Shown here: piece by piece, positions 1-64,000 of the stretch
Layout of the letters: the number at the start of each line of letters is the position of its first letter
Position numbering within the stretch: the stretch's first letter is position 1
Made by a program: the position numbers and the translations under genes
Source of the DNA: Spirochaetota bacterium
GTDB taxonomy: Bacteria > Spirochaetota > UBA4802 > UBA5368
NCBI GenBank assembly: GCA_004297825.1
Contig: SCSX01000084.1
Location: forward strand, 42,862-106,861
DNA length: 64,000 nt
Direction of reading: 5' to 3'
The notes under the pieces: generated by a model
Seen by the model: only the letters and a program-made list of their open reading frames with translations
Databases searched by the model: none
Told to the model about the DNA's origin: nothing

Positions 1-88
1 TTGCTTGAGTTTGATTGTATCCTGGGTAAGTATATTCAAGTTTGATTTTTTCGAATAAACCGCCGTCGCGTAAGCATCGAGGAAGCCC

Positions 89-622
89 ATGCCGGTATGT
101 TCATTCAAGAATAAGATCCCCGTGATAGGGAAAGGTACCTGGATCGCGCCCAACGCGTATGTTATCGGCGATGTACGTATCGGCAGGGATTGTTTCATCG
201 GCTTTGGTGCGACCATCCGCGCCGATTTCGGCACCATAATAATTGGAAATGCGAGCGCCGTGGAAGAGGGCGTGGTGATCCACGGCCCGGGGCTTACCGA
301 GATCGGTAACTCGGTCATCCTGGGCCACCTGGCGATGGTGCACGCGTCGATCGTCCGGGACTTCGCCCTCATCGGTATGCAGGCGCTCATCACCGATAAT
401 TCCCTCGTGGAGGAGTGGGCCATCGTGGCGGAAAAGTCCCATGTAAGGAAGAAACAGGTGATACCGTCCGGAACCATCTTCGGGGGAATTCCCGCTGAGG
501 AGGTCGGCAAGGTGACACAGCGCCATCGCGATCTGCTGGCCTTGGGCCAGCAGGCCTACAAAGACCTGGCGGCACAATATACGGAGACTTACAGGGAAAT
601 TGAGTGGATTCCATCTCCATGA
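89..622 (+). CDS. Hexapeptide-repeat (left-handed beta-helix) protein, gamma-carbonic-anhydrase/PaaY/CaiE-like family
   Basis: 177 aa. Repeated [LIV]-G-x-x-x-x hexapeptide pattern (VIGDVRIGRDCFIGFGATIRA..IGNASAVEEGVVIHG..IGNSVILGH) typical of the gamma-CA/YrdA/PaaY family. Hydrolase versus acyltransferase cannot be decided from the sequence. Confidence 0.7.
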   Translation: MPVCSFKNKIPVIGKGTWIAPNAYVIGDVRIGRDCFIGFGATIRADFGTIIIGNASAVEEGVVIHGPGLTEIGNSVILGHLAMVHASIVRDFALIGMQALITDNSLVEEWAIVAEKSHVRKKQVIPSGTIFGGIPAEEVGKVTQRHRDLLALGQQAYKDLAAQYTETYREIEWIPSP

Positions 623-673
623 AGCGAATTTAAAAAATGGCGGATTAGACTCATTTCAGCATTCCCAATCGCT

Positions 674-1591
674 ATGCACACAAAAATACTGATCATTGCC
701 GATATAGAAGGGAGCTCGGGGTGCCGGGACTATGAATCATCGGCATTCAAAACCAAAAAATGGGCCGGGGCGTGCGTTGAAATGTCAAAGGACGTCAATG
801 CGCTCGTGAAGGCCCTGCTGGACGCGGGCGCGGAACAAATCTTCGTAAAGGACTTCCATAGAACGGGATTCAATCTCTTTCCGGAACTGATAGACCCAAG
901 GGCTCGGATTATACCAGGCTACATAAACGGCATGGTTCCCGGCATTGGCGATCCTCCCGAAGTGACCGGCCTCATGATGACGGGGATGCACGCATCGTCG
1001 GGATCGGGCGGATTCCTCGCGCATACCCTGACTTCGAGAATAGAGAGGCTCACGGTAAACGGAACCCCCATGGCCGAGGTGGAGCTTTTTTCATCGGCCC
1101 TTGCACCTTTTAACATACGCCCCATATTCTTTTCAGGCTGCCCGGTGGCGTGCGCGGAGGCGCAGCGCGCTATAAAAAACATTACGGTCCACGCCATCGA
1201 TAAGGCAGGGAACAATAGATTCAATTCGGATGCGTGGAGAACACAACTTGCCGCAAGGGGCGTGGAATCGCTCATGAACGATAAGACCATACCATGCCTG
1301 TTGACAGGACCATTCAGCGCAAAGGTTGTAATGCGTGATGGGCCAATGTACGCGAAGAAGCTGGCCGAACGATGGGGATTCAAGTACAAGGGGAATACGG
1401 TATTCCTGGAGGAAAAGGAGATTCGGGATCTGTACCACAACCTGATCAGGCTTTGCTACCTGACACCATTCGTTGAAAAGATACTCCCGCTGGGATTACC
1501 GCTTTATAATCTATACGGATTATGGGGACGCAAATGGGCTATGAAGCACTCTGATTATCGCCGCCATACATGGATGAGATCTCATTTTTAA
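674..1591 (+). CDS. M55-family D-aminopeptidase (DppA-like)
   Basis: 305 aa. N-terminal ILIIADIEGSSG resembles the DppA motif (MSVDMEGISG). Conserved H-rich core (FHRTG, GMHASSGSGGFLAHT) in the expected order. The 3' end overlaps the convergent gene by 53 nt; both ends are fixed by stop codons. Confidence 0.5.
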   Translation: MHTKILIIADIEGSSGCRDYESSAFKTKKWAGACVEMSKDVNALVKALLDAGAEQIFVKDFHRTGFNLFPELIDPRARIIPGYINGMVPGIGDPPEVTGLMMTGMHASSGSGGFLAHTLTSRIERLTVNGTPMAEVELFSSALAPFNIRPIFFSGCPVACAEAQRAIKNITVHAIDKAGNNRFNSDAWRTQLAARGVESLMNDKTIPCLLTGPFSAKVVMRDGPMYAKKLAERWGFKYKGNTVFLEEKEIRDLYHNLIRLCYLTPFVEKILPLGLPLYNLYGLWGRKWAMKHSDYRRHTWMRSHF

Positions 1592-3347
1592 AGCGTTCCG
1601 TGATATTCTTCCTTTTAATCTTCAACGTCGGCGTGATCTCTCCCTCTTCCTGCAAGAATTCCCGCGGAAGGACGATGAATTTTTTAATGCTTTCATATTT
1701 CGCAAGATTTTCATTTATCCGATCAATCCCTTTCTGGACCGCCCGCAGTATATCATGCGATAGGATCAAATTCTCAAATCTTTCGCCCGGGATATTGTGC
1801 CGCTTCGCATAGTCTTTCGTGTCCGCCATGTCGAGCGTGATAAGCGCGGTAAGATAATTTTTTCTGTCCCCGTAAACCATCGCATTGGAAACCATGGGAA
1901 TTTTTTTGAGCATATTCTCGATGTTCTGGGGAGATATCTTTTTCCCTCCCGATGTTACAATGAGGTCTTTTTTCCTGTCGTTGATCACCAGGAAGCCGTC
2001 AGCGTCCCAGTATCCTATGTCGCCGGTATAACACCAGCCGCCCTGTAGTATCTCTTTCGTGAGGGAAGGCTTGTTGCAGTACCCGAGGAAGTTGTTGCCG
2101 TGTATTAATATCTCGCCGTCATCGGCGATTTTAACCTCGAAACCGGGCATGGGCATCCCCACCGTGCCGTAACGGCATTTTTCGAATGTGGTCATCGTTC
2201 CTCCAAGGGTCTCCGTGAGGCCGTAAAACTCGATCACCTGTATTCCAATGCTGTGAATAAATTCTCCCACCGCAGCCGAGAGCGGAGCTCCCGCCGATAC
2301 GGCAAACCGGAGCTGCCCGCCCAGCAGGTCCCGTATCTTTTTGAAAACGAGCAGATCGGCCAGCGAAAATGCAAGACTCAATAGTATGGAAACATGTCCC
2401 TTTGAGTTCATCCCCCTGCTTCTCATCGTTCCGATCGTCACCGCGAAGGAGAATATCATCCGCTTCAACGGGGATCCCTGTTTCACGTTGTTCAGTATCC
2501 TGCCGTGGACCTTTTCAAATATGCGGGGCACGCTGGTAAAATATGTGGGGCGGACTTCCATCATATTTTTTGCCAAAGTATCAATCGATTCGGCGACGGC
2601 AAACGGGACGTTTTTGAAAATATTGTAGTAGTAGCCGGATATCCTCGGATAGAAATGCGAGAGGGGGAGCACCATCAGGGACAGGTTCGACTCCGGATCA
2701 ATGCGGATCAGGTCATCGATCGATTTCAGGACATAGACGGTATTCCCGTGACTCACCATGCACCCCTTCGGGGGGCCGGTAGTTCCGGAGGTATAGACGA
2801 TAGTCGCCATTTTCGATGGATCGATCGATCGGGCGATTTTTTCAATTCTGCCGCCAAGAGCATTGAAACTTTTTCTGCCGATTTCAAGAAGGTCGGAGTA
2901 TGAAATGACATTTTTCTGTTTAGGCCGCTTTCCGTGTATGAGGATGATCTTTTTCAAACCGAGCCCTTTCCCTTTTGACAGGACCTTGGCGAGCTGCAGC
3001 TCATCTTCCACCACGACATACTTTGATCCTGAATCCCTAATGATATAGGCGCATTGATCGGGGGTATTCGTGTGATATACCGGCACGTCGGCTCCACCCA
3101 TCATCATGCATCCCAGGTCGGCGATGATCCATTCATAGCGGTTTGACGAGAGTATCGCCATCCTGTCGGCGGTCTTCATGCCCAGCTTTGCAAGGCCGCA
3201 TGCAAAGGCCATCGTCGTCTCCCTCAATTCCTTCCAGGTTACGTCGCTATAGTCAGCCCCTTTATTCTTTTTAAACTTGAGGATAGTCGTATGAGGATAT
3301 GCCAGAGCGTTATCCAGAAATATGTCGATGATTGTATCTCCGCCCAT
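1539..3347 (-). CDS. Long-chain fatty-acid--CoA ligase (AMP-forming, ANL superfamily)
   Basis: 602 aa. AMP-binding signature YTSGTTGPPKG, followed by YGLTET, the GYWD..G motif and a C-terminal KIKR lysine. Confidence 0.85.
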   Translation of the reverse strand: MGGDTIIDIFLDNALAYPHTTILKFKKNKGADYSDVTWKELRETTMAFACGLAKLGMKTADRMAILSSNRYEWIIADLGCMMMGGADVPVYHTNTPDQCAYIIRDSGSKYVVVEDELQLAKVLSKGKGLGLKKIILIHGKRPKQKNVISYSDLLEIGRKSFNALGGRIEKIARSIDPSKMATIVYTSGTTGPPKGCMVSHGNTVYVLKSIDDLIRIDPESNLSLMVLPLSHFYPRISGYYYNIFKNVPFAVAESIDTLAKNMMEVRPTYFTSVPRIFEKVHGRILNNVKQGSPLKRMIFSFAVTIGTMRSRGMNSKGHVSILLSLAFSLADLLVFKKIRDLLGGQLRFAVSAGAPLSAAVGEFIHSIGIQVIEFYGLTETLGGTMTTFEKCRYGTVGMPMPGFEVKIADDGEILIHGNNFLGYCNKPSLTKEILQGGWCYTGDIGYWDADGFLVINDRKKDLIVTSGGKKISPQNIENMLKKIPMVSNAMVYGDRKNYLTALITLDMADTKDYAKRHNIPGERFENLILSHDILRAVQKGIDRINENLAKYESIKKFIVLPREFLQEEGEITPTLKIKRKNITERFKNEISSMYGGDNQSAS

Positions 3348-3377
3348 AGTCTGCCCCCGAATATTTTATGATATGGT

Positions 3378-4619
3378 CTACTTCTTCTGTAACAGCATTT
3401 CCATGAAGGCATCCGCCCTCGTCTGGAACTGCGCCATGGAAAAATTTCTCTCGTCCATATGATCGCCGTCTATCACGAGTGACGGTATCCCGAGATCCTT
3501 TTCAAGGGCCCTCTTGATATCCATCTGGCCCAGGGTGATGGGATGGCATGATTTATTGCTGTGCAGTATTGCCCCGTCGATGTGATATTCCCTGCATGCC
3601 TTAAGCACCATCTCCTTTCGTTTTTTGATGGAGACGCAGGAGACCATTGGGTACGACATCAGGCTCTTCATGGCCAGCGTCTCTATCGGGTTCTTCACAT
3701 CAAGCCTCAGGGACCATGCCGCCGAATAGGTTTCCGCCACCATGACTCCTCCCATGGTTTCGAAATAATTCAGCAGGCCCATGTTGTACCAGGGAGGAAT
3801 ATTGTCCCAGAAAAGGCGCACTTTTTCGTTTTCGATAACCCCGATTTTCGAAAGGGCCCTCTCCCTCACTTCGTCCCTCACCCTGGTCAGGTAATCCACC
3901 GCGGTTTGCGTTCCCTGACGGGTGACCATGACGAACATAATGCCGATCTCGGCCGCCGAAAAAGGCGTGGGGATGCTTTTTCTGTAGGCCATGATCTCAT
4001 CCCAGAGCGCGCACGCCCGGTCGGAGAGCATGACGACTTCCGCCAGCCTGTCACGATCGAGCGTGCGTCCCGTCGCTTCGGTGAGGAATTCGATGAGCCG
4101 GTTTATTTCGCTCACCGCATATCTCAGGTGATCCTCTCTAATATCTTCTACGGCGACTTGAGGAAGATCGGCCCTGAATACTTTTGCATCGGGGAAGCGC
4201 TCTTCCATGATGTGGAAAATTTTCATGACGGGGATGCATCCGGCCCCGGGGGAGATTATAAGATCCGGCTCTGGGAGGCCGCCCAGGGGGCCTCCCCCGT
4301 TCTTCATCAGGCCGTACACATATCCGTTGATGTTTCGAAGATAGCCGCAGAGGTCCCGCGAATATCCCATCTCCTCGGTGACGCGAAAATTTTCCGGCGT
4401 GAGCCCGAAGGCGGCGCAGATGGGAGACCAGTTTTCCGGAAACACCGGCTGGAGGTCCATGGCGTAAAATATCTCAATTCCCCCGTTCATCGGGGGCATC
4501 CACCCTACGGGTTTCCCCATGCCCCTGGCCTGGTTGCATTCCTGGTAATACTCGATAATTATCCTGCTGAGCTCCTTTGCGGTAGTGAGTCTTTTCTTGG
4601 ATTTGCCGGATTTTTCCAT
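3378..4619 (-). CDS. 2-hydroxyacyl-CoA dehydratase / benzoyl-CoA reductase D-component subunit (HgdA/FldB/BcrB-like, HGD-D family)
   Basis: 413 aa. Cysteine-containing blocks typical of HGD-D proteins (CAAFG, LCGY, ISPGAGCIP, KSCHP). Paired with a second HGD-D paralog immediately downstream. Confidence 0.7.
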   Translation of the reverse strand: MEKSGKSKKRLTTAKELSRIIIEYYQECNQARGMGKPVGWMPPMNGGIEIFYAMDLQPVFPENWSPICAAFGLTPENFRVTEEMGYSRDLCGYLRNINGYVYGLMKNGGGPLGGLPEPDLIISPGAGCIPVMKIFHIMEERFPDAKVFRADLPQVAVEDIREDHLRYAVSEINRLIEFLTEATGRTLDRDRLAEVVMLSDRACALWDEIMAYRKSIPTPFSAAEIGIMFVMVTRQGTQTAVDYLTRVRDEVRERALSKIGVIENEKVRLFWDNIPPWYNMGLLNYFETMGGVMVAETYSAAWSLRLDVKNPIETLAMKSLMSYPMVSCVSIKKRKEMVLKACREYHIDGAILHSNKSCHPITLGQMDIKRALEKDLGIPSLVIDGDHMDERNFSMAQFQTRADAFMEMLLQKK

Positions 4620-4689
4620 TCCGATACCCCGACTAGTTGATAATATGTAACGTGCGTGTGAAGGGCTTGCCGATCATATTTGTCGGCGC

Positions 4690-5802
4690 CTATTTTAAAA
4701 TCTCCAAGAAGCTTTCGATTCGGGTCATAAATTGACCGTCTACATCGGGTGACTCCGCGATCTCGATGGCCAGGGACGGAATGCCCTTTGCATTCAGCTC
4801 GCGCGCCAGTACGGGGTGGTCCGCAAGATGCGGGGTGCAGAATTTTTGAAAGAGAAACAGTACGCCTTTGGCGCCGGACGCCTGTATAAGATCCGCGAGG
4901 TGTGGCAGGCGCTCCAGAACCCTGCTCCTCGAGGGGCAGGGAAACCGGTTCATATATCGATCGATCAGCGCATCGACCGCATCCTTGCCGGAACCCGAGG
5001 GCGGGGAAAAATTACGATAACCGGTGCAGAGATCATCAGCGACGATCCTTCCCCCGCGGTCCTCTACTATTTCAAACAACCGGGTATTTTCGATGATGCT
5101 GCCGGAAACAAGGATCGGAACACCGTCCGGTTTTCGCGTCGCTGTCGTAGTGAAGGTCGATACAAGGGTTTTAAGCATCGCCAGGTAATCCGCGGGAGGG
5201 GTAATGAATCCGGCGAGTACCACGTACAGGAAGTCGCCGGCCGACAAGGGAAGACTCCCGCGATATCTCATCGTATACATGTCGAGCATTGCCTGGCGGA
5301 TCTCCCCGTATAATTCAAGGGACGATCTCAACTTGCCTTCCTGAAAATCACCCCCGATGGATTCGAGCATTTTCACCAGGTCCATCATGCGGGCGCGCAT
5401 GAATTCCCCGGAAGCGGCCGATTTATTGTAGGGGAGCGGCATTGAGTAGAAGAGTTTCCCCCCGATATTCTCTTCCCAGATGTTCACGATGCCGCAGGCG
5501 GCGTCGCAGGTGTATCCCTGGATGATGCCGGAAAGGAAATTATATTCTCCGCCAAGGCCCTTTTCAAGCGCGCCTCTCACGTAGGGACAGATAAAGCTTG
5601 GCACGAGGGAATAGGCTTTATCCGTCTGCCGTGAGCTGCCGGTCAATCGTACCGGGACGATTCCCATGGAGTGGATCAGCTCAAGGGGCGTATAGGTGCA
5701 GAAATATCCGATAATCGCCTTGCCGCGCGAGGCAATTTCAGTCAGATACGCTTGTTCGTTTCGAACAATTTCAACGAAGGGCTCGACCATTTTAGATCTC
5801 AT
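4690..5802 (-). CDS. 2-hydroxyacyl-CoA dehydratase / benzoyl-CoA reductase subunit (HgdB/FldC/BcrC-like, HGD-D family)
   Basis: 370 aa. N-terminal IGYFCTYTPLELI, plus SFICPYVRG and GYTCDAACG motifs characteristic of the beta subunit of 2-hydroxyglutaryl-CoA dehydratase-type enzymes. Confidence 0.7.
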   Translation of the reverse strand: MRSKMVEPFVEIVRNEQAYLTEIASRGKAIIGYFCTYTPLELIHSMGIVPVRLTGSSRQTDKAYSLVPSFICPYVRGALEKGLGGEYNFLSGIIQGYTCDAACGIVNIWEENIGGKLFYSMPLPYNKSAASGEFMRARMMDLVKMLESIGGDFQEGKLRSSLELYGEIRQAMLDMYTMRYRGSLPLSAGDFLYVVLAGFITPPADYLAMLKTLVSTFTTTATRKPDGVPILVSGSIIENTRLFEIVEDRGGRIVADDLCTGYRNFSPPSGSGKDAVDALIDRYMNRFPCPSRSRVLERLPHLADLIQASGAKGVLFLFQKFCTPHLADHPVLARELNAKGIPSLAIEIAESPDVDGQFMTRIESFLEILK

Positions 5803-5888
5803 GATAATTTTCCATATTGTAGTTCAACTGTCAGGCATAGCTTGCAAAATATTAAAGGCCTGTAACAACATCGAGCGACAGCCGCATA

Positions 5889-7580
5889 TCATGCGGAACC
5901 GGCCATGATCTTTCTAAGGTCCTTCTTTAAAATCTTGCCGACAGTGCTCAAGGGGAGCTGGTCCAGGAACTCAATCCGTTTGGGAATTTTATAGGGGGCC
6001 AGTTTCGATTCTAAGAATGAAATAATATCGGCCCTCATTGTATCGTTCCCTTCGCGATCCGGTTTCAGAACAATCGCCGAGGCGACGATCTCGGAGCCGG
6101 GCCTCCTGGGATCGGGAAGGCCCACCGTTGCCGCCATGGCAATATCGGTATGCTCAAGAAGGACTTCATCCACCACGCGCGTAAACACCTTGAATCCCGA
6201 AACGTTCACCATGTCCTTTATCCTGTCGACGATATACAGGTATCCCTCTTCGTCCATCGTACCGACATCGCCCGTACGGAACCAGCCGTTATTCAAAGCA
6301 TTGGCCGTCTCCTCCGATTGCCTATGGTATCCGGTGAATATCTGCGGGCCTTTCACCACCACCTCTCCCGGTTCGCCTGCGGGCATGAGCGCGCCCGTTT
6401 CCGGATCCAGGATTTTTATTTCCGTATCCGATATCGGAACCCCTACCGATCCGACTTTCCTCTTGCCTTTTACCGGGGGTGCCGCCACGCATGTGGTAGT
6501 TTCGGTCAGGCCGTAGGTTTCAATTATGGTTCCACCGACGAGCTTTTCAAACTGCTTGATGGTCTCGGCCGGGAAGGGCGCGGATCCGCTCAGGTAATAG
6601 TTCACGTTCGACAGGTCGAGGGAGCAGAATTCCTTGTATTTCATGAGTTCGATGTATATCGTCGGTACCGCTATTATCGAAGTGGGCTTGTGCTTTTTTA
6701 TCAGGGAGATCGTGAATTTCATATCCCGTGGGTTTGGAATAAGTATATATGAGCTCCCAATGGAAAAATGACCCATTGAGATGAAGCATCCGGCCATGTG
6801 AAACATGGGGTAGGGACAGAGTGTCGTCTCGTTCCATTTGTTGAAATTGTACCAGGCGTTATTCTGAATCATATGATTAACGAGGTTGCTCTGAGACAGC
6901 AGCGCTCCCTTGGGCTTGCCGGTAGTTCCGCCCGTATAGACCATGATGCAGGGACTTTGCGGATCGACCTTCACCAGTATTGAATCCCCCGACATGCCTT
7001 TCAGCATTTCCTGGAATCGTACTACCTTGATAACGGGTAATGGATGTATTTTCCCCGTGGGTATCTTTTTTAGGAGAAGGCCGGGTATTTTTTTCATCAC
7101 GGGCATATAATCGGCTATGGAGGTTACGAGTGCCCACCGAACACCTGTATTTTGCAGCGTTGCCTTGAATTTATCGAACAGCAGGTCGATCGTTACCACA
7201 AACCTCGTCCCTGAATCGTTCAACTGATATTCGAACTCCTCGGCGGTAAGAAGGGGGCTGAGTCCCTGATATACACAGCCGGCTTTTTGAATTCCGATAA
7301 GGCTGATAAAGCAGGCAGGAATATTGGGAAGGTTAACCGCGACGAAATCGCCCGGCGTGCATCCGTTCCTGACCAGGAAATGCGCAAACCTATTTGAAAG
7401 TTCATCCAGTTCCCGGTAGGTTATTCCTTTCCCCATGTAATAAAGGGCTACTCGATCGGGTACCTTGCTGAATGCCTCGCGGAGATATTCGGCGTAGCTG
7501 ATTTTTGGATAATCAAGTTCGGGCGCTACATCGGGATCATAATGCCGTAACCATGGTTTTGCCGAATAAAAATCATCCAT
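5889..7580 (-). CDS. AMP-dependent synthetase/ligase (acyl- or aryl-CoA ligase)
   Basis: ANL signature YTGGTTGKPKGA and ETYGLTET present. The likely start is MDDFYS at 7580 (AGGGGG RBS) rather than the 7607 start in the ORF track. Confidence 0.85.
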   Translation of the reverse strand: MDDFYSAKPWLRHYDPDVAPELDYPKISYAEYLREAFSKVPDRVALYYMGKGITYRELDELSNRFAHFLVRNGCTPGDFVAVNLPNIPACFISLIGIQKAGCVYQGLSPLLTAEEFEYQLNDSGTRFVVTIDLLFDKFKATLQNTGVRWALVTSIADYMPVMKKIPGLLLKKIPTGKIHPLPVIKVVRFQEMLKGMSGDSILVKVDPQSPCIMVYTGGTTGKPKGALLSQSNLVNHMIQNNAWYNFNKWNETTLCPYPMFHMAGCFISMGHFSIGSSYILIPNPRDMKFTISLIKKHKPTSIIAVPTIYIELMKYKEFCSLDLSNVNYYLSGSAPFPAETIKQFEKLVGGTIIETYGLTETTTCVAAPPVKGKRKVGSVGVPISDTEIKILDPETGALMPAGEPGEVVVKGPQIFTGYHRQSEETANALNNGWFRTGDVGTMDEEGYLYIVDRIKDMVNVSGFKVFTRVVDEVLLEHTDIAMAATVGLPDPRRPGSEIVASAIVLKPDREGNDTMRADIISFLESKLAPYKIPKRIEFLDQLPLSTVGKILKKDLRKIMAGSA

Positions 7581-7778
7581 TGGGACCCCCTTTTTCCTGG
7601 TGAACATTGATTACCTTATATCTGTCATATGTCGACAATTATATATATATTAGTATTTGTCAAGTTATAAATATTTCCGAAATTAAGGCCTGTCTTTCCG
7701 GGAACAGGAAGCCGGTAAAATTTTCTTGATTATTTGTTCGTAAAGCACAGCAAATGCATTTTTCGGAGAAACACTGGT

Positions 7779-8441
7779 ATGAACTTTACCCTATCGGAAA
7801 ACCTTTCCAGCCAGATAACGCACTACCTCACTGAAAGAATAATCAGCGGAGATCTCAGGCCGGGCGAACGCATCCAGGAAATACCCCTGGCGGCGGAGCT
7901 CGGCGTCAGCCGCGCGCCGATTCGCGAAGCCCTTCAGATACTGCGCAGGAACAGACTGGTCGAGCTAACCCCCCGGCACGGCGCACGCGTCACGCCCCTT
8001 TCGCGGGAGTACGTAGAATGGCTCTACGAGATCCTGGTCGAGCTGTACTCAATCGTCGTCCGCCAGCTCATAACCAGGCCCGATAAAGAGCGATTGTCCA
8101 GGTTCGAGGTCGCACTTGAAAAGATAGAGGCCATGTCCCGGGAGGGAGAGGAGCGGGCCTATTATAACGCCCGGATGGAGTATGCGCTGATAGGGCTCGA
8201 GGGGAGCAGCAACCTGTTGCTGAAGGAGACGATGTACGATTTTATTCCCAGCGTCATGAGGGTACAGCATCTCGCCCTGACGAAACGCCTGGGCAACATA
8301 AAAATGACAATGCAGTACCTGAAGACCTTCAACGACGCCATGAAAACGGGGGAGGTCGACCGGGGCGTGACGGCAATACGCGACTTGCTTCAATGCGACA
8401 AGGAATTCGCCATCAGGGCGATAGGGGAAGAGCAGCAGTGA
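7779..8441 (+). CDS. GntR-family transcriptional regulator (FadR/FCD subfamily)
   Basis: N-terminal winged HTH (ISGDLRPGERIQEIPLAAELGVSRAPIREALQIL) with a C-terminal all-helical FCD-like domain. Divergent from the CoA-ligase/dehydratase cluster. Start chosen at MNFTLS. Confidence 0.75.
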   Translation: MNFTLSENLSSQITHYLTERIISGDLRPGERIQEIPLAAELGVSRAPIREALQILRRNRLVELTPRHGARVTPLSREYVEWLYEILVELYSIVVRQLITRPDKERLSRFEVALEKIEAMSREGEERAYYNARMEYALIGLEGSSNLLLKETMYDFIPSVMRVQHLALTKRLGNIKMTMQYLKTFNDAMKTGEVDRGVTAIRDLLQCDKEFAIRAIGEEQQ

Positions 8442-8659
8442 TCGTCGGATCGCCCGTGCGTCAAGGTCTCTGCTTACTTTGACCGGCGCACTATCCTTAC
8501 AACTACACTGAAGACTGTCCTCCAGGGAAGGCTGGGAAAACCTCCCCCATTATACTATTTGACATATCCGATTTCCCGTGCATAAGGAATGCTCCGGTCC
8601 GTTTTTCCACGACGGATTATTCCTGAAAATTCCATGCGGCAACTGGATGAGGTCCCTTC

Positions 8660-10558
8660 ATGAAAAAAGTCACCTTCGCCGACAGGCTCAGATACGCCTT
8701 TGACAATACGCTCGCCAAGGGCACTCCCGCCCTCATCGCCTGGCTTTTCGCCGTCTCGCTCCTCATGATATTATTCTTTTCTATACTGGTATGGATTGCC
8801 GGGGCCCTTCCCGACGAAGCGGAAGGAAATTTCTTTCAACTGGTCTGGATGAGCCTGATGCGGTCGATCGACTCCGGCACCATGGGGGGAGACAAGGGTC
8901 TGTACAGCATTTTCATGCTGGGACTCACCTTCGGGGGGATATTCATCGTCAGCACGCTCATCGGCGTGATAAATTCCGGCATCGAGCGGAGGATCGAGCA
9001 GCTTCGCAAGGGGCGGTCGATGGTGGTGGAGAAAAACCATACGGTCATCCTGGGATGGTCGGAGCATATTTACTCGATAATATCGGAACTTGTGATCGCG
9101 AATAAAAATCAGCGCTACTCGTGCATCGTCATAATGGGAGACATGGACAAGGTCGAGATGGATGAGGCGGTGCGCAGCCACGCGGGCCCCACCGGACGGA
9201 CCAGGATCGTATGCAGGACCGGGAGCCCCAGCGATATAAACGACCTTGAGATCGCGGGCGTCGATATGGCCAGGTCCATCATCGTGGTATCGCCCCGCGA
9301 TGAAGACCCGGACGCCGAGGTCTTAAAAACGCTGCTTGCCCTGACCAACAACCCGAAGCGAAAAAGGGAGCCGTACCATATCGTCGCCGAGATACGCGAT
9401 CCCAAAAACATGGACATCGCTGCCATAGTCGGGAAGGACGAGGTCGAGCTTGTGCTGGTGGGCGATCTCATCGCGCGCATCATCGCCCAGACCAGCCGGC
9501 AGGCCGGGCTTTCTGTCGTCTACACCGAGCTTCTCGATTTCGGCGGCGACGAAATTTATTTCAAAGAGGAGCCGTCACTGGCCGGAAAGACATTCCGCGA
9601 AGCGTTGTTCATGTACGAGGATTCGGCGGTCATCGGGATCGCGCCGCGCGGCGGGAAATCCCATCTCAATCCGCCCATGGGCAGGATCATTGCCGAAGGC
9701 GACAGGCTGATCGTCATCTCGGAAGACGACGATACTATCAAGCCTTCCGAGATGAAGGAATTCAACATTGCCGGGGACATGATAAGCCCGGGATCGGTTT
9801 CGATAAGCGAGCCGGAATCACTGCTCATCATGGGGTGGAACTGGCGTGCACCCATCATCATTAAAGAACTCGACAACTACGTGGCCCAGGGATCCTCGGT
9901 GACGGTCGTTGCCGATATCGCTCCCGAAGAGAAGGAGTCCATCGCAAAGCGACTTGCGGGATTTAACAAGAAGCAGACTATTAAGCTCATGGCGGCAGAT
10001 ACCACGGACCGGTCGGTACTCAACAGGCTGAATGTCCAAACATACAGCCATATAATAATTCTCTGCTACTCCGATACGCTTTCAATGCAGCAGGCGGATG
10101 CGCGGACCTTGAAGACCCTGCTGCACCTTCGCGACATATCCGAAAAAACGGGGAACGAACTGTCGGTGATAAGCGAGATGATGGATGTGAAGAACAGGGA
10201 CCTGGCGCAGGTGGCCAGGGTAAACGATTTTATCGTCAGTGACAAGCTAATCAGCCTTCTTATGGCGCAGGTCTCCGAAAACAAGCAGCTCAACGGCGTC
10301 TTCATCGACCTCTTCGATCCGGAGGGGTCGGAGCTTTACCTTAAGCCGGTCGCAGACTACATCGTTCCCGGCTCCGAGGTCAATTTTTACACGATACTCG
10401 AAGCAGCCGCGCGGCGGAACGAGATCGCCATCGGGTACAAGATCGCGGCCGACGCCTACCGGGAGGAGCTTTCCTTTGGCGTGGTGGTGAATCCGGACAA
10501 ATCTAAAAAAGTATCCTTTGCGTCAGGGGACATGGTTATCCTTCTCGCCGAATCTTAG
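8660..10558 (+). CDS. Putative cation channel with tandem RCK/TrkA-N domains (CASTOR/POLLUX-like)
   Basis: 632 aa. N-terminal hydrophobic helices with a pore-loop-like segment (SIDSGTMGGDKG). Two Rossmann-type RCK domains follow (VILGWSEHI..; LIMGWNWRAPIII..). Confidence 0.6.
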   Translation: MKKVTFADRLRYAFDNTLAKGTPALIAWLFAVSLLMILFFSILVWIAGALPDEAEGNFFQLVWMSLMRSIDSGTMGGDKGLYSIFMLGLTFGGIFIVSTLIGVINSGIERRIEQLRKGRSMVVEKNHTVILGWSEHIYSIISELVIANKNQRYSCIVIMGDMDKVEMDEAVRSHAGPTGRTRIVCRTGSPSDINDLEIAGVDMARSIIVVSPRDEDPDAEVLKTLLALTNNPKRKREPYHIVAEIRDPKNMDIAAIVGKDEVELVLVGDLIARIIAQTSRQAGLSVVYTELLDFGGDEIYFKEEPSLAGKTFREALFMYEDSAVIGIAPRGGKSHLNPPMGRIIAEGDRLIVISEDDDTIKPSEMKEFNIAGDMISPGSVSISEPESLLIMGWNWRAPIIIKELDNYVAQGSSVTVVADIAPEEKESIAKRLAGFNKKQTIKLMAADTTDRSVLNRLNVQTYSHIIILCYSDTLSMQQADARTLKTLLHLRDISEKTGNELSVISEMMDVKNRDLAQVARVNDFIVSDKLISLLMAQVSENKQLNGVFIDLFDPEGSELYLKPVADYIVPGSEVNFYTILEAAARRNEIAIGYKIAADAYREELSFGVVVNPDKSKKVSFASGDMVILLAES

Positions 10559-10786
10559 CAGTCCGCTCACGTCGCTGAAGGCCGGACTTTCTTTCGCGGC
10601 GTCCTTGGGGAAGTGCTCATTGTAATCGAAGGCGATGTTTCCTTCGATCTAAATCTCCAGCGCCTTTCCGCGGAATTCCCCGGGGACCTGCGCAACCAGT
10701 GGGCGCTTCCCGCTCCCCGGGAAATGGACCACTTAAAAATTAAATTGACATTTCAGGCGCCGCTTCATGCATGTGAGTAAAATCAT

Positions 10787-13078
10787 GTGGAAAATATGAA
10801 GGCATTATTCAGAAACCATAATTGCGGTTCCGCGAAGCGCATTCCCAACACGCTCGCCTGGATGGCCGTTACCGTGATGCTCGTGCACGCGGCGCTGTTT
10901 ATCCTGTCCGTGACGGCGCTCACGGTGGTCGCGTCGCAGTCGGCGAGCAGGTTCGCGGGTCTCGCGCTTGAGCATCACAAGACGTTCCTCTTCTGGACGA
11001 ATATCGACCTCCTTCGCGGATACGCGCTGGTCTCCCTGGGGTACGTGCTCCTGGGTTATCCCGTCGTACGGCTCTGGATGGGCAGCCGGGAATGCGTGAC
11101 CCGCTGGGCTATAAGCTGGCGCACCCTGGCACTCACCGGCGTGATCATGGCCTATTGCGTGCTGCGCCTCGTGCACGCGCGCCCGTACTTCCTGAACGCC
11201 GCAAGCTATGATCACTGGTATTTCAAGCTCCTCTCCGGACTTCCCGAAGGGGTACGGCCCCACGTATTTTTCGCGCTCTTCACCGCGCTTCCCGTGGCGG
11301 CGGGATTCTCGGCGGCGGTATATTACGGGACGGTCCTCATCCGGCGCCTCCTGCCGGCATGGCGGCCCGGGCGCGCGGCGGGCGTTTCCACGGCGGCCGG
11401 GGCGCTGATACTCTCCGTATGGGTGGCGGCGCCCCTCGTAAGGGGAGACGAGCCGGTCGCGCTCGGCCGGCAGGGACCGCCCAACGTGCTCATGCTGGTT
11501 TCTGATTCCCTGCGCGGGGACCGTCTTTCGTGCAACGGGTATTATCGGCCCACCACGCCGCACATAGACGAGCTTGCCGCAAAATCGGTGAACTTCCAGC
11601 GCATGATGACCCCGGTCGCTTCCACGCTCGAATCCATGACCACGATCATGACTGGGCAGTACCCGCACACGCACGGGTTCCGTCACATGTACCCCTCCCG
11701 GGAGCGCGTGGACGCGACGCTCGCGCAGTCGCCCACGCTCGCCGGCGCGCTCGCCGCGCGCGGATACGAGACCGCCGCGATGGGGGACTGGTGCGCGGGG
11801 ATTTTCAACGTGGTGCCGCTCGGGTTCCGGGAGGTGCAGGCGAGCGATTTCGACGACTTCAAGCTCTACATGGCCCAGGCGGTTTACATCGCGCACTTCA
11901 TAATTCCTCTCTATTTCGACAACGAGCTGGGCTACCGCATGTTTCCCCGGCTCCAGTCTTTCGCCACGTACGTCACGCCGGACGTGGTCACGGACCGCCT
12001 CGTGGAAAGGCTCGATCGCGCGGCGCGCGGCGGCGATCCGTTCTTCATTACGGCCTTCTACTCGTGCACGCACATTCCGTATTACTGCCCGCCGCCCTAT
12101 CACGAGCTGTACGCCGATCCCGCATATAATGGAAGGAACAAGTTCAAGATGGACTTCAACGTGGACTCGTTCATTCGCGGCGCGGGAATCGAGAAGGAGT
12201 TCGCCGGCATGCCCCCGCACGAGGTGCGCCAGATACGCGATCTCTACGACGGCGCCGTGAATTTTTTCGACAGCCAGGTGGGACGCGTGCTCGCGGGCCT
12301 GGAGCGCGCCGGCCTCGCGGAAAACACCATCGTGATCGTGACCTCCGATCACGGGGACGACCTGTTCGAGCCCAACACGAGCTTCAGCCACGGGCTCTCG
12401 TTCAACGGTGGCGACCAGACGAACCGCATCCCGTTCGTCATGTACGTGCCCGGCGGACGGTTCGCGCCCGCGAAGGTGGCGCAGCTGACCCGCACGATCG
12501 ATATCGCGCCCACGGTGCTCGAGGTACTCGATGTCCCGCGCGCGCCGGGGATGGAGGGGACGAGCCTTCTTCCCTACCTCGAAGGAACGAGCACGGACCT
12601 CTCGCTCGCGTTCTTCGGCGAGACGAGCTACCTGTTTTTCAGGCGGCAGGTCCCCGGAGAGGAGCCGCTCTGGATCGCGCCCCTCGAGGAAACGACGGCG
12701 ATCGATCCGGATTTCGATTTCCATTTCGTGCTCCAGAAAAAATACGAGGCCGACGTGCTGCGCACCAAGGAGCGTTGCATCAGCACGCGGGACTGGAAAC
12801 TCGTTCACACGCCGGGAGTTCACAGGGACATATGGCGCCTCTTCCACCTGCCCACCGATCCCCACTGCGAGCGCGATGTGAAGCGCGCCTACCCGCGGGT
12901 ATGGAGGGCGATGCAGGCGAAGCTTCGCATGTGGGCGGACGAGCGGCGCGAGAGCCGCGTGTGCGAGATTTTCCCTTCCGATGACGGGGGCGCACCGTGG
13001 GAAGGCAAGGAACAGGAAACGCCGGAAGGCAAAGGCGGTAGGATCGCATCGGTGGAGGACGCGTTCCTGGATCGCTGA
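10787..13078 (+). CDS. Membrane-anchored sulfatase-fold (alkaline phosphatase superfamily) enzyme, LtaS/MdoB/arylsulfatase-like
   Basis: 763 aa, GTG start at 10787 (alternative ATG at 10796). About 220 aa of N-terminal TM helices, then a sulfatase domain (VLMLVSDSLRGD, TSDHGDDL, DIAPTVL). The position of the usual C/S-x-P-x-R nucleophile reads TPVASTLES. Confidence 0.65.
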   Translation: MENMKALFRNHNCGSAKRIPNTLAWMAVTVMLVHAALFILSVTALTVVASQSASRFAGLALEHHKTFLFWTNIDLLRGYALVSLGYVLLGYPVVRLWMGSRECVTRWAISWRTLALTGVIMAYCVLRLVHARPYFLNAASYDHWYFKLLSGLPEGVRPHVFFALFTALPVAAGFSAAVYYGTVLIRRLLPAWRPGRAAGVSTAAGALILSVWVAAPLVRGDEPVALGRQGPPNVLMLVSDSLRGDRLSCNGYYRPTTPHIDELAAKSVNFQRMMTPVASTLESMTTIMTGQYPHTHGFRHMYPSRERVDATLAQSPTLAGALAARGYETAAMGDWCAGIFNVVPLGFREVQASDFDDFKLYMAQAVYIAHFIIPLYFDNELGYRMFPRLQSFATYVTPDVVTDRLVERLDRAARGGDPFFITAFYSCTHIPYYCPPPYHELYADPAYNGRNKFKMDFNVDSFIRGAGIEKEFAGMPPHEVRQIRDLYDGAVNFFDSQVGRVLAGLERAGLAENTIVIVTSDHGDDLFEPNTSFSHGLSFNGGDQTNRIPFVMYVPGGRFAPAKVAQLTRTIDIAPTVLEVLDVPRAPGMEGTSLLPYLEGTSTDLSLAFFGETSYLFFRRQVPGEEPLWIAPLEETTAIDPDFDFHFVLQKKYEADVLRTKERCISTRDWKLVHTPGVHRDIWRLFHLPTDPHCERDVKRAYPRVWRAMQAKLRMWADERRESRVCEIFPSDDGGAPWEGKEQETPEGKGGRIASVEDAFLDR

Positions 13079-13458
13079 TGCGGCTTCGCCTGTGCGCGCA
13101 CAAAGCGGCTGCGCGGAAACTTCACCTCATGACACGCGCTTCCCGCGAAGCACGGAGATTCGAACGGGCAGGGAGCGCGAAACCCGGTCCGTGGGCGTAT
13201 CGGCCCCCATGCCGAAACGCCGTGCGTATTCGATCCGTCTATAAAGCGCGTACATGATCCCAACCAAGAACCATCGCTTCATCCGGACGGGATGGTCCGA
13301 TTCGCATTGCATAAAGACCACACTGTATTCCGTTAACCGGACACAAACCCCGCGGGAGTGCCCCGGAGGCCCCTGAAAACAATCGCGCGCGCAACTAAAT
13401 CATTGACAGAATGCGCGCCGTGATTTTGAATTCTTGAAACTTGAACGAGGGGACACGC

Positions 13459-14226
13459 ATGAAAATAGAAAACGCCGTTGCAATCGTAACCGGAGGCGCG
13501 TCGGGGCTGGGCGAGGCCGCGCTGCGGGGCATACTCGCGCGCGGGGGCAAAGCCGCGATCCTGGATATCGCCGACGACAAGGGCGCGCGCCTGGTGGCGG
13601 AGCTCGGGGCCTCCGTGATCTACTGCCGTACGGACGTCGCGAACGAAGACGACGTGGCGAAGGCGGTGGCCGCAACGGCCGCGAAGTTTGGAACCGTGAA
13701 CGTCGCGGTGAACGCGGCGGGAATCGCGCCGTCCGCGCGCACGGTCGGGAAGAAGGGCCCGGCCGGTCTGGCCGATTTCGAGCGGGTCGTACGCGTGAAC
13801 CTTACGGGAACCTTCAACGTAATACGGCTCGCGGCGGCCAGGATGATCGAAAACGCCCCGGACGCGGACGGCGAGCGCGGCGTGATCGTGAACACGGCCT
13901 CGATCGCGGCCTTCGAGGGGCAGATAGGGCAGGCGGCGTACGCGGCCTCGAAGGCGGGCGTGGTGGGCATGACGCTCCCCGTTGCGCGCGATCTCGCGGG
14001 CTACGGGATACGCAACGTGACGATCGCCCCGGGCATTTTCGATACGCCCATGATGGCGACGATCGCGCCCGATATCCGGGAAGCACTGGGCAAGAGCGTC
14101 CCGTTTCCGCAGCGCCTGGGGAGGCCGGACGAGTTCGGCGCCATGGTTGTGCATGTAATAGAAAACAGCATGCTGAACGGGGAAACGATACGACTGGACG
14201 GCGCCATGCGCATGGCGGCGAAGTAG
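13459..14226 (+). CDS. SDR-family 3-hydroxyacyl-CoA dehydrogenase (HSD17B10/type-II HADH-like)
   Basis: TGGASGLG Rossmann motif, NAAG, catalytic S..Y..ASK (YAASKAG). GAGGGGA RBS before the ATG at 13459. The ORF-track start at 13441 is TTG. Confidence 0.8.
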   Translation: MKIENAVAIVTGGASGLGEAALRGILARGGKAAILDIADDKGARLVAELGASVIYCRTDVANEDDVAKAVAATAAKFGTVNVAVNAAGIAPSARTVGKKGPAGLADFERVVRVNLTGTFNVIRLAAARMIENAPDADGERGVIVNTASIAAFEGQIGQAAYAASKAGVVGMTLPVARDLAGYGIRNVTIAPGIFDTPMMATIAPDIREALGKSVPFPQRLGRPDEFGAMVVHVIENSMLNGETIRLDGAMRMAAK

Positions 14227-14243
14227 GAGACAAGGAGACCAAC

Positions 14244-15416
14244 ATGAAAGAAGTGGTAATCGTAAGCGCATGCAGGACGGCGCTGGGGTCATATAACGGG
14301 TCGCTTGCCGGGATCGGCGGGACGAAGCTGGGCGCGATCGTGATCGAAGAGGCGGTGAAGCGCGCGGGGATAAAAAAGGAGCACGTGAACGAGGCCATCA
14401 TGGGCATGGTGCTTCCCTGCGGCTACGGCCAGAACCCGGCGAAGCAGGCGGTCGTGCAGGCCGGCATGCCCTGGGAGGTCGAGGCGATCACGGTGAACAA
14501 GGTATGCGGGTCCGGCCTCAAGGCCGTGATGCTGGGTGCGCAGGCCATCCAGGCCGGGGACGCGGACGTCGTCGTCGCCGGGGGCATGGAAAACATGAGC
14601 ATGGCCCCGTACTACCTCGAGAAGGCGCGCTTTGGCTACCGCATGGGGAACGAGAAGATCAGGGACCACATGGTTCACGACGGCCTGTGGGACGTGGTGA
14701 ACGATTTCCACATGGGCGGCTCCAACGAGCTTTGCGCGGAGCGCTACAAGGTGAGCCGCGAGGACCAGGACCGGTTCGCGGCCGAATCCTACCGCAAGGC
14801 TCTTGAAGCAATCAAGGCCGGCCGATTCAAGGACGAGATTGTTCCGGTCACCGTAAAGGGGAGAAAGGGCGACGTGATTTTCGACACGGACGAGTGCCCC
14901 GTACCCACGGACTACGAGACGCTGGCTAGAATGAAGCCCGCCTTCAAGGAAGGGGGGACCGGCACCGCCGGGAACGCGTCCATTATCAGCGACGGTGGCG
15001 CGGCGGTCGTGCTCATGTCGCGCGAGAAGGCGAAGGAGCTCGGCTGCACGGTACGCGCGACGGTGTGCGCGCAGGCGTCCTATGGGATCGACATGAAGTA
15101 CGTGCTGGTCGCCCCCATCTGGGCGATCCCGAAGTGCCTCAAGAAAGAAGGCATCTCGAAAGACGATGTGGATCTCTGGGAAGTGAACGAGGCGTTCAGC
15201 GGATCGAGCGTCGCCGTCATCAGGGAACTGGGCCTGGACCAGTCGAAGATCAACGTGAACGGCGGGGCAGTCGCGCTGGGACATCCCATAGGCGCAAGCG
15301 GCTGCCGCGTGCTTGTGACCCTCATCCACGAACTGGAGAAGCGCGACAAGCACACGGGCCTCGCGACGCTCTGCCTGGGCGGAGGAGAGGCGGTGGCGCT
15401 GATTGTGAGACGCTAA
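14244..15416 (+). CDS. Acetyl-CoA C-acetyltransferase (thiolase II)
   Basis: 391 aa. Thiolase signatures VNKVCGSGLKAV (active Cys), NASIISDGGAA, and C-terminal GLATLCLGGGEAVA. AAGGAGA RBS. The long 660-aa ORF in the track is an out-of-frame upstream extension. Confidence 0.9.
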   Translation: MKEVVIVSACRTALGSYNGSLAGIGGTKLGAIVIEEAVKRAGIKKEHVNEAIMGMVLPCGYGQNPAKQAVVQAGMPWEVEAITVNKVCGSGLKAVMLGAQAIQAGDADVVVAGGMENMSMAPYYLEKARFGYRMGNEKIRDHMVHDGLWDVVNDFHMGGSNELCAERYKVSREDQDRFAAESYRKALEAIKAGRFKDEIVPVTVKGRKGDVIFDTDECPVPTDYETLARMKPAFKEGGTGTAGNASIISDGGAAVVLMSREKAKELGCTVRATVCAQASYGIDMKYVLVAPIWAIPKCLKKEGISKDDVDLWEVNEAFSGSSVAVIRELGLDQSKINVNGGAVALGHPIGASGCRVLVTLIHELEKRDKHTGLATLCLGGGEAVALIVRR

Positions 15417-15426
15417 CTAGAAAGAC

Positions 15427-15495
15427 GTGTAAGAATTGGAGATGGGGAGAGGGATGAGATCGGGGGGATGTCAAGAATTTGATAATTTGGTAATT
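15427..15495 (+). repeat. Purine-rich ~65-bp intergenic element, copy A
   Basis: GTGTAAGAATTGGAGATGGGGAGAGGGATGAGATCGGGGGGATGTCAAGAATTTGATAATT. About 70% identical to the copy at 18725-18790, in the same orientation. Confidence 0.5.
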
Positions 15496-15535
15496 AAAAT
15501 CAGCCCCCGGAGCAATTCCGAGGGCTTTTATTAAT

Positions 15536-15937
15536 TTAAGCACCAGCGCTCTGCCGCGGCCTTTCGCGGTTTCTGCCGGTCGAATATTCTCTTACAAGAA
15601 TGTCCGCCGGAATGGCGAATTTTTCGACCAGAGCCCTGATCATCGTGATCGAGAGCGGGCGTTTTTTGGTCATCACGTCATGAACGCGGTTGCGCGGGCC
15701 TATCACGCCCTCGAGGTCTTTATTGGTAAGACCGTTCTGTTCCAAATAAAACTTGATGGCGCTGATGGGATCCGGCGTTTCAATCGGGAAATGCTCGCTT
15801 TCATATTCCCCGATTAACAGCGCCAGGATTTTTAATTCATCGGATTCCGGCGTCCCCTTCTTCGCATCCATGAGGCTGCCAAGGCGCTCCAGGGCGGCTG
15901 CGTAATCGCGTTTATTGTGTATTGCTGTTATATTCAT
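15536..15937 (-). CDS. higA: HigA antitoxin (XRE-family HTH, E. coli HigA type)
   Basis: 133 aa. C-terminal HTH block (KKRPLSITMIRALVEKFAIPADIL) as in E. coli HigA. Lies directly downstream of a HigB toxin gene with a 2-nt spacing. Confidence 0.7.
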   Translation of the reverse strand: MNITAIHNKRDYAAALERLGSLMDAKKGTPESDELKILALLIGEYESEHFPIETPDPISAIKFYLEQNGLTNKDLEGVIGPRNRVHDVMTKKRPLSITMIRALVEKFAIPADILVREYSTGRNRERPRQSAGA

Positions 15938-15939
15938 GG

Positions 15940-16236
15940 CTAAATCTCCTCGGCGTTAATCTTGTCGTACTCGGTATGAGTTCCTAAAAACCTTATCCAA
16001 ACTATCCTATGCTCGTAATTAACCTTTATGACGAGTCGGTAGTTACCTCCACAGATATCAAACACCGCTCTGTTCCCCGACAGGATGCACGCCTTTGTAA
16101 ATTGCTTCTTGATATCCTTTGGGCTCTTCCAGTCGGCCCGTTTCGCGAACCCAACCCATGCGCGTAACGGCTCTTCGGTCTCTTTGTGATTCGTCCAGTA
16201 TTTGCGAAGCGTACCTGCGCTGATTATTCTCATCAC
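15940..16236 (-). CDS. higB: HigB toxin (RelE/ParE superfamily mRNA interferase)
   Basis: 98 aa. C-terminal FDICGGNYRLVIKVNYEHRIVWIRFLGTHTEYD matches the E. coli HigB-type core. Toxin-first gene order typical of higBA. Confidence 0.7.
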   Translation of the reverse strand: MMRIISAGTLRKYWTNHKETEEPLRAWVGFAKRADWKSPKDIKKQFTKACILSGNRAVFDICGGNYRLVIKVNYEHRIVWIRFLGTHTEYDKINAEEI

Positions 16237-16276
16237 TTACAAGTACGTGTTTCAGACGCTAAATGTCAAACCAAAA

Positions 16277-16293
16277 GTTACCATAATGGTAAC
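16277..16293. promoter_or_regulatory. Perfect inverted repeat GTTACCAT-A-ATGGTAAC next to a TTGACA -35 box upstream of higB
   Basis: 8-bp perfect arms read directly from the DNA, about 40-55 bp upstream of the higB start codon. A typical position for a TA autoregulatory operator. Confidence 0.45.
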
Positions 16294-16435
16294 ATTGTAA
16301 TGCATGGTTTTAACCCCCCCTCCCCCGCTCCTTACACATTTATCTCCCACCATTGCCCCTGGAAATTTTTCCCCGGGGTTGACCGTTCCACCGGATTTCC
16401 GTACTTTTTTTAACTGTGCAAGGGGAGGGGAAACG

Positions 16436-16945
16436 ATGAAGCATAAAATAGTGACGTACATATGGTTCGACAACGGCGCCGAGGAGGCGGTGAAGTTTTA
16501 CAAGAAGGTGTTCGGGGACAATTTGAAGGTCGGGGGCACTACACACTATACGACCGAGACCCCGAGCAATAAACCCATAGGAAGCGTATTGACCGTGGAG
16601 TTCGAGCTTTTCGGACAGCGGTTCGGGCTGTTGAACGGGGGACCGTATTTCAAGCCGAATGAAGCCGTTTCATTCCTGATAGAATGCGAGGACCAGAAGG
16701 AGATCGACAAGTACTGGAACGCGCTGTCTGCCGATCCGGGCTCCGAGATGTGCGGCTGGCTCAAGGACAAGTACGGGGTCTCATGGCAGGTCGCCCCGAA
16801 GGCCCTGGAAGCCATGATCGCTTCGAAGGATACGGAAGCCGCGGCGCGGGCCATGAAGGCCCTGCTCGGGATGAAAAAGCTCATCCTCGCGGATTTGGAG
16901 AAGGCGTTCAAGGGCCCGGGTCACAGGCTGTCTAAGGCCGGCTGA
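16436..16945 (+). CDS. VOC-superfamily protein (PhnB-like / 3-demethylubiquinone-9 3-methyltransferase-domain type)
   Basis: 169 aa. Paralog of the 18983-19501 gene (WFDNGAEEAVKFY.., KDKYGVSWQV shared). AGGGGAGGGG RBS. Confidence 0.6.
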   Translation: MKHKIVTYIWFDNGAEEAVKFYKKVFGDNLKVGGTTHYTTETPSNKPIGSVLTVEFELFGQRFGLLNGGPYFKPNEAVSFLIECEDQKEIDKYWNALSADPGSEMCGWLKDKYGVSWQVAPKALEAMIASKDTEAAARAMKALLGMKKLILADLEKAFKGPGHRLSKAG

Positions 16946-16964
16946 TCCCTGGAGCCACGCGGGC

Positions 16965-18107
16965 TTAGTCCGCGTAGCCCCTCTCCGTCTCGCGCGCGAT
17001 GACCATGCGCTGCACCTCGGAGGTGCCCTCGTAGATCGTCGTCACGCGCGCGTCGCGGTAGATGCGCTCGATTTTGTTGTCGCGGATATACCCGTAGCCG
17101 CCGAATACCTGGAGCGCCTTGTAGGCGGAGCGGTTCGCCGCTTCCGACGCGAAGAGCTTCGCGATGGACGCCTCGCGCGAAAAGGGGAGCTTCCGGTCCT
17201 TCATGGACGCCGCCGACCACGTGAGAAGCCGCGCGGCCTCGCTGTCCACGGAAATGTCCGCGATCATATTCTGGATCGACTGATGGCGGATAATGGCCCT
17301 TCCGAACTGCTTGCGCACCTGCGCATACTCGCTCGCCTCGTGCAGCGCCGCCGCGATCATGCCGGTCGCCTGCGAGGCGATGCCGATCCTCCCGCTGTCG
17401 AGCGCCCCGAGCGCGGTCTTGAGCCCCATGCCGGGCCCTCCGAGCATGTAGCGCTCCGGAACCTCGCAGTCCTCCAGAATGAGCTCCACGGTATTCGACG
17501 CGAGGAGCCCCATCTTGTGCTCCTCCTTGCCGATCTTCAATCCCTTCGTGCCGGCGGGAATGAGGAACGCCGACGTCCCGTTCCTGTCCGCGGAGGTGCG
17601 CGCCATCAGGATGAAAACGCCCGCGTACGCGCCGTTCGTGATGAACATCTTCGTCCCGTTCAGGATGTAGCTCTTGCCTTTCTTAACCGCGGAGGTTTTT
17701 AAAGACGAGGGGTCCGATCCTGCCTCCGGCTCGGTGAGCGCGAACGCGCCGACATGTTCGCCGGATGCAAGGGGAACCAGGAACTCCATTTTCTGTTCCT
17801 CGGTGCCATAGTTGAGGATGGGATCGGTGCAGAGGTTCGTCACCGAGAGCGTGACGGCCACCGATGCGCAGGAAAAGGCGATCTCCTGGAGCGCGAGGCT
17901 GTAGCTCACCGCGCCTGCGGCGGAGCCGCCATACTGCTCCGGGACCATCATGCCGAAAAGCCCGAGCCCCCCGAGCTTCGCGATGATATCTTTCGGGTAT
18001 TCGCCGCGCAGGTTGTACTCCTGGGCGATCGGCTCGATCTCGCCGCGGGCGAACTCGCGGATCATGTCCCGTATCATTATCTGTTCGTCGGTAAGCGGAA
18101 GTTTCAT
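16965..18107 (-). CDS. Acyl-CoA dehydrogenase
   Basis: 380 aa. ACAD N-terminal, middle and C-terminal domain signatures (GAFALTEPEAGSD, YGGYGY..D, catalytic E in IYEGTSEVQ). Confidence 0.85.
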   Translation of the reverse strand: MKLPLTDEQIMIRDMIREFARGEIEPIAQEYNLRGEYPKDIIAKLGGLGLFGMMVPEQYGGSAAGAVSYSLALQEIAFSCASVAVTLSVTNLCTDPILNYGTEEQKMEFLVPLASGEHVGAFALTEPEAGSDPSSLKTSAVKKGKSYILNGTKMFITNGAYAGVFILMARTSADRNGTSAFLIPAGTKGLKIGKEEHKMGLLASNTVELILEDCEVPERYMLGGPGMGLKTALGALDSGRIGIASQATGMIAAALHEASEYAQVRKQFGRAIIRHQSIQNMIADISVDSEAARLLTWSAASMKDRKLPFSREASIAKLFASEAANRSAYKALQVFGGYGYIRDNKIERIYRDARVTTIYEGTSEVQRMVIARETERGYAD

Positions 18108-18116
18108 CGTTCTCTC

Positions 18117-18680
18117 CTATGGCGTGTACAGGGTGACGATGAGTACGGTCTTCGCCTTCCCGGGGTTCCTGAGCGAGTGACGGACGCTGGAATCGAAATG
18201 GAGCGTAGTGTCCTTTTTGAGATGGTGCTCCTTCTGCCCCACCTTCACCATGACCTCGCCCTTGAGCACGTAGACGAACTCCTCGCCCTCGTGCTGGTAG
18301 CGCTGGCCCGGAAGCTCCGAGCGCGGGGGGATGGTCACGCGAAACGAGCGCAGATGGCCCTTCATCGCGTTAGGCGTGAGCACCTCGTACTCGTAGGCCT
18401 GCTCGCGGCTCTTGAAGCCGCGAATCCGGTCCTTCTCGCGCTCCCGGTCCTTGCCAGTGTCCTTTTTCAGGAGTTCGCCCGGGTCTATCGTGAGCGCCCG
18501 CGCGATTTTCAGGATATCGCCCACCGGGGCGAAATCGGTGCCGTCCTCGATCCGGGCGAGGTGCGCCTCGGCGAGCCCGGTTTTCGCGGCCAGTTCCCCG
18601 ATGCTCATCTTGAGCTTGCTGCGCCTGGTCTTGAGCGCGCGCGCAAGCGCGCCTCCGTGCGGTGCGGGTGTTGAATGCAT
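18117..18680 (-). CDS. XRE-family HTH transcriptional regulator with C-terminal cupin domain
   Basis: HTH (MSIGELAAKTGLAEAHLARIEDG) plus a cupin_2-like beta-barrel C-terminus (FVYVLKGEVMVKVG..HLKKDTTLHFDSSVRH). The start could be the internal MSIGE. Confidence 0.65.
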   Translation of the reverse strand: MHSTPAPHGGALARALKTRRSKLKMSIGELAAKTGLAEAHLARIEDGTDFAPVGDILKIARALTIDPGELLKKDTGKDREREKDRIRGFKSREQAYEYEVLTPNAMKGHLRSFRVTIPPRSELPGQRYQHEGEEFVYVLKGEVMVKVGQKEHHLKKDTTLHFDSSVRHSLRNPGKAKTVLIVTLYTP

Positions 18681-18724
18681 GCGTACCTCCGCGTTTTCTG
18701 TTTCAATATGGGTGCGAAAAAAAA

Positions 18725-18790
18725 GGTGTAAGAATGGGGGAGAGGGGGATGGGATGAGATTGAGGAGATATCAGAATTATTAATAGCTAA
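18725..18790 (+). repeat. Purine-rich ~65-bp intergenic element, copy B
   Basis: GGTGTAAGAATGGGGGAGAGGGGGATGGGATGAGATTGAGGAGATATCAGAATTATTAAT. Shares the GTGTAAGAAT, GGGGAGAGGG, GATGAGAT and TCA(A)GAATT blocks with copy A. Confidence 0.5.
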
Positions 18791-18982
18791 GGCGATAGAA
18801 TGTTTCCCCGGTCGCCGCTTCCCGATTCTTACGAAACGTTTCGCAATAAATTAGTTTGATGGTAAAATTATGCAAGCAATAAACTGATAGGGTTGTCGTG
18901 CGGGTTGCCTTGGGAACGGCGGCAGGATACCTTATTCAAGATGACGTCTCGATCAATACCGGGGAATGCGGGAGGGTGCACG

Positions 18983-19501
18983 ATGCGGAACATCACGCCA
19001 CATCTATGGTTCGACAAGGAGGCCGCGGAGGCGGCCGTGTTTTATTGTTCGGTTTTCTCAAATTCGAGGATTACGGGGATCACTACCATCCACGAGGTCC
19101 CGAGCCCCACGGGGGACAGCGATATCGTCTCGTTCGAGCTCAGGGGCCTGCCCTTCATGGCGATCAACGCCGGTCCCCTTTTCACCTTCAACCCCTCGGT
19201 GTCGTTTTTGGTGAATTACGACCCGTCGCGGGAACGCGAAGCCTCCGAAAATATCGATGCGGCGTGGGAAATGCTTTTACCGGGCGGGACGGTCCTCATG
19301 CCCCTGCAGGAGTACCCGTGGAGCAGGCGATACGGCTGGATAAAGGACAAATACGGGCTTTCCTGGCAGGTGACTCCCACCATCATGGCCGAAATGATGG
19401 CGAAGGGCACACCCGAACAGGTCGCCCGCGTCACCAGGGCGTTCCTTCCCATGAAGAAGTTCGATCTGGGCGCGCTGCAGAAGGCGTACGAAGGGCCGTG
19501 A
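18983..19501 (+). CDS. VOC-superfamily protein (PhnB-like), second paralog
   Basis: 172 aa. HLWFDKEAAEAAVFY.., KDKYGLSWQV. GGGAGGGTG RBS. Confidence 0.6.
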   Translation: MRNITPHLWFDKEAAEAAVFYCSVFSNSRITGITTIHEVPSPTGDSDIVSFELRGLPFMAINAGPLFTFNPSVSFLVNYDPSREREASENIDAAWEMLLPGGTVLMPLQEYPWSRRYGWIKDKYGLSWQVTPTIMAEMMAKGTPEQVARVTRAFLPMKKFDLGALQKAYEGP

Positions 19502-19510
19502 CCGGCGTTC

Positions 19511-19546
19511 CCCGTAGAGACGCGATTAATCGCGTCTCTACGGGGA
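19511..19546. repeat. Perfect 36-bp palindrome (16-bp arms, TTAA centre)
   Basis: CCCCGTAGAGACGCGA-TTAA-TCGCGTCTCTACGGGG, read directly from the DNA. It lies between the convergent VOC (+) and etfA (-) genes. Confidence 0.6.
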
Positions 19547-19606
19547 ATTCACACCGCGTCTCTACAGGGAATTCACGCCGCGTCCCCACAGGGAATTCAC
19601 ACCGCA
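19547..19606. repeat. About 2.5 tandem copies of a 24-bp unit (AATTCACRCCGCGTCYCYACAGGG)
   Basis: The right arm of the palindrome resembles the unit. Copies 1 and 2 are complete; copy 3 runs into the etfA stop codon. Confidence 0.5.
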
Positions 19607-20628
19607 CGCGTTTCTTTTTTCAAGCGGGCGGTGAACCGCTTGAGGAATTCACGCGCATCGTCCGTCACCACGTAGTCCGATATGCCGTTGATGGGCGCGG
19701 AGGCGTCGTTGTTGATCGATACGATTATCTCCGAATCTACAATGGACGCCGTGTGTTGTATCTGGCCCGATATCCCGAATCCCAGGTAGAGCCGCGGGCG
19801 TATGGTCTTTCCCGTCTGGCCGATCATGCGCTCCTCGCCGCACCACCGGTTGAATACCGGCACCCGCGTCGCGCCGACCTCGCCGCCCAGGACATCCGCG
19901 AGATCGAACAGGCAGTCGAAGCCCTTTTTCGTCCCCAAGCCGCGCCCGCCCGCGACGACGACCGGGGCCTGCTCCAGCGGAACGCGCGGCTTGTCCCAGC
20001 GTGTGGGATTTTCCAAATGCGTGATTTTATAGTTAGAGAGATCGTAGTCGAAGGGGACGCGCACGACCTCCGATTTATTGCCGGGGAGCTCTTTCTTGTC
20101 AAACACCCCCTGCTGGACGGTCGCCATTTGAGGGCGCGCGTGCGGGCAGATGACGGTCGCGATCGCGTTCCCGCTGTAGGCCGGGCGCTTCATCACGAGG
20201 AGCCCCTTCCCGTATTCGTCCGAGTCCATGATCGAGAGCCCCGTGCAGTGCGAGGTGAGCCCGGTGGAGAAGCGCTGCGCGAGACGGGGCGCGAGGTCCG
20301 TTCCCGCCTCCGTGGAGGGAAAGAGCATGATCGAAGGGGCGTGGGCGCGGATAAGCCTTTCGATCATGTCGGGGAATATGGCGCCGTCGTAATGCTTAAG
20401 GGCGCGGTCGCTCGCGCAAAAGATCGCGTCGGGACCGAACCTTTCGATTACGGGAAGGTACCGCTCGGCGTCGAGCGCGAAGACGAGCGCGCACAGCCGG
20501 GACCCGAGCGTATCGGCGAGCGCGCGGCCTATGGTCAACAGCTCGCAGGAGCCCTCCAGCACGCGCTCGTGGTCCTGGATCTCGGCGAACACCCAGACGT
20601 CTTTTCCGTTATGTGCCATTGGTTTCAA
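19597..20628 (-). CDS. etfA: Electron transfer flavoprotein alpha subunit
   Basis: 343 aa. FAD-binding C-terminal domain (VVAGGRGLG, PRLYLGFGISGQIQH). Confidence 0.85.
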   Translation of the reverse strand: MKPMAHNGKDVWVFAEIQDHERVLEGSCELLTIGRALADTLGSRLCALVFALDAERYLPVIERFGPDAIFCASDRALKHYDGAIFPDMIERLIRAHAPSIMLFPSTEAGTDLAPRLAQRFSTGLTSHCTGLSIMDSDEYGKGLLVMKRPAYSGNAIATVICPHARPQMATVQQGVFDKKELPGNKSEVVRVPFDYDLSNYKITHLENPTRWDKPRVPLEQAPVVVAGGRGLGTKKGFDCLFDLADVLGGEVGATRVPVFNRWCGEERMIGQTGKTIRPRLYLGFGISGQIQHTASIVDSEIIVSINNDASAPINGISDYVVTDDAREFLKRFTARLKKETRAV

Positions 20629-21416
20629 TTTCTCAGTAGATTGTGTTTTTTCAGTTTGTGTATCAGACCCTCGATCTTTTCGTCAAGGGTGCCCGGGAGC
20701 GCCTCGCGCCCGCGCGCGTGCGTGAAGAGCTCGGTGCCGATCACCATGGTGGGCGACCCCGCGGCCCCGTACTCGTCAGCGCTCCCGCCGATATCGGACA
20801 ACCCCATGACGGCGATCTCCCTGCCCGTGCAGTTCTTGAGGTCCGCGAGGCGCGGCGCGCGCACCCGGTTCGCGTTCCTGCCGGCCGATACGAGCAGGGG
20901 CAGGGCGACGCGTATCTTCTGGTATTCGTGCCCGTAGAGCCGCTCGACGATCGCGTGCCCGTCCTCGATCCGGATGTCGTGAACCTGCGTGACGTGCGGG
21001 ATGCCCAAAAATTCAGAGAGCTGGTAGCCCACGTGCGCCGTGTTGCCGTCGATCGCCTCGAAGCCGGTCACGACGACGTCGAACGCGCCGAGCTTCGTAA
21101 TGGCGCGCGCGAGTATCTTGCTCGTCACGAGCGAATCGGAACCGGCGAAACACGGACCGCTCACGAGCACGCAGCGGTCCACACCCAGGGCGTAGGCCTC
21201 CGCGAGCACGTCGGACGCCTGGGGTGGTCCCATGCTTATCGCCGTGACGCTCCCGCCGCACGCGTCGCGGAGGGCGAGCGCCGCCTCGATCGCGTGGAGA
21301 TCGTCGGGGTTCGTTATGTTCTCCGCGGACGCGCGGTCGAGCACGCCCGTCTTCGGATCGAAGGACGCGCGGTGCGTGTCGGGAACCTGTTTGATGCAGA
21401 CTATAATTGATAGCAT
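20625..21416 (-). CDS. etfB: Electron transfer flavoprotein beta subunit
   Basis: 263 aa, starting MLSIIVCIKQVPD (canonical EtfB N-terminus). The stop overlaps the etfA start (ATGA). Confidence 0.85.
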   Translation of the reverse strand: MLSIIVCIKQVPDTHRASFDPKTGVLDRASAENITNPDDLHAIEAALALRDACGGSVTAISMGPPQASDVLAEAYALGVDRCVLVSGPCFAGSDSLVTSKILARAITKLGAFDVVVTGFEAIDGNTAHVGYQLSEFLGIPHVTQVHDIRIEDGHAIVERLYGHEYQKIRVALPLLVSAGRNANRVRAPRLADLKNCTGREIAVMGLSDIGGSADEYGAAGSPTMVIGTELFTHARGREALPGTLDEKIEGLIHKLKKHNLLRN

Positions 21417-21427
21417 GGTGGCTGTTT

Positions 21428-22585
21428 TTAAATCTTCGAAAATTCCTTCACGATCGCGTTGCCGATTATGATTTTCATGACCTCGGAGGTGCCTTCGTAT
21501 ATCTGGGTAATCTTCGCGTCGCGGAAGAAGCGTTCCACCGGGAGGTCTTTTACATAGCCGTAGCCGCCAAACACCTGGAGCGCCTCGGTGCACGTGCGCA
21601 TGGCGACGCCCGACGCGTAGAGCTTGCACATGGCCGATTCCACGGAAAAGGGGAGCCCCTTGTCTTTTAAACATGCGGCGCGGTAGACGAGGAGCCGCGC
21701 CGCGTCGAGCTCCGTGCGCATCTCGGCGAGCTTGAATGAAATTCCCTGGAATGAACCGATAGGCCTTCCGAACTGGGCGCGCTCGGTCGCGTAGGTCGCG
21801 GCGGCCTCGTACGCCGCCATCCCGATCCCCAGCGCCTGCGCCGCAATACCGATGCGCCCGATGTCGAGCGTCTGCATCGAAATACTGAAACCGTCCTCGA
21901 CGCGGCCCAGTACGTTTTCTTTCGGGACGCGCACGTTGCTGAAAAAAAGCTCGGAGACCATGTTGCCGCGCATGCCCATCATGTCTTCGATTTTCCCCAC
22001 CTCGAAGCCGGGCATTGATTTCTCGACTATGAAGATGGCGATGCCGCCCGTCTTCTTTCCGGGGTCCACTGTCGCGCCCACGAGGAAGACCTCGCCGGTG
22101 CCGCCGTTGGTGACGAACGCCTTCTGGCCGTTCAGCACGTAGCCGTCCCCGTCGGGAACCGCGGTCGTACGGATGGAAGCGGCGTCGGAGCCCGCCTGCG
22201 GCTCGGTGATCGTGAAGCCGCCCAGTTTTTTCCCGCGGGCAAGATCCGGTGCGAGGCGCTCGACCTGTTCCGGCGTTCCGAATTTCAGTATCGGCGCGAG
22301 GCATACGGAGTTGTGCACGGTCACGCCCAGGCCCACGGCGGCGCTCACGCGCGAGAGCTCCTCGATTACGATCGCGTAGCTTACCGTGTCGAGGTCCGCG
22401 CCGCCGAACCTCTCCGGCGCCTGTATCCCCCACATGTTGAGGCGCCCCATCTCGCGCACGACCTCCGGGGGAAGCGGCTTCGAATCGCGGTCGAGCGTGT
22501 TCGCCCATTCGTCGAGCGTCCCGGTCGCGAACTTCCGCACACTCTTGCGGATCATGAGCTGGTGCCTGGCAAGGGTGAAATCCAT
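21428..22585 (-). CDS. Acyl-CoA dehydrogenase (short/butyryl-CoA DH-like), co-operonic with etfBA
   Basis: 385 aa from MDFTLARHQLMIRK. ACAD signatures GGFTITEPQAGSD, YGGYGY, IYEGTSEV. Forms an ACAD-etfB-etfA operon. Confidence 0.85.
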   Translation of the reverse strand: MDFTLARHQLMIRKSVRKFATGTLDEWANTLDRDSKPLPPEVVREMGRLNMWGIQAPERFGGADLDTVSYAIVIEELSRVSAAVGLGVTVHNSVCLAPILKFGTPEQVERLAPDLARGKKLGGFTITEPQAGSDAASIRTTAVPDGDGYVLNGQKAFVTNGGTGEVFLVGATVDPGKKTGGIAIFIVEKSMPGFEVGKIEDMMGMRGNMVSELFFSNVRVPKENVLGRVEDGFSISMQTLDIGRIGIAAQALGIGMAAYEAAATYATERAQFGRPIGSFQGISFKLAEMRTELDAARLLVYRAACLKDKGLPFSVESAMCKLYASGVAMRTCTEALQVFGGYGYVKDLPVERFFRDAKITQIYEGTSEVMKIIIGNAIVKEFSKI

Positions 22586-22821
22586 GACGATAGATATGAA
22601 GGAAGCGCGCCCGGGTCTGTCAAGCAATGAATTATTTTTTTGGGGTTGGGGGCCGATGCGCACTACGGCGGGGAAGAGCGCCTGGGGAAGGAGTGATGAC
22701 GACGAGGAGGACGGGTACCTGGCGGATCGATCATTTTAAAAAAGGGTTGTTTTATTAAGAGCAATATTAAAGTTTTGTACAATGGTGCAATCATAAAATC
22801 ACATATATAAGAGGTGTTGTC

Positions 22822-24228
22822 ATGAAAACGGCCCATGACTTTTTTCACTCTTACCTGTCCGAAAACATATCAGACGCCGACACCCTTGAGCGGATGCGCA
22901 ACGTCATCTCCGAATTCTCAACACGCGCCCCAAAAATCATCGTAATGAAATGTATCGACGGCCGGGTCCATGGGAGCAAGGCCAAGGGCTATCCCCCCAC
23001 CACCGTCCGGTTCGGGCGTACCGACGGCAACAAGGTATCGCTCGATATGAGCAATTTCTGGTACTGGAACCGTATTGACCGGGTCGTCAAGGACGCCCAC
23101 TTCAATACCCCGGAAACGCCGGCCCTCTTCATAGCCTTCATGCACCATTCACCGAAAGGCCACGGCTGCGCCTCGCATAACAGTGACGATGCAGCGGCCC
23201 TTGTATCGGTGGAAGAGCAGGTCGCGGCGGTCCGCAAAACATACAAAGAATCCGAGCTCTACGTCATGGGCGGCGATACCAACACCGACATCATGGCCGA
23301 AACGCTCATCTTTCCCGGCAGTTACCGTATCGATACGGAAAACATCATTCAGTACTGCAATTTAAAAAAACCGCGCGACGTGTTCCACGAGGCGTTCCTG
23401 AAAAACAAAATCGACGATGTCGCTACCTCAAGAAATGTGGACCACAAGACGCCGGATGATCTGCTTAACGGGATCAATCCGGAGTATTTCACAAACTTCC
23501 AGACCTGCCTCAACATGGAAAACTATCTTCTTCGCGAGATTACCACGATGCTCAACAAGGACCGGGGCGATCTCAAGCGGCTCATCCGACCGGACATCCT
23601 GGACTATATCTTCGTAACCCTTGATCGGGTCAAAATACCTAAAACGCTCGTCGGCCCCATCCTCTACCAGGTAATATGGAATATCACGTATGCCCTGTAC
23701 CAGATGAAGCTCGTAGACCACCTCTCGCCGGAAGAGCTGGAACGCCATCTCGATCATGCCGAGGAGCTGGTCTGCTACGGCGACGGGTTCGAGACGCTTC
23801 CGCGCAATAAGGCCGTGCTGGTCAAGACCGGACGGGGGGACGACGTCGATGCGCTTAATGTGTCGATGAATGTGCTTACGAAAAACCGCAAGCGTTATCA
23901 ACAGGACCACAAGCTCCTTGTGCATATAAACATCGAGGTGATGGGCGAGATGATGTCCTGGGACGATTTTAACGATAACGTCGGCTCCCGCATTCTTACC
24001 ATGCGACGGAACGTGGATTTTGTTTTCGGAAACGACGTGGCGATCCTCACATCGTATTCCTACCGCGATCAGAAGCGTTTTTACCCGGTCAAGATTTCCA
24101 AGGACGATGCCCGCATAGTGTACCCCGCGGACGTTATCTCGGAGATCAATTCCTCGCTCAAGTTCAGCAACATTTCGCTTAAGGCCCAGGAGGCCATCTA
24201 TAAAGCGAGTTTTATCGGTAAACTTTAA
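22822..24228 (+). CDS. Hypothetical 468-aa cytoplasmic protein, low-GC orphan
   Basis: No signal peptide or TM segment. Contains KIIVMKCIDGRVHG and FMHHSPKGHGCASH blocks. GC visibly lower (~50%) than both flanks. No family recognised. Confidence 0.5.
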   Translation: MKTAHDFFHSYLSENISDADTLERMRNVISEFSTRAPKIIVMKCIDGRVHGSKAKGYPPTTVRFGRTDGNKVSLDMSNFWYWNRIDRVVKDAHFNTPETPALFIAFMHHSPKGHGCASHNSDDAAALVSVEEQVAAVRKTYKESELYVMGGDTNTDIMAETLIFPGSYRIDTENIIQYCNLKKPRDVFHEAFLKNKIDDVATSRNVDHKTPDDLLNGINPEYFTNFQTCLNMENYLLREITTMLNKDRGDLKRLIRPDILDYIFVTLDRVKIPKTLVGPILYQVIWNITYALYQMKLVDHLSPEELERHLDHAEELVCYGDGFETLPRNKAVLVKTGRGDDVDALNVSMNVLTKNRKRYQQDHKLLVHINIEVMGEMMSWDDFNDNVGSRILTMRRNVDFVFGNDVAILTSYSYRDQKRFYPVKISKDDARIVYPADVISEINSSLKFSNISLKAQEAIYKASFIGKL

Positions 24229-24254
24229 TGCCTGTTGCCTCATGAATGCGGTTC

Positions 24255-24288
24255 GGCGGGAAGGGCGACGCACACCTCCCTTCCCGCT
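24255..24288. terminator. GC-rich hairpin (10-11 bp stem) between convergent genes
   Basis: GGCGGGAAGGG-12 nt-CCCTTCCCGCT. No U-tract, so at most a hairpin-type or bidirectional terminator. Confidence 0.3.
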
Positions 24289-24321
24289 GTGTGCCCGGGA
24301 GCAGCCGGGGTACGATCGTAG

Positions 24322-25077
24322 TTACCTTCCCATGAATTTTAAAAGTCCGTTCACCACCGTGAGCGGATGTACTGGACATCCGGGTATGTAGAGATCGATA
24401 TGGTGTTTATCCAGAAATTCGCGATTGAGCGCCGCCGATCCCTGGAATACGCCGCCGGATATCGCGCAACTCCCTGCGAGAATCACCACCTTCGGGTCCG
24501 GTGTGCACATATAGGCATCCTCCAGGGCCGGGGCCATGTTTTCCGAAATTGGTCCTGTGATCAGGATTCCGTCCGCGTGACGCGGAGAGGCTACGAATTC
24601 TATCCCAAAGCGTCCCATATCGAAGTTCGGATTGCCGCAGGCATTAAGCTCCCACTCGCACCCATTGCATCCGGCGGCGGATACCTGGCGAAGTTTGAAG
24701 GAGGCGCCAAACAGCCGTTTTATCTCCTGCCTCGCTTCGATGGCGCCGGAGAGGTACTCTTCCGCGTTTTTTGCGCCGTCCACCACCAGGTAATCCCTCG
24801 ACGTTGACGCGATCTTGTGAAAAGTCGAAAACGTGATCGATTTTTCCGGGCACTCCCGCGCGCAGTCGCCGCAGAAGACGCATTTCCCCAGGTCGATCGC
24901 AAGCGGCCGCGCCGAAATCGCCCCCACGGGGCAGACCTCACGGCACGCGTCACACCTGCCGCATTTCGATCCATCCACGGCGGGGAGCCCTCTGAAGGGA
25001 GGGCGTATCTCGGCCCTGGTCACGTCAGGAATCGCCTGTTCGCCCTGGTTTTTCCTTATTTTCAGCGTATTAATCAT
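24322..25077 (-). CDS. Fused 2x[4Fe-4S] ferredoxin (NuoI/HyfH-like) plus NuoB/HyfI-like small subunit
   Basis: Start MINTLKI (AAGGAG RBS overlapping the upstream stop). Two CxxCxxCxxxCP motifs (CGRCDACREVCP, CVFCGDCARECP), then a NuoB-like domain with the four cluster cysteines (GCNGC, GSCA, GCP). Confidence 0.8.
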   Translation of the reverse strand: MINTLKIRKNQGEQAIPDVTRAEIRPPFRGLPAVDGSKCGRCDACREVCPVGAISARPLAIDLGKCVFCGDCARECPEKSITFSTFHKIASTSRDYLVVDGAKNAEEYLSGAIEARQEIKRLFGASFKLRQVSAAGCNGCEWELNACGNPNFDMGRFGIEFVASPRHADGILITGPISENMAPALEDAYMCTPDPKVVILAGSCAISGGVFQGSAALNREFLDKHHIDLYIPGCPVHPLTVVNGLLKFMGR

Positions 25078-25087
25078 GGTGCGCTCC

Positions 25088-26578
25088 TTACAGGTCGTTG
25101 CCGCAATACGAAAGATTGAAGCTCTTATTACAGAGCGGAAAGTCGGAGATGCCATTCCCGCGCAGCGCATAGGCCAGCCCGTACCAGTTCTGCAGGGACG
25201 GGTCTTTTATCTTGTATCGGACGATCTTCCCCTTTTTCCCGGTTACGGCGCAGTGTACGATTTCGCCGCGCCATCCTTCCGTCATTGAAACGACCAGGCT
25301 GTCGGAGGGAAGTTTGTGAAGCGGCGAGATGAGCGGCTTATCGTCCGGAAGCCCGTCGAGCTGTTCAAAGATGAATTCGATCGATTGTTTTATCTCAATG
25401 TAGCGCATATAGGAGCGGGCGAAGACGTCGCCGCTGAGCATAGTGCGCTTGTGAACGGGATAAAACCGATATATGCCAAAGGGATGATCGGCCCGCACGT
25501 CGAGTGACACGCCAGAGGCGCGTCCCGCGGGTCCTACAAGGCCCATTTTCGTAGCGGCCTCAAAATCAACCGTACCGGTATGGTCCAGGCGAGAGAGAAC
25601 GCTCGCCATCTCGAACATCGCCTCACCCATGAGCTCCACGTCCCTGGAAACCTTGGTGAGTTTTTCCTTGAATTCCCTGACGTGATCCGGCTTAAAATCG
25701 AAGGCGACGCCGCCCTCGCGCACGAGTCCCCTGCCGAAGCGGCTTCCCGTGAGGCTAAGGAGGGTGTTGATCACCAGGGTGCGGGTTACGCCGAAGACCG
25801 CATTACCCAGCAGATAGGCGACGTCGTTCGCGATCGCGCCGAGGTCCCCAATGTGGATGGCCGCGCGCTCCATTTCCAGCGCAATGGCGCGGATCGCCTG
25901 CGCCCGCCGGCTTATCTCAACGTTCGACAGCGCTTCAATGGCGTCCGCGTACGCGGTGGCGTGACCGATCACCGTATCTCCCGCGATCGACTCCGCGAGA
26001 TGGATGCCCGACCGGTCATAACGCTCGACCATGAGGCGTTCCACACCGCGGTGCTGGTAACCGAGCTGTATCTCGAGATGGTGCACGTCCTCACCCTGGC
26101 ACATGAAACGGAAATGCCCGGGCTCGATCACACCCGCATGCACGGGACCCACGGCTACCTCGTGCACCTCCTCTCCCTTCATGGTGAAGAACGGATAACT
26201 CTCCATCGTTTTCTCATGGTCGGCGCGGTCATGCCCGTAGCGCACCCCCTTGAGCCAGGGATGCCCCTCCGGCGTTATGCCCGTGTCCTCGTAGAACTCC
26301 CGCTCGAAGATATGGAAACGCGGCGCCTCGGGGGTAATTGCCTGGTAACGGCGTTCCCTGCCCATCGCGCCGGATGATATATAAAGCCGGTTTGCTTCGT
26401 CGTCGGCGAGTACCGCGTACACTGTCTCCGTCCTGCCGTTCGGCATTCCAAAGAATGCGACGACCCTTCTGCCCTCGCGGCATCGCCCGACGATCTGGGC
26501 GCGAAGTTCGTCCATTGTCATTTCCGGAATGTCGGCCAGCCTTACAGGCCGATTATTTTTCGTATATATCCATTTCAT
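25088..26578 (-). CDS. Fused NuoC-NuoD / HycE-HyfG-like 'large subunit' lacking NiFe-binding cysteines
   Basis: 496 aa. NuoC-like N-terminal part, then a NuoD/hydrogenase large-subunit fold (HFRF, LGYQHRGVE). Only 5 Cys in total and no CxxC pair. The position matching the N-terminal R-x-C-G-x-C-x-x-x-H block reads ESIAGDTVIGHATAY. The C-terminus is ..LCNKSFNLSYCGNDL, with no DPCxxC. Confidence 0.75.
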   Translation of the reverse strand: MKWIYTKNNRPVRLADIPEMTMDELRAQIVGRCREGRRVVAFFGMPNGRTETVYAVLADDEANRLYISSGAMGRERRYQAITPEAPRFHIFEREFYEDTGITPEGHPWLKGVRYGHDRADHEKTMESYPFFTMKGEEVHEVAVGPVHAGVIEPGHFRFMCQGEDVHHLEIQLGYQHRGVERLMVERYDRSGIHLAESIAGDTVIGHATAYADAIEALSNVEISRRAQAIRAIALEMERAAIHIGDLGAIANDVAYLLGNAVFGVTRTLVINTLLSLTGSRFGRGLVREGGVAFDFKPDHVREFKEKLTKVSRDVELMGEAMFEMASVLSRLDHTGTVDFEAATKMGLVGPAGRASGVSLDVRADHPFGIYRFYPVHKRTMLSGDVFARSYMRYIEIKQSIEFIFEQLDGLPDDKPLISPLHKLPSDSLVVSMTEGWRGEIVHCAVTGKKGKIVRYKIKDPSLQNWYGLAYALRGNGISDFPLCNKSFNLSYCGNDL

Positions 26579-26596
26579 GATTTTACAATCCCCCTG

Positions 26597-28003
26597 TTAA
26601 AGTAACGCCGCGGCTTTCTGGAAAAGGGCCTGCACGAAGAATGGCATGGACACGCCCATGGAGAGCAGAAGCGCAAGGAAGGCGAACTGCGGCAGGTATG
26701 AAAGCACCCCCGCGCCGTGCGCCGCCGGGCCGTCGGTGGAGGCGCCAAAGCTCATCCGCAGCACCGCTTTGCCGATTCCTGCCATGTTGATCGTCAGTAA
26801 AAGGAGAAAGAGGACCATGTGGACGAACATCCCCGCGTCAAACATCGACTTCGCCGCAAGGAACTCGCTCAGGAATATGGGAAACGGCGGGATGCCCACG
26901 ATGCCGGCGAAGCAAAGCATCCAGAGCCACCCCGTTGCGGGTTCGGACCGGAGCAGTCCCCGTACGTCCTCGATCTGCTTGGATTTAAAGCGGTGCAGGA
27001 TATTCCCCGAGGTGAGAAAGAAAGCCGCCTTGGTCAGCGAGTGCGCCGCCAGGTGGAGCATGGCGGCGAAAAGGCCCGCCCCGCCGACCCCGAGGCAAAT
27101 GGCGATGATCCCCATGTTCTCGATGGAAGAATAGGCGAGCATTCGCTTGTAGTTTTTGATATTGATGATGTATACCGCGGAAACGAAAATCGAGATGAAG
27201 CCGATCACGAGCAGAAGGTTGTCTGCATACCATCGCATTCCCGCCAGACTCATGAGCTTGTTAATACGCGCGATACCCAATAATGCCGCATTGAGAAGCG
27301 TCCCCGAGAGGAGTGCCGAAACCGGCGAGGGCGACTCCGAGTGTGCGTCGGGCAGCCAGGCGTGCACGGGGGCGAAACCCACCTTGGTGCCGAACCCCAC
27401 GAGCATTAATGGAAAGGATAGCTTCAGCCAGTAGGGGGTAATATTCCGCGCTCCCGCGTAAAGGTCGTCAAAGAAAAGAGAGCCCGAATCTCCCAGCCCC
27501 ATCGAAAGGACGATGATGCCGACGAATGCCAGGGCGATTCCGATCGAACAAATAAACAGGTATTTCCAGGTCGCCTCGAGCGAGGCCTCCGAATGGCTGA
27601 AATAAATAAGATACGAGCTCGAAAGCGTCGTGGCCTCAACGAAGACCCAGAGGAGCGCGAGGTGCGTGGAAAGAATCACCCCGGTCATGGAGGCGACGAA
27701 AACCAGGATATTCGCGGTAAAAAGCGACTGGCTCTTGGCCGGGGCTTCATTGTTTTTCAGGTAGTCGACAAGAAATACCGCCACCCCGAGGAAGACGACG
27801 GCCAGGACAAGAAGAAAAAGTACGTTAAGATCGTCGATTCTGAAATACGGGGTGAACGATGCCGGGTTGAAATACAACAAAATAGAGACAGCCATGAATG
27901 CCGCCGCATAGGACACCGTCACGATGATATTCAGCGCCTTGTTCCTCACAACGAGAACTACTATAGAAAGCGCTATCGGGAGAAATAGTAAAGTTTCTAT
28001 CAT
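26597..28003 (-). CDS. NuoN/HyfF-like antiporter-type membrane subunit
   Basis: 468 aa, polytopic. Mrp/complex-I antiporter-like signature (FGTKVGFAPVHAWLPDAH). Confidence 0.75.
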   Translation of the reverse strand: MIETLLFLPIALSIVVLVVRNKALNIIVTVSYAAAFMAVSILLYFNPASFTPYFRIDDLNVLFLLVLAVVFLGVAVFLVDYLKNNEAPAKSQSLFTANILVFVASMTGVILSTHLALLWVFVEATTLSSSYLIYFSHSEASLEATWKYLFICSIGIALAFVGIIVLSMGLGDSGSLFFDDLYAGARNITPYWLKLSFPLMLVGFGTKVGFAPVHAWLPDAHSESPSPVSALLSGTLLNAALLGIARINKLMSLAGMRWYADNLLLVIGFISIFVSAVYIINIKNYKRMLAYSSIENMGIIAICLGVGGAGLFAAMLHLAAHSLTKAAFFLTSGNILHRFKSKQIEDVRGLLRSEPATGWLWMLCFAGIVGIPPFPIFLSEFLAAKSMFDAGMFVHMVLFLLLLTINMAGIGKAVLRMSFGASTDGPAAHGAGVLSYLPQFAFLALLLSMGVSMPFFVQALFQKAAALL

Positions 28004-28007
28004 GGCC

Positions 28008-28643
28008 TTAATCCTTTAATTTCGCGAGCGTGTTGATGTGGGTGTCGGAGTACGAATCCTGCACTTTATTGATGAATAGCCCGAGCAGGTACACGGCGAT
28101 AAAGATGTCCAGGAGCACGCCCATCGCGACGATGAAGGGCATTTCGCGCGCAATGGAAAGCGCCAGGAGAAAAATGCCGTTTTCGAGCATCATGTATCCC
28201 ATTACGTGGGTAATGATTTTTTTGCGCGAGATAATTATGAACAGTCCCGTTACAATAGTGGAGATGGAAATGCCGAAGTAGAAGGGTCTGATATTACTTA
28301 CCGTCCCCGCGGACCAGTAGGCGATGTAGAAACCGGCAGCGAAAATCGCGGTCGTGATCGCGAGGGATGAATGATTTGTTACATAGGGATCAATCTCGCG
28401 GTAGATGCCGTTTTTGCGGATTACATACATGAGAAAGATCGGAATCGCTATGGCCTTGACGACGAGCGTTTCAAATGAAAGGAATATCAGGTTCGGAAGG
28501 TTGGTCGTTCCGTAATCGAACAATACCAGGAGAAACAGGATTACCCCCTGTGCCGCTATCGCCTTGACATAGCTTTCAATGCGCGTGGTGACTGAAACGT
28601 ACAACATGGTGAGTCCGAAAAGTATTATTATGAATTGGATCAT
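28008..28643 (-). CDS. HyfE-like small membrane subunit
   Basis: 212 aa from MIQFIIILF. About 6 TM helices. Size and operon position match HyfE. Confidence 0.55.
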   Translation of the reverse strand: MIQFIIILFGLTMLYVSVTTRIESYVKAIAAQGVILFLLVLFDYGTTNLPNLIFLSFETLVVKAIAIPIFLMYVIRKNGIYREIDPYVTNHSSLAITTAIFAAGFYIAYWSAGTVSNIRPFYFGISISTIVTGLFIIISRKKIITHVMGYMMLENGIFLLALSIAREMPFIVAMGVLLDIFIAVYLLGLFINKVQDSYSDTHINTLAKLKD

Positions 28644-29560
28644 TTGATGCCTCCCGCAATAAAAAGCACAACGGTTGAAATGATGATGGCCGAAATCGCG
28701 GTCATGAAGAGGAGAAACTGCGGCACATGCGTCATGCGCAACCGCGCTGTGACCGATTCGATGGTACCGATGACGACGGCCAGGAGCGCCTGTACGGCGA
28801 TCATTAGGCCCAGGGAAGCCCACAGGGGAAAGGCTGCCGGGATTACGAGGTTCGCAATGAGGGCGCCTATGACGACCATCTTCATGCCCGCCGCGTACAT
28901 GATGAATCCCATGTCGGGGCCGGAATTGTCGAGGACCATCACCTCGTGTATCATAGTGAGTTCAAGGTGGGTATTCGGGTCGTCCACGGGCACGCGGCAT
29001 CCCTCCGCAAGGAGCATGATGAAAAGTGCGATGATCCCCAGTGGCAATACGAGTATGGCCACATCGCCCCCCTTGGCGATTTCGAATATTCGTTCGAATG
29101 ACAATCCCCCGGATATGAGGCCCAGCGAGGCGATGATGATGAAAAATGCCGGCTCCACCAGCGCGGCAAAAGTCACCTCGCGGCTTGCCCCCATTCCCTC
29201 GAAACTCGAACCGGTATCCAGCGCGCCTACGACGGTAAAGAATCTCCCAATCCCGAGAACATATGCGAAGAGGATAAAATCCGCCTCGAAGGATATGACC
29301 GATTTCCCTCCCGCCAGCGGCGCGATGAGCCCAGCCGTAATGACGGCGGCGAACGTTACCGACGGGGCCAGGCGAAAGACGAAGGATGAAGTAGAGCTTA
29401 TCACTTCACCCTTTTTCATGAGCTTCATGAAGTCCCTGAAAGGCTGCATGATAGACGGGCCCTTCCGCCCTGCCCAGCGGGACTTTATTCGATTTATAAA
29501 CCCAAGAAATAAAAAGGGCATTATAAGAAGCAATGCTATGTTAATGATCGTTATCATCAT
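28640..29560 (-). CDS. NuoH/HycD/HyfC-like membrane subunit
   Basis: About 306 aa from MMITIINIALL. NuoH-type loop motif (RIKSRWAGRKGPSIMQPFRDFMKL). Confidence 0.75.
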   Translation of the reverse strand: MMITIINIALLLIMPFLFLGFINRIKSRWAGRKGPSIMQPFRDFMKLMKKGEVISSTSSFVFRLAPSVTFAAVITAGLIAPLAGGKSVISFEADFILFAYVLGIGRFFTVVGALDTGSSFEGMGASREVTFAALVEPAFFIIIASLGLISGGLSFERIFEIAKGGDVAILVLPLGIIALFIMLLAEGCRVPVDDPNTHLELTMIHEVMVLDNSGPDMGFIMYAAGMKMVVIGALIANLVIPAAFPLWASLGLMIAVQALLAVVIGTIESVTARLRMTHVPQFLLFMTAISAIIISTVVLFIAGGIK

Positions 29561-29561
29561 T

Positions 29562-31553
29562 TCAGACCACCATGATCCAGAGAGTAATCGAGATGAGGAA
29601 TACCAGGCCGTACAGGATGTACTGCTGGGTACTCCCGCTTTGAATCCAGGTAAAGGCATTCATGGACCGTTCGATCATCGAAAGGACGGGGTTGATGATT
29701 CCCCGCTCAAAGCGATCCTCCGCGTGGCTTTCAAAACCGGCTTCCCCGGGAAATAGTCCCTGCGGTTTCGTAAAGTGTATCTTCCAGGAAAAGAGCGGGC
29801 GGAAAATTCTTAAGAACGGCGCTGCGTAGGAAGAGGCGGTATACTGCATCCGTACGTTTCCGGCCTGGTATCCGCAGTCCCATGTTTTATACGTGTAGAC
29901 GCTCCGCTTTCTAAGAAGCAGGGCTCTCAAGAAAAAGATTGCGGCGAAGAGGCCTATGAAGACTGCCAGCCCTTTCGAAACGCCTCCGAGGGTTATAAGA
30001 TAGGGTGATGTGTCCAACGCTTTACCGCCTTCAGGCATAAGCTGCTGCGCCACGAGGGCGACGCCGGACAGGGCGTATTGCGGAAGAACGCCGATCAGGA
30101 CGATCAGCCCCATCTGGATGGCCATGGCGGCCTTCATCGAAAAAGAAACCTCGACCGGAGCTTCATGATACTCGCTTCGGGGGCTTCCCAGGAATACGAC
30201 GCCAAAGACCTTGGTGAAGCACAACAACGCCATGGCGCCGATAAACGCAAGGGACGCGAATGAGAAAACCATTGCGATTGAAAGCAGGGTGTTCCCGGCT
30301 GTGAGACCTTTCAACATCCCCCAGTAAATAAAAAACTCGCTCACGAAGCCGTTGAATGGCGGGAGCCCGCAAATAGCGATCGAACCCACCAGGAAGGCTG
30401 TGGCCGTAAATGCCATGAACTTAACGATGCCGCCCAGCTTTTCGATATCGAGGAGGTGCGTTTTTTGATACACCCCGCCAGTGGCGAAAAAGAGCAGCGA
30501 CTTGAAAATCGAATGGTTGAGCACGTGCAATATCCCGCCGGAATATCCGAGAAGCGCGAGCGGGACGTTCCCGTAAGCGGTTCCCAGCATGCCCAGTCCG
30601 ATGCCAATCCCGATGATACCGATGTTTTCAACGCTGTGATAGGCCAGGAGCCGCTTGATGTTGTGCTGGGCGATGGCGTAGGCGACGCCAAGGATGCCCG
30701 ATATCACCGAAATGATCAGGACGAAATAGGCGATTTCGAAGGCCGGCGTCTGTATCAGAAGCACGGTCCGGAGAATCCCGTATATCCCGGTTTTGATCAT
30801 AATTCCCGACATGAGGCCGGAAATGTGGCTCGGTGCGGCGGGATGCGCCTTGGGAAGCCAGGTATGAAAGGGGACGAAACCCGCCTTCGTGCCGAAGCCT
30901 ATGAACAAGAGCACGAAGACCAGGCTCGCCAGCCCGCGGTGCTCCTGGAATACGGTGGTGAATGAAGCAAAATCGAAACTGCCCGATTGAAACGCGGCGG
31001 CGAGGAACCCGACCATGAGGAAAAGAACCCCGATATGCATGGCGATCAGGTAGTTGATCGAAGCCTGATACACCTCCTCGCTCTCGTTTTCAAACGCCAC
31101 GAGAAAGAAAGAAGAAAGCGACATGATCTCCCAGGCGATGAGGAAGGCAACCGCGTTCTGAAGGGCGATTACGGAAAGCATCGAGGCGATAAGGGCGGCA
31201 AGGAAGAAGAAGTGCGATGTTGTTCCGTTCTTTTTCCCATAGTACGGCTTCATATACCCGATTGCGTATACCGTTCCCAGGAAGCTGATCCCGGCGATGA
31301 CAAGGGAAAAAAAAGCTGCGAGCTTATCGATCACCAGTCTTACCGTGCCGGTGGGGTACGAAAGGACATATGCCGCCGTGATCGGACTTTCCTCGAAAAG
31401 CGCGTTAAGCGAAACCCATGCGATCAGCGCCGCGCCGCAGCCGGTTCCCAAAGCCACGGCCCAGCTCTTCAGCCGCTCGGGGAGAACCATGGAAACGAGG
31501 CCCCCGGCAAGTATAATGCCGATACCGGCTATGAACAGGTCCATCATCTCCAT
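29562..31553 (-). CDS. NuoL/HyfB/HycC-like antiporter-type membrane subunit
   Basis: 663 aa, polytopic. Antiporter-module signature (GFGTKAGFVPFHTWLPKAH). Confidence 0.8.
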   Translation of the reverse strand: MEMMDLFIAGIGIILAGGLVSMVLPERLKSWAVALGTGCGAALIAWVSLNALFEESPITAAYVLSYPTGTVRLVIDKLAAFFSLVIAGISFLGTVYAIGYMKPYYGKKNGTTSHFFFLAALIASMLSVIALQNAVAFLIAWEIMSLSSFFLVAFENESEEVYQASINYLIAMHIGVLFLMVGFLAAAFQSGSFDFASFTTVFQEHRGLASLVFVLLFIGFGTKAGFVPFHTWLPKAHPAAPSHISGLMSGIMIKTGIYGILRTVLLIQTPAFEIAYFVLIISVISGILGVAYAIAQHNIKRLLAYHSVENIGIIGIGIGLGMLGTAYGNVPLALLGYSGGILHVLNHSIFKSLLFFATGGVYQKTHLLDIEKLGGIVKFMAFTATAFLVGSIAICGLPPFNGFVSEFFIYWGMLKGLTAGNTLLSIAMVFSFASLAFIGAMALLCFTKVFGVVFLGSPRSEYHEAPVEVSFSMKAAMAIQMGLIVLIGVLPQYALSGVALVAQQLMPEGGKALDTSPYLITLGGVSKGLAVFIGLFAAIFFLRALLLRKRSVYTYKTWDCGYQAGNVRMQYTASSYAAPFLRIFRPLFSWKIHFTKPQGLFPGEAGFESHAEDRFERGIINPVLSMIERSMNAFTWIQSGSTQQYILYGLVFLISITLWIMVV

Positions 31554-31556
31554 GGC

Positions 31557-32231
31557 TTACCTCTCCCTCCATTCCTTTTCAGCCCGTTCTATATAGTAGA
31601 GAACCACCTCTTTCTTCGGGCGATCCCGAAGCGTTTTCAGAAAATCTTCCTGCTTGCAGAGAAAAGAAATCTTCGACAGGATTTCCAGGTGCCGTTTCGC
31701 GTTAGACGAAATAATGATGAAAAGAGCCTGCACCGGCTCGCCGTCCAGGGCCCTGTAGTCGACGGGGTTTTTCAAAAAACATATGGACACGGATTCGTCG
31801 TCGATGTCCGATATAATCGGATTGCGCGGATGCGGTAGGGCGATCCCCTTGCCCACGGCGGTCGTCATCATTTCTTCCCGCTGAAGAAGCGACGCGAGCA
31901 CCGTGTCCTTGTCAATGCTTTTCGGCAGGGGGATCGTATTTACTACGCCGTCGATCACCCCCCGAACCGTTGCTCCCTCGATGCCGTAATGGATATCGCC
32001 CCGCTTGATGAGGTCGATAAGGGACACCGGCCTTGTCGTCAGGGTGAGGTCCAGTATCTTTTCGGATACGGCAATGTCGTTTCTCAAGATCCATTCGTTC
32101 ACTTCCGCCTTGTTAAAGAAGTACTGGTTTTTGATCTTGTACGACGGCATCTTTTTCTCGTTGATCCACTGCAGAATGGTCTTCTCCGGCACGTCGAACA
32201 GGTCGACGACGTCCTTCATTTTTAAATCCAT
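31557..32231 (-). CDS. Transcriptional regulator: N-terminal excisionase/MerR-type HTH fused to a PTS EIIA type-2 (EIIA-Ntr/fructose) domain
   Basis: 224 aa. HTH (VPEKTILQWINEKKMPSYKI). EIIA-2 domain with a candidate phospho-His in GKGIALPHPRNP. Ends 3 nt before the NuoL-like gene. GAGGAG RBS. Confidence 0.65.
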   Translation of the reverse strand: MDLKMKDVVDLFDVPEKTILQWINEKKMPSYKIKNQYFFNKAEVNEWILRNDIAVSEKILDLTLTTRPVSLIDLIKRGDIHYGIEGATVRGVIDGVVNTIPLPKSIDKDTVLASLLQREEMMTTAVGKGIALPHPRNPIISDIDDESVSICFLKNPVDYRALDGEPVQALFIIISSNAKRHLEILSKISFLCKQEDFLKTLRDRPKKEVVLYYIERAEKEWRER

Positions 32232-32252
32232 CGTGCTCCTCTTCTCGAATCG

Positions 32253-32591
32253 TTATTGCTTATTTTTAATGATGTCTTTGAATGGAATAATCTTCCGATA
32301 TTCCTCTTCATTGTTTTTCTTAGCTTCCCAAAGCGAGATGTCCGACTGCATCCCCAGCCAATATTCCACGGTGGTGTCAAAAAACCGCGCGAGCCTGATT
32401 GCCGTATCGTGAGTGATGGCCCGTTTTCCCAGGACCACCTCGTTGATACGCACTCTCGTTATTCCCAGGTGGTCGGCGAGATCCTGCTGGGTGATCCCCA
32501 GCGGCTCAAGGTATACTGACTTTAATACTTCGCCCGGATGCCGCGGGCGCCGGTCATTGCCGGAATCCTGGTTTTCCCTGTTTTTTTTCAT
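32253..32591 (-). CDS. higA: HigA-family addiction-module antidote protein (VapI-type XRE HTH)
   Basis: 112 aa. HPGEVLKSVYLEPLGITQQDLADHLGITRVRINEVVLGKRAITHDTAIRLARFF..WLGMQ is a close match to the HigA/VapI antidote family. Confidence 0.75.
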   Translation of the reverse strand: MKKNRENQDSGNDRRPRHPGEVLKSVYLEPLGITQQDLADHLGITRVRINEVVLGKRAITHDTAIRLARFFDTTVEYWLGMQSDISLWEAKKNNEEEYRKIIPFKDIIKNKQ

Positions 32592-32679
32592 CCACTCCCC
32601 GCGCGATCAATTTTGAGCGAGAATGTGCGGACATGTATCGAGCAACGTTGCATATTGCAAGCAAAATATAATGGCCCTC

Positions 32680-32883
32680 TTAGGGAATAATCCGGCGGAA
32701 ATGAAACGCAATTAGTGCTTGATGGCCGGCGGGAGCGAATTTATAGTTCGATAAAAGGAGAACGTGGATGCTAGTAAACCTGCGAATACCTGCATCGCTG
32801 ATGCCTTTTCTTTCCATGATTTTGAGCGGGCGCTTTTTTCTGAAAGATGCCATGAATTCATAAACACCAATGGAGCCTGTCAA
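32680..32883 (-). pseudogene. Degenerate higB-like ('plasmid maintenance system killer') toxin remnant
   Basis: The first ~40 aa (MASFRKKRPLKIMERKGISDAGI..) match the killer-protein family N-terminus. The ORF is only 57-67 aa versus ~92, and the central/C-terminal core is missing or scrambled. Confidence 0.4.
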
Positions 32884-33170
32884 TGAAAAAAAATGCCGTG
32901 GATGCTTCCCTTACCATCGAGGAGAAGGCCCTGCTTTCCGCAATAGTTAAGAACAAGTACGAGGGCGGCAATAATTACCCGCGCGCCGCATGGGTCGAAA
33001 TAATCTGCCCGGACAGAAAAGGCAAGGCCGTGCTGAGAGGCCTCTGCGAAAAGGGACTGGCTGAGACCGGCATGGGTGGCACGGTGGCGGGCGACTTCTA
33101 TACCGCCTGCTGGCTGACCGGCGAGGGAGAAGCAGTCTATCGCGGTCTTGAACGTGAAACAGCCGACTAA
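32883..33170 (+). CDS. Hypothetical protein (95 aa)
   Basis: ORF with a start-to-start overlap with the higB remnant. No recognisable domain. Confidence 0.35.
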   Translation: MKKNAVDASLTIEEKALLSAIVKNKYEGGNNYPRAAWVEIICPDRKGKAVLRGLCEKGLAETGMGGTVAGDFYTACWLTGEGEAVYRGLERETAD

Positions 33171-33236
33171 AAATATCTTGCAGATGAATCAACATCGAAT
33201 AGAATGCAGATATTCTAACCGGAAAGGAGAATTCAA

Positions 33237-33452
33237 ATGTGGGAAAAAATCAAGGGGGCGATCATTCCCCATCTTGTCGGATTAGCGCTCATGGCGGGGG
33301 GATGGTTTATCAGCATCACCTACGTGGGCTTCAGGAGATTTGAATCCGATATACTTTTTACGAACATGACCGGACTGGGATTGCTCATGATAATTGTCGG
33401 GGCGTATTTCCCGGATGTATATATCGGTCTCAGGGAGAAGTTCAGGAAATAA
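33237..33452 (+). CDS. Hypothetical small membrane protein (71 aa, 2 TM)
   Basis: Two hydrophobic helices. GGAGAA RBS-like sequence upstream. Confidence 0.35.
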   Translation: MWEKIKGAIIPHLVGLALMAGGWFISITYVGFRRFESDILFTNMTGLGLLMIIVGAYFPDVYIGLREKFRK

Positions 33453-33510
33453 TGAAAACGTGCTTCACCGCAGCGTTCTGAAACATCGCGTGCCCGGTTC
33501 AGCTCCGGGG

Positions 33511-34809
33511 ATGCCCCGCGCCCCGCACTTTACCGCCATCCGCAACACGCTCATACTCATGGTGTTCATCGATGTGGCGGCATTTTCGATCATCTTCCCG
33601 ATTATTCCGGATCTCATGGAGTATTATCTGACCAGGATATTCGCGGCCGGGGTTGACGATCTCAGGCGGGTAACCGTCGCGGGCATATCGCTTTCCCGCG
33701 ACGATGTGGCGGTTATCCTGGGGGGCCTCCTCACCTCGATATGGGCGTTCCTCCAGTTTTTTTCCGCCCCGCTCTGGGGACGGCTTTCCGATAAAATCGG
33801 CAGGAAAAAAATTCTCATGCTCAGCGCGACCGGCCTTTCCCTCGCCCACGTGCTCTGGGGCTTCGCGACATCGCTGCCGGTTTTCTTCGCGTACCGGATG
33901 CTGGGCGGGATCATGGGCGGCCACATCGGCGTCGCCCATGCCGCCATGGCCGATATCACCGAAAAAAAAGACCGCACCCGCTACATGGGGATGCTCGGCG
34001 CGGCGGCCGGCTCCGGGATGATAATAGGTCCCGTGATGGGCGGCCTCCTGGGTCACCCCGCCATGCAGGGGGTTATTTCCGATATTCCTTTTTTCCATCC
34101 CTTTTCACTCTGCGCATTTGCGAGCGCCCTGCTCTTCGCCGTGAACGCGCTCTTTCTGATCCGCATGCCGGAGACGCGCAAAAATCATCGCATGGACGAG
34201 GCCGTGGAATATACGGGGCTCAACCTCCGGCTGGACGTGCCCATTCCCGGCTTCAGGCTCCTTGCGCTTCTTAATTTCATTTATTGCTTTTCGCTGGCGG
34301 GCGTGGAACTGCTCCTCCCGTATTTCTACAAGCAGCGGTACGATCTTCCGCCGTCATCGATCGGCATGGTTTTCCTTTTTATCGGCAGCGTGATGGTGGC
34401 CGCCCAGATCATGCTGATACCGTTTCTCCTGAGGCACATGTCCGAGAAAACCATGATACTCGCGGGGTTTATGATTATCCCGGTCCCGCTGGCGCTCTGC
34501 GTGAATGTTGCGCCCGAAATGGCGTATTCACTGGCGTACATATTTCCGGTCGCGCTCGGCGCATCGGTGATCGGTCCGGCCGTCATGGGGACGACTTCGC
34601 ACCTGGTGCCGCCCGACAGGCAGGGGCATTCTCTTGGCATTCTCACCTCATACGGCTCGCTGGCATACGCCACCGGTCCGCTGATCACATCCGCCCTTTA
34701 CGGCGCAACGGGACTTGACAGCGCCGCGATCATTTCTTCCTGCCTGTTTCTTCTGGGCGCGGGGCTCGCGACGAGAATCGGGGGAACGCAAAAATCGTCA
34801 ACTGCATGA
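33511..34809 (+). CDS. MFS transporter
   Basis: 432 aa from MPRAPHF. 12 predicted TM helices. MFS motif G-x-L-x-D-[RK]-x-G-R-[RK] (GRLSDKIGRKK). Confidence 0.8.
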   Translation: MPRAPHFTAIRNTLILMVFIDVAAFSIIFPIIPDLMEYYLTRIFAAGVDDLRRVTVAGISLSRDDVAVILGGLLTSIWAFLQFFSAPLWGRLSDKIGRKKILMLSATGLSLAHVLWGFATSLPVFFAYRMLGGIMGGHIGVAHAAMADITEKKDRTRYMGMLGAAAGSGMIIGPVMGGLLGHPAMQGVISDIPFFHPFSLCAFASALLFAVNALFLIRMPETRKNHRMDEAVEYTGLNLRLDVPIPGFRLLALLNFIYCFSLAGVELLLPYFYKQRYDLPPSSIGMVFLFIGSVMVAAQIMLIPFLLRHMSEKTMILAGFMIIPVPLALCVNVAPEMAYSLAYIFPVALGASVIGPAVMGTTSHLVPPDRQGHSLGILTSYGSLAYATGPLITSALYGATGLDSAAIISSCLFLLGAGLATRIGGTQKSSTA

Positions 34810-34827
34810 CCGGTGGGCGAATCCGCG

Positions 34828-36438
34828 TTACAGGATGAAATCCGTGGACAGGAAGTTGGACTTCCTGTTGCGCACGATGTCCCGGATGATGTCGTTGTTA
34901 AGCTCGCCGCCCTTGGCCGCGACGACAGCCCTGATGGAGAACACCCTCAGCGCGTCCGTCACGGAGAGCGTTCCCTCGGCCGAATCCTTCCTGCCCCCGA
35001 AGGGGAACGTGTCCGGGCCCCGCTGGCACTGGCTGTTGATGTTCACGCGGCAGACCTGGTTCACCAGGGGGTCGATAAGCCTCGCCATCGTGTCGCTGTC
35101 CCTCCCGAAAATGGAAAGCTGCTGCCCAAAGAACGACCCGATGACGTACTCGATGGGATCTTCGATGTCGTCGAAGGGGACGATGGGCACTACCGGGCCG
35201 AATTGCTCCTCGTGGTACACCCGCATCGTTTCGTTTACCGGGTAGAGCGCCGCGGGACGGAAGAGTGTCCCGGCAAAAGTTCCCCCCGCGCCGTTGGCGA
35301 TCTTTGCGCCTTGTTCGACAGCGTCGGCGACGAGCCCCGCCAGGTAGCCCGTCTTGCCGGGCTCCGGGAGCGGGGTGATCGAGACCCCTTCCTCCCAGGG
35401 CATGCCCGCCTTGAGCGAATCCAGCGCCGCGCAGTACCGCTTTAAATAGTCGTCGGCGATATCCCGGTGGACGAAGATGATCTTGAGCGCCGTGCAGCGC
35501 TGGCCGTTGAACGAGAGCGAACCGGTGATCGTTTCGCGCACCGCCAGGTCCAGGTCGGCGTCGGGGAGGAGGATCGCGGGATTTTTCGCCCCCATCCCGA
35601 GCGCGCACCTGAGACGGTGGGGTTTCGGATGCTGCGTCTTTAAAATATCGGCCACCCGGTGCGAGCCGATAAAGGCGAGCACGTCGATCCTGCCCGATTT
35701 CATGAGGGGGGTTACCACCGTGGCGCCGTCGCCGTAGATGACGTTGATAACACCGGGTGGAAACGAATCCCGGAAGGCCGTGAGCAGCGGCTCGTACAGG
35801 AGGACGCCGAACCGGGGCGGTTTTAGGATCAGGCTGTTTCCCATGATAAGGGCGGGGATGAGGGTCGTGAACGTCTCGTTGAGCGGATAATTGAAGGGCC
35901 CCATGCAGAGCACGACCCCCAGGGGCGCCCGGCGGATCTGGGCGACGATGCCCTCGGTTATGGTGAATCGGGACGATACCCGGTCCAGCTCCTTGAGCGC
36001 GTCTATCGTGTCGACGATATAGGCGACGGTCCGGTCGAATTCTTTGGCCGAATCGGCATGGCTTTTGCCGATCTCCCACATGAGGAGCCGTATAACCTCC
36101 TCCCTTTTTTCCTTCATCCTGTCCGCGAAGGCCTGGACGCAGCGTATCCGCTCTTCCACCGCCATGGTAGGCCACTGCCCGCGGCCGCTGTTGTACGCGA
36201 GGACCGCGGCGTCAAGCGCCTCCATGGATTCCTTCTCCGTGCAGGAGGGGAAGCTGCCGATAACACGCGGCTCGAGCGTCTTTCCGTTTCTCATGCACAC
36301 TGGGGAACAGACCTCCTCGGCGGGTCCGTTCCAGGGTTTCAGCTCGCCGCCGCACAGGTAGTGCCGCTGGTGGAGCGGGGCGATGTCGTGCTTTTCCGGA
36401 ACGTCCTCGATTCGGGGAAATAAATCGGCCAGGTCCAT
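34828..36438 (-). CDS. Aldehyde dehydrogenase family protein (GapN-like non-phosphorylating type)
   Basis: ALDH signatures (catalytic Cys in FNGQRCTAL, Glu in ..GAKNPAI.., GSFFGQQLS). Start chosen at MDLADLF. Confidence 0.8.
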   Translation of the reverse strand: MDLADLFPRIEDVPEKHDIAPLHQRHYLCGGELKPWNGPAEEVCSPVCMRNGKTLEPRVIGSFPSCTEKESMEALDAAVLAYNSGRGQWPTMAVEERIRCVQAFADRMKEKREEVIRLLMWEIGKSHADSAKEFDRTVAYIVDTIDALKELDRVSSRFTITEGIVAQIRRAPLGVVLCMGPFNYPLNETFTTLIPALIMGNSLILKPPRFGVLLYEPLLTAFRDSFPPGVINVIYGDGATVVTPLMKSGRIDVLAFIGSHRVADILKTQHPKPHRLRCALGMGAKNPAILLPDADLDLAVRETITGSLSFNGQRCTALKIIFVHRDIADDYLKRYCAALDSLKAGMPWEEGVSITPLPEPGKTGYLAGLVADAVEQGAKIANGAGGTFAGTLFRPAALYPVNETMRVYHEEQFGPVVPIVPFDDIEDPIEYVIGSFFGQQLSIFGRDSDTMARLIDPLVNQVCRVNINSQCQRGPDTFPFGGRKDSAEGTLSVTDALRVFSIRAVVAAKGGELNNDIIRDIVRNRKSNFLSTDFIL

Positions 36439-36614
36439 GGTATCCTCGTGGTGGTGGAATATGGTGCGCACTTCAAGTAATGAGGGCGGGGAGCGGCAAT
36501 ATCAAGAAAAATTACGCAGGTTACTATATCACCGAACCCCCCAAAATTATTTCCCTTGCTTTCGCCTCTAAATTATCCTATACATGCTTCACTACCATTC
36601 TGCAGGGAGGAACA

Positions 36615-38033
36615 ATGAAACGATACCTTGGAGCCTTTGTCGTCGCATGCGCGATCTTTGTATGCGGGGATCTCTTCGCATGGGACAACCACATGATGTT
36701 TTCGAAGCTTATCTTCTCCCGCGACACCGGATTAAGCGAGAAGGTCAAGGCCGAAAGCCTCCAGGCGTTCATCGAGGCCGAGAAGAAGAATATCGCCGCG
36801 ATGCTCGGGGAGGACGAGGCATGGCTGCGTGCCAACCTCGCATCCTACGCCCCGCTGCCCGATTCCCTCGTGTTCAAGGGATCTGCATCCGGTGAGGCCC
36901 TGCGCAGGGAATTCTTCCAGGCCCTGCGCATAAATCCCGGGCTTCCCTGCCCGCTGTACCTGCAGCTCATGCCCGGTGAGCGCCACACCCGCGCCGCGCT
37001 TCCCCATCGCGCGGTCGCGACCTATGACTTCGATATTCCCAACCCGCCGTTCGAGAAGCTGAACGAGGGGGAGATGCTCGGTTCCGTGGACGTGCTGGCG
37101 ACCGCCACCGATGAACCGGACTACGGCCTGGACCTGGGCTTATACGAAGACAACAATACCGCGTGGGGAAAAACCTACGGGTTCGGAACCCAGCCCTTCG
37201 GGAATCCCGTCTATGCATTCGGGACGCAGGCGCCTTTTCACATGGCGTTTTACCATGAAAACTTCATCATCAACCTGGCGGCCTCGTTCATCAAGCGGGC
37301 AAGCGTCGAATACCGGTTCCACGAATTCAGTTCGCTTGCCGCACTGGCGTTCAAGACGGGGCACCCGTATTGGGGATACCGGTTCGCCGGCTGGGCCCTG
37401 CACTACGTTCAGGACGCGGCGCAATTGTATCACGCGGTCATGCTTCCCGGCATCTCCACGTACAGGCTCCTCAGGGCCGTCATCCTCAAGGACGACCAGG
37501 ACAAGAATCTGCTTCTCTCCGAGGTATCCAACAAGCATGTCGTCTACGAGGACTACCAGTACGACGCCATGAAAGCACTTACCGGAAGCGGGGATTTCAA
37601 GAACTCGATCCTCGCCGCCCTGACGGACGTGAACCACGACAAGGAGGTTCCGGAATTTTACGAACAGTATATGAGGGATGTCGTGACCGCCGGGGTCGCG
37701 GGCAGAAGATCCCGTACCGATACCACCATCGTACGGTCGTTCCCGGCCCGTTACATCTCCGACCCGTCCTATATCTACGCCACCACGGAACCGGGCATCG
37801 ACCTGTACGCGTTCCTTAAAGCAGCGCCCGAAAAGCAAAAAGAAATGGACGCGGAATTGAGCCTCGTCTTTCGCGACATGGGCTCCTATTCAAGGAAATA
37901 TATTTCCTGGCTCAAAGCCGGTCGCCCCGCGGGCGGCGCGGGCGGCGGATCGCTGACATGGATGATCGGGGCCGCGGCGGTTCTTGTGCTCCTGGCGGCG
38001 TACCTCGTGATGCGCAGGCGGAAGGCCGCGTGA
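36615..38033 (+). CDS. Secreted putative zinc-dependent phospholipase C / S1-P1 nuclease-superfamily protein with C-terminal membrane anchor
   Basis: Signal peptide, then a mature N-terminus of W-x-x-H type (FAWDNHMM). An H-x3-D-x5-H block (HYVQDAAQLYH) resembles the P1/PLC zinc site. C-terminal Gly-rich linker, TM helix and RRRK. GGAGGAA RBS. Confidence 0.4.
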   Translation: MKRYLGAFVVACAIFVCGDLFAWDNHMMFSKLIFSRDTGLSEKVKAESLQAFIEAEKKNIAAMLGEDEAWLRANLASYAPLPDSLVFKGSASGEALRREFFQALRINPGLPCPLYLQLMPGERHTRAALPHRAVATYDFDIPNPPFEKLNEGEMLGSVDVLATATDEPDYGLDLGLYEDNNTAWGKTYGFGTQPFGNPVYAFGTQAPFHMAFYHENFIINLAASFIKRASVEYRFHEFSSLAALAFKTGHPYWGYRFAGWALHYVQDAAQLYHAVMLPGISTYRLLRAVILKDDQDKNLLLSEVSNKHVVYEDYQYDAMKALTGSGDFKNSILAALTDVNHDKEVPEFYEQYMRDVVTAGVAGRRSRTDTTIVRSFPARYISDPSYIYATTEPGIDLYAFLKAAPEKQKEMDAELSLVFRDMGSYSRKYISWLKAGRPAGGAGGGSLTWMIGAAAVLVLLAAYLVMRRRKAA

Positions 38034-38173
38034 GATCGTACGGCGCCTCCTTCTGTTCGAAGCTACCCGTTACCCACATCATCAAAACCGCCTCCGGAGG
38101 CCCCCTAAATCCCCCGGAGGGGGACTTCAGCAACCTGCAGAAAATGCATTTTCCATCCTTGGCAGATGTCGTT

Positions 38174-38210
38174 GCCCCCCACCGGGGGGTATGGGGGGCG
38201 TTTTATTTTA
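38174..38210 (+). terminator. Rho-independent terminator candidate
   Basis: GCCCCCCACCGGGGGG..GGGGGGCG followed by TTTTATTTT. Confidence 0.5.
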
Positions 38211-38307
38211 CTTGCGGGCAATGGGTAGCTGTTCGAAGGGGGAGGCGCCTGGCCGCATCGACGCCGCTAGGTAAAGTTATCGGACAGGCTGCTTATTAAA
38301 GAAGGTA

Positions 38308-38391
38308 TGCCGAAGGAGGGACTTGAACCCTCATGGAGTTGCCCCCGGCGGATTTTGAGTCCGCTGCGTCTACCAGTTTCACCACTTCGGC
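38308..38391 (-). tRNA. tRNA-Leu (anticodon CAA)
   Basis: Folded by hand. Acceptor GCCGAAG/CUUCGGC, D-arm GUG..CGC, anticodon stem GCGGA/UCCGC with loop CUCAAAA, long variable arm, T-arm GAGGG-UUCAAGU-CCCUC, discriminator A. CCA is not encoded. Confidence 0.85.
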
Positions 38392-38403
38392 GTTGGGTGT
38401 TTT

Positions 38404-38820
38404 CTATTCGGGTTGGGGGAGGTCGTCGACCTCGATGTACTTGCCCTTGGCGCGGGCGACGATCTTGCCCATCTCGTTCTCGATCTCCGCGCGATTTTCT
38501 ATTATACGCTTGTTCTTCTTGACGTACCAGCCCCGGATATAGAGGTTTTCCTTGATGAAGGCCGGCTGGAGATAGCGGATGGTGAGCTCCCCCGTGAGTG
38601 TCATGATGTCCATGTACTTGTTCACGGTGATCATGGTCTCGTCCAGGAGCGAGGCTATGACGCCCGCGTGGATGATATTGGGCGGTCCCTCCAGGGTCTG
38701 GACGGCCGCATACTCCCCATACGCGGTTTTCGTGTCTTCATCGAATTTGAGTTTGAGCCTGAGGCCGCACTCGTTGTCGGCGCCGCAGCCGAAACATGTC
38801 TTATCTTCAAATTCAATCAT
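38404..38820 (-). CDS. Hotdog-fold acyl-CoA thioesterase (PaaI/4HBT-like)
   Basis: 138 aa from MIEFEDK. HAGVIASLLDE matches the HGG..D thioesterase motif. An alternative start lies 9 nt upstream (MRAM). Confidence 0.6.
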   Translation of the reverse strand: MIEFEDKTCFGCGADNECGLRLKLKFDEDTKTAYGEYAAVQTLEGPPNIIHAGVIASLLDETMITVNKYMDIMTLTGELTIRYLQPAFIKENLYIRGWYVKKNKRIIENRAEIENEMGKIVARAKGKYIEVDDLPQPE

Positions 38821-38914
38821 AGCGCGCATCCTTAAATAATGGACTTTTTTTGTCAAATACTTTTTGACTACCGAGGGGGAGACGCACGGGCCCCGATTGT
38901 ACGCGGCGCATGCC

Positions 38915-39211
38915 TTATTTCCCGGCGTTCTTGCTGCCAATCTTGGCGAGCAGCATATCGATCTCTTCCTGGTCGAGCCATTCGTCGACATGCGTGGGCT
39001 TGTTCCCGGTCACCATCAGGAACATCTCCATGGCCATGATGAGGTCTTCCTTCGTGAGGACCCCCGTCGTGACCAGGATCTCGCCGATAAGCCGCTCCGG
39101 GTTGTCTTTCTGCAATGCAAGCGCCTCGTCCAGCTGTCCCCTGGAGATGAGTCCGTTCTCCATGAGGAATTCGCCCACCCTGACGTCTTTATGCTGCCCG
39201 TTAGTTTCCAT
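38915..39211 (-). CDS. Standalone MshEN (T2SS-E N-terminal) domain protein, probable c-di-GMP binder
   Basis: 98 aa. RVGEFLMENGLISRGQLDEALALQKD..RLIGEILVTTGVLTKEDL fits the MshEN c-di-GMP-binding motif RLGxxLLxxGxIxxxxLxxALxxQ, present twice. Confidence 0.6.
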   Translation of the reverse strand: METNGQHKDVRVGEFLMENGLISRGQLDEALALQKDNPERLIGEILVTTGVLTKEDLIMAMEMFLMVTGNKPTHVDEWLDQEEIDMLLAKIGSKNAGK

Positions 39212-39446
39212 GGAACGCTCCGGTTGATCGTGTCCGGGACCGAGTTGCGTGACGCGCATGCACCGGCGCATGGCTGAGACCATAGACGCCGGCGGCTCCT
39301 GCTCACACAGACTGAAGTATATTCAGTCAATTTTCGAAAGTCAAGTTTAAAAATTATTGACTGATAACACATTATGGTCATATTTACACGAGGCTGTGAA
39401 GCGCGCATTTTCCCGGATTCGTGCGCGGGACAGGCCGGCAGGGGAT

Positions 39447-40070
39447 ATGAAGAATCGCATTCCAGGCTTACAACGTATGGCGCCGATGCTCGTGCTCGCG
39501 TGCGCTCTGCTCGCAGCAGGCGCGCATGCGGCGAGGGTGGAGCCCGCGTACGTGGGCACGCCGCGCTGCAAGGTCTGCCACGATTCCGAAAACATAGGAA
39601 ACCAGTACCGCATCTGGGCGCTCTCCCCGCATTCGAAGGCCTACCAGATACTCGCCGGGGAGCGGGGCAAGGCGGTGGCGGCGCGGAACGGGGTCGAAAA
39701 CGCGCAGGAAAACGCGGCCTGCCTCAAGTGCCACACGACGGGAGGCGGCGAGAGCGGGAAGACCATCCCCGAGGGCGTGGGCTGCGAGGCCTGCCACGGT
39801 CCCGGGAGCCTCTACAAGGATTTTTCGAGCCACGCGACCATGGGAAGCGGTGAGCGGCCCTACCAGAAGTCCGTGTACAGAAGGGCGATCGCGCTGGGAA
39901 TGAAGCCCGTGCTGGGACCCGACGCGGTGAAGGCGCGCGAGAAGCTCTGCACCGCGTGCCATTCGATCGAGCGCCCCTGCGCCCCCGAGGACGGCGAGCT
40001 GCGCAAGCGCCAGCAACTCCCCCTGCAGGCCATCGCCGACATCCCGTTCAGCCACCCCGTCCGCAGGTAG
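39447..40070 (+). CDS. Periplasmic tetraheme c-type cytochrome
   Basis: 207 aa. Signal peptide and four CxxCH motifs (CKVCH, CLKCH, CEACH, CTACH). Confidence 0.8.
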   Translation: MKNRIPGLQRMAPMLVLACALLAAGAHAARVEPAYVGTPRCKVCHDSENIGNQYRIWALSPHSKAYQILAGERGKAVAARNGVENAQENAACLKCHTTGGGESGKTIPEGVGCEACHGPGSLYKDFSSHATMGSGERPYQKSVYRRAIALGMKPVLGPDAVKAREKLCTACHSIERPCAPEDGELRKRQQLPLQAIADIPFSHPVRR

Positions 40071-41031
40071 GCTTTTTCTCCTGGTCGATCCCCATCCAGC
40101 GCAGGCCTTGGGCTCTCAGGAGCAGGGCCTGCAATTCCCGGTTAATGTCGCATAACGGAAGATAAGCCTCGTCGGACATCGCGTTTTCCATGGAGAACGC
40201 GTCCATCCCCATGGTATGGTATATCCGCGCGAGCGGCTCGCGCACGAGGTGGATGTTGCCGGTGAACTCGATCTCGCGGTTGAGGCGGTCGACGAGCACG
40301 AAGAGCTGCTTGCGGAAAAGCAGGTTCGCGAGGTATCCCAGTATCTCGCGAGGGGACATGACCGCGCGCGCGATCCGGTTGAGGCCCGATATCAGCTCGT
40401 GCACGTACAGGCCCTCGCGCATGTCCTTGTACGGGTAGAAGGGGACGCGTTTCGCGTCCCCGCCCGCGAGCGCCCTGCGGATGAACGATGCGAGGTCGAG
40501 GCCCGGCGCCCCCATACTCAACAGCACGCCCTGGAAATCCCGACCCTGGATGCGGGCGAAAAGATCATCGGCCCCCGCGCACACGACGGCCTCGCAGCCG
40601 AAGCGTTCGATCACCTCCGTGAGCACCCGTGCGAAGCAGGGGTCCGGTTCCAGGATCGCGAACGAGCCGCAGGCAGCGCCGGGTTTTTCTGCGATCGCGG
40701 CGAGAATATCGGCGAGGTTGGCGTCGGGTTGGGGACGCAGGAGGTCGGCGATGCCGTTCCGGAGCATGAACGCGCACAGGTCGTCGGCGGGAAGCGGGGA
40801 AAGGAGCACGGTCCGCGCCCCCGCTTCCCTCAAACGGCTTGCCGTGTCCTTGTGGGTGCCGGTCTCTTCCCGCATCTCGAAGAGCGCGAGAGAACCGGCG
40901 GGTAGCTCTCCGGGAACGGACGGCAGGTCGCCCGGCGCGGGGTCGAGCGCGGACACGGAGAAGCCCGCGCGGGAGAGGCGATCGCCCAGCGCGGGGTTGT
41001 TCCGGGTTATGAGCAGGATGTCTCTCATGTG
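40048..41031 (-). CDS. Hypothetical protein with two degenerate receiver-like (pseudo-REC) domains
   Basis: ILLIT.. and ..FAILEPD.. beta-alpha repeats without the phospho-acceptor DD/D residues. The 3' end overlaps the cytochrome gene by 23 nt (convergent). Confidence 0.35.
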   Translation of the reverse strand, partial: HMRDILLITRNNPALGDRLSRAGFSVSALDPAPGDLPSVPGELPAGSLALFEMREETGTHKDTASRLREAGARTVLLSPLPADDLCAFMLRNGIADLLRPQPDANLADILAAIAEKPGAACGSFAILEPDPCFARVLTEVIERFGCEAVVCAGADDLFARIQGRDFQGVLLSMGAPGLDLASFIRRALAGGDAKRVPFYPYKDMREGLYVHELISGLNRIARAVMSPREILGYLANLLFRKQLFVLVDRLNREIEFTGNIHLVREPLARIYHTMGMDAFSMENAMSDEAYLPLCDINRELQALLLRAQGLRWMGIDQEKKPTCGRGG

Positions 41032-41470
41032 CGGTACGCGCGCGCGCGAAGGATGTGAATTCGAAGCGATCCGCGGCGCCGGGTTTGCGTGCACCACGGG
41101 GGTGACTGCGCGGTGACGCCCTGCAATCCCCGAATGTGCGGCGGGCGTTTCACTTCCGGCAGACCCGCGCATCGGCGCCCGATATTTTTAAAATCACGTT
41201 CGATAACCGCGCGTTCCGGCAGTGCGGGAGAAGCGAGTGAAAAAACACGGCCTTATGCGGGTTATTCTCAACCACGATCCGGTCCCCTGCGCCGGTCACC
41301 GCGAAGGAAAAAACGCTCGGCATGGTGAATGATAGCATGGATGCGGTTCCTTTTTTTATTTTTCCGGGATGATCCACGTATCTATAGAGAGGAAAGCGCT
41401 ATGTCAATGAGAAAATCGACCGGGCATCGAGGCTGCATGGCACGGTTTTCGAATTGACTTTCGCCGCGAC

Positions 41471-42097
41471 ATGCGTCCTCATGAGCGGCAGCACTACAGT
41501 GGAGGTTTATTCGTGGACAGCGTTAAAAAATATCTTTTCGTCGAGAAGCTTCTTCCCCGCGTCTCCCAGGCGGGATTTTTCATCACGGCGTTCGCCTGGT
41601 TCATGCGCGCAAGCGCCGTACTCACGGGCCTGGGCGTTCTCGCGGTGTGGGTTTTGCTCTGGGCCCGTATCGGGGACCTCGACTGGCTGGGGATTATCGG
41701 CGGCGTGCTGGGGCAGATACTCATCCTGGTGTTCGGGTATACGGCCGTGCACATCCAGCTCCTGCGCGCGCGGGACGTCGCGGCGCTCCCGCACGCGGCG
41801 GATTACCGGGTGATACCCATCGTCGTCATCTTCATGAAAACCTGCGGGGAGGTGCTGGCCGCCTTCTTTTTAATCGGAGGAATGGTCCTGGGAATCTTCG
41901 TATGGTGCGCGGGAATGATCCCGGCGCGCCTGCCGGGATTCGGGTATTCCGGCACCGGGGCGATGGGTGGTTTCATGTTCATACTGGTGGGCGTGGTCCA
42001 GGGTTTCCTGGTGCTGTTCTTCGCGCACTTCATCGCGGAGCAGACCGGTGTGTTCGTCGATATAGCGCGGAATACGAGGAAGGAGGACCGGCCATGA
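41471..42097 (+). CDS. Hypothetical integral membrane protein
   Basis: About 5 TM helices. The stop overlaps the next gene's start (ATGA). Confidence 0.45.
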   Translation: MRPHERQHYSGGLFVDSVKKYLFVEKLLPRVSQAGFFITAFAWFMRASAVLTGLGVLAVWVLLWARIGDLDWLGIIGGVLGQILILVFGYTAVHIQLLRARDVAALPHAADYRVIPIVVIFMKTCGEVLAAFFLIGGMVLGIFVWCAGMIPARLPGFGYSGTGAMGGFMFILVGVVQGFLVLFFAHFIAEQTGVFVDIARNTRKEDRP

Positions 42098-42567
42098 CGG
42101 GAGCGGGCAGGCTGGGATCATTCGCGCTCAACTCGCTCGACAGCGCCCTCACCGCGCTCTCGGGCGCGGCGGGGGGACTCCTGCTCGTTCAGTTCCCCCA
42201 GTTCCTCGCACAGTACCTGCAGCGGCTGGGCGGCCATATCGACGAGGCGACCCTCTCTGCCGCGAAATTCAAGCTTCCCGAGCTCGCCGCCCGGGCCCAG
42301 GAGCTCAAGGCCGGGCTCGACGCGATATCGGACGCCCCGGTCTTATGGAAGCTTGCGTCTTTCATTTATCACGCCCAATGGGATATCGCGAAGGCAGCGT
42401 ACAAGAATTTTACGCCCGGCATGACCTTCAACGACGCGGGCCTGCTCTACTTTCTGTGCGGCCTGGCCGCGGGGCTGGTCCTGTACGGCGCGCTCAAGGC
42501 GCTCGGGAAAAAAATGCTGGCGCCGGTATTCACCGGAAAAACGGCACGGGCGCGGGGCGCCGATTAG
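42094..42567 (+). CDS. DUF2937-family protein
   Basis: N-terminal LLVQFPQFLAQYLQRLGGHIDEA resembles the DUF2937 consensus (..P.F..QY.QR...H). C-terminal hydrophobic helix. Confidence 0.5.
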   Translation: MTGAGRLGSFALNSLDSALTALSGAAGGLLLVQFPQFLAQYLQRLGGHIDEATLSAAKFKLPELAARAQELKAGLDAISDAPVLWKLASFIYHAQWDIAKAAYKNFTPGMTFNDAGLLYFLCGLAAGLVLYGALKALGKKMLAPVFTGKTARARGAD

Positions 42568-42788
42568 CCGGGTTTCCGGTATGTGCGCTTCAGCCTTGAA
42601 TACGAGCTGCCCGCATTCCAATTATTTATTTGCTTTTTAAACCGGACGGGTATAAAAAACATTACCGATTCGGCTTCCCTTGACCCGGGGGCGCCGGGGA
42701 TTCCGGCACAGGACCATGTCCATTACATCCCCCGCGCATGCCGTTCGCGGCCCGTGCGGGGAAAAAAATTCGACCAGGAGAAACCATC

Positions 42789-43850
42789 ATGAAGCGAGGC
42801 ATTCGACTCCTTATCCCCCTGTTCATCCTAATGCTGGCGGCAAGCGCCGGCCCCGTCACCGCCGCGGATATGTTCGTCAAGGACGTCGACCACGACGGCT
42901 TCCCGGACGACCTGGAGATCAAAACTAAGAACGATCCCAAGGTGAACGAGGCGCTTAAAAAAAGCACGGCGGGCGGGAAATGCGGTGTCATAAAAACGGA
43001 CCTTTTAAAGATCGGCGCGGCGCAGAACGTGCTCTTGATAGTAGACGTATCGGGCAGCATGAACGAGGCCATGAGCGGCTCCACCCGCATGGAAATCGCG
43101 AAGAGGATCATGACCAAGTACGTTGACGCCCTCCCGGCTTCCATGAAGGCGGGCCTCATGACCTACGGCAACGCCGACTGCGGTGACGAGAGCATACAGC
43201 TCCTGGTTCCCCTTGCCCAGTACAACCACGACGCCCTCAAGGCGCAGATCGCGGCGCTCGAGCCGCGGGGCTCCACGCCCATAGCGCTTGCGATTGCGAA
43301 GGCCATGGAGTTCCTCAAGGGGCTCGAGCGAGAGAACAACAGCATGATTATCGTAAGCGACGGCCAGGAAAGCTGCGGCGGGGATCCCATCAAGGCGATC
43401 ACCGACCTGAGGGAAAGCGGCGCGAGCCCGGAGGTCACGGTTATCGGTCTCGGGGTGGATGCGAACACGCGCAAGCAGCTCGCGAAGATCGCCGCGTCGT
43501 CGGAAGGCGTCTACGAGGACGTAAAGACCGAAGAAGACCTCGTGAAGGCGTTCGGCAATTTCTTCAAGAAGCTCTCGGGCATGTACAAGGATATCGTGTG
43601 TATCGTGCGCCAGTACAACGTTTACCTTTCCAACGAGACCGACCAGTTCAACACGAGCAAGAACTATATCCTGAAGGCCTCCACCATGTCCAAGGACGAC
43701 ACGCTCACGGCCGCTTTAAAAAATGTTCAGGCGCGCATAGAGCAGAACCATGCGGACCGGGTGGCCGCGCAGAACAAGCTGAACGAGATGATAAAGAACA
43801 AGCTCGACGAAATGGAACTGTCGACGAAGGCGTTCATCGGCACCAAATAA
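42789..43850 (+). CDS. Secreted von Willebrand factor type A (VWA) domain protein
   Basis: Signal peptide. MIDAS motif DVSGSM, plus further VWA-domain signatures (..T.., ..SDG..). Confidence 0.75.
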   Translation: MKRGIRLLIPLFILMLAASAGPVTAADMFVKDVDHDGFPDDLEIKTKNDPKVNEALKKSTAGGKCGVIKTDLLKIGAAQNVLLIVDVSGSMNEAMSGSTRMEIAKRIMTKYVDALPASMKAGLMTYGNADCGDESIQLLVPLAQYNHDALKAQIAALEPRGSTPIALAIAKAMEFLKGLERENNSMIIVSDGQESCGGDPIKAITDLRESGASPEVTVIGLGVDANTRKQLAKIAASSEGVYEDVKTEEDLVKAFGNFFKKLSGMYKDIVCIVRQYNVYLSNETDQFNTSKNYILKASTMSKDDTLTAALKNVQARIEQNHADRVAAQNKLNEMIKNKLDEMELSTKAFIGTK

Positions 43851-43998
43851 AGTTCCCGTGACGGGACGGGCGCCGCGCCGGGATGGGCGCTGCGAACGCA
43901 CCGTGTTAATCTACGCGAATGGCCTTCGGCCGCGCTGAAACACGGCGCGGCCTTCCCATTTAAAAGATGTAACGTAATGAATATGCTTCCGCGGAGGC

Positions 43999-44541
43999 GT
44001 GCGAGAGATGGCGCTCGATCGATGGAAAACCCTGTCCACTAAGCTGGTAATAAGAAATCCCTGGTGGAGCTATATCTTGGATACCGTGCGGGGCGCGGGA
44101 GGACGAGAGGGAGAATACCATTTCGTCCGCACCCCCGGTTCCGTGATAATCGTTCCCGTGCGCGACGACGGCGCGATCGTCATGGTGCGCCAGTACCGGT
44201 ACCTCATGGAGCGCGAGAGCCTGGAATTCCCCGCGGGCGGCATGAAGGAAGGGGAGGCCCCCGCGGAGCGCGCGCGCCGGGAACTGATTGAGGAAACGGG
44301 AATGGATGGGAGTATCGAATTCGTTGGAAGGTTCAATCCCTGCAAGGGAATTATCGATGAATGGTCCCACGTATTCATCGCACGGGACCTGATGCCGTCG
44401 AATGAATTCCACAAAGATGATTCCGAAGAGTTCGAGATCGACGCGCATCAACCAAGTGAAATCGATCGCATGATCCGGGAAAATGAAATCGCGGATGGAA
44501 TGACTATGGCCGCATGGGCCATGGTCGCGGGAAAAGTGTAA
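43999..44541 (+). CDS. NUDIX hydrolase (ADP-ribose pyrophosphatase-like)
   Basis: Nudix box GGMKEGEAPAERARRELIEETG (G-x5-E-x7-REUxEExGU). Confidence 0.8.
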   Translation: MREMALDRWKTLSTKLVIRNPWWSYILDTVRGAGGREGEYHFVRTPGSVIIVPVRDDGAIVMVRQYRYLMERESLEFPAGGMKEGEAPAERARRELIEETGMDGSIEFVGRFNPCKGIIDEWSHVFIARDLMPSNEFHKDDSEEFEIDAHQPSEIDRMIRENEIADGMTMAAWAMVAGKV

Positions 44542-44546
44542 TAGGT

Positions 44547-45152
44547 TTACGCGTACTTTCTAAATACGCCTGCCAGCTTTCCCAAAATTTCCACTGTTTC
44601 CGGTATGATAGGTTTGTAAGCCTTATTTGCGGGCAGGAGTTGAATGGCGCCTGCCGTTTTTTTAAAAATTTTGAGTGTCGCCTCGTCTTCGAGGAGAGCA
44701 GCCACGATCTCCCCGTTCACCGCGGTATTCTGCTTCTTGATGATCGCGAAGTCGCCGTCGTGTATTCCTTCCTCGATCATCGAATCGCCCTTGATCTTGA
44801 GCGCGAAGAATTCCCCGGAGGTGAACATCGAGGCGGGAAAATCAAGGTATTGTTCGATATTTTCCTCCGCGATAATGGGCGAGCCGGCGGCGATCCGGCC
44901 AACGAGCGGTACCTGGATGGAATCTGGCACGATTACACGGGCCGGACCGGCAAGCTCGATTGCCCGGGACTTGTTCTGGGCGCAGTTGATGTATCCTTTC
45001 TTTTCGATGGCCTTGAGATGGTCATAGGCGCCTTTCACGGTTATGGAGAATCGGTCCCCGATCTCCCGTACCGTGGGAGGATACCCGGATTCCCTGATGC
45101 TCTGCTTAATAAAGGAAAGTATCTCGTCCTGGCGGTCGGTGAGCTCTTTCAT
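44547..45152 (-). CDS. lexA: LexA repressor
   Basis: 201 aa. N-terminal winged HTH. S24 peptidase domain with the Ala-Gly cleavage site (IAAGSP), catalytic Ser (KGDSM) and Lys. AGGAGGA RBS. Confidence 0.9.
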   Translation of the reverse strand: MKELTDRQDEILSFIKQSIRESGYPPTVREIGDRFSITVKGAYDHLKAIEKKGYINCAQNKSRAIELAGPARVIVPDSIQVPLVGRIAAGSPIIAEENIEQYLDFPASMFTSGEFFALKIKGDSMIEEGIHDGDFAIIKKQNTAVNGEIVAALLEDEATLKIFKKTAGAIQLLPANKAYKPIIPETVEILGKLAGVFRKYA

Positions 45153-45358
45153 GGGTATCCTCCTATAGTCTAACTAAACATTAAACTAGCATACACCGGT
45201 ATAGATGTCAAGCAATTATTTCTCCGGGTCCGTGATTTTTTAACCCGGTAGTAACCCGGCGCGATCAATTGAATAATTCTTGCGAAAAAAAACAGATTGT
45301 GCGTATCCTTATTCGCGGCAAGGAACCCTGCCTTAAAATACATTATCGAGGTGTTGGA

Positions 45359-46138
45359 ATGAGAAACAGGAAATTATTGTTTTTAATCGCGTCCTTCACG
45401 GTCTTCGCGTTCGTCGTTTCCTGCGGCGGCGTCAAGACGCTTCGTTCCATACCGCGGTCCGAACGCAAGGGACTGGCCGCCCTCAACTTCATGAACAACA
45501 CGCAAAAGAGCCGCGCCGAGGAATTCCAGCCCTGGGAGGTGGGCCTCTCGTCAATGCTCACGACCGACATCGAATCGATCGGGATGTTCAACATCATCTC
45601 CAAGGAACGCATGAAGGACGTGATGAAGGAGCAGGAGATCCAGATGACCGGTCTCGTCGAGGAAAAGGACATTGTCAAGGTGGGCAAACTGGTAGGCGCC
45701 AGCTACATTCTCGCGGGCTCCTTCACCGAGATGAACGGGATGATGCGCATCGAATCGCAGGTGTACTCGGTGGAAAAGGGCATACAGCTTGGAACGGCTG
45801 CCGTGACCGGAAAGACGGGCGATTTCTTCGAGCTGGAGAAGCAGCTGGTCACGAAGGTCACCGATTTCCTCAACGTGATACTTACGGAAAGCGAACAGGT
45901 CATCATCAAGGCCAAGGTCGAGACGAAATCGGTCGAGGCCTCCCTCTCCAACTACAAGGGGGAGATTGAGCTCATGAAGGCGAAGGAGCTTGAGGACACA
46001 GGAAAAAAGGACGAGGCACTGAAACTCAAACAGGTGGCGAAGGAGGAGTTCCAGAAGGCCCTCAAGGAAGACCCCAACTATGAAAAGGCGAAGCAAAACC
46101 TCGCCAAGATCGTGAGCGCGATACCCGTTACGCTGTAA
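45359..46138 (+). CDS. CsgG-like outer-membrane lipoprotein with coiled-coil C-terminus
   Basis: Lipobox FVVSCGG. CsgG-like core (AALNFMN..WEVGLSSMLTTDIESIGMFNIISKERMKDVMKEQEIQMTG..GKLVGASYILAGSFTE). Confidence 0.55.
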   Translation: MRNRKLLFLIASFTVFAFVVSCGGVKTLRSIPRSERKGLAALNFMNNTQKSRAEEFQPWEVGLSSMLTTDIESIGMFNIISKERMKDVMKEQEIQMTGLVEEKDIVKVGKLVGASYILAGSFTEMNGMMRIESQVYSVEKGIQLGTAAVTGKTGDFFELEKQLVTKVTDFLNVILTESEQVIIKAKVETKSVEASLSNYKGEIELMKAKELEDTGKKDEALKLKQVAKEEFQKALKEDPNYEKAKQNLAKIVSAIPVTL

Positions 46139-46305
46139 CCGGTCCGGTCACATCCCGGCGTCCGGACCCCGTGGCGGTGCGCCGGGAAAAACCTGCTTCG
46201 CTGAATTTTGTATCCCTTCCATGAAACCGGCAATTCCCTGCTGGTGAAACCGGCCGGTGTGGTCGATAATCAAACGAGGGCGCGGGTCACACGAGCGGCG
46301 CGCGG

Positions 46306-46320
46306 GCGATTAATCTTGAC
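46306..46320 (+). promoter_or_regulatory. Conserved 15-mer GCGATTAATCTTGAC (TTGAC -35-like) upstream of the DJ-1 gene
   Basis: Identical 15-mer at 59539-59553 upstream of the MCP gene. Both copies are followed at the same offset (+17) by CCCAC/CCCCA. Confidence 0.3.
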
Positions 46321-46377
46321 TTTTGGCATTTTTGAGCCCACACTATAGCACTTATCGCATTATTCCGGGGGAAAGCC

Positions 46378-46929
46378 ATGAAAATAGTGGTGCCGCTGGC
46401 CGAGGGCTTCGAGGAGATTGAGGGAGTGACCATTATCGACGTGCTGCGCAGGGCCGGGCTCGACGTCACCACAGCGCACGTGGGAAGCAACCCGGTGAAA
46501 GGCTCCCACGGAATTTCCGTTACGGCCGACAGGCCGTTGTCCGAGCTCAAGGCGGTCGACTTCAATTGCATCGTACTCCCGGGCGGAATGCCGGGAAGCG
46601 AGAATCTCAGGAAGAGCGATACGGTCATTTCTTTCATCAAGCATATATTCTCGAAGGGCGGAATAACAGCGGCCGTGTGCGCGGCCCCGATCGTGCTCGC
46701 CCGCGCGGGGGTGCTGTACGGAAAGAGGGCGACGTGCTTCCCCGGTTACGAGGCGGAGTGCGAGGGCGCGACCATGACGGGGGCCCCGGTCGAGCACGAC
46801 GGTACCGTGATCACCGGGTGCGGGGCGGGCTGCGCGCTTCCCTTCGCGCTCGAGGTGGCGGGGGCGCTCGCGGGCGAAGCCGTAAAGAAAGAATTGATCG
46901 GCAGAATGCGCGTGTACTGGATGGAGTGA
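46378..46929 (+). CDS. DJ-1/PfpI (ThiJ) family protein
   Basis: 183 aa. Nucleophile elbow AAVCAAP. Confidence 0.8.
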   Translation: MKIVVPLAEGFEEIEGVTIIDVLRRAGLDVTTAHVGSNPVKGSHGISVTADRPLSELKAVDFNCIVLPGGMPGSENLRKSDTVISFIKHIFSKGGITAAVCAAPIVLARAGVLYGKRATCFPGYEAECEGATMTGAPVEHDGTVITGCGAGCALPFALEVAGALAGEAVKKELIGRMRVYWME

Positions 46930-46932
46930 GCC

Positions 46933-48414
46933 GTGGCGGTTGTAGAATCGAAAAAAAGCGTTTTCAGGGCGGGGGCGTACGTCTACATCGAGGGTGATGA
47001 AGACAGCGATGAGATATTCATCGTGGAACGGGGCGAAATCGAGCTCAAGACCGCCGGCGAAAAGATAAAAAAATTCAACAGCGTCATCCGCCCGGGCGAG
47101 GTGTTCGGCTTCACTACCGCCCTGTGCCGGCGGCCGCGCATGGATTCGGCCAGGGCGCGGCGCGATTCGATCGTCATTGCCATACAGCGCGACAAGTTCA
47201 TCGAGATGGTCCAGAGCAATCCCCCCGTCGCGCTTAAAATCGTGAATTACTTCGCAGGGGAACTGAGGGCGTACAACGAGATGATGTTCTCGCTGGACGA
47301 CGAGGACCGCGACATCCTTCCCGACGAGACCCGCCTCTTCAACCTGTGCGAGTACTACTACGACAAAGCGGCCTACCAGTATGCGCAGTATTCCTGCCAG
47401 CGCTACCTTGAGCTTCACCCGGACGCGCCCAACTCCGCGTCGGCGCGCACGATGATCAAGCAGATCGAGCAGGTGGACAACCGCATGATGCTGGAGCCGG
47501 TGAAGACCGGCATCTACAAGCTCTACGCCGACAGGCAGATGATCTTCTCCGAGTACGAGCAGGGGAACGAGCTTTATATTATTAAAGAGGGGAAGGTCAA
47601 GATCATCAAGGTGAGCAGCGACGAGGAGATCATGCTTTCCGTGCTCAAGGAAGGCGATATTTTCGGCGAGCTTGCGATAGTCTCCAACAAGCCGCGCAAC
47701 GCCTCCGCGATCGCGTGGGGGAAGACGACCCTGCTTCCCATAGCCAAGGAGACCCTCCCCGTACTTTTAAAGAAATCACCCGGGATGATCAACCGCATCT
47801 TCATGGCGATCAGCCAGCGAATCTGGTTCACCTACATACGGCTCGAATCGCGGGTATACTCGAAGCCCGTCACGCGCGTCTACGTATTCCTGGAAAACAA
47901 GCTTCTCGAGGAACACCACTCGCTCAAGGACACCCAGCCCGTCACGCTCAACTTCGGGATCGACGAACTTTTCCGCATGATGGGGATTTCCCCTTCCAAT
48001 CCGGGGCCGGTCGTGAACCTGCTTATGGACGACAACAACCTGAATTTCAATTTCGGACAGATCACCATAGAGAACCCGACCGTGCTTTCCATGAAGGCGA
48101 AATTCCTGCGCTCCCGCGACCATATCGTCACGGGCGATGAGGGAGAGGAGCAGCCCAGGAACCAGCGCGCCCGCACCGAGCAATCCTCGTCAGGCGCGAT
48201 GGAATCGGAGGGACTCGAAGCGACGTATGATGAGATCCTTCCGCCCGAGAAGCCCGCGAAAAGCACGCCTACCCCGCGCCCCGAACCGGTCGCGGAATTC
48301 GAACAGGAAGAGGATAAAAAGCCTGCTCCCGCGAAGAAGGAACAGGCTCCGCCGACCGGGGAAGCCGGAGACGAGCTTAAGCTTGTTTCGGATGAGATTT
48401 CTTTTGATATGTAA
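46933..48414 (+). CDS. Protein with two cyclic-nucleotide-binding (cNMP/CAP-effector) domains and an acidic Pro-rich tail
   Basis: GTG start 3 nt after the DJ-1 stop. Two cNMP-binding beta-barrels (..GEVFGF.., ..GDIFGELAI..). Low-complexity C-terminal ~80 aa. Confidence 0.65.
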   Translation: MAVVESKKSVFRAGAYVYIEGDEDSDEIFIVERGEIELKTAGEKIKKFNSVIRPGEVFGFTTALCRRPRMDSARARRDSIVIAIQRDKFIEMVQSNPPVALKIVNYFAGELRAYNEMMFSLDDEDRDILPDETRLFNLCEYYYDKAAYQYAQYSCQRYLELHPDAPNSASARTMIKQIEQVDNRMMLEPVKTGIYKLYADRQMIFSEYEQGNELYIIKEGKVKIIKVSSDEEIMLSVLKEGDIFGELAIVSNKPRNASAIAWGKTTLLPIAKETLPVLLKKSPGMINRIFMAISQRIWFTYIRLESRVYSKPVTRVYVFLENKLLEEHHSLKDTQPVTLNFGIDELFRMMGISPSNPGPVVNLLMDDNNLNFNFGQITIENPTVLSMKAKFLRSRDHIVTGDEGEEQPRNQRARTEQSSSGAMESEGLEATYDEILPPEKPAKSTPTPRPEPVAEFEQEEDKKPAPAKKEQAPPTGEAGDELKLVSDEISFDM

Positions 48415-48429
48415 AAGGCCGTAATGAGG

Positions 48430-48774
48430 TCAGCGGGTCGGGGAAGAGAGCACGGTGATGTTCCTGATCATGCGCACGGTTCGGGAGTGCTTCCCGTCCG
48501 CGGTTTCGAGCTTTGTTTCGGTCATGTCCGCTTCGATTGCGATTAAGCCACCCTGCCGCGCCGAAAGCTGTTTCGCTTCCACGGGCGCCACTTCGTAGCT
48601 CGCGCCGTTCTCCGCCCTGAAAACGAGCTTCGCGAAGGGGGCGTTGCCCGCCATTGCAAAATGTCCCTTCAGTGAAACGCGCTCGCTGCCGGCCGGTTGC
48701 GCCGAGCAGCACGCGAGAATTAACGGCACGAGAAGCGCAAGCGCCGATATCAGCTTTGTTCCATGAAGGCGCAT
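48430..48774 (-). CDS. Hypothetical lipoprotein
   Basis: Signal peptide with a Cys lipobox (LILACCS). Confidence 0.4.
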   Translation of the reverse strand: MRLHGTKLISALALLVPLILACCSAQPAGSERVSLKGHFAMAGNAPFAKLVFRAENGASYEVAPVEAKQLSARQGGLIAIEADMTETKLETADGKHSRTVRMIRNITVLSSPTR

Positions 48775-48778
48775 CAGG

Positions 48779-50245
48779 TTATTTCTCCGGTTCCTCTTCG
48801 GGGGAGGAATCTTCGTCGGCGAGCGGTGCGAAGAATAATGCGGGCCGGCGCGAATGCGGCGGAAGAAGATCGATCTTCCGGGGCTGTGCCGATATCGTGA
48901 ACAGCCGGTCTCCAGCGAATTCTATGGCCTGTGCGCTTTCAATAAGTGAATCCTCTGAAAACACGATCGGCATGGACGATGTGCCGGAGGTTGCGGTTTC
49001 AGGGTAATAATTCCGATACGCGGCGACAAAACGGTAGCTTGCCGGGATATTGTCAGATACATTGAAATCTTCCCCTGTTCCGGCTGCGCCGACACCAAGA
49101 TAAATGAAACCAGCAACTGCGCTACCTGAAGAAAATACACCCGCATTCTGTTTAATAGCGCCCGCTCCGCTTAACAGCCCACTTGCGCCGGAGGGCAGGC
49201 TTTGATTGATTCCACTCAATCTTCCATTGTATGAATAGAGTGTCCCTGCAACCCCGCTATTCGTCGCATACCACCGGAGTACCAGCCTGTTGAATCGTTC
49301 CTGATTGGTGGTCCCCCATGATGAACCCCCGAGCGTAGCGTCCTGGCCCATTGCGGTTTCAATTGCCCGGTAATCGACGTATTGATTATTGTATATCGCC
49401 TTGTAAATGTCATCGCCGCCGGCTGATTGCGCGTTCAGGAATTGAAAGAAGAGATAAGATTTGTCGTAGTTAGGAAGCGAATTGTCATAATCCCAATAAA
49501 AGAGGGGATGCCTGTTGATCGGGTGCGCCACGGTATCATAAGCGTTGTATTCGCCGATCCTGTCCGTCAAGGGCCCATAGCACAAATGGTTCGCCGCCTC
49601 CGCGAGTCCCTCGTCGATCCATGTGTCCATGAGGTCGGTTTTGTTGGCGTATGCATTCGCGAAGTTCACCATGTGCTGAAATTCATGCGCGATCGTGCCC
49701 TTCGCCTCGGTTTCAATGTCCTGCGGGTCGCAGTCGATGTACATGATCTCGCCCTGGTTCGAATGCATGGCGGGGTAGGCCTGCTGGACCGATTTATTGC
49801 TGTACTCGTCAATGCTGAAAAAATATCCGCCGATATACGAGCTGCTCAACATATAATAGTTCTCATCCCGGATATTATAAATCAGGAGCTTCATCTTGCC
49901 GTTGTGGTCGACGTCCATGGGTTCCGCGAAATAGGTCGTGACCTTGTCGTAGATATTATTCTCAAACTCATCCGCGAGCGCCTGAGCTTCGCTCATGCTT
50001 ACACCGTTGACGCCGATCATTTCCTCGGTAACGTTCGTATCGACGAGCACAATCGCATGTGCGGTCTCCGCGTATTTTTCCGTAGTTATCGTGTACCAGG
50101 CGTTCGGATCGGTGTCGTAAGACATGGTCGTATCGAACACCCAGTAGACATTGTCGTCACCCTTGGAGGATTCCGGCTGGCAGGAAGCGAACAGCAGGGT
50201 TGCGGCAGAGAGCACTATGATCATTCGATGGGCGAATCGGCGCAT
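48779..50245 (-). CDS. Putative secreted zinc metalloprotease lipoprotein (HExxH)
   Basis: Lipobox LLFASCQ. HEFQHM zinc-binding motif with downstream E (DEGLAEA). Family not assigned. Confidence 0.5.
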   Translation of the reverse strand: MRRFAHRMIIVLSAATLLFASCQPESSKGDDNVYWVFDTTMSYDTDPNAWYTITTEKYAETAHAIVLVDTNVTEEMIGVNGVSMSEAQALADEFENNIYDKVTTYFAEPMDVDHNGKMKLLIYNIRDENYYMLSSSYIGGYFFSIDEYSNKSVQQAYPAMHSNQGEIMYIDCDPQDIETEAKGTIAHEFQHMVNFANAYANKTDLMDTWIDEGLAEAANHLCYGPLTDRIGEYNAYDTVAHPINRHPLFYWDYDNSLPNYDKSYLFFQFLNAQSAGGDDIYKAIYNNQYVDYRAIETAMGQDATLGGSSWGTTNQERFNRLVLRWYATNSGVAGTLYSYNGRLSGINQSLPSGASGLLSGAGAIKQNAGVFSSGSAVAGFIYLGVGAAGTGEDFNVSDNIPASYRFVAAYRNYYPETATSGTSSMPIVFSEDSLIESAQAIEFAGDRLFTISAQPRKIDLLPPHSRRPALFFAPLADEDSSPEEEPEK

Positions 50246-50355
50246 AAATCTTTTCCTCTTTACTTGGCCATAAACCACGCGGGGCAGCCATACAGCCGCC
50301 CTGAGCGTATATAACAGTATACAGTGAAAACTGGCAAAGAGGTAATTATTTCCCT

Positions 50356-51324
50356 CTACCGCATAATCGCATTCGGATCAACCGCGGTCCCGCCCTTGCG
50401 GATCTCGAAGTGCAGGTGCGGGCCTGTCGAATAGCCCGTCGTGTCGACCATGCCGATCTGCTCGCCCTTGGCGACCTTCTGCCCCGGTTTCACGATGTAC
50501 TTCTGGAGGTGGCCGTACAGCGATGTCACGTCCTTGTCATGCTGGATTATGATCATGTTGCCGTAGCCATACTGGTTGAACTCCGCCTGCAGCACCTCGC
50601 CCGCGGCGGTCGCGGTGACCTTGGTGCCGTTCGGGGCCGCGATATCGATCCCCGAGTGGAAGCTGTCGGCCTTTTTCGAAATGGGGTCCACGCGGTAGCC
50701 AAACGCGCTCGACTGGAATCCTGTGGTGGGCACCGCGTAATCGCCGGCGGTCACCTTGGTCCCGGCGGCGGGCTTGCCCGTCTCCTTGGGTTTTTCCGCG
50801 GGCTTCTCCTTGGATAGAAAGGCCCCGAACACCCACCCCTCGTCCTCGTTATCGTTGGCCCGGCGTACCATGTACCACGGCGCCGTCGCCCCGTCGATCG
50901 TCTCGGTATCGGTGGACTGGACGATCACCTCCACCTGCTCGGCGAAATCGAACATGCCGATTATCTTGCCGCTGGTGCTTCCGTCGGTGCGGAAGCGCAC
51001 CTTCTCGTCGTTGACGAACGCGAACACGCGCGGGGGCACGACCTGGTTGGAGTGCACGTCCTCGGTCTTGGATATGTCGGTCACGTCGTCGATGTTTATC
51101 GGCGCATCGACCTTGACCTTGGTCTTCTTGAGCCTTCCGTTTATCTGTTTGATGTATTCGCGCATCTTGCGGAGGATCGCCTCCTTGCGCTCGATGTCCG
51201 ATGCATACTGCTGCTTCACCATGGATTTCCCGGCCTTTTTCTGCTGCTCATACGCGTCGTCGGAGAGGCCGGGGAGCGTGGCGCAGAACAGTATGGTGAC
51301 GGCGGCCAGTATTATCCTCTTCAT
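50356..51324 (-). CDS. M23-family peptidase (LytM domain) with N-terminal SH3-like/secreted region
   Basis: Signal peptide. C-terminal M23 motifs HSGIDIAAPNGTKV .. GYSTGPHLHFEIR. Confidence 0.8.
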   Translation of the reverse strand: MKRIILAAVTILFCATLPGLSDDAYEQQKKAGKSMVKQQYASDIERKEAILRKMREYIKQINGRLKKTKVKVDAPINIDDVTDISKTEDVHSNQVVPPRVFAFVNDEKVRFRTDGSTSGKIIGMFDFAEQVEVIVQSTDTETIDGATAPWYMVRRANDNEDEGWVFGAFLSKEKPAEKPKETGKPAAGTKVTAGDYAVPTTGFQSSAFGYRVDPISKKADSFHSGIDIAAPNGTKVTATAAGEVLQAEFNQYGYGNMIIIQHDKDVTSLYGHLQKYIVKPGQKVAKGEQIGMVDTTGYSTGPHLHFEIRKGGTAVDPNAIMR

Positions 51325-51490
51325 GGTGTTCCTCCTGGATGCGTAAATTATTTGACGCCCGCGTGGAAGGGCGTACTATGCTGTAGTTCGAGCCGGGTAT
51401 CGGGCTATCTGTTTTCTCCGGACTTCATGAAGCCGAAATGTATCGCAGGCGAAAAACATTGTCAACCTTTTCCGACAGGCGGGTAATCCC

Positions 51491-53893
51491 TTGAAAACGC
51501 GCGTGGTACTCCTCCTGGAGCAGGGGATCGGCTGCGCCGGCGATATCCAGGCGATCCTTGCGGCATGGTCCGATATCGCGGTCATCCGGGTCGGGAGCGT
51601 CGAGGAGGCAACGACGGCGGCGCGGGGGACCGATATCGGCCTCCTGGTGGCGCCCGCTTCCCTGCCGGACGGGATGACCGGTTGCCGGCTCGCGTCTCAT
51701 CTCGGGGGAGGGCAACCGCTTCCCGCCATTCTCATCGCCGGTGAGGCGGATGATGACGCCCGCGGCGGCGCCGATGCGCCCTGCGAAACGATTCCGGGCT
51801 GCCCGCTCGACGAGGACAGGTTCCGCCGGGCGCTCGATTCCGCCCTCGCGCACGATACCCCCCGCCGCGCGCCGGATCACGATCCGGAGATGCTGATCAA
51901 AACCGCCGAATCGAGCCCGTTCCCCGTCATCGTACTGGACCGGGAAGGCCTTGTCGTCCACGCCAATTATCTCGCCCGGCGCCTGCTCGAGCTTCCGCAT
52001 GACGGGCCAAAGGCGCGCCTTCATGAATCCCCCGGCTGGAAATTCATGGATTTCAACGGCAACCCGTTGGGCGACGAGATGCTGCCCTTCCTTGTCGCGG
52101 CGCGGGGCGTCCCGGTCTACGGCGCGCGGGTCGCGGTGGGAACCCCCGGGGGACGGCGACTCTTCCTGTCCGTGAATTGCCTGCCGTCGGATACCGCGGA
52201 GTGCGGCGCGGGGCGCGTGATGATGTCCCTGAACGATATCACCGAGTGGGTGCGCATCGACACCGTGATCAAACACCAGAACCAGCGGCTCGCGATGCAG
52301 AACCTGGAGCTGCAGACGGCCATGTACGAGCTCGACCGCAGGGAAAAGATGCTTGCGCTTTCGGAGGAGAAATTCGCGAAGGCTTTCAAGCTCAACCCCG
52401 TGATTATGACGATCACGAGGCTTTCGGACGGGCTGGTCGTGGAGGTGAACGACGCGTTTTGCGCACAGCTCGGATATTCGCGCGAGGGGGTCATCGGTAA
52501 GGACGCCCATGAGCTTGGGTTTCATGCGCTCACCCCCGGGCGTGAGTGGCTGGTCGATACGCTGAAAAACGGCGGAAGCGTTATCGAACAGGAGCTCCAT
52601 GTACGGGCGGCTGCCGGTGAGACGCACACGGGTATGTATTCGGCGTCGCTCATGGACATAGGGGGCGAGCCTCATATCGTGTCCATGTTCAGGGACATCA
52701 CCGCGCAGAAGGAGGCGGAGGCGAAGCTGGAGCGCGAGATGGCGATTCTCGAGGCGCTCACCCTGCTCTCCGGAACCCTCATCGCCCGCTCCTATACCAT
52801 TCCCGACGTCGCCGCCATGGTGCTCAGGAACGCGCGCTGGCTCACGCTCAGCGAGCACGGTTTCGTGTCCCAGACCGATCCCACGGGCGGAAAGTGTATC
52901 GGTCACGCGCTCGTCACCGGGATAGAGGGCGGATGCGGCGTCGCGGAGGGGGCAAGGGCGTTCGAGTTCTGCCCCGGGCCCGACGGGACCTATGCGGGAC
53001 TGTGGGGACACGCGCTGAACACGGGAAAGGCGTTTTTTACGAACGATCCGGCCGGGCATCCCGCGCGCGGCGCCTGTCCCCCGGGGCACGTGCCTGTCGG
53101 GAATTTCATGGGCGTACCGGTGATGCTGGGCGACGAGATCCTTGGGGAAATCGCGCTCGCGAACTCGACACGCGGATACACCACGGACGATCTCGAGGCG
53201 GTCAAACGGCTCGCGCAGCTTTACGCGTTCGCCATTCACCGGCTGCGCGCGGAAGAGCGCGTCACGAGCTCATTGCGCGAGAAGGAGGTGCTCCTCAAGG
53301 AGGTTCACCACAGGGTGAAAAACAATCTCCAGATCATCCACAGCCTCTTCAGCCTGCAGGCGCGCACGAACAGGAACGCGGAAGTGACCGACGTGCTCCG
53401 TTCCTCGCAGAACCGCATCCGGACCATGTCGCTCATCCACGAGAAGCTGTATAAGTCGGGGGACTTCGCCCGCATCGACCTGTCGGATTACGTGAGGACC
53501 TTCGCCGGGGAGCTCCACGCCGCCCATTCGGGAATCGGCGCGCGCGTTTCGCTTAAAATCGACGCACTGCCCGTGAGCGTGGAGCTCGCCATCGCGATTC
53601 CCTGCGGGTTGATAATGAACGAGCTCATTTCGAACGCCTTCAAGCACGCGTTCCCCGAGGACTGGCCGGGTCAGGCCGAGATTCGCGTAGATCTGAAGAT
53701 GAACTCCGATGATATGATCGAGCTCACCGTCGCCGATAACGGGTGCGGCATGGCGCCGGGCATCGAATTCATGTCAACGGATACACTTGGGCTCAAGCTC
53801 GTGAGCATACTTGGCGAGGAGCAGCTCAAGGGAACGCTCGTTCTGGTCAGGGACAGCGGAACCGCGGTGACCCTTCGTTTCAAGGCGGACTGA
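51491..53893 (+). CDS. Multi-domain sensor histidine kinase (pseudo-receiver, PAS x2, GAF, HisKA_2/HWE-type kinase)
   Basis: 800 aa. H-box [18 protein letters not shown] typical of HisKA_2. PAS and GAF folds. HATPase C-terminus (DNGCGM). Confidence 0.75.
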
Positions 53894-53901
53894 CGCGAAG
53901 G

Positions 53902-54426
53902 CTAATCCTTCCCGGAACATTCCTTCCTGCGATCGAGGTATTCGGTGAGCGATACCTGCTTCAGGTAGCATTCGTCCCGCACGTAGCGCAGTATGGGGAT
54001 GAACATTTTGGGCTGTACGTACCCGGGGACCAGGGTTATGAGCTCGCCCTTCTTGTCCATGAACGCGACGGTCGGCAGTCCCTGTACCCCCATCATGGAC
54101 GCGAACGCGGAGGGCGCAAAATTCCTGTTTTTCGCCTTGATCCTGTCGGTCGATTCGACGTCCACGCGCACCGGTATAAAATTCCCGGCAATCATCGCCG
54201 CCGTCTCGTCGTCCCCGAAGGTCTCCCTGTCCATGACCGTGCACCAGTGGCACCACGAGGCGTAGAAGTCGATTATCATCGGCTTCCCTTCAGTGCGCGC
54301 CCTATCGGCCCCCTCGTTATACGACATCCATTTGACCTTCGAGTCCGTGCCCGCGTCCTTCCCGCAGCTCCCGGCGCCGGCTGTCACGAAGAGCAGCGCG
54401 GCCAGCGCAATCAATGTTCTTTTCAT
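53902..54426 (-). CDS. Thioredoxin-fold lipoprotein (thiol:disulfide oxidoreductase-like)
   Basis: Lipobox AGSCG. WCHWC active-site variant. Confidence 0.65.
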   Translation of the reverse strand: MKRTLIALAALLFVTAGAGSCGKDAGTDSKVKWMSYNEGADRARTEGKPMIIDFYASWCHWCTVMDRETFGDDETAAMIAGNFIPVRVDVESTDRIKAKNRNFAPSAFASMMGVQGLPTVAFMDKKGELITLVPGYVQPKMFIPILRYVRDECYLKQVSLTEYLDRRKECSGKD

Positions 54427-54675
54427 CGGGTGATCCCCCGTGTTGAATGGAAAATATTTCAGTTGTTAAGAAAATAATGAAAATAAGCCCCGGAAGTCAA
54501 CAGCGATATTCCCCGGGCGGGCATAAATTACGGGAATGATCTTTTTCTCCCTAAAATCATATTGACGAATCGCGCTGCCTGTGCAGACTGAGAACTACCA
54601 GCGGCAAAAACGCCCCCCGCCTCGCCGGCGACCGGGCGCACGCGCATATTTTACCCTACACGGAGACAGGTCCCT

Positions 54676-55788
54676 ATGGAGCATGATACGGCGTGGGTCA
54701 GTTTCGACGTCATGGAGCGATTCATGGCCGACGCATTAGTCGCGGCGGGCGTACCGCCGGAAGACGCTGCCGTATGCGCCGAGGTGCTCATCACCGCGGA
54801 CGCGCTGGGGATCGATTCCCACGGAGTAAACCGCCTTAAGCCCATTTACATCGACAGGATCAGGGCGGGCATCCTCAATCCGCGGACCACGTTCGAGATC
54901 GTCAGGGAAGGGCCCACGACCGCCGTCGTGGACGGCCACGACGGGATGGGGCACGTGATCGCGAAGCGTGCCATGCGCATGGCCATGGACAAGGCGCGCG
55001 AGTTCGGTATGGGCATGGTTGCGGTAAGGAATTCGTCGCACTACGGCATCGCCGGCTACTACGCGCTCATGGCGGTCAAGGAGGACATGATCGGGATCAC
55101 CGGTACGAACGCGCGTCCCTCCATCGCCCCGACCTTCGGCGTGGAGAACATGCTGGGCACGAACCCGCTCACCTTCGGCATACCGTCGGACGAGGACTTC
55201 CCCTTCCTGCTGGACTGCGCCACCTCCGTGAGCCAGCGCGGGAAGATAGAGGTATACGGCCGGCAGGGGAAGGACGTGCCCCCCGGCTGGGTCATAGACG
55301 AGAAGGGCGAGACCCGGACCGATACGCACGGCATCCTGGACGACCTCACGAAGGGCGCGGCGGCGCTGGCACCGTTAGGCGGTATTGGAGAGGAGGGCGG
55401 CGGCTACAAGGGCTACGGGTACGCGACCGTGGTGGAGATACTTTCCGCTGCCTTGCAGGGCGGGCCGTTTTTGAAGATGCTCACCGGGCTCCGCGAGGGG
55501 AAAAAGACCCCGTACAGCCTGGGCCATTTCTTCATCGCGATAAACGTATCGTCCTTCATCGAGCCCGCCGAGTTCAAGAAAACCACGGGCGACATACTCA
55601 GGGGGCTTCGCTCCTCGAGAAAAATGCCGGGCCAGGAGTGCATCTATACGGCAGGCGAGAAGGAGCACCAGGCCTGGCTCGAGCGCAAGGGCAGGGGCGT
55701 TCCCCTGGGCGAGGAGCTCCGGCGCGAGATCACCGGTCTGCGGAACGAGATGGGACTCACCGGCTACCGCTTTCCGTTCGAACAATAG
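54676..55788 (+). CDS. Ldh_2-family (malate/L-lactate/L-sulfolactate dehydrogenase-like) oxidoreductase
   Basis: 370 aa. Family signatures (GIDSHGVNRL, HDGMGHV, SHYGIAGYY). Confidence 0.7.
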   Translation: MEHDTAWVSFDVMERFMADALVAAGVPPEDAAVCAEVLITADALGIDSHGVNRLKPIYIDRIRAGILNPRTTFEIVREGPTTAVVDGHDGMGHVIAKRAMRMAMDKAREFGMGMVAVRNSSHYGIAGYYALMAVKEDMIGITGTNARPSIAPTFGVENMLGTNPLTFGIPSDEDFPFLLDCATSVSQRGKIEVYGRQGKDVPPGWVIDEKGETRTDTHGILDDLTKGAAALAPLGGIGEEGGGYKGYGYATVVEILSAALQGGPFLKMLTGLREGKKTPYSLGHFFIAINVSSFIEPAEFKKTTGDILRGLRSSRKMPGQECIYTAGEKEHQAWLERKGRGVPLGEELRREITGLRNEMGLTGYRFPFEQ

Positions 55789-55814
55789 AAGGGCGTGGGC
55801 GAGGTAAGTATTTA

Positions 55815-56111
55815 ATGCGTGACCATGATCATTCCCACCTGCGCGAGGGGGAGCGCTGCGAAGAGTGCGACGCGAGGGAATTCCCCGGCGAGATAACCTT
55901 CAAGGCCGTATATAAGAACCTTCCCTACGTACTGGACGTCATCAGGAATATTTTCAGCGAAAACGGGCTCATGCCGCAGATAGAGACAAAGCTCAGCCGC
56001 ACCAGCAAGTACATATCCTTTACCTTCTCCGCGCGCTTCGAGAGCGAGGCGCAGCTCAACAAGGTGTGTTCCGCTATCTCCAGGGTGGAAGGATTCACCA
56101 CGATGTTCTAG
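55815..56111 (+). CDS. DUF493 (YbeD-like) family protein
   Basis: 98 aa. EFPGEITFKAV.. core of the YbeD/UPF0250 fold. Confidence 0.5.
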   Translation: MRDHDHSHLREGERCEECDAREFPGEITFKAVYKNLPYVLDVIRNIFSENGLMPQIETKLSRTSKYISFTFSARFESEAQLNKVCSAISRVEGFTTMF

Positions 56112-56114
56112 CGC

Positions 56115-57341
56115 TCACGTCGCGCGACCCAGCGCTATCCCCGCGAGCGCGCCCGTGCTCCATGCGAACTGGAGATTGTAGCCCCCGCTGTCGCCGTCTA
56201 TGTCGAGAAGCTCCCCCGTGATGTAAAGCCCCTTCACCCGCCTGGATTCCATCGTCGCGGGATTGATCTCGTCCACGTCCACGCCCCCCGCGGCGACCAC
56301 TGCCTCGGCGAAGGGGCGCGGGGTGCCCGGCGCGACGCGCACATCCTGGAGCGCGCGTACGATCCGCGCGCGCGCTCCGGGGGAGAGCGAATCGGCGCGG
56401 GCCTGCCCGTCCAGTCCCGCGAGGGAGAGGAAGATCTCGGGCATGCGCTCTTTCAGTATGCCGAGAAGGCCGAAGGCGAGGGTGCGCTCCCCGTCCGCCA
56501 GCACCGTGTCCAGCAGCTCCGCAAGACCCGCGTCGTCAGTCGCGGGGAAGAGATCGATCGCGACCTCGGGCGTTTCGCCCGCGAGGACTCGTTCGTTCAC
56601 GGCGCGGGACACATCGAGCGAGGCCGGTCCCGAGATCCCGTATTTCGTAAAGAGGAGCTCCCCATTGGATTCCGCGATCGTTTTCCCGCGCGCGCGCACG
56701 CTCACCCCGCAGTCCCACTTGATCCCCTCGAGCCGGTGCAGCGCCTTGAGCGGTATCGAGATCGGAAGGATGGCGGGAAAGGGCTCGTACACCCGGTGCC
56801 CCAGGGAGGAGGCGAGCTCGTAGCCCGCGGTGGACGCGCCCAACTGCGGGGCGGCGCAGCTTCCCGCGGCCAGGACGACTGCGTCGAACTCGAGCTCCTC
56901 GAGCCCGGAAGTCACGAGCAGGAATTTCCCGTTTCGCGGCTGGATCGAGTCGACCTTGCGGTGAAGATGTATATCGGCCCCCAATCTCCCGATTTCCCAG
57001 ATAAGCACGCGCTGCACGGAGGACGCCTGGAGGGACGCCGGGTAGAGTTTTCCGCGCTCCCCCTCCACGAAGGGAATGCCGATCGACCGGAAGAACTCCG
57101 TGGTTTCATCGAGCCCGAAGCGCGCGATGACATTGCCGGCGAACCGGGGATTGTGCCCGTGGTAGCGGTCCGCGTCAAGTTCGCGGTTGGCGATGTTGCA
57201 GCGCCCGTTGCCGGTCGCGAGGAGCTTTCGCCCCGCGGATTTCTGCCGCTCGAACACGGTCACGCGGCATCCGCCGCGCGCGCAGAAGTGCGCCGCGATG
57301 AGCCCCGATGCCCCTCCCCCGATTATCGCTACGCGTTTCAT
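56115..57341 (-). CDS. NAD(P)/FAD-dependent oxidoreductase (HI0933/BaiN-like flavoprotein)
   Basis: VAIIGGGASGLIAA dinucleotide-binding motif. C-terminal GELLDIDGDSGGYNLQFAWSTG is typical of the HI0933 family. Confidence 0.7.
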   Translation of the reverse strand: MKRVAIIGGGASGLIAAHFCARGGCRVTVFERQKSAGRKLLATGNGRCNIANRELDADRYHGHNPRFAGNVIARFGLDETTEFFRSIGIPFVEGERGKLYPASLQASSVQRVLIWEIGRLGADIHLHRKVDSIQPRNGKFLLVTSGLEELEFDAVVLAAGSCAAPQLGASTAGYELASSLGHRVYEPFPAILPISIPLKALHRLEGIKWDCGVSVRARGKTIAESNGELLFTKYGISGPASLDVSRAVNERVLAGETPEVAIDLFPATDDAGLAELLDTVLADGERTLAFGLLGILKERMPEIFLSLAGLDGQARADSLSPGARARIVRALQDVRVAPGTPRPFAEAVVAAGGVDVDEINPATMESRRVKGLYITGELLDIDGDSGGYNLQFAWSTGALAGIALGRAT

Positions 57342-57554
57342 CGCTTTCTCCGCTCCTGGATTTTCCTGCCGGAATGGATTTTAAGGAAACGCGTGCCGCC
57401 GTCAAGAAGTAAGGAAAATGTTGATATTTTTAAAAAGGACCGCTACTGTGCCCTCGCGCAATCGTAAACCGGGCGGTCGAATACAAGGTGACGGATTTTG
57501 CTGTTTTGTCTATCCTGAAAATGACTGCGCGGTACGTTCCATTGCGAGGTTTAT

Positions 57555-58307
57555 TTGATGAAAAAAATTCTTGAAGCGTTGTACAGCCTGCTGTTTTTCT
57601 TCATCTTCGCTTTTTATACGGCGTTCTTCGGAATCATTTCACACGTGTCCATTCTGTTCAGCCCGCGGGGAAAGGTCGCGCACTGGTGCATGCGTATGTG
57701 GTCCCGGTGCACCCTGGCAACATGCAGGGTCACGGTGCGCGTGGAGGGGTTGGAAAATATCGCCCGCGACCGCGTCCAGATATTCGCGTCAAACCACGCG
57801 AGCCATTTCGACATATTCATCCTGAGTACGGTGATCCCGGTCAGGTTCGGCTGGGTCGCCAAGGCCATACTTTTTAAAATTCCGTTCATAGGCTGGCACA
57901 TGTGGCTGAACGGCTATATCTCCATCAATCGGACCAATCGGACGAAAGCGATCAAGAGCATGGACCTCGCGGCGGAAAAGGTAAAGAGGGGAAACCGGAT
58001 CACGATTTTTCCCGAGGGAACGCGCAGCCGCACCGGCGTGCTTCAGCCCTTCAAGAAGGGGCTTTTCCACCTATGCGTGCAGACCGGGGTTCCCATCGTG
58101 CCCATCTTCATCAGGAATTCGTACCACATACTCCCGCCCGGATCCATGATCCTGCATCCGTCCACGGTGTACGTGAAAATAGGCGAGAAGATGCCCACTG
58201 CCGGATACTCGGTGGAGAAAATAGAAATAATCATGAGCGATCTCCGGAAGCGCATCGAAACCCTGGAGAAAGAGGCGGCGGAAATGGAAAAGAGGTTCGG
58301 GGGCTGA
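57555..58307 (+). CDS. plsC: 1-acyl-sn-glycerol-3-phosphate acyltransferase (PlsC family)
   Basis: HX4D motif NHASHFD. FPEGTRS motif. N-terminal TM anchor. Confidence 0.8.
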   Translation: MMKKILEALYSLLFFFIFAFYTAFFGIISHVSILFSPRGKVAHWCMRMWSRCTLATCRVTVRVEGLENIARDRVQIFASNHASHFDIFILSTVIPVRFGWVAKAILFKIPFIGWHMWLNGYISINRTNRTKAIKSMDLAAEKVKRGNRITIFPEGTRSRTGVLQPFKKGLFHLCVQTGVPIVPIFIRNSYHILPPGSMILHPSTVYVKIGEKMPTAGYSVEKIEIIMSDLRKRIETLEKEAAEMEKRFGG

Positions 58308-58447
58308 TAATACCGTATGTGCAACGGCGCCGGCAATTGTTCGGCGGGGTCGTTTGTCCATACGGCCGAAAATCCATAGTAGAGACGTCCCGGCGGGACG
58401 TCTCTACTACAGGTTTTCGGTTGCATCCACAAACAACCCCGCACCAT

Positions 58448-59302
58448 TCAATCCAGGGCGTTAATGACCTTCGACACCGCCTGCGACTTGTTCAGCGCGT
58501 AGAAGTGGAAACCGGGCACTCCCCAGGACTTGAGCTCCCGGCACTGGATGATCGAGTACTCGATCCCCACCTCGCAGACGTCGACGATCGAACCGCACGT
58601 GACGAGCCTTTTCATGAGCTCGTTCGGGATTTTCGCGCCGCACATGCGCGTGACCTTCTCGATGTTCGCTTGGTTGGTGACGGGCATGATGCCGGGGATC
58701 ACCGGGACCGTGACGCCCATGCGGCGCACGCTGTTCATGAACTCGTAGAAATCGTCGTTGTTGTAGAAAAGCTGGGTGATGACGTAATCGGCCCCGGCGT
58801 CCACCTTGCGCTTGAGGTTCTCGAGATCGGCCTCCATGCTGGGGGCTTCCAGGTGCTTCTCGGGGTATCCCGCGACGCCAATGGTAAACCCGTTGATCGA
58901 GCGGATGAAGGTCACGAGCTCGTTTGCGTACGGGAACCCGTCCACCGGTGCGACGAAGTGCTCCTGTCCCTTCGGGGGATCGCCCCTGAGCGCGAGGATG
59001 TTCGATATGCCCTTCGCCTTGACATCGCCCAGGTAGCGTGCGATCTCGTCCCTGCCCGCGCCCACGCAGGTGAAGTGCACAAGGGGCGTGATGCCCAGTG
59101 TGTCGCGTATCTTGAGGGAAAGCTCCAGGGTGCGTGACTGGGTGGATCCCCCCGCCCCGTACGTCACCGATATGAACCCGGGCTTGAATACCGCGAGCTC
59201 GCCCAGGGCCTGCATGAGGTTGATCTCGCCCTGTTCCGTCTTGGGCGGAAACAGCTCGAATGAAATCACGAATCCTTCTTTATATAATTCGGGTATGCCC
59301 AT
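58448..59302 (-). CDS. metF: Methylenetetrahydrofolate reductase
   Basis: 284 aa. MTHFR signatures (ISFELFPPKT, TYGAGGS, ALRGDPP). Confidence 0.85.
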   Translation of the reverse strand: MGIPELYKEGFVISFELFPPKTEQGEINLMQALGELAVFKPGFISVTYGAGGSTQSRTLELSLKIRDTLGITPLVHFTCVGAGRDEIARYLGDVKAKGISNILALRGDPPKGQEHFVAPVDGFPYANELVTFIRSINGFTIGVAGYPEKHLEAPSMEADLENLKRKVDAGADYVITQLFYNNDDFYEFMNSVRRMGVTVPVIPGIMPVTNQANIEKVTRMCGAKIPNELMKRLVTCGSIVDVCEVGIEYSIIQCRELKSWGVPGFHFYALNKSQAVSKVINALD

Positions 59303-59538
59303 GCCGCCGGGGTTCCTCCTTAAACTGGTTGCAATGGAGAACCCTAGACCTGGGCGTGCCGGCTTTCAACTGTTTTTTGATCGAGCGCGGGCAAAATAGG
59401 AGGGCCGTGGCGTATCCTGGGGCGGTTTTCCTGGTTGACGCACCCGGGAAATTGACGTATGCTTCGACGGATATGCACCATGGCTTCCCAATGCACGGCC
59501 GCGCAAGAAGGAATGCCGCCCGTGGATTCGGCAGCGAC

Positions 59539-59553
59539 GCGATTAATCTTGAC
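59539..59553 (+). promoter_or_regulatory. Conserved 15-mer GCGATTAATCTTGAC upstream of the MCP gene
   Basis: Exact repeat of 46306-46320. Followed by the hairpin GGGGGGTGTATGTGCCCCC. Confidence 0.3.
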
Positions 59554-59632
59554 AGCGGGGGGTGTATGTGCCCCCAATGATTGAGCGCTCACTCAAATTT
59601 TCAATGCGCGTTCGGCAGGAGCGGGAGGAAGA

Positions 59633-61219
59633 ATGGGGAGGAAAGTTATGAGCCAGGCCGGATCGATCGGCGACATCTCACGGCAAAACATACTTATCGC
59701 GAACCGGATCAGGATGATCATAATCATCGCCCTGCTTGCAGTTGTCGCGGGCTCAGCGGAAAGCAACATGCTGGTCATCAACATCGCCTATTTCAGCGGC
59801 TTGGGGATCTATTTCGTAACCGCCGTGGTGAACTATGCGTTGACGCGCCGCGGGCGCGGGGGCGCGGCGCTTCAGTTTGTCACGATGGCGGTCGAGATGA
59901 ACATCGTGACGCTCATCAAATCCGCGTACGCGTTCACCGACAAACCTTACCTCGTGGTGAACGAAAGCATCGTCTTCTCGGTCTATTTCCTCTTTATCCT
60001 CCTCACCCTGCTCCAGAACAGCAGGGCCCTCACCGCACTCGCGGGAGGGCTCGCGGCGCTCGAGTACTCGGCGCTTATCGCGTTCTGCGTAGTGGTCATG
60101 GGAGTGCCCTGGGCCGTGGGAAATCCAATTCCGGGACACGCGGTGATAGACGATGAGATAGCGAAGCTCATACTCATCGGGGGCTTTACGGCTGTGTGCG
60201 CTACGGTGCTGAAAAACCTGCGCGGTTTTTCGTTCAAGGCCGAGGAGAATGAGCGGATCGCGCGATCGCGCTCGGCGCACCTGGAAGGGATAATCGCCTC
60301 CGCGACCGGTATGAACGAGTCGCTCACCGGCGTGAGCAGGGACCAGAAATCGGTCTGCGACACATTCTCGCAGCTCTCGCAGGATCAGGCGGCGATGAGC
60401 GAAGAGCTTTCCTCGGTGTACGAGGAGCAGGTCGCCTCGATAGAGTCGATCAACCGGAACATGACGGCGCAGAGCGCCGAATCCGAGAAATCCGCGGCGC
60501 TCATCGCGACGCTCAGGGAAAGCGAGCGAAGGGTGCTCGACCTGAGCTCCGCGGTACTGGCGGACATAGGACGCGTGGCCGCTTCGTCCGAAAGCACCTC
60601 GCGCATACTCTCCCAGATGGGCGGCATGATGCAGCTCCTCCGCGAGGGTGGGCAGTCGATCACCGCGTTCATCTCGGTCATTAACGATATCACCGACAGG
60701 ATCAACCTGCTTTCGCTTAACGCCGCGATCGAGGCCGCGCGCGCGGGCGAGCACGGCCGCGGCTTCGCCGTCGTCGCCGACGAGATCGGCAAGCTCGCGG
60801 AGGCGACCTCCGACAATTCCAGGGAGATATCGGCCCAGCTCGAACGCATCCGGGCGGACATCGAGCGCGGCGGCGCGCTCGTCAACGACACCCGCTCCGC
60901 GGTGGACGAGGTTATCGCGCTCATAGGGGCGAGTAACGAGAAGATAGACGAGGTGCGCGAGGCGATGACGGCGCAGAACGGCGCGATAGGCGCGGTGGAG
61001 GAGCAGTCCGCGATCCTGGGCTCGCTTTCGCGATCGATTTTATCGGCGACGGACGAACAGCGCTTTTCGATGGAGGAAAGCATGGCGACCGTCCAGAGGA
61101 TCGCGGAATTGGCGCAGACGATAGGGTCACACACGCAGCAGATGCTCGAATTCGCCCGGGTGATCACGGGCGGAACCGAGGAGCTGAGCGCGCTCATTAC
61201 GACCGGCGCGACGGAATAA
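59633..61219 (+). CDS. Methyl-accepting chemotaxis protein with polytopic N-terminal membrane sensor
   Basis: About 6 TM helices, then the MCP signalling domain ([30 protein letters not shown]). GGGAGGA RBS. Confidence 0.8.
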
Positions 61220-61315
61220 ATAAAAACGCCCCCCGCCAGGCGGCGCGGGAGGCGGGAACCGGGGGAACGCCCCCGGGGCCGCGGACCGGTGTATCGGCCC
61301 CCGGGCCCCCTGCCG

Positions 61316-62614
61316 CTACTCTTCCAATCCCACGCGCTCGACCTTGTTGAGGTCCCTCACGTAGAAAAACGACCCGATGAAAAATACCACTGCCCCGAAA
61401 AGAGAGAAAAGCGGGAGGAATTTGAACGCGGTAAGGAGATCGTAGCGGTCCGATATGTACCCGACGAATATGGGTGCCAGGCTGTAGCCCAGGAGCATCA
61501 TGAAGAACTGCGCCAGGCTGTAGGAAATCGCGCGAAGGCCGGGGTGCACGACGTCCTGCGTGACCGCGGAGCCGCCCGCGGCGAACATGGGCGCGGTGAA
61601 TCCGAAGCAGATGAGGAACACGTATTGCGCGGTCCCCTCGAGGAAGAAGAAGCCGATAAAAAGGAACAGCCCGGTGAGGAGCGATGTGACGGCCGGCACG
61701 CTCATGCGCGCGTTAGGATACTTGCGGCGAAGCTTGTCGGTGACTAACCCGCCTATGGGGGCGCCGAAAATCGCGAGGAGGAACACCACCGAGGTCTTCA
61801 CGCCCGCCTTGTCCATGGGAAGCCCGTCCATCCGGTTGAAGTACGAGGGAAGCCAGTTCATAAGCGCCGTGGTGACGAAGGTGTTTCCGATGTAGCCCAG
61901 GTACGTGAACAGCACCGAGGGTGTGTGCAGGAATTCCCTGGCGATTTCACCCGGCTTCATCTTCACGTGAACCGCGTTGGCACCCGTGCCGGACTTTCTC
62001 GTGATCTGCACCGTCTTGTAGTCCTTCACCCAGAAAAAGAGCAGGGCGACGATAAGCCCCGGCACCGCGAGCAGGCCGAAGGCGTAGCGCCAGCCCAGGC
62101 TCTCCGCGATCACCCCGCCCAGTATCACCCCGATCGCGGTGCCCATGGGAATGGCAGCCGTGAACAGCCCGTTCATGGTGGCGCGCTTTTCCTCGGGGAA
62201 ATATGCCGCGATCATCGCGTGACCTCCTGAGGTGTACGCTGCCTCCCCGACGCCGATAAGCGAGCGCGCGGTGAACAACTGCGTGAAGCTTTTCGTCAAC
62301 GCGCACGCCGCCGCGCCGATGCTCCAGAGCACCGCCATGATGCCTATTGCTTTTTTCCTGCTCCACCGGTCGACAAGCAGTGATACGGGAAAGACGAACA
62401 GGGTCATCATGAGCGTCACGATCGAGGCGAACCAGCCGCATTCGGCGTCGGTGAGGGCCCACTCGACCTTCAGGTACGGGAAGATGGCGGCGACAACCAT
62501 CCGGTCCACGTAATTGAACAGGTAGAGCAGGAACAGCAGGAGGAACACGTACCGTGCGTATCCCGGTGAAACCTGGAAGTCTTTCGCTTCGTTCAGGCGT
62601 GCGGCTTTTTCCAT
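61316..62614 (-). CDS. MFS transporter
   Basis: 432 aa, 12 TM. MFS loop motif (DRWSRKKAI). Confidence 0.8.
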
Positions 62615-63381
62615 GTAAACGCTCCTCGATGGGTTTTATGGACGGCTTCCGGCATTATTCCCCGGGGGGAGGCCGGCGCTTCGAAAAATGCGCATTCTTC
62701 CCCCTTGTGCCCTTAAAGGGTACCGTGCGAACGCACGTTGGAAGATGAATGCTTATCGCCGCCGCGGCGACCGCGGTGGCGTGAGGTACGGCGGCGCCCA
62801 TTCCCCGCCGCATCCGGTTCAAACCGGGCTCGCGGGGCCGGCACGTGTAGAGCAAGATGATTTCATTGATATACAACGTAATCCATAAATCAATCATTAT
62901 TTTTATTTCCCCGCCGCCGTTACGTGTTACCGCCCGTTTTCTTTTTCCCGGAATTTCCAGCCGCGTGTTGCCGCCCGGACGCGGCGCGCGCTCCCGCGCC
63001 GGTAACCGCCGCCGGTTTGCCGGAAAGCCGATCGCGGGCATAATGTTACACGCCCGTAATATTGGGGGCGTGTGAGCGCGGATTTTCCCGCGATATAAGC
63101 GACGCTAACGGCCGCGCGGCCGCCGGGGCCTTGCGGAAAAATATTTAACCTCATGGAAATATATTACCTGAAGGTAAAATAGGCCCCGATTTTCCACGCC
63201 GCGACCCGCGAACGTTGACAGGTTTTGTGCGTGTGCTAAAACCACAGTATGGAAATTTATTTCATTGAAACCGGATTGAAAAGCGCGCGGAACGCGCCGC
63301 GACCCCGGTCGAGGAGGATGCCTATGAGCGTGAATGCGGGCTTGTGCGTACTAATCAATTAATAACAGGAGGATTCGAACG

Positions 63382-64000
63382 ATGAAGATGAGGAAGTTAT
63401 TGTTGCTGGCATGCGTCGCGATCATCGCACTCATGCCGCTCATGGCGCTCGCCGAGGACGCGGCGAAGCCGAAACAGGACGCGGCCGCGGCGGTGCAGCC
63501 GTCCGCGCGGGCCGTGGATCCAAGCGGTTCAAAGACCGGAAACGCCGCCGACGTAACCGCGGCGAAACCGGGAAATCCCACGATAGCGGAAATCGCCGAC
63601 GAGGTGGGTAAGAGCAAGGTAGCCGTGAACATGGTCTGGGTGCTGATCACGGGCTTTCTGGTGATGTTCATGCAGGCCGGGTTCGCGATGGTCGAATCGG
63701 GACTCACCCGCGCGAAAAACGTGGCGCATACGATGGCGATGAATTTAATGATCTACCCGCTGGGCATGCTGGGCTTTTACCTGTGCGGATTCGCGCTCAT
63801 GTTTGGCGGGGTGGGGGCGCTGGGAACCCTTGGGGGATTTGACGGGCTTTCGAGCGAATTCACGGTGACCCTCTTCGGGAAGGAGTTCGGTCTTTTTGGA
63901 AGCAAGGGTTTCATGCTGACGGGCGTGTACGACGTCGCGGTGTTCGCGATGTTCCTTTTCCAGATGGTATTCATGGACACGACGGCGACCATTCCCACGG
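63382..64000 (+). CDS. amt: Ammonium transporter (Amt family), 5'-partial (runs off the window end)
   Basis: Signal peptide, then the Amt signature (VWVLITGFLVMFMQAGFAMVESGLTRAKN). AGGAGG RBS. No stop codon within the window. Confidence 0.85.
   Translation, partial: MKMRKLLLLACVAIIALMPLMALAEDAAKPKQDAAAAVQPSARAVDPSGSKTGNAADVTAAKPGNPTIAEIADEVGKSKVAVNMVWVLITGFLVMFMQAGFAMVESGLTRAKNVAHTMAMNLMIYPLGMLGFYLCGFALMFGGVGALGTLGGFDGLSSEFTVTLFGKEFGLFGSKGFMLTGVYDVAVFAMFLFQMVFMDTTATIPT

Follow-up and report, generated by a model that had tools for sequence, protein, structure and literature searches.

The two adjacent HGD-D genes described here encode an uncharacterised member of a well-conserved subfamily of BCR/HAD radical enzymes, and the surrounding locus is probably an activator-dependent ketyl-radical enzyme module working on CoA esters made by its ligases, with the activase encoded in trans. 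The missing adjacent activase is the usual state in this family (~80% of loci) and is not evidence for new chemistry. The subfamily is widespread and strongly conserved in anaerobes (Desulfobacterota, Spirochaetota, SAR324 and Chloroflexi), where databases label it "2-hydroxyacyl-CoA dehydratase".

Operon organization and genomic surroundings

The original prediction placed two HGD-D paralogs of 413 and 370 aa between two AMP-forming CoA ligases and opposite a GntR gene, and Pfam searches confirmed this arrangement in the window (the whole 64-kb stretch of DNA analysed):

1539-3347, minus strand: ligB, AMP-forming acyl-CoA ligase, 602 aa, FadD11-like, final gene of the operon (AMP-binding 5e-67, AMP-binding_C_3 2.3e-14)
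3378-4619, minus strand: HGD-D alpha subunit, 413 aa (full-length match to HGD-D PF06050, E 1.7e-73)
4690-5802, minus strand: HGD-D beta subunit, 370 aa (full-length match to HGD-D PF06050, E 2.4e-73)
5889-7607, minus strand: ligA, AMP-forming acyl-CoA ligase, 572 aa, FadD-like, gene 1 of the operon (AMP-binding 1e-89, AMP-binding_C)
7620-7665, no strand assigned: conserved intergenic block, candidate operon promoter and GntR operator
7734-8441, plus strand: GntR/FCD-type transcription regulator, divergent to the operon (GntR 1.3e-16, FCD 7.1e-10)

The operon genes follow one another in the order ligA, beta, alpha, ligB, with gaps of 86, 70 and 30 bp. The regulator is 235 aa long from a TTG start; the Logan gene call places the start at 7779, which would give 220 aa. 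A divergent GntR/FCD gene also flanks the operon in L028 (74% identity) and L002 (64%), the two loci that share the window's own clade and come from the genomes JAFGJK01 and CAZEPS01, respectively. A three-way alignment of these loci revealed a sole strongly conserved stretch between gntR and the operon, TTGACAAA ... TATATA..TGTCGACA..TGACA. Its elements are the palindrome TGTCGACA (7630-7637), picked up in a separate detection too, an A/T-rich TATA stretch and a TTGACA on the operon strand (7658-7663). On the strength of this conservation the block at 7620-7665 is a candidate for both operon promoter and GntR operator, and the regulator would probably control the operon via the palindrome. 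A 359-aa ORF at 3561-4640 on the plus strand lies antisense to alpha; its recurrence in 16 loci only reflects the strong conservation of alpha, and it was treated as a shadow ORF rather than a real gene.

The best NCBIfam models for ligA are long-chain fatty-acid-CoA ligases, with every score under the cut-off, and its best PDB matches are fatty-acyl/feruloyl-CoA synthetases (4e-70). The ligase substrate was not readable from the PDB and NCBIfam searches, which gave generic matches only. An orthologue of ligA holds the same position in L028 (79% identity). Only the ligB-type ligase recurs beside the alpha/beta pair: in seven loci (L002, L003, L011, L023, L025, L028 and L036) its gene follows alpha immediately, and in L033 and L038 a SPOR gene precedes it. 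When the ORFs of 32 loci were clustered, the only recurring groups were alpha, beta, the ligase and shadow ORFs in antisense, and the other neighbours of the operons belong to unrelated Pfam families (MFS, DUF401, periplasmic binding protein, MCP, TRAP component, SPOR, SAM methyltransferase, TetR/LysR regulators). Dedicated downstream enzymes accompany the module in none of the loci examined, a pattern that a standard enoyl-CoA product would explain. In the window, beta-oxidation genes (SDR, thiolase, two acyl-CoA dehydrogenases and EtfAB) are found 6-15 kb from the operon, and an Ech/Mbh-like complex at 24322-31553. The first 8 kb of the window have a G+C content of 0.50-0.54, lower than most of it.

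Cysteine sites of the two subunits

Full-length HGD-D domains (InterPro IPR010327) in two paralogs place the pair in the BCR/HAD family, and the beta and alpha genes sit side by side in every complete locus. Among metagenome-assembled genomes (MAGs) of Spirochaetota, Desulfobacterota, SAR324 and Chloroflexi, alpha shows 68-89% identity, and in the alpha tree the spirochaete sequences nest among those of Desulfobacterota. Literature searches for a characterised member of the subfamily, or for homologues from Desulfosudis oleivorans Hxd3, returned nothing specific.

The PDB matches of alpha are HadB (4e-37) and BzdO (9.6e-37). Its Cys91, Cys128 and Cys358 correspond to Cys95, Cys128 and Cys380 of BzdO and to the equivalent residues of HadB, and are invariant in 31 of 31 sequences. 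Glu62, the counterpart of HadB Glu55 and BzdO Glu65, is invariant or nearly so in the family, as are Tyr93 and Tyr298. Glu is the only one retained of the Bzd-type residues Glu65, His131 and Gln274: in place of His131 alpha has Val, three residues after Cys128 (C-I-P-V), as does HadB, although the alignment here may be one residue off, with no His nearby either way. At position 274, where BzdO has the thioester-binding Gln, both alpha and HadB have Ile. Trp302 and the PVGW and PEN motifs are likewise common to alpha and HadB. The AlphaFold model of alpha (pLDDT 82.5, pTM 0.85) gave TM scores of 0.85/0.88 to HadB and 0.82-0.84 to BzdO/MbdO in a fold search, values that did not separate dehydratase from reductase. 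Alpha is thus predicted, from the three-cysteine site typical of catalytic subunits in this family, to bind the substrate at a [4Fe-4S] cluster with an open iron.

Beta matches HadC (2e-47), BzdN (7.5e-40) and DCCP (1e-25) in the PDB. Its Cys35, Cys72, Cys99, Cys259, Cys289 and Cys322 align with Cys36, Cys73, Cys100, Cys263, Cys293 and Cys327, the double-cubane ligands of BzdN (PMC11971306), so that all six [8Fe-9S] cysteines of BzdN and DCCP are retained. These six residues and Cys103 are invariant in 28 of 28 family members, in which only 36 of the 370 columns are invariant. Beta is therefore most likely the carrier of an [8Fe-9S] double cubane and the electron-relay subunit, as predicted from its ligand positions. 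A claim that a six-cysteine beta is a rarity was dropped because the pattern is present in 122 of the 144 nearest representatives (85%) in a survey of 50% clusters.

Curated models place the pair outside the named types. On NCBIfam equivalogs alpha reaches 178.9 bits for HadB (cut-off 750) and beta 160.2 for HadC (cut-off 700); the values are 146 for BzdO (448.6), 142.6 for BzdN (453.8), 107.7 for both BcrB (486.6) and BcrC (421.2), and, for beta, 160.1 on the double-cubane reductase model NF040772 (350). The six ligand-position cysteines of beta depart from the three-cysteine [4Fe-4S]-SH ([4Fe-5S]) site of HadBC-type enzymes and agree with the six-cysteine [8Fe-9S] site of the Bzd-type N subunit, while the relatives' single activase gene departs from the pair of unlike ATPase subunits (BzdP/Q or BcrA/D) of that type. 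A DCCP is a homodimer of one seven-cysteine protein, unlike this pair of different paralogs, of which alpha has a three-cysteine site only. The general scheme of the original prediction, acid activation followed by dehydration or reduction, remains apt. Its two refuting conditions had a mixed outcome: no activator turned up just outside the window in the 6.6 kb checked, but assignment to the HadBC/HgdAB type fails on curated thresholds, and beta follows the BzdN/DCCP rather than the HadC pattern.

Distribution of activase genes

With a profile HMM trained on 120 BcrAD_BadFG activases, no match appeared in the six-frame translation of the window or of L001, a Logan contig of the same DNA that extends 6.6 kb past the left window edge (best E=6.4, noise), and Pfam scans of the remaining window genes revealed no activase. 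The genes directly left of the window encode an AAA_14/DUF4143 ATPase, a hypothetical protein and an fn3 protein. The statement that no activator lies within 8 kb can thus be extended to ~70 kb, and an activator just outside the window, named beforehand as counter-evidence, did not turn up in the 6.6 kb checked to the left.

Nine of 37 related loci (L003, L010, L011, L016, L033, L036, L037, L038 and JGI 3300075153) carry a canonical activase of ~260 aa (TIGR00241) within the operon, usually as the final gene, after alpha or after the ligB-type ligase. Alpha of these loci is 74-77% identical to that of the window. The relatives' activase scores 271 bits on TIGR00241 (cut-off 125) and matches MbdQ (2e-72), HadI (1e-66) and HgdC (2e-59) in the PDB; each operon carries a single activase gene and not two different ATPase subunits. 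Family activases read GIDIGSLS at the ASKHA phosphate-1 motif and are missed by the pattern GIDxGST.

In an unbiased genome sample, an activase is linked in 4 of the 20 loci having at least 4 kb on both sides, i.e. ~80% are unlinked. Among the best 120 alpha clusters, 11 come from contigs of exactly the same length as those of top activase clusters, and the five of these 11 contigs that were examined, L010 and L033 among them, all have the activase in the operon. Linked loci are spread over five distinct sublineages in the tree of alpha, beside unlinked loci at 80-86% identity, and because of this scatter we regard the linkage as labile. None of the three loci that make up the clade of the window (window, L028, L002) has an activase within 10 kb, and none of the best 120 activase homologues is labelled Spirochaetes. 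Co-location may be dispensable since in dehydratases the activase acts only catalytically, the electron being recycled (PMC7317905). The activase for the window enzyme most likely has its gene at another site in the genome, which of the three alternatives in the original prediction is the one that the evidence favours. Another of the three, an activator-independent radical enzyme, found no positive support, because close relatives carry an operon activase and are interspersed with activator-less loci.

Proposed function and comparison with known systems

In the proposed mechanism, the two AMP-forming ligases would convert an acid to its CoA thioester, which would bind alpha at the three-cysteine [4Fe-4S] cluster with one iron open. 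The putative double cubane of beta would most likely receive and store a low-potential electron, supplied by an ordinary single-gene, homodimeric, HgdC/HadI-like ATP-dependent activase encoded in trans. Ketyl-radical dehydration could then turn a 2-hydroxyacyl-CoA into an enoyl-CoA for general beta-oxidation. Dehydration feeding beta-oxidation is our leading guess, albeit a tentative one. The single activase gene of relatives, the HadB-like residues of alpha, the best NCBIfam and TM scores to HadB and the lack of dedicated downstream enzymes lean towards a dehydratase, and the beta-oxidation genes 6-15 kb from the operon are in keeping with the model. Classical dehydratase operons include CoA-transferases and a 2-hydroxyacid dehydrogenase; against this assignment, the present operon has ligases and no dehydrogenase.

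Reductase chemistry has to be considered because beta has the six-cysteine pattern of BzdN/DCCP and not that of HadC. A BCR-like enzyme would spend stoichiometric ATP on the reduction of an acyl-CoA from the ligases, be it aromatic, alicyclic or unsaturated in some other way, with the double cubane accumulating electrons as in BzdN. The invariance of the six cysteines in the family accords with this, ligase-initiated pathways are typical of aryl-CoA reductases, and alpha is about as near to BzdO as to HadB, both in score (9.6e-37) and in structure (TM 0.82-0.84 for BzdO/MbdO). We nevertheless consider it unlikely: BCRs have two different ATPase subunits where relatives have one activase gene, alpha shares with HadB a Val and an Ile at the positions of BzdO His131 and Gln274, the Bzd/Bcr scores of 108-146 bits compare with cut-offs of 421-487, and no locus has genes for a dienoyl-CoA hydratase, dehydrogenase or ring hydrolase beside the module. 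A stoichiometric ATPase would also be expected to stay linked, and linkage is seen in only ~20% of loci.

It is very unlikely that the spirochaete lineage (window, L028, L002) dispenses with an ATP-dependent activase and that low-potential ferredoxin, for which the window's Ech/Mbh-like complex or its acyl-CoA dehydrogenase/EtfAB genes could be a source, charges the enzyme directly, which would make it the first BCR/HAD-family enzyme to run without an "archerase". The activase-free ~70 kb, the same lack in the two nearest relatives out to 10 kb, the ~80% of unlinked family loci and the presence of both ferredoxin-related gene sets in the window would fit such a scheme, but those gene sets are unlinked and generic, alpha relatives at 74-77% identity have a dedicated operon activase, and activase-less loci form no separate clade beyond the three spirochaete loci. 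No BCR/HAD family member is known to work without its ATPase (PMC7317905, PMC11971306). Less probable still, the pair could be a small-molecule reductase of the DCCP type, or what is left of a horizontally acquired module that is decaying and non-functional after loss of its activase. Beta does score 160 bits on the double-cubane reductase model, and the low G+C of the first 8 kb (0.50-0.54) together with the nesting of spirochaetes among Desulfobacterota suggests transfer. DCCPs, however, are one-gene homodimers, as opposed to a conserved heterodimer with CoA ligases, and both ORFs are intact; identity to L028 is 89% for alpha and 70% for beta, and no ligand residue has been lost, which points to purifying selection.

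The module could also point to an anaerobic path by which 2-hydroxy or other unusual acids enter beta-oxidation. Its predicted cofactor set, with a catalytic subunit resembling HadB and a six-cysteine partner resembling BzdN/DCCP, places it between the two characterised branches of the family. An evolutionary path from double-cubane proteins to dehydratases has been proposed (PMC11971306), and the biochemistry of an enzyme with this intermediate cofactor set would therefore test it.

Among known systems, HadBC/HadI of Clostridioides difficile (PDB 3O3M, 4EHT), HgdAB/HgdC, FldBC/FldI and LcdAB likewise have two HGD-D paralogs as a heterodimer. Alpha resembles HadB in the three-cysteine open-site [4Fe-4S] motif, the Glu, the PVGW/PEN/Ile274/Trp302 features and the best sequence, profile and TM scores, and relatives share with HadI/HgdC the use of one homodimer-type activase gene. 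Identity to HadBC, however, is only 24-25%, with scores of 179 against 750 and 160 against 700 bits, and the three-cysteine [4Fe-5S]-type site of HadC lacks equivalents of Cys35 and Cys259 of the six-cysteine beta. CoA ligases take the place of a CoA-transferase, a 2-hydroxyacid dehydrogenase is missing from the operon and the activase is unlinked.

With BzdNOPQ (PDB 8S02; PMC11971306) the pair shares the predicted combination of a six-cysteine [8Fe-9S] site in the N/beta-type and a three-cysteine [4Fe-4S]-OH2 site in the O/alpha-type subunit, a ligase-fed CoA-ester substrate and equivalents of Tyr97 and Tyr298. It differs in that His131 and Gln274 of BzdO are not conserved, relatives have one activase gene instead of BzdP and BzdQ, downstream dienoyl-CoA genes are missing and scores fall under the cut-offs. 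DCCP/DCCP-R of Carboxydothermus hydrogenoformans (PDB 6ENO/7YYL) and E. coli YjiM/YjiL resemble the present system in the six double-cubane cysteine ligands of beta and in the single homodimeric activase partner seen in relatives. DCCP, in contrast, is a homodimer with a seven-cysteine motif, without a separate three-cysteine catalytic subunit or associated CoA ligases, and its seventh cysteine (Cys94) is absent from beta, in which a different extra cysteine (Cys103) is conserved.

Operon structure and surroundings

The two HGD-D paralogs, alpha and beta, lie between the AMP-forming CoA ligases ligA and ligB in a minus-strand operon of four genes with spacings of 86, 70 and 30 bp, in order. 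The source MAG is labelled "Spirochaetes bacterium" (protein TAL31042.1, on a 110,606 bp contig).

Genes and motifs of the operon region (window positions)
7734-8441, divergent from the operon: GntR/FCD regulator
7658-7663, operon strand: TTGACA
7630-7637: palindrome TGTCGACA
7607-5889, minus: ligA, 572 aa, AMP-binding and AMP-binding_C
5802-4690, minus: HGD-D beta, 370 aa, full-length HGD-D match (E ~1e-73)
4619-3378, minus: HGD-D alpha, 413 aa, full-length HGD-D match (E ~1e-73)
3347-1539, minus: ligB, 602 aa, AMP-binding and AMP-binding_C_3, FadD11-like

Both motifs fall within a block of the gntR/operon intergenic region that is common to the window and the related loci L028 and L002 and also holds a TATA-rich stretch; it is a candidate promoter with a GntR-type operator. 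The 3' ends of ligB and of a convergent gene for an M55 D-aminopeptidase-like protein (674-1591, +) share 53 bp (1539-1591), at the site where related operons carry an activase gene. Within 8660-13078 (+), a Castor/Pollux-type TrkA/RCK channel protein (632 aa) adjoins the regulator, and a sulfatase (763 aa, with an N-terminal extension of ~230 aa) lies near it; neither gene is kept beside the module in relatives.

The G+C content is 0.50-0.54 over the operon region (window 1-8000) versus 0.56-0.64 in most of the window, and in the tree the alpha sequences of spirochaetes and Leptospirales lie dispersed among those of Desulfobacterota. Both are compatible with horizontal transfer of the module, a weak signal because 28-34 kb of the window is also low in G+C.

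Activase: absent from the window, present in some related loci

An HMM of 120 BcrAD_BadFG activases gave only noise (E=6.4) in six-frame searches of the window and of L001, a contig of the same DNA reaching 6.6 kb beyond the left window edge, and gene-by-gene Pfam scans of the remaining window genes revealed no activase. The lack of an adjacent activator, originally noted over 8 kb, is therefore confirmed and extends to ~70 kb. As for an activator immediately outside the window, the 6.6 kb to the left holds none; the genes directly there encode an AAA_14/DUF4143 protein, a hypothetical protein and an fn3 protein. Within the window's own clade (window, L028 and L002, all Spirochaetota/Leptospirales), activase is absent within 10 kb in 3/3 loci.

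A relative on a 743-kb contig, L033, carries a 260-aa PF01869 gene after ligB. With its protein as tblastn query, together with the HMM, activase orthologues were found immediately downstream of alpha in L010 and L016, behind ligB in L011 and upstream in L003. Among the best 120 alpha clusters, 11 have a contig of exactly the same size as top activase clusters; five of these contigs were opened, including L010 and L033, and all carry activase in the operon. Four contigs were looked up, one of them as a gene list without DNA.

Gene order in the looked-up contigs
L036: LysR, then beta-alpha-ligB-activase
L037: beta-alpha-activase
JGI 3300075153: ligase-beta-alpha-activase
L038: beta-alpha-SPOR-ligB-activase

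The relatives' protein scores 271 bits against TIGR00241 (cut-off 125) and matches MbdQ (2e-72), HadI (1e-66), HgdC (2e-59) and DCCP-R (2e-50) in the PDB; by sequence, it is a canonical acyl-CoA dehydratase activase. The complete module is (ligase)-beta-alpha-(ligase)-activase, from which the window operon is missing the last gene only. Linkage is evolutionarily labile, since activase is linked in 4/20 loci flanked by 4 kb or more on each side (an unbiased sample) and the linked loci occupy five separate sublineages of the alpha neighbour-joining tree, beside unlinked loci at 80-86% identity. Just upstream of its own beta-alpha-ligB set, L003 (160-3912) carries a second, more HadB-like alpha paralog (HadB model 304 bits), along with an SDR, the activase and a regulator of the TetR type; the two enzymes of this locus may share one activase.

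Family distribution and predicted cofactors

Over 400 homologues of alpha, at 73-95% identity, occur in MAGs from Syntrophales, Desulfobacterales, Desulfomonilia, Leptospirales and other groups, and a genome scan with alpha gave 31 loci, among them one attributed to Desulfosudis oleivorans and others from SAR324, Chloroflexi and Actinomycetes. Beta is always directly upstream. Conservation is very unequal between the subunits (window 3378-5802 and loci L002-L034): alpha keeps 68-89% identity across phyla with 149/413 columns invariant, beta 33-70% with 36/370, seven of these being cysteines. In L002 (4630-5758) and L016 (8886-9999) two overlapping ORFs take the place of an intact beta gene, through either frameshift or assembly error.

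An AMP ligase is the sole recurrent neighbour (adjacent in 8/20 loci flanked by 4 kb or more on each side); regulators differ (GntR, TetR, LysR) and all other neighbours are unrelated. In L033 (6668-8659, 18584-21254) and L038 (476-2492, 12174-13162) one flank has Amidohydro_2 and radical-SAM/SPASM genes and the other large hydratase/dehydrogenase/SCP2 proteins of the MFE-2 type, suggestive of lipid or steroid-like side-chain metabolism.

In BzdO, Cys95/128/380 bind the [4Fe-4S]-OH2 cluster and in BzdN, Cys36/73/100/263/293/327 bind [8Fe-9S]; a [4Fe-5S] remnant is present in HAD beta subunits (PMC11971306). By phmmer, alpha Cys91/128/358 align with the BzdO and HadB ligands, and beta Cys35/72/99/259/289/322 with all six BzdN and DCCP ligands. 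Because these cysteines are aligned and invariant across the family (alpha 31/31, beta 28/28), a BzdNO-like layout is predicted, with a double-cubane relay in beta and an open-site cubane in alpha. A six-Cys beta is not rare, all six being kept in 122/144 of the nearest full-length 50%-cluster representatives.

Alpha retains Glu62 (HadB Glu55, BzdO Glu65), Tyr93 (BzdO Tyr97) and Tyr298. Ile274 and Trp302 are as in HadB, whereas BzdO has Gln274 and Leu302, and alpha is without a His near the position of BzdO His131. Its AlphaFold model (pLDDT 82.5, pTM 0.85) gives TM 0.85/0.88 against HadB and 0.82-0.84 against BzdO/MbdO.

Proposed reaction and comparison with known systems

In the best-supported reading, the ligases would form a CoA thioester, and a ferredoxin-reduced activase, its gene lying elsewhere, would spend ATP to drive one electron into the beta cluster, from which it would pass to the alpha cluster and form a ketyl radical on the bound thioester. 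Redox-neutral dehydration would then convert 2-hydroxyacyl-CoA to enoyl-CoA, which could feed a beta-oxidation system whose genes lie 6-15 kb away from the operon.

Beta-oxidation-type cluster (13441-22663)
13441-14226: SDR
14244-15416: thiolase
16965-18107, minus: acyl-CoA dehydrogenase
18117-18680, minus: cupin-HTH regulator
19597-20628, minus: EtfA
within 20625-22508, minus: EtfB
21428-22663, minus: second acyl-CoA dehydrogenase

A 679-aa ORF (18898-20937, +) and 20625-22508 when read at its full 627 aa resemble over-extended or shadow ORFs. Beyond the cluster lies an Ech/Mbh- or complex-I-like membrane-bound module (24322-31553, -), whose 20-kDa subunit bears a ferredoxin domain and which also has a 49-kDa subunit, NADHdh and two Proton_antipo_M subunits; just upstream of it is a PTS-EIIA/HTH_17 regulator-like gene (31557-32231, -). 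No Pfam family matches, at E<=1e-5, the long ORFs at 22822-24228 (+), 36480-38033 (+), 40048-41172 (-), 51425-53239 (-), 53743-54477 (+) and 57902-59137 (+); shadow ORFs of the G+C-rich DNA may be among them, and the last overlaps an MTHFR gene (58448-59302, -). The Ldh_2 family (malate/L-lactate dehydrogenase type 2) includes 2-hydroxyacid dehydrogenases; one member (54676-55788, +; E 3.8e-125) lies 49 kb from the operon, and no link is claimed.

Several features favour dehydration over BCR-type reduction: relatives have a single activase gene, its linkage is loose, as is tolerable where activase acts only catalytically (PMC7317905), the second-shell residues of alpha are HadB-like and no locus has dedicated downstream genes. 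A reductase, for which the six-Cys site of beta and the use of ligases speak, is rather unlikely. The activator-independent radical enzyme allowed for in the original prediction is not supported, given the canonical activase in relatives' operons; operation independent of activase seems very improbable.

Scores against the NCBIfam equivalogs for HadB/C, BzdN/O, BcrB/C and double-cubane reductase are all well under cut-offs, so the pair is a separate, uncharacterised subfamily, of which literature searches found no study. The outcome is a new and widespread member of an already known kind of enzyme, with a double cubane predicted for one subunit; HadC is without equivalents of beta Cys35 and Cys259, and MbdN without three of the six double-cubane cysteines present in beta.

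Follow-up and report, generated by a model that had tools for sequence, protein, structure and literature searches.

The carboxysomal carbonic anhydrases of the CsoSCA subclass, which carry an active and a defunct β-carbonic anhydrase (β-CA)-like domain in tandem in one chain, are true carbonic anhydrases with a kcat of about 1e4 per s. Their active-site set (C173, D175, R177, H242, C253, H397, and E399) was described by Sawaya in 2006 and is tabulated in PMC9164163. A vicinal Cys283/Cys284 redox switch occurs in about 80% of CsoSCA, and in the cyanobacterial enzymes the C-terminal domain serves as an allosteric site. Non-carboxysomal homologs, CsoSCA2, were described in 2022 (Sutter, Kerfeld & Scott, PMC9164163); they are widespread, and the same report asks whether they form "other types of enzyme complexes". 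The closest structural relative of DabA, the vectorial carbonic anhydrase of the DAB system, is also CsoSCA (2026 preprint). DabA acts on the NuoL-like DabB, and the system is found in heterotrophs and pathogens also; DabA has Leu where CsoSCA has His397, the bicarbonate hydrogen bond donor, and its membrane-inserting amphipathic helix-loop-helix "finger" touches the antiporter-like subunit. Ehr complexes, common in uncultured and cultured bacteria, are described in the literature as a group-4-hydrogenase-like set that lacks the NiFe ligands, with spirochaete and CPR examples included.

We analyzed a window of 64,000 nucleotides from a Spirochaetota contig (SCSX01000084.1), in which an Ehr operon adjoins a gene whose ORF, homologs, structural model, and Foldseek matches identify it as encoding a putative CsoSCA-type (CsoSCA2-like) β-class carbonic anhydrase, here called CA. 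The CA gene (22822 to 24228, plus strand) starts with ATG in the ORF analysis of the window and encodes 468 residues, an exact match to GenBank TAL31058.1, which is labelled "hypothetical protein". A Shine-Dalgarno sequence, AAGAGGTG, can be read directly (22809 to 22816, plus strand), 5 nt 5′ of the start codon. A promoter-like TTAAGA-17-TACAAT at 22755 to 22783 is at chance level only; no promoter-like or terminator-like site rose above chance, and an Rfam search of 22000 to 33500 gave no match. The ORF map bears out that the gene is divergent from ACAD-etfBA and convergent with the Ehr operon, the two stop codons being 93 bp apart. The gene is under purifying selection: its dN/dS against close relatives is 0.02 to 0.08, and the proteins share 93% amino acid identity where the genes share 76% of their nucleotides.

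The preliminary description had called the gene a low-GC orphan of no nameable family, with about 50% GC against about 65% in its neighbors. The contrast is real but was overstated: GC is 52.5% in the CA gene, 61.7% in ACAD, and 56.9% in the NuoB-like gene. Since 2-kb bins of the window span 50 to 64% around a mean of 57.6%, and the entire CA and Ehr block lies at 49 to 59%, the CA gene is not compositionally singular. Horizontal acquisition of a low-GC orphan can be ruled out, its GC being normal for the window and shared by the CA and Ehr block, and its family being broad. We found at least 183 homologs at E ≤ 1e-3 in a database clustered at 90%, 57 homologs at E ≤ 1e-10 among 50% representatives, and 74 species-level genome loci that carry one. 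They come from Spirochaetota, including Leptospira interrogans, "Deltaproteobacteria"/Myxococcota, Planctomycetota, and Peregrinibacteria. Nearly all are labelled "hypothetical protein"; GenBank already lists one 90%-cluster mate of CA as "carboxysome shell carbonic anhydrase".

An AF2 model of CA (pLDDT, 90.4; pTM, 0.90) was compared with the PDB by Foldseek. The five best matches were all CsoSCA (E from 5.5e-13 to 4.9e-12; probability, 1.0; 442 to 462 aligned columns), and only CsoSCA structures matched the model along its full length. The next match was 1ddz, the internally duplicated β-CA of Porphyridium, followed by many ordinary β-CAs, more than 25 chains of which matched with probabilities of 0.8 to 1.0. 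By sequence the tie to CsoSCA is weak, and CsoSCA was the only family matched: the E value against 2fgy was 2.7e-3 with the single sequence and 3.2e-4 with a profile. Pfam CsoSCA_cat (PF20686) matched at E = 7e-4 with 19.5 bits, below the gathering score of 21.5, and TIGR02701 at E = 1.7e-3 with 17.3 bits against a cutoff of 241. These matches, weak but correct, do name a family. Just 9 of 32 family members reached E < 0.01 with CsoSCA_cat, and the best of them, at 7e-4 and 19.5 bits, stayed below the cutoff. Because the family falls below the Pfam and NCBIfam thresholds and is labelled "hypothetical protein", surveys that count carbonic anhydrase genes miss it.

The structural alignment and hhalign place an active and a defunct β-CA-like domain in tandem in the CA chain, as in CsoSCA (all features below are on the plus strand). 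DSSP on the model assigns two helices (residues 2 to 24 and 26 to 35) to residues 1 to 35 (22822 to 22926), which stand in place of the carboxysomal N-terminal domain of about 144 residues and its Rubisco-binding peptide. In the alignment to 2fgy, C44-I-D46-G-R48 (22951 to 22965) supplies the predicted first zinc ligand and an Asp-Arg dyad, equivalent to C173, D175, and R177 of CsoSCA; H108-x7-C116-A-S-H119 (23143 to 23178) supplies predicted ligands 2 and 3, equivalent to H242 and C253, with H119 equivalent to H256. Alignments and conservation identify H312-A-E314 (23755 to 23763), at the border between the two domains, as the active-site His and Glu, equivalent to H397 and E399. All seven CsoSCA active-site residues are thus matched, and the aligned Cys-His-Cys ligand set with its Asp-Arg dyad is that of the β class. 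Among 106 full-length relatives of CA, C44, D46, R48, H108, C116, and H312 are kept in every one and E314 in 101; six invariant residues in this sample are far beyond chance.

The motif KIIVMK-C44-I-D46-G-R48-V and the cluster FMH108HSPKGHGC116AS, 64 and 72 residues past C44, had been noted before as a β-CA/CsoSCA-like site, and that idea, together with the β-CA or duplicated CsoSCA fold proposed with it, is supported by the five best PDB matches. The His-Cys spacing does differ from the canonical HxxC, as had been remarked, but it gives no reason for doubt, since H-x7-C is of the CsoSCA H242-x10-C253 type, shortened by a deletion of three residues. There is no need for the suggested alternative, a new family of metalloenzymes.

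A family-specific helical insertion at about residues 185 to 295 (23374 to 23706) lies within the catalytic domain. Its helices are modeled at a pLDDT of 92 to 97, hhalign of the CA family with the compact CsoSCA2-type proteins (A1 versus A2) leaves it largely unaligned, and the compact proteins are without it. It shows no transmembrane-like hydrophobicity (maximum KD19, 1.05), and no transmembrane segment was found by hydrophobicity in the protein as a whole. The C-terminal "defunct" β-CA-like domain, residues 315 to 468 (23764 to 24225), was delimited by full-length structural alignment to CsoSCA, hhalign, and conservation; neither a CxDxR nor an H…C motif is present in it. H368 in this domain is invariant; many loop residues of the protein are invariant too. 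A second metal site at C318 and H368 was considered and rejected: C318 is kept in only 69 of the 106 relatives, and neither residue lies at a ligand-equivalent strand end. The other cysteines of CA are at positions 44, 116, 179, and 229. There is no CC dipeptide in the protein, and the "HCCGAS" segment of CsoSCA aligns to a gap.

From the model and these alignments, CA appears to be a very divergent CsoSCA relative of the non-carboxysomal, CsoSCA2-like kind. Carboxysomal CsoSCA (2FGY and 9G4T from H. neapolitanus; 8THM from Cyanobium) is its best full-length structural match, shares all seven active-site residues with it, and has H…C spacing of the same type, yet identity is only 13 to 16%, and CA lacks the N-terminal domain, the Rubisco-binding peptide, the hook motif, and the vicinal-Cys redox switch; 35 residues precede its catalytic domain. 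It resembles the compact CsoSCA2 (PMC9164163) in lying outside carboxysome loci, as CsoSCA2 does in heterotrophs and autotrophs, and in having a two-helix N terminus of about 40 residues, an active and a defunct domain, and all catalytic residues. Alignment of the CA family with compact CsoSCA2-type proteins by hhalign covered both domains (probability, 99.65%; E = 3.6e-25; 330 columns). The compact proteins pass the Pfam threshold and include an Ectothiorhodosinus "Carboxysome Shell Carbonic Anhydrase". The CA family, in contrast, forms a separate, more distant cluster: in profile searches, full-length members of the family score E < 1e-57, and the compact group follows at about 1e-8. The CA family is the longer (465 to 480 versus 340 to 400 residues) because of the insertion of about 110 residues, and it falls below the Pfam threshold used to collect CsoSCA2 (a Pfam08936 match). 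Neither its taxa (Spirochaetota/Leptospira, Myxococcota/"Delta", Planctomycetota, and CPR) nor its linkage to Ehr is mentioned in PMC9164163.

A carboxysome or Rubisco context was tried for the CA gene and rejected. Probes for Rubisco and bacterial microcompartments (BMC) gave no match in the window or at loci L001 to L079, there are no cso, Rubisco, or shell genes nearby, and the neighbors are ACAD/Etf and Ehr. Pfam annotation of 30 window ORFs gave heterotrophic genes, acyl-CoA metabolism among them, and no Rubisco, formate dehydrogenase, or carboxylase was found among the annotated window ORFs.

The Ehr operon consists of seven genes, a regulator and six subunit genes, all on the minus strand. 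Its first gene (31557 to 32231) encodes a regulator-like protein with Pfam HTH_17 and PTS EIIA-2 domains, found in equal position in L006/8/9/12/47/50, L010, L013, and L080 to L082. It is followed by genes for a NuoL-like antiporter-like subunit (29562 to 31553; Pfam Proton_antipo_M and Proton_antipo_N), a NuoH-like subunit (28640 to 29659; Pfam NADHdh, E = 6.5e-33), and a small membrane subunit (28008 to 28823). The last is conserved in related loci and NuoK-like in the L080 ortholog (PF00420, Oxidored_q2), with no Pfam match for the window copy; its start is probably over-called, given the overlap with the NuoH-like gene. Next come a NuoN/M-like antiporter-like subunit (26597 to 28003; Pfam Proton_antipo_M, E = 1e-54) and the NuoC/D-like large subunit (25088 to 26578; Pfam Complex1_49kDa). 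The gene nearest CA (24322 to 25170) encodes a 2×[4Fe-4S] ferredoxin domain fused to a NuoB-like domain (Pfam Oxidored_q6 and Fer4 families); this start is also probably over-called, orthologs having 226 to 275 residues. The large subunit, 100% identical to "MAG: hydrogenase [Spirochaetes bacterium]", has no NiFe-ligand cysteines: its L1 region reads AESIAGD(T/S) in all 14 lineages compared, and the C-terminal Cys are not conserved, being replaced by N, V, A, or S in several of them. The earlier naming of the neighbor as Ehr holds: with its complex-I/hydrogenase-like subunits and a NuoD-like subunit without these cysteines, the operon is a true Ehr, a group-4 [NiFe]-hydrogenase/complex-I-like set from which the NiFe cysteines have been lost.

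CA and Ehr form a cohesive module of about 9.9 kb (22807 to 32670). In blastn comparisons with L006, L008, L012, and L050 it is a single block at 76 to 78% nucleotide identity, and elsewhere the window shows no nucleotide similarity to its closest relatives; synteny ends exactly at its edges, and the flanks are unrelated, even among relatives at 93% identity. We scored linkage within ±10 kb around each CA homolog. Ehr subunit genes lie in the flanks at 26 of the 74 species-level loci, 25 with the large subunit and one, L026, partial; further metagenome loci also pair CA with Ehr. When all neighboring ORFs were clustered, Ehr subunits were the sole neighbors conserved across lineages, and no other conserved partner emerged at loci where Ehr is absent. 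Some neighbors recurred in a limited lineage only: Peribacteria have genes of the F-type ATP synthase near CA, and Syntrophia-type loci have MFS transporters.

The order of CA and Ehr is convergent in the window, L006/8/9/12/47/50, L087, L098, and Leptospira, divergent in L022 to L025, and co-directional in L010 and L088 (upstream) and in L013 (downstream). Because the two lie on opposite strands at most loci, CA is mostly not co-transcribed with Ehr. Distances among CA proteins and among Ehr large subunits are correlated (Spearman, 0.89), with at least one independent re-association, clear in L013, of a window-type CA with a distant Ehr type (L013; L010, L087, and L088). About two thirds of the CA loci have no Ehr in the flanks examined, among them those of Planctomycetota, Peregrinibacteria, several Leptospiraceae MAGs, and some close relatives, e.g., L015 to L021. 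Conversely, all four sampled loci at 57 to 64% large-subunit identity have the same Ehr operon and no CA gene nearby, and the Ehr large-subunit family is far bigger than the CA family (at least 8,000 versus 183 at E ≤ 1e-3, 90% clusters). The genomic linkage of CA to Ehr is robust and is a new observation. The published partner proposal for Ehr is formate dehydrogenase, whereas here the neighbor is a putative carbonic anhydrase, for which we found no proposal as an Ehr partner in the literature searched.

Our preferred reading, to which we assign a probability of roughly 0.55, is that CA is a soluble, cytoplasmic, zinc-dependent β-class carbonic anhydrase of the CsoSCA lineage and an accessory to Ehr. 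The first domain would hold the sole active site, in which C44, H108, and C116 would coordinate the zinc and the D46-R48 dyad would orient the water on it; the bicarbonate pocket would be completed by H312 and E314 from the border between the domains. The second domain would be a defunct duplicate replacing the partner subunit of an ordinary β-CA dimer. The reaction would be the reversible CO2 + H2O ↔ HCO3− + H+, and CA should be active in the reducing cytosol because it is without the carboxysome-specific parts (N-terminal domain, Rubisco-binding peptide, and redox switch). CA is inherited with Ehr, a ferredoxin-type, complex-I-like, ion-translocating membrane complex in which the NiFe site is gone, and would most likely serve it as a dispensable accessory. 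The specific benefit to Ehr that we infer is that CA would equilibrate CO2, bicarbonate, and protons at the cytoplasmic face of the proton-consuming or -translocating complex and would trap metabolic CO2 as bicarbonate.

CA might instead be a stand-alone housekeeping enzyme of the cytosol that provides bicarbonate for carboxylases or buffers pH, its proximity to Ehr being without mechanistic meaning, a matter of inherited gene order or of hitch-hiking on a transferred block. The opposite strands, the two thirds of loci without Ehr, and the Ehr operons that commonly go without CA would all fit, as would the canonical reversible active site, kept with His312, and the acyl-CoA metabolism encoded in the window, which makes bicarbonate-dependent carboxylations plausible. 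We nevertheless find this doubtful: Ehr subunits are the one neighbor conserved across lineages, the adjacency survives at least four gene orders and re-association with a distant Ehr type, and even relatives at 93% identity do not share the flanks of the module. Far less probable is a β-CA-fold protein with a different job, either a COS or CS2 hydrolase or a CO2/bicarbonate sensor that regulates Ehr. Known β-CA-derived COS and CS2 hydrolases use the same Cys-His-Cys and Asp-Arg site, conservation in the CA family is unusually strong far beyond the catalytic residues (93% amino acid identity at 76% nucleotide identity, numerous invariant residues in loops, and the invariant H368), and an allosteric C-terminal domain has its precedent in cyanobacterial CsoSCA; however, the nearest characterized relatives, CsoSCA, are true carbonic anhydrases, all seven active-site residues are retained, and no COS/CS2 hydrolase appears among the best 50 structural matches.

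An energy-coupled, vectorial role would make CA the CO2-hydrating head of Ehr, docked on the NuoL/NuoN-like subunits, where ferredoxin/redox- or pmf-driven proton movement would render hydration one-directional so that bicarbonate accumulates. Two precedents join a carbonic anhydrase module to complex-I-type antiporter subunits, DabA/DabB and CupA/B of cyanobacterial NDH-1MS. Since the closest structural homolog of DabA is CsoSCA, there is already a case in which a NuoL-like partner recruited a CsoSCA-type fold. CA shares with DabA the CsoSCA-like two-domain pseudo-dimer with a single Cys2His zinc site (predicted in CA), a helical insertion of the catalytic domain that is specific to its family, and a genetic tie, robust in the case of Ehr, to a member of the NuoL/Mrp antiporter family. 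CupA/CupB (NDH-1MS/MS′) places a CO2-hydrating module on a complex-I-type machine with NuoB/D/H- and NuoL/M-like subunits and ferredoxin-type input, the core subunit set of cyanobacterial NDH-1MS being that of Ehr; CupA is not a β-CA, its zinc site is unusual in having an Arg ligand, and its physical attachment to the complex has been demonstrated, whereas the link of CA to Ehr is a genomic one.

A DAB- or Cup-like energy-coupled CO2 pump is nevertheless disfavored, if possible, and we consider the vectorial role unlikely. DabA-type identity was rejected on Pfam family, motifs, the Leu substitution, and the membrane finger, all of them absent. There is no match of CA to PF10070 (DabA) at E ≤ 10. 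The three DabA coupling motifs, GI(A/G)GFFG, NNPYESALDCGACGG, and DW(XXX)RPEWGL, are all missing: the best fuzzy matches to them need 3 to 5 substitutions, or there is no match at all. His312, equivalent to His397, is kept in all 106 relatives where DabA has Leu. No hydrophobic or amphipathic finger was found by a crude test, the maximum 19-residue Kyte-Doolittle mean being 1.05, and the highest hydrophobic moments lie in polar helices. The partner differs too, a full multisubunit Ehr with an Fe-S/NuoB/NuoD module against the lone DabB; unlike DabA, CA is usually not co-transcribed with its partner, its gene being mostly outside the Ehr operon and many Ehr operons being without it; and the hosts seen appear heterotrophic.

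Were CA the CO2-hydrating head of Ehr, the pair would add to Cup/NDH-1MS and DAB another independent case in which a carbonic anhydrase has joined a complex-I-type machine, in heterotrophs that include pathogenic Leptospira; it would also be the first function assigned to Ehr and a present-day link from soluble CsoSCA-type enzymes to DabA. The pairing is a testable clue to the roles of both partners, and the locus joins three questions that can now be tested directly: the function and partner of CsoSCA2, the reaction of Ehr, and the origin of vectorial carbonic anhydrases. The CA and Ehr module is present in culturable Leptospira, including L. interrogans.

The gene at 22822 to 24228 on the forward strand encodes a protein of 468 residues and is preceded by a good match to a Shine-Dalgarno sequence (AAGAGGTG, 22809 to 22816, forward strand). 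The product is recorded in GenBank as TAL31058.1, "hypothetical protein [Spirochaetes bacterium]", from a 110.6-kb MAG contig. The preliminary description called it an orphan, but 183 homologs, mostly full length at 465 to 480 residues, were found at E ≤ 1e-3 among 5.8 billion clustered proteins, and a pattern-based, nonexhaustive scan with one genome per species gave 74 loci in genomes. Against relatives with 83 to 93% protein and ∼76 to 78% DNA identity, dN/dS was 0.02 to 0.08, with synonymous sites near saturation; the gene is real and under strong constraint. Its GC content is indeed lower than that of its neighbors, but the contrast is modest: 52.5%, versus 61.7% for the acyl-CoA dehydrogenase (ACAD) gene and 56.9% for the next gene downstream, in a window with a mean of 57.6% and 2-kb bins spanning 50% to 64%. 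The arrangement was as described, with the gene facing a complex-I/hydrogenase-like operon (stop codons 93 bp apart) and the ACAD-etfBA operon running away from it, and both reported motifs were located: KIIVMK-C44-I-D46-G-R48-V and the His/Cys cluster FMH108HSPKGHGC116AS, 64 and 72 residues C-terminal of C44.

All matches at the sequence level are weak, yet each is to the carboxysome carbonic anhydrase (CsoSCA) family: Pfam CsoSCA_cat gave E = 7e-4 (19.5 bits, under the gathering score of 21.5), TIGR02701 gave E = 1.7e-3, and CsoSCA from H. neapolitanus (PDB 2fgy) gave E = 2.7e-3 with the single sequence and 3.2e-4 with the family profile. An AlphaFold2 model built from a 32-sequence alignment was confident (pLDDT 90.4, pTM 0.90). 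A Foldseek search with this model, the check proposed for a β-carbonic anhydrase (β-CA) or CsoSCA fold, was positive; the best five PDB matches were CsoSCA chains (E 5.5e-13 to 4.9e-12, probability 1.0, 442 to 462 aligned columns, TM about 0.5), followed by the internally duplicated Porphyridium β-CA 1ddz (5e-7) and then dozens of ordinary β-CAs.

In the alignment, C44, D46, and R48 correspond to CsoSCA C173, D175, and R177, H108 and C116 to H242 and C253, and "HAEE" (residues 312 to 315) to the "HAER" that bears H397 and E399. These seven CsoSCA residues are the published active-site set, in which C173, H242, and C253 are the zinc ligands, as confirmed by cryo-EM. Among 106 full-length members, taken from genomes, metagenomes, and an exhaustive representative search, C44, D46, R48, H108, C116, and H312 are invariant (106/106), and E314 is found in 101. 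Distant members of 534 to 600 residues (proteins P0138, P0142, P0149, P0150, and P0151) keep the six catalytic residues but carry Ala or Gly at the position of E314, the equivalent of CsoSCA E399; activity in this subgroup may be altered or lost. C318 (23773 to 23775, forward strand) is kept in 69 of the 106. The window protein contains no transmembrane segment (maximum 19-residue hydropathy, 1.05).

The protein is of a kind already known, a CsoSCA-type β-CA of the noncarboxysomal CsoSCA2 form. A carboxysomal CsoSCA was ruled out by the short N-terminus, the lack of a vicinal Cys pair, and the lack of a carboxysome gene context. Whereas ∼144 residues lie ahead of the catalytic domain in H. neapolitanus CsoSCA, the window protein has only 35, forming two helices, and the Rubisco-binding N-terminus and its hook motif are therefore missing. 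The vicinal pair Cys283/Cys284, through which reducing conditions inactivate carboxysomal CsoSCA, belongs to a stretch missing from the window protein, which has no CC dipeptide anywhere. Probes for Rubisco and shell proteins found no match in the window or in loci L001 to L079, and the genes of the window serve heterotrophic acyl-CoA metabolism: there are acyl-CoA ligases, components of 2-hydroxyacyl-CoA dehydratase, two ACADs with EtfAB, and an aldehyde dehydrogenase. The name CsoSCA2 was coined by Sutter, Kerfeld, and Scott (2022; PMC9164163) for CsoSCA homologs outside carboxysome loci, compact proteins with a two-helix N-terminus of ∼40 residues, an active and a defunct domain, and all catalytic residues, which they call "yet to be studied"; the window protein fits this description.

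An exhaustive profile search of 1.84 billion representatives returned 57 matches at E ≤ 1e-10; relaxing the cutoff to E ≤ 1e-3 raised the number only to 95. Beyond family members and fragments came a tail of 340- to 400-residue proteins (E 1e-8 to 1e-3); these pass the Pfam CsoSCA_cat threshold, have the same catalytic residues, and include a 351-residue "Carboxysome Shell Carbonic Anhydrase" from Ectothiorhodosinus, and are thus compact CsoSCA2-type proteins. Profile-profile comparison of our family with this group gave a probability of 99.65% and E = 3.6e-25 over 330 columns covering both domains, and left ∼110 residues of our family (roughly 185 to 295), helical and confidently modeled, with no counterpart. 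Together, the E-value gap and the unmatched insertion argue, at the level of sequence, that within the CsoSCA/CsoSCA2 lineage our family forms a branch apart, more divergent and carrying a helical insertion of its own. Sequences in the 2022 study were gathered through Pfam08936 matches, and it makes no mention of Spirochaetes, Leptospira, Planctomycetes, or a hydrogenase-like context. The Pfam model reached E < 0.01 for only 9 of 32 family members, the best (E = 7e-4, 19.5 bits) under the gathering score. Almost every database entry is named "hypothetical protein"; the exceptions are a handful of UniRef entries called "Carbonic anhydrase" and a single "carboxysome shell carbonic anhydrase" in GenBank. 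New with respect to the literature searched are this divergent clade with its insertion, which curated family models do not detect; the range of taxa that carry it, among them CPR bacteria as well as pathogenic and intermediate Leptospira; and the recurrent, rearrangement-proof linkage of the CA-like gene to Ehr.

The Leptospira members (loci L037, L039, L041 to L046, L048, L051, and L075; proteins P0063 to P0085) come from L. interrogans, L. kirschneri, L. noguchii, L. borgpetersenii, L. alexanderi, L. adleri, L. ellisii, L. gomenensis, L. kmetyi, L. fainei, L. fluminis, L. haakeii, and others; the named species are regarded as pathogenic or intermediate (P1/P2). No saprophyte such as L. biflexa was among the matches of the pattern-based, nonexhaustive scan. 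Proteins 80 to 93% identical to the window protein (L006 to L021) carry the MAG labels Spirochaetota, Leptospirales, Deltaproteobacteria, Bradymonadales, Myxococcota, and Nitrospirae, reflecting either a horizontally moving module or inconsistent MAG taxonomy or binning; such labels are unreliable, as proteins at least 80% identical differ in phylum label. Two CPR loci hold adjacent family paralogs (677 and 491 residues at L053, 812 and 504 at L057), one of which extends 160 to 300 residues past the CA domains, as was also noted for P0123 (713 residues) and P0130 (801 residues); the extension has no Pfam match.

The facing operon (32231 to 24322, reverse strand) begins with a gene for an HTH_17-EIIA2 regulator-like protein, followed in order by those for NuoL-like and NuoH-like subunits, a small membrane protein (one ortholog is NuoK-like), a NuoN-like subunit, a large subunit of NuoC/D-like type, and a 2×[4Fe-4S]-NuoB-like fusion. 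The N-terminal NiFe motif of the large subunit is without cysteines (AESIAGD(T/S) in 14 lineages), and the C-terminal cysteines are likewise not conserved. The predicted complex corresponds to the published definition of Ehr, the energy-converting hydrogenase-related complex, for which formate dehydrogenase is the sole partner proposed so far. As mechanical ORFs, the Fer4-NuoB-like gene (24322 to 25170, reverse strand) and the small membrane subunit gene (28008 to 28823, reverse strand) each overlap the upstream gene and exceed their orthologs (226 to 275 and 206 to 216 residues, respectively) by 30 to 55 codons; their true starts are probably internal. ACADs lie beside the Ehr/CA locus in the window (16965 to 22663, two ACADs with EtfAB), beside a CA-free Ehr operon at L080 (14423 to 15574, with CoA-transferases and a thioesterase), and close to the CA gene at L035 (∼10629), which might suggest a way for electrons to enter Ehr or be coincidence.

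Five lines of evidence, from contexts of ±10 kb per locus, argue that the CA-like gene and the Ehr operon act as one unit. Between the window and loci L006, L008, L012, and L050, its closest relatives, there is a single block of nucleotide similarity, exactly 22807 to 32670, which runs from just 5' of the CA start codon to just past the regulator gene; no alignable DNA was found on either flank, and the ACAD-etf neighbors are not present at these loci. Of the 74 species-level genome loci, 26 have Ehr subunit genes in their flanks (including the large-subunit gene in 25, the other being the partial L026), as do six metagenome loci (L084, which duplicates L006, L085, L087, L088, L098, and the partial L110). 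All-against-all clustering of every neighboring ORF identified Ehr subunits as the only neighbors conserved across lineages. Gene order varies: CA gene and operon converge in the window clade, L087, L098, and Leptospira (0 to 3 genes between), diverge at L022 to L025, and run codirectionally at L010 and L088 (CA gene upstream of the regulator) and at L013 (CA gene downstream of the NuoB-like gene); at L007, a 93%-identical relative, an insertion of ∼7 kb separates gene and operon (11400 to 18432). CA and Ehr large-subunit distances correlate (Spearman 0.89), and at L013 the CA is nested in the window clade (81% identity) with an Ehr large subunit far outside it (46%), a mismatch also seen at L010, L087, and L088; on at least one occasion, therefore, a window-type CA gene has come to sit next to another type of Ehr. 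An adjacency that persists through rearrangement and is restored after transfer is a sign of selection for linkage.

The association is not symmetric. The family of Ehr large subunits is far larger than that of the CA (at least 8,000 matches at E ≤ 1e-30), and no CA-like gene lies within 10 kb of four Ehr operons of the same layout (57 to 64% large-subunit identity) from Spirochaetota, Melainabacteria-type, and other MAGs. Conversely, neither Ehr nor another common neighbor was found within 10 kb of many family members, among them those of Planctomycetota, Peregrinibacteria, several Leptospiraceae MAGs, and some 70 to 81%-identical relatives. At most, then, the CA is an accessory that some Ehr complexes have and others dispense with.

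The simplest account of the link is that the window protein is an active CA functionally tied to Ehr, a joint claim to which we assign a probability of roughly 0.55; that it has CA activity is in itself highly probable. C44, H108, and C116 would hold the zinc, the D46-R48 dyad would position the zinc-bound water, and H312/E314, where the defunct second domain joins on, would complete the bicarbonate site, with CO2 and bicarbonate interconverted reversibly in the reducing cytosol. Complex-I-type machines draw cytoplasmic protons for redox chemistry as well as translocation; a fast CO2/HCO3-/H+ equilibrium at the cytoplasmic face would supply or remove protons, and would trap metabolic CO2 as bicarbonate. 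A stand-alone housekeeping CA is conceivable, if unlikely; the members with no Ehr nearby would suit it, and the persistent adjacency would not.

A more exciting alternative is that the protein rides the NuoL/NuoN-like antiporter subunits of Ehr and hydrates CO2 against equilibrium, which, if true, would add to the known vectorial systems. Two precedents exist: Cup/NDH-1MS and DAB (including DAB2) both place a CA module on complex-I-type antiporter subunits and hydrate CO2 in this way. A 2026 preprint identifies CsoSCA as the closest structural homolog of DabA and suggests that DabA descends from CsoSCA or a common ancestor, a picture that a CsoSCA-type protein tied to a NuoL/NuoN-like complex fits well; the window protein also resembles DabA in being a pseudo-dimer of two domains whose catalytic domain carries an insertion. 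Tests for a DabA-like mechanism come out against it, however. The bicarbonate hydrogen bond donor His312, replaced by Leu in DabA, is kept in 106/106 members; the three coupling motifs of DabA, the hydrophobic finger, and a PF10070 match are absent; and the CA-like gene is mostly outside the Ehr operon. We regard vectorial hydration as distinctly improbable. There is a slight chance that the fold serves another activity or a sensor role: conservation outside the active site is very strong, H368 in the "defunct" C-terminal domain (23923 to 23925, forward strand) is invariant (106/106), and in cyanobacterial CsoSCA this domain is an allosteric site.

Other neighborhoods were seen at some loci. 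At L057, L059, L066, L067, and L069 (Peregrinibacteria/Peribacteria), F-type ATP synthase genes (AtpA-like, 504 residues, with gamma and epsilon subunits) lie within a few kilobases of the CA-like gene; this is another tie to membrane bioenergetics, but it is confined to one lineage and may be inherited synteny. At the Syntrophia-type loci L004 (7419 to 13206) and L021, MFS transporters flank the CA-like gene on both sides in place of Ehr, and at L004 an antiporter-like gene (PF10125 plus PF00361) begins ∼10 kb away, at the locus edge. Elsewhere in the window, two acyl-CoA ligases and two 2-hydroxyacyl-CoA dehydratase D-components (1539 to 7607, reverse strand), followed by a GntR/FCD regulator (7734 to 8441), resemble a module for the anaerobic fermentation of 2-hydroxyacids or amino acids.

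Follow-up and report, generated by a model that had tools for sequence, protein, structure and literature searches.

The Ech/energy-converting hydrogenase-related (Ehr) family was named in 2005 and is represented in Geobacter sulfurreducens by EhrA-1, EhrA-2, EhrB, EhrC, EhrD, EhrL and EhrS (GSU0739-45). The six-subunit architecture that we describe below was published in 2019 for a clade including Riflemargulisbacteria, Melainabacteria, Lentisphaerae and Spirochaetes (PMC6349859). Supplementary Note 4 of that paper lists the same six subunit types, with HyfB, HyfF, NuoH and HyfE homologues and NuoC-NuoD and NuoI-NuoB fusions. Loss of the NiFe CxxC motifs is likewise described for Ehr, and nothing essential differs from the present locus. 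Geobacter Ehr subunits have been detected as proteins that vary with growth substrate (PMC7894505), and the Geobacter complex has also been treated as non-functional, without a test being presented (PMC13194489). Papers of 2023-2026 still call the function of Ehr unknown.

Among better characterized relatives, the E. coli Hyf/Hyc group 4a [NiFe] hydrogenases (PDB 7Z0S) provide the closest solved structures for EhrL (HycE) and EhrA (HycC). Hyf has the same gene order, hyfB-C-E-F-G-H-I, except that HyfH and HyfI are fused here. The present locus lacks the NiFe ligands, HyfA/HycB, HyfD and FdhF of these enzymes, and its large subunit lacks the C-terminal extension for protease processing seen in Hyc. 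With Pyrococcus furiosus MBH and MBS (6CFW, 6U8Y), Ehr shares a ferredoxin-type three-cluster arm, a NuoH-like anchor and Mrp-type antiporter subunits; however, MBH has a NiFe site and Ehr has none, and Pfam and NCBIfam searches of Ehr detected nothing homologous to the small subunits of MrpB, E, F and G type. MBS is distinguished by a three-Cys proximal cluster, two retained NiFe cysteines and an absent Glu, features that Ehr does not have (PMC7684303). Complex I/NDH-1 shares NuoB, C, D, H, I, L and N homologues and the overall NuoCD fold, whereas Ehr has no NuoE, F or G and no recognised NuoA- or NuoJ-type genes, lacks the quinone-binding Tyr/His, and carries C-x-x-C in place of the tandem Cys of NuoB.

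Since both the Ehr family and precisely this arrangement are in the literature, the Ehr interpretation is not new, and the window (the whole 64-kb stretch of DNA analysed here) contributes one more member. The assignment, for which we relied on the published description and on the clade that PMC6349859 names rather than on comparison with the Geobacter EhrL sequence, is supported by large-subunit homology, the lost NiFe cysteines, the Fe-S small subunit and gene order, in line with the first-pass annotation of this DNA. What we add is an HTH-EIIA gene as a dedicated partner of the ehr operon; no other partner recurs. EhrA is a single gene here and is split into EhrA-1/A-2 in Geobacter and in one related locus (L004). 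The formate dehydrogenase partner proposed for Margulisbacteria Ehr is not present.

Layout of the ehr locus

The locus comprises seven intact ORFs tightly packed on the minus strand (positions 24322-32231), with spacings from the HTH-EIIA gene to ehrS of 3, 1, -4 (an overlap), 4, 18 and 10 nt. We chose start codons that agree with homologues and with an independent gene prediction for this DNA. The longest ORFs of EhrS, EhrB and EhrC begin upstream of the real starts.

Table 1 Features of the ehr locus (positions within the window)
Feature	Position	Strand	Length	Domains and remarks
HTH_17+PTS_EIIA_2 (PtsN-like)	31557-32231	-	224 aa	Pfam PF12728 + PF00359
EhrA, HyfB/HycC/NuoL-like antiporter-type subunit	29562-31553	-	663 aa	PF00361 + PF00662
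EhrB, NuoH/HyfC/HycD-like membrane anchor of peripheral arm	28640-29560	-	306 aa	PF00146
EhrC, HyfE-like membrane subunit, NuoK-like C-terminal part	28008-28643	-	211 aa	NF008556, weak PF00420
EhrD, HyfF/NuoN-like antiporter-type subunit	26597-28003	-	468 aa	PF00361
EhrL, fused NuoC-NuoD/HyfG-like large subunit	25088-26578	-	496 aa	PF00329 + PF00346
EhrS, fused HyfH/NuoI-like 2x[4Fe-4S] + HyfI/HycG/NuoB-like	24322-25077	-	251 aa	PF00037 x2 + PF01058
HTH_3 (XRE-family) small protein	32253-32591	-	112 aa	PF01381; 21 nt upstream of HTH-EIIA gene

The first-pass annotation had described seven packed minus-strand genes with gaps of 1-18 nt and overlaps, and the ORFs and spacings agree. Its subunit labels match the Pfam and NCBIfam assignments, and its gene order, hyfB-C-E-F-G-(H+I), fits domain content and order. 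It had also reported hyfA, hyfD, FdhF, HycB-like and maturase genes to be absent from the window; Pfam scans of 47 window ORFs, covering almost every non-overlapping ORF of 180 aa or more, likewise recovered no hyp, hycI, fdhF or hycB-type genes. All NCBIfam matches fell below equivalog cut-offs, marking a divergent family.

The small HTH_3 gene is possibly on the same transcript as the operon. Of the related loci, only L002 and L005, the closest, carry it, and it is thus lineage-specific, outside the conserved cassette. A consensus scan of the operon was uninformative: it returned 8 promoter-like matches, close to the 6.0 expected from shuffles, and the terminator-like matches all lay outside the intergenic region after ehrS.

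The remodelled large subunit and its redox and membrane partners

EhrL retains the hydrogenase fold and the beta1-beta2 loop (EPGHFRF). Its best solved match is HycE (E = 1e-50), with weaker matches to MbhL (4e-39) and MbsL (2e-18), and its AF2 model (pLDDT 91.2) most closely resembles HycE (7z0s_E, TM 0.89). The HMM and structure comparisons proposed in the first-pass annotation thus identify a group-4 NiFe homologue. In the alignment to HycE, the four NiFe cysteine positions hold Ala199, Thr202, Ser490 and Gly493, such that CgiCgfaH of HycE corresponds to AgdTvigH and SLDPCYSC to SFNLSYCG. The EhrL signature, E196-S-I-A199-G-D201-T202 ... S490-Y-C-G493-N-D-L496, recurs across 109 diverse relatives as E-x-[IV]-x-G-D-[ST] and a C-terminal S-Y-x-G-x-D-L. 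Asp201 and Gly200 are each conserved in 102 of the 109, Ser490 in 100/109 and Gly493 in 103/109, as is Glu152, which aligns with the proton-gate Glu21 of MbhL, in 102/109. With all four ligand cysteines replaced, and likewise in the 109 relatives, the earlier view that this subunit is unable to bind NiFe holds, and the Ehr complex cannot be a hydrogenase.

A sequencing error or frameshift hiding the NiFe motifs is ruled out by the family-wide signature in the 109 representatives; moreover, the conserved D-L forms the very C terminus of EhrL, leaving no frameshift that could bring back DPCxxC. Three further cysteines, Cys160, Cys483 and Cys492, co-occur in the subclade of the query, and over half of the family lacks them. 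Of the quinone ligands of Nqo4, Tyr87 aligns with Gly200 of EhrL and His38 is without a counterpart. An identical protein is publicly annotated only as 'hydrogenase'.

EhrS combines a 2x[4Fe-4S] domain (residues ~33-84) with a NuoB-like domain (~119-248), and its 12 cluster cysteines, conserved in 55 orthologues, form three [4Fe-4S] sites. It aligns ungapped to MbhJ, its best match, and to HycG, its second, through the motifs C-N-G-C, G-x-C-x-x-x-G-G and G-C-P. The proximal-cluster motif is therefore of the hydrogenase CxxC type (C-N-G-C) with all four ligands kept, and not the tandem Cys-Cys of complex I. The hallmarks of MBS, a shortened motif in the small subunit and Cys at NiFe ligand positions of the large subunit, were found in neither EhrS nor EhrL.

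EhrA scored 560 bits against NF005086 (hydrogenase-4 subunit B; cut-off 667), with HycC (7z0s_C, 1e-60) and MbhH as best solved matches, and EhrD scored 334 bits against NF005044 (hydrogenase-4 subunit F), below cut-off. Charged relay residues are kept in both antiporter-like subunits, particularly EhrA, where the alignment shows the TM5 Glu, TM7 Lys, TM8 Lys and TM12 Glu. EhrB displays the family-conserved loops DTGSsFEGMGAsRE and E..R.PvDDP.THLELTMiHEVMvLD. EhrC matched NF008556 (hydrogenase-4 membrane subunit; E = 9e-18) and, weakly, PF00420, and its LENGif motif is conserved.

Conservation, distribution and a dedicated HTH-EIIA partner

Every one of the seven genes gave a dN/dS of 0.02-0.09, lowest in EhrC (0.02-0.03) and 0.04-0.07 in the HTH-EIIA gene, values that are approximate because dS is saturated. 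They back the first-pass proposal of a functional module rather than a decayed hydrogenase. Ehr has variously been described as of 'function unknown' or even as dead genes, although a single scan of species-representative genomes recovered matches in at least 600 stretches spread over many phyla; Planctomycetota, Verrucomicrobiota, Bacteroidota and Gemmatimonadota are among the many host phyla in the matches listed. The A-B-C-D-L-S order is kept in nearly all sufficiently long genome loci from these stretches. Strong purifying selection on the whole cassette argues for a real bioenergetic enzyme overlooked in anaerobes and many environmental phyla, as do the distinct conserved signature of the former NiFe pocket and the retained hydrogenase electron and proton paths.

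The first-pass annotation had also called for a large-subunit phylogeny. We built a rough neighbour-joining tree and rooted it at its midpoint; of the top 150 representatives, the six that are NiFe-bearing formed their own clade in the opposite half of the tree from the query, and nesting of the query within a true NiFe clade was rejected on this basis. The nearest NiFe-bearing representatives are only 35-38% identical to the query; the one checked (P0213) matched HycE at 1e-110, compared with 1e-50 for the query. Annotations place homologues with 56-60% identity in Gastranaerophilales, Margulisiibacteriota and related groups.

The HTH-EIIA protein carries the phospho-His motif GKGIALPH (His134); G-x-G-I-A-x-P-H and a second histidine, His181, are invariant in 17 orthologues. 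Its PF00359 match reached 90 bits, and its NCBIfam PtsN and FruA scores lay far below cut-offs. It resembles PtsN/EIIA(Ntr) in the EIIA-2 fold family and the invariant phosphorylatable-His motif G-I-A-x-P-H, but adds an N-terminal HTH_17 (excisionase/MerR-like) DNA-binding domain and is encoded by a gene genomically dedicated to ehr operons. In 37 of 56 genome loci that gene immediately precedes ehrA, and ehrA follows 34 of the 44 full-length HTH-EIIA genes that we sampled independently. With the association holding in both directions, the HTH-EIIA gene is a dedicated partner or regulator of the ehr operon. Melainabacteria ehr loci are without it, and the Ehr papers cited here make no mention of it. 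Tandem TGTC[CAT]-N5-TGTC[CAT] repeats often precede the gene, occurring in 24/100 upstream regions and in 8/6667 control windows; neither the window itself nor its closest relatives carry these operator-like TGTCC repeats. Together, the candidate operator and the HTH-EIIA gene offer an experimental handle on the conditions that induce the operon, and may in turn lead to the substrate.

Clustering of all ORFs from 83 related loci recovered the seven genes as the only recurrent ones, with no further partner beside the operon. A transporter of SulP type, assigned on sequence alone, occurred in 7 loci and was adjacent in only 3. We also considered a 468-aa neighbour as an Ehr partner and rejected it, as no relatives other than the two closest carry it and its distance from the operon in L002 is 7 kb.

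A probable ferredoxin-linked ion pump and its alternatives

We consider it likely that this Ehr-type complex, with its own HTH-EIIA regulator, is a ferredoxin-linked, ion-translocating oxidoreductase. That no dehydrogenase partner recurs beside the operon points to a diffusible carrier such as ferredoxin. The NuoI-like domain of EhrS would be the docking site for reduced ferredoxin, the role that MbhN has in MBH and MbsN in MBS, and electrons would run through all three clusters until they reach the proximal one, whose ligands are all cysteines. At that point, with proton uptake, they may reduce an acceptor other than H+ or a canonical quinone, which would sit in the remodelled chamber between EhrL, EhrS and EhrB. 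Charge and conformational change could then be relayed through EhrB and EhrC to EhrA and EhrD, moving H+ or Na+, and the overall reaction could also run in reverse. The HTH-EIIA protein is predicted to be a PTS-phosphorylatable DNA-binding protein that would switch the operon according to PEP or carbon-nitrogen state. Counting against this reading, net electron flow without a named acceptor lacks a defined reaction.

A quinone could supply one. Ehr would then be a ferredoxin:quinone oxidoreductase like photosynthetic NDH-1, or its ion-motive-force-driven reverse, a quinol:ferredoxin oxidoreductase, with menaquinone in the EhrL/EhrS/EhrB chamber. The NuoH-like subunit and complex-I-like peripheral arm would suit this activity, as would the many host phyla that generally make menaquinone, Planctomycetota, Verrucomicrobiota, Bacteroidota and Gemmatimonadota among them. 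We nevertheless regard it as unlikely, given Gly200 in place of Nqo4 Tyr87, the missing His38 counterpart, the hydrogenase C-x-x-C of EhrS where complex I has tandem Cys-Cys (PMC7684303), and the presence of the same Ehr clade in Riflemargulisbacteria, where a quinone biosynthesis pathway was not found (PMC6349859). Alternatively, the complex might dispense with a second substrate and with net catalysis altogether, acting as a redox-sensing cation/proton antiporter whose Mrp-like part works while the Fe-S arm gates it by reduction of the ferredoxin pool. PtsN controls K+ transporters in E. coli, which the EIIA partner recalls; synteny yielded no acceptor or partner dehydrogenase, and non-redox residues now occupy what was the active site. 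Yet a three-cluster wire, a proton-gate Glu and a strictly conserved pocket exceed the apparent needs of a sensor, and the undetected MrpB-, E-, F- and G-type subunits also make a pure antiporter quite improbable.

MBS sets a precedent for a NiFe-less member of the superfamily acting as a reductase (PMC7684303), and a similar sulfane-sulfur/polysulfide (or other disulfide) reductase would use the proximal [4Fe-4S] cluster to reduce its substrate, possibly with Cys160, Cys483 and Cys492, which the subclade of the query shares. In MBS, however, a motif shortened by three residues in MbsJ leaves the catalytic iron open, whereas EhrS is ungapped relative to MbhJ and keeps all four ligands. EhrL retains neither of the two NiFe cysteines of MbsL and is much less similar to MbsL than to HycE, and most of the family lacks the three extra cysteines; we find this chemistry highly improbable. 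That the operon is a decaying hydrogenase, or a true NiFe hydrogenase misread through sequence errors, is effectively refuted by conservation: the 'hydrogenase' label of the identical protein and the one paper that assumes Ehr to be non-functional (PMC13194489) stand against seven intact ORFs under purifying selection, the same substitutions in 109 representatives from many phyla, and a C terminus that leaves no room for DPCxxC.

Returning to the ferredoxin-linked pump, we tentatively raise the possibility that Ehr represents a fourth catalytic type within the complex-I superfamily, namely an ion pump driven by ferredoxin with a pocket chemistry distinct from H2, quinone and MBS-type sulfur reduction. 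Such a pocket would contain the near-invariant Asp201, Ser/Thr202-Ser490-Tyr491 and, in the subclade, Cys160/Cys483/Cys492, with the proton-gate Glu retained, and expression or activity of the complex might be tied to the PTS(Ntr) phosphorylation state through the dedicated HTH-EIIA protein binding the tandem TGTCC repeats. Ferredoxin-linked enzymes are encoded near three ehr loci, namely Bcd-EtfBA in the window, POR and NuoEF-like genes in L002 and PFOR in L003; they differ between loci, with none recurrent, and their proximity could be coincidence.

The ehr operon and its surroundings

Seven genes lie head-to-tail on the minus strand at 24322-32231, with intergenic spacings of 3, 1, -4, 4, 18 and 10 nt. 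Gene boundaries from the window ORF list and from an independent gene call on the identical public contig, together with Pfam and NCBIfam assignments, bear out the first-pass annotation, which had described an HTH-EIIA regulator packed against six Hyf/Nuo-like subunits. All NCBIfam scores fell under the equivalog cut-offs, indicating that the operon proteins form a divergent family and are not true Hyf or Nuo. No hyp, hycI, fdhF or hycB gene turned up when 47 window ORFs, among them almost every non-overlapping ORF of 180 aa or more, were scanned against Pfam, in agreement with that annotation. The small HTH_3 gene in front of the operon is common only to the closest relatives, at 70% identity.

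Features of the window discussed in the text
Feature	Position	Strand	Basis or remark
AMP-binding acyl-CoA ligase	1539-3347	-
2-hydroxyglutaryl-CoA dehydratase D-component type	3378-4619	-
2-hydroxyglutaryl-CoA dehydratase D-component type	4690-5802	-
AMP-binding acyl-CoA ligase	5889-7607	-
Second acyl-CoA dehydrogenase	16965-18107	-
Cupin-HTH regulator	18117-18680	-
EtfA	19597-20619	-
EtfB	20625-21416	-
Acyl-CoA dehydrogenase	21428-22585	-
468-aa protein	22822-24228	+	convergent on ehrS
2x Fer4 + NuoB fusion (EhrS)	24322-25077	-	Pfam/NCBIfam
NuoC+NuoD fusion (EhrL)	25088-26578	-	Pfam/NCBIfam
HyfF/NuoN-like (EhrD)	26597-28003	-	Pfam/NCBIfam
HyfE-like (EhrC)	28008-28643	-	Pfam/NCBIfam
NuoH/HyfC-like (EhrB)	28640-29560	-	Pfam/NCBIfam
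HyfB/NuoL-like (EhrA)	29562-31553	-	Pfam/NCBIfam
HTH_17 + PTS_EIIA_2 (HTH-EIIA)	31557-32231	-	Pfam/NCBIfam
HTH_3 (XRE-family) small gene	32253-32591	-	21 nt upstream of HTH-EIIA gene
237-aa multihaem protein	39357-40070	+	cytochrome c554 + paired-CXXCH domains

The name Ehr comes from Geobacter (Coppi 2005, as cited in PMC7894505 and PMC13194489), in which Ehr subunits were detected by proteomics and were more abundant on formate (PMC7894505). Margulisbacteria encode the same subunit set, with NuoCD and NuoIB fusions and homologues of HyfB, HyfF, NuoH and HyfE, and a published tree groups their sequences with those of Spirochaetes and Lentisphaerae (PMC6349859). Papers of 2023 and 2026 (one of them PMC13194489) still call the function of Ehr unknown or assume it lost. 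The initial Ehr interpretation was correct, and the window operon is an addition to a published family, not a discovery. What we add is a signature for the EhrL site, the ruling-out of both a complex-I and an MBS type of site, and a dedicated HTH-EIIA partner with a candidate operator.

A protein identical to EhrL has a public entry, from a Spirochaetota MAG, that calls it just 'hydrogenase'. Scanning one genome per species gave at least 600 matching stretches, and the 80 ehr loci kept include Spirochaetota, Victivallales/Lentisphaeraceae, Bacteroidota, Melainabacteria, Acidobacteriota, Verrucomicrobiota, Planctomycetota, Gemmatimonadota, Omnitrophota, Desulfobacterota, Zixibacteria and others. 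The order A-B-C-D-L-S is kept in almost all sufficiently long loci. Variants include a Geobacter-like EhrA called as two ORFs, resembling EhrA-1/A-2 (L004, 5051-7040), and ~2 kb extra between the HTH-EIIA gene and EhrB in several Planctomycetota, Gemmatimonadota and Leptospiraceae loci (L023, L028, L031, L070, L084), which may hold an additional antiporter-like gene.

Clustering of all ORFs from 83 loci revealed no recurrent neighbour beyond the operon genes; a SulP-type transporter, identified from sequence only, was present in 7 of the 83. Ferredoxin-linked enzymes lie near ehr in three cases, namely Bcd-EtfBA in the window, a 2-oxoacid:ferredoxin oxidoreductase with NuoEF-like genes in L002, a locus among the closest relatives, and PFOR in the related locus L003, and they are not conserved as partners across loci. 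In the window, the clustered acyl-CoA dehydrogenase, EtfB and EtfA genes are followed by those for the cupin-HTH regulator and the second acyl-CoA dehydrogenase (16965-22585 in all), together the genes expected for a Bcd/Etf system that bifurcates electrons and reduces ferredoxin. In L002, from a relative 84% identical, an insert at 12497-19240 between ehrS and a carbonic-anhydrase-like gene encodes rubrerythrin, the oxidoreductase in four subunits, NuoE-like and NuoE+NuoF-like proteins and 2Fe-2S/4Fe-4S proteins, possibly a ferredoxin/NADH-linked module beside Ehr.

No family reached threshold for the 468-aa protein. It can be aligned with CsoSCA, the shell carbonic anhydrase of carboxysomes (PDB 2fgy, E 0.003; Pfam CsoSCA_cat, 19.5 bits, below the cut-off), with the beta-CA motifs in register (C-I-D-G-R versus C-A-D-G-R, and H...G-C-A-S-H versus H...G-C-A-A-H), and may be a carbonic anhydrase of the CsoSCA type that is not associated with a carboxysome. 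Searches at the thresholds used recovered it from the two closest Spirochaetota relatives alone (93% identical); the L002 copy is 7 kb from the ehr operon. Elsewhere in the window, the two dehydratase genes flanked by acyl-CoA ligases (1539-7607) suggest that the organism ferments 2-hydroxyacids or amino acids by a ferredoxin-dependent pathway, and the multihaem protein is unexpected in an apparently fermentative Spirochaetota genome.

The remodelled site of EhrL

Residue-level alignment to solved structures placed 'aesiAgdTvigH' of EhrL opposite 'drvCgiCgfaH' of HycE, and 'SFNLSYCG', followed by 'NDL' and the stop codon, opposite 'SLDPCYSC'. The quinone ligand Tyr87 of T. thermophilus Nqo4 falls opposite EhrL Gly200, and Nqo4 His38 has no EhrL counterpart. 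The site is therefore neither of the hydrogenase type nor of the complex-I type. Judged by its residues, the window large subunit cannot bind NiFe, a claim of the first-pass annotation that these alignments and a signature common to 109 relatives uphold.

Relatives were collected with HMMER, run exhaustively against 1.84 billion cluster representatives, and the best 150 matches were taken; the 119 of at least 440 aa were aligned with the window protein, giving 120 sequences. The NiFe cysteines are absent by motif in 114 of the 120, and column statistics were computed on the 109 of these that span both motif regions. The four ligand columns hold A/S/C, S/T, S and G. The first part of the family signature reads E-x-[IV]-x-G-D-[ST] and the second, at the very C-terminus, [SP]-D-F-P-x-x-N-K-S-F-[ND]-L-S-Y-[CSA]-G-x-D-L, with Asp201, Ser490 and Gly493 conserved in 102, 100 and 103 of 109 sequences, respectively. 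Among the best 150 matches, only six aligned representatives (35-38% identity) carry C-G-x-C...H and L-C-Y-[SA]-C. In a rough, midpoint-rooted neighbour-joining tree these six make up a clade of their own, in the half opposite to the query, with the window subunit outside it. One of them, P0213, is far nearer HycE (1e-110) than window EhrL is (1e-50).

The AlphaFold2 model of EhrL is confident (pLDDT 91.2, pTM 0.93) and superposes best on HycE (TM 0.89), with E. coli NuoCD next. The only stretches modelled with low confidence correspond to the former active-site elements: the beta1-beta2 loop (150-152) and the four C-terminal residues. Cys160, Cys483 and Cys492, the last situated between the former ligand positions Ser490 and Gly493, co-occur in the subclade of the query (all three in 34 of 109 representatives) and are replaced by V/A, I/V and S/A in the other subclade.

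Retained elements and a proposed function

EhrS aligns ungapped with MbhJ and HycG through the hydrogenase-type C-N-G-C, G-x-C-x-x-x-G-G and G-C-P motifs, and the eight cysteines of its two ferredoxin-type clusters are kept in 55 orthologues. The HycE-like 'EPGHFRF' loop is kept in EhrL, whose Glu152 aligns with the proton-gate Glu21 of MbhL, and alignment of EhrA with HycC and MbhH showed the TM5 Glu, TM7 Lys, TM8 Lys and TM12 Glu to be present. Against two relatives of ~83% identity, dN/dS was 0.02-0.09 for every one of the seven genes, values that are approximate with dS saturated. Because these sites are retained and dN/dS lies in this range, we regard the cassette as held by selection and not as a decayed hydrogenase; as to selection, the earlier view of a functional complex stands.

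Ehr has a complete three-cluster wire with a fully ligated hydrogenase-type proximal cluster, a retained proton-gate Glu, a conserved cysteine-free pocket and intact antiporter-like subunits. We are almost certain that the complex is an Ehr and not a hydrogenase, and lean towards a ferredoxin-linked ion-translocating oxidoreductase. Ferredoxin would be the redox partner, since in MBH and MBS the ferredoxin side is formed by the NuoI-like domain (PMC7684303) and no dedicated dehydrogenase recurs in the synteny. Reduction of an acceptor in the pocket, coupled to proton uptake, would drive H+/Na+ movement, or the reverse. Use of quinone is disfavoured by the missing quinone ligands in EhrL and by the occurrence of the clade in Riflemargulisbacteria, without a detected quinone biosynthesis pathway (PMC6349859). 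Sulfur reduction of the MBS type is likewise disfavoured: Ehr lacks the shortened motif, the three-Cys cluster and the two retained cysteines that mark MBS (PMC7684303). A non-catalytic, redox-gated antiporter is a possible alternative to the oxidoreductase that we prefer.

The HTH-EIIA partner and a candidate operator

The HTH-EIIA gene belongs to the Ehr system. Of the 56 genome loci that extend far enough upstream, 37, from many phyla, have it immediately before ehrA and in the same orientation, and it is absent from the ehr loci of Melainabacteria, Prolixibacteraceae and Riflebacteria. For the reverse test, the EIIA motif alone served as seed for a metagenome scan. Among the full-length HTH+EIIA matches, 44 had 600 nt or more of downstream sequence, and an EhrA-like gene came next in 34 of them; for EIIA-only matches the count was 2 of 15, both cut by a contig end. 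The phospho-histidine motif G-x-G-I-A-x-P-H (His134) and a second histidine, His181, are invariant among 17 HTH-EIIA orthologues. The Ehr literature consulted does not mention this partner.

Within 150 nt upstream of HTH-EIIA genes, a TGTC[CAT]-N5-TGTC[CAT] tandem occurs in 24 of 100 loci; among control windows taken from those loci the count is 8 of 6667, and shuffling predicts 0.22. The repeats typically lie at about -50 and -40, downstream of TTGACAT at about -75, and look like a candidate operator for an autoregulating DNA-binding protein. In the window and its two nearest relatives, from which the repeat is absent, the HTH_3 gene stands in place of the intergenic region that bears it in other phyla. 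At individual loci (L019, L022, L029, L036, L048, L061, L069, L087, L089, L100, L108 and others), TGTCC(A) half-sites were seen in two to four copies at 10-bp spacing, ~40-80 nt upstream of the HTH-EIIA start and often downstream of TTGACAT.
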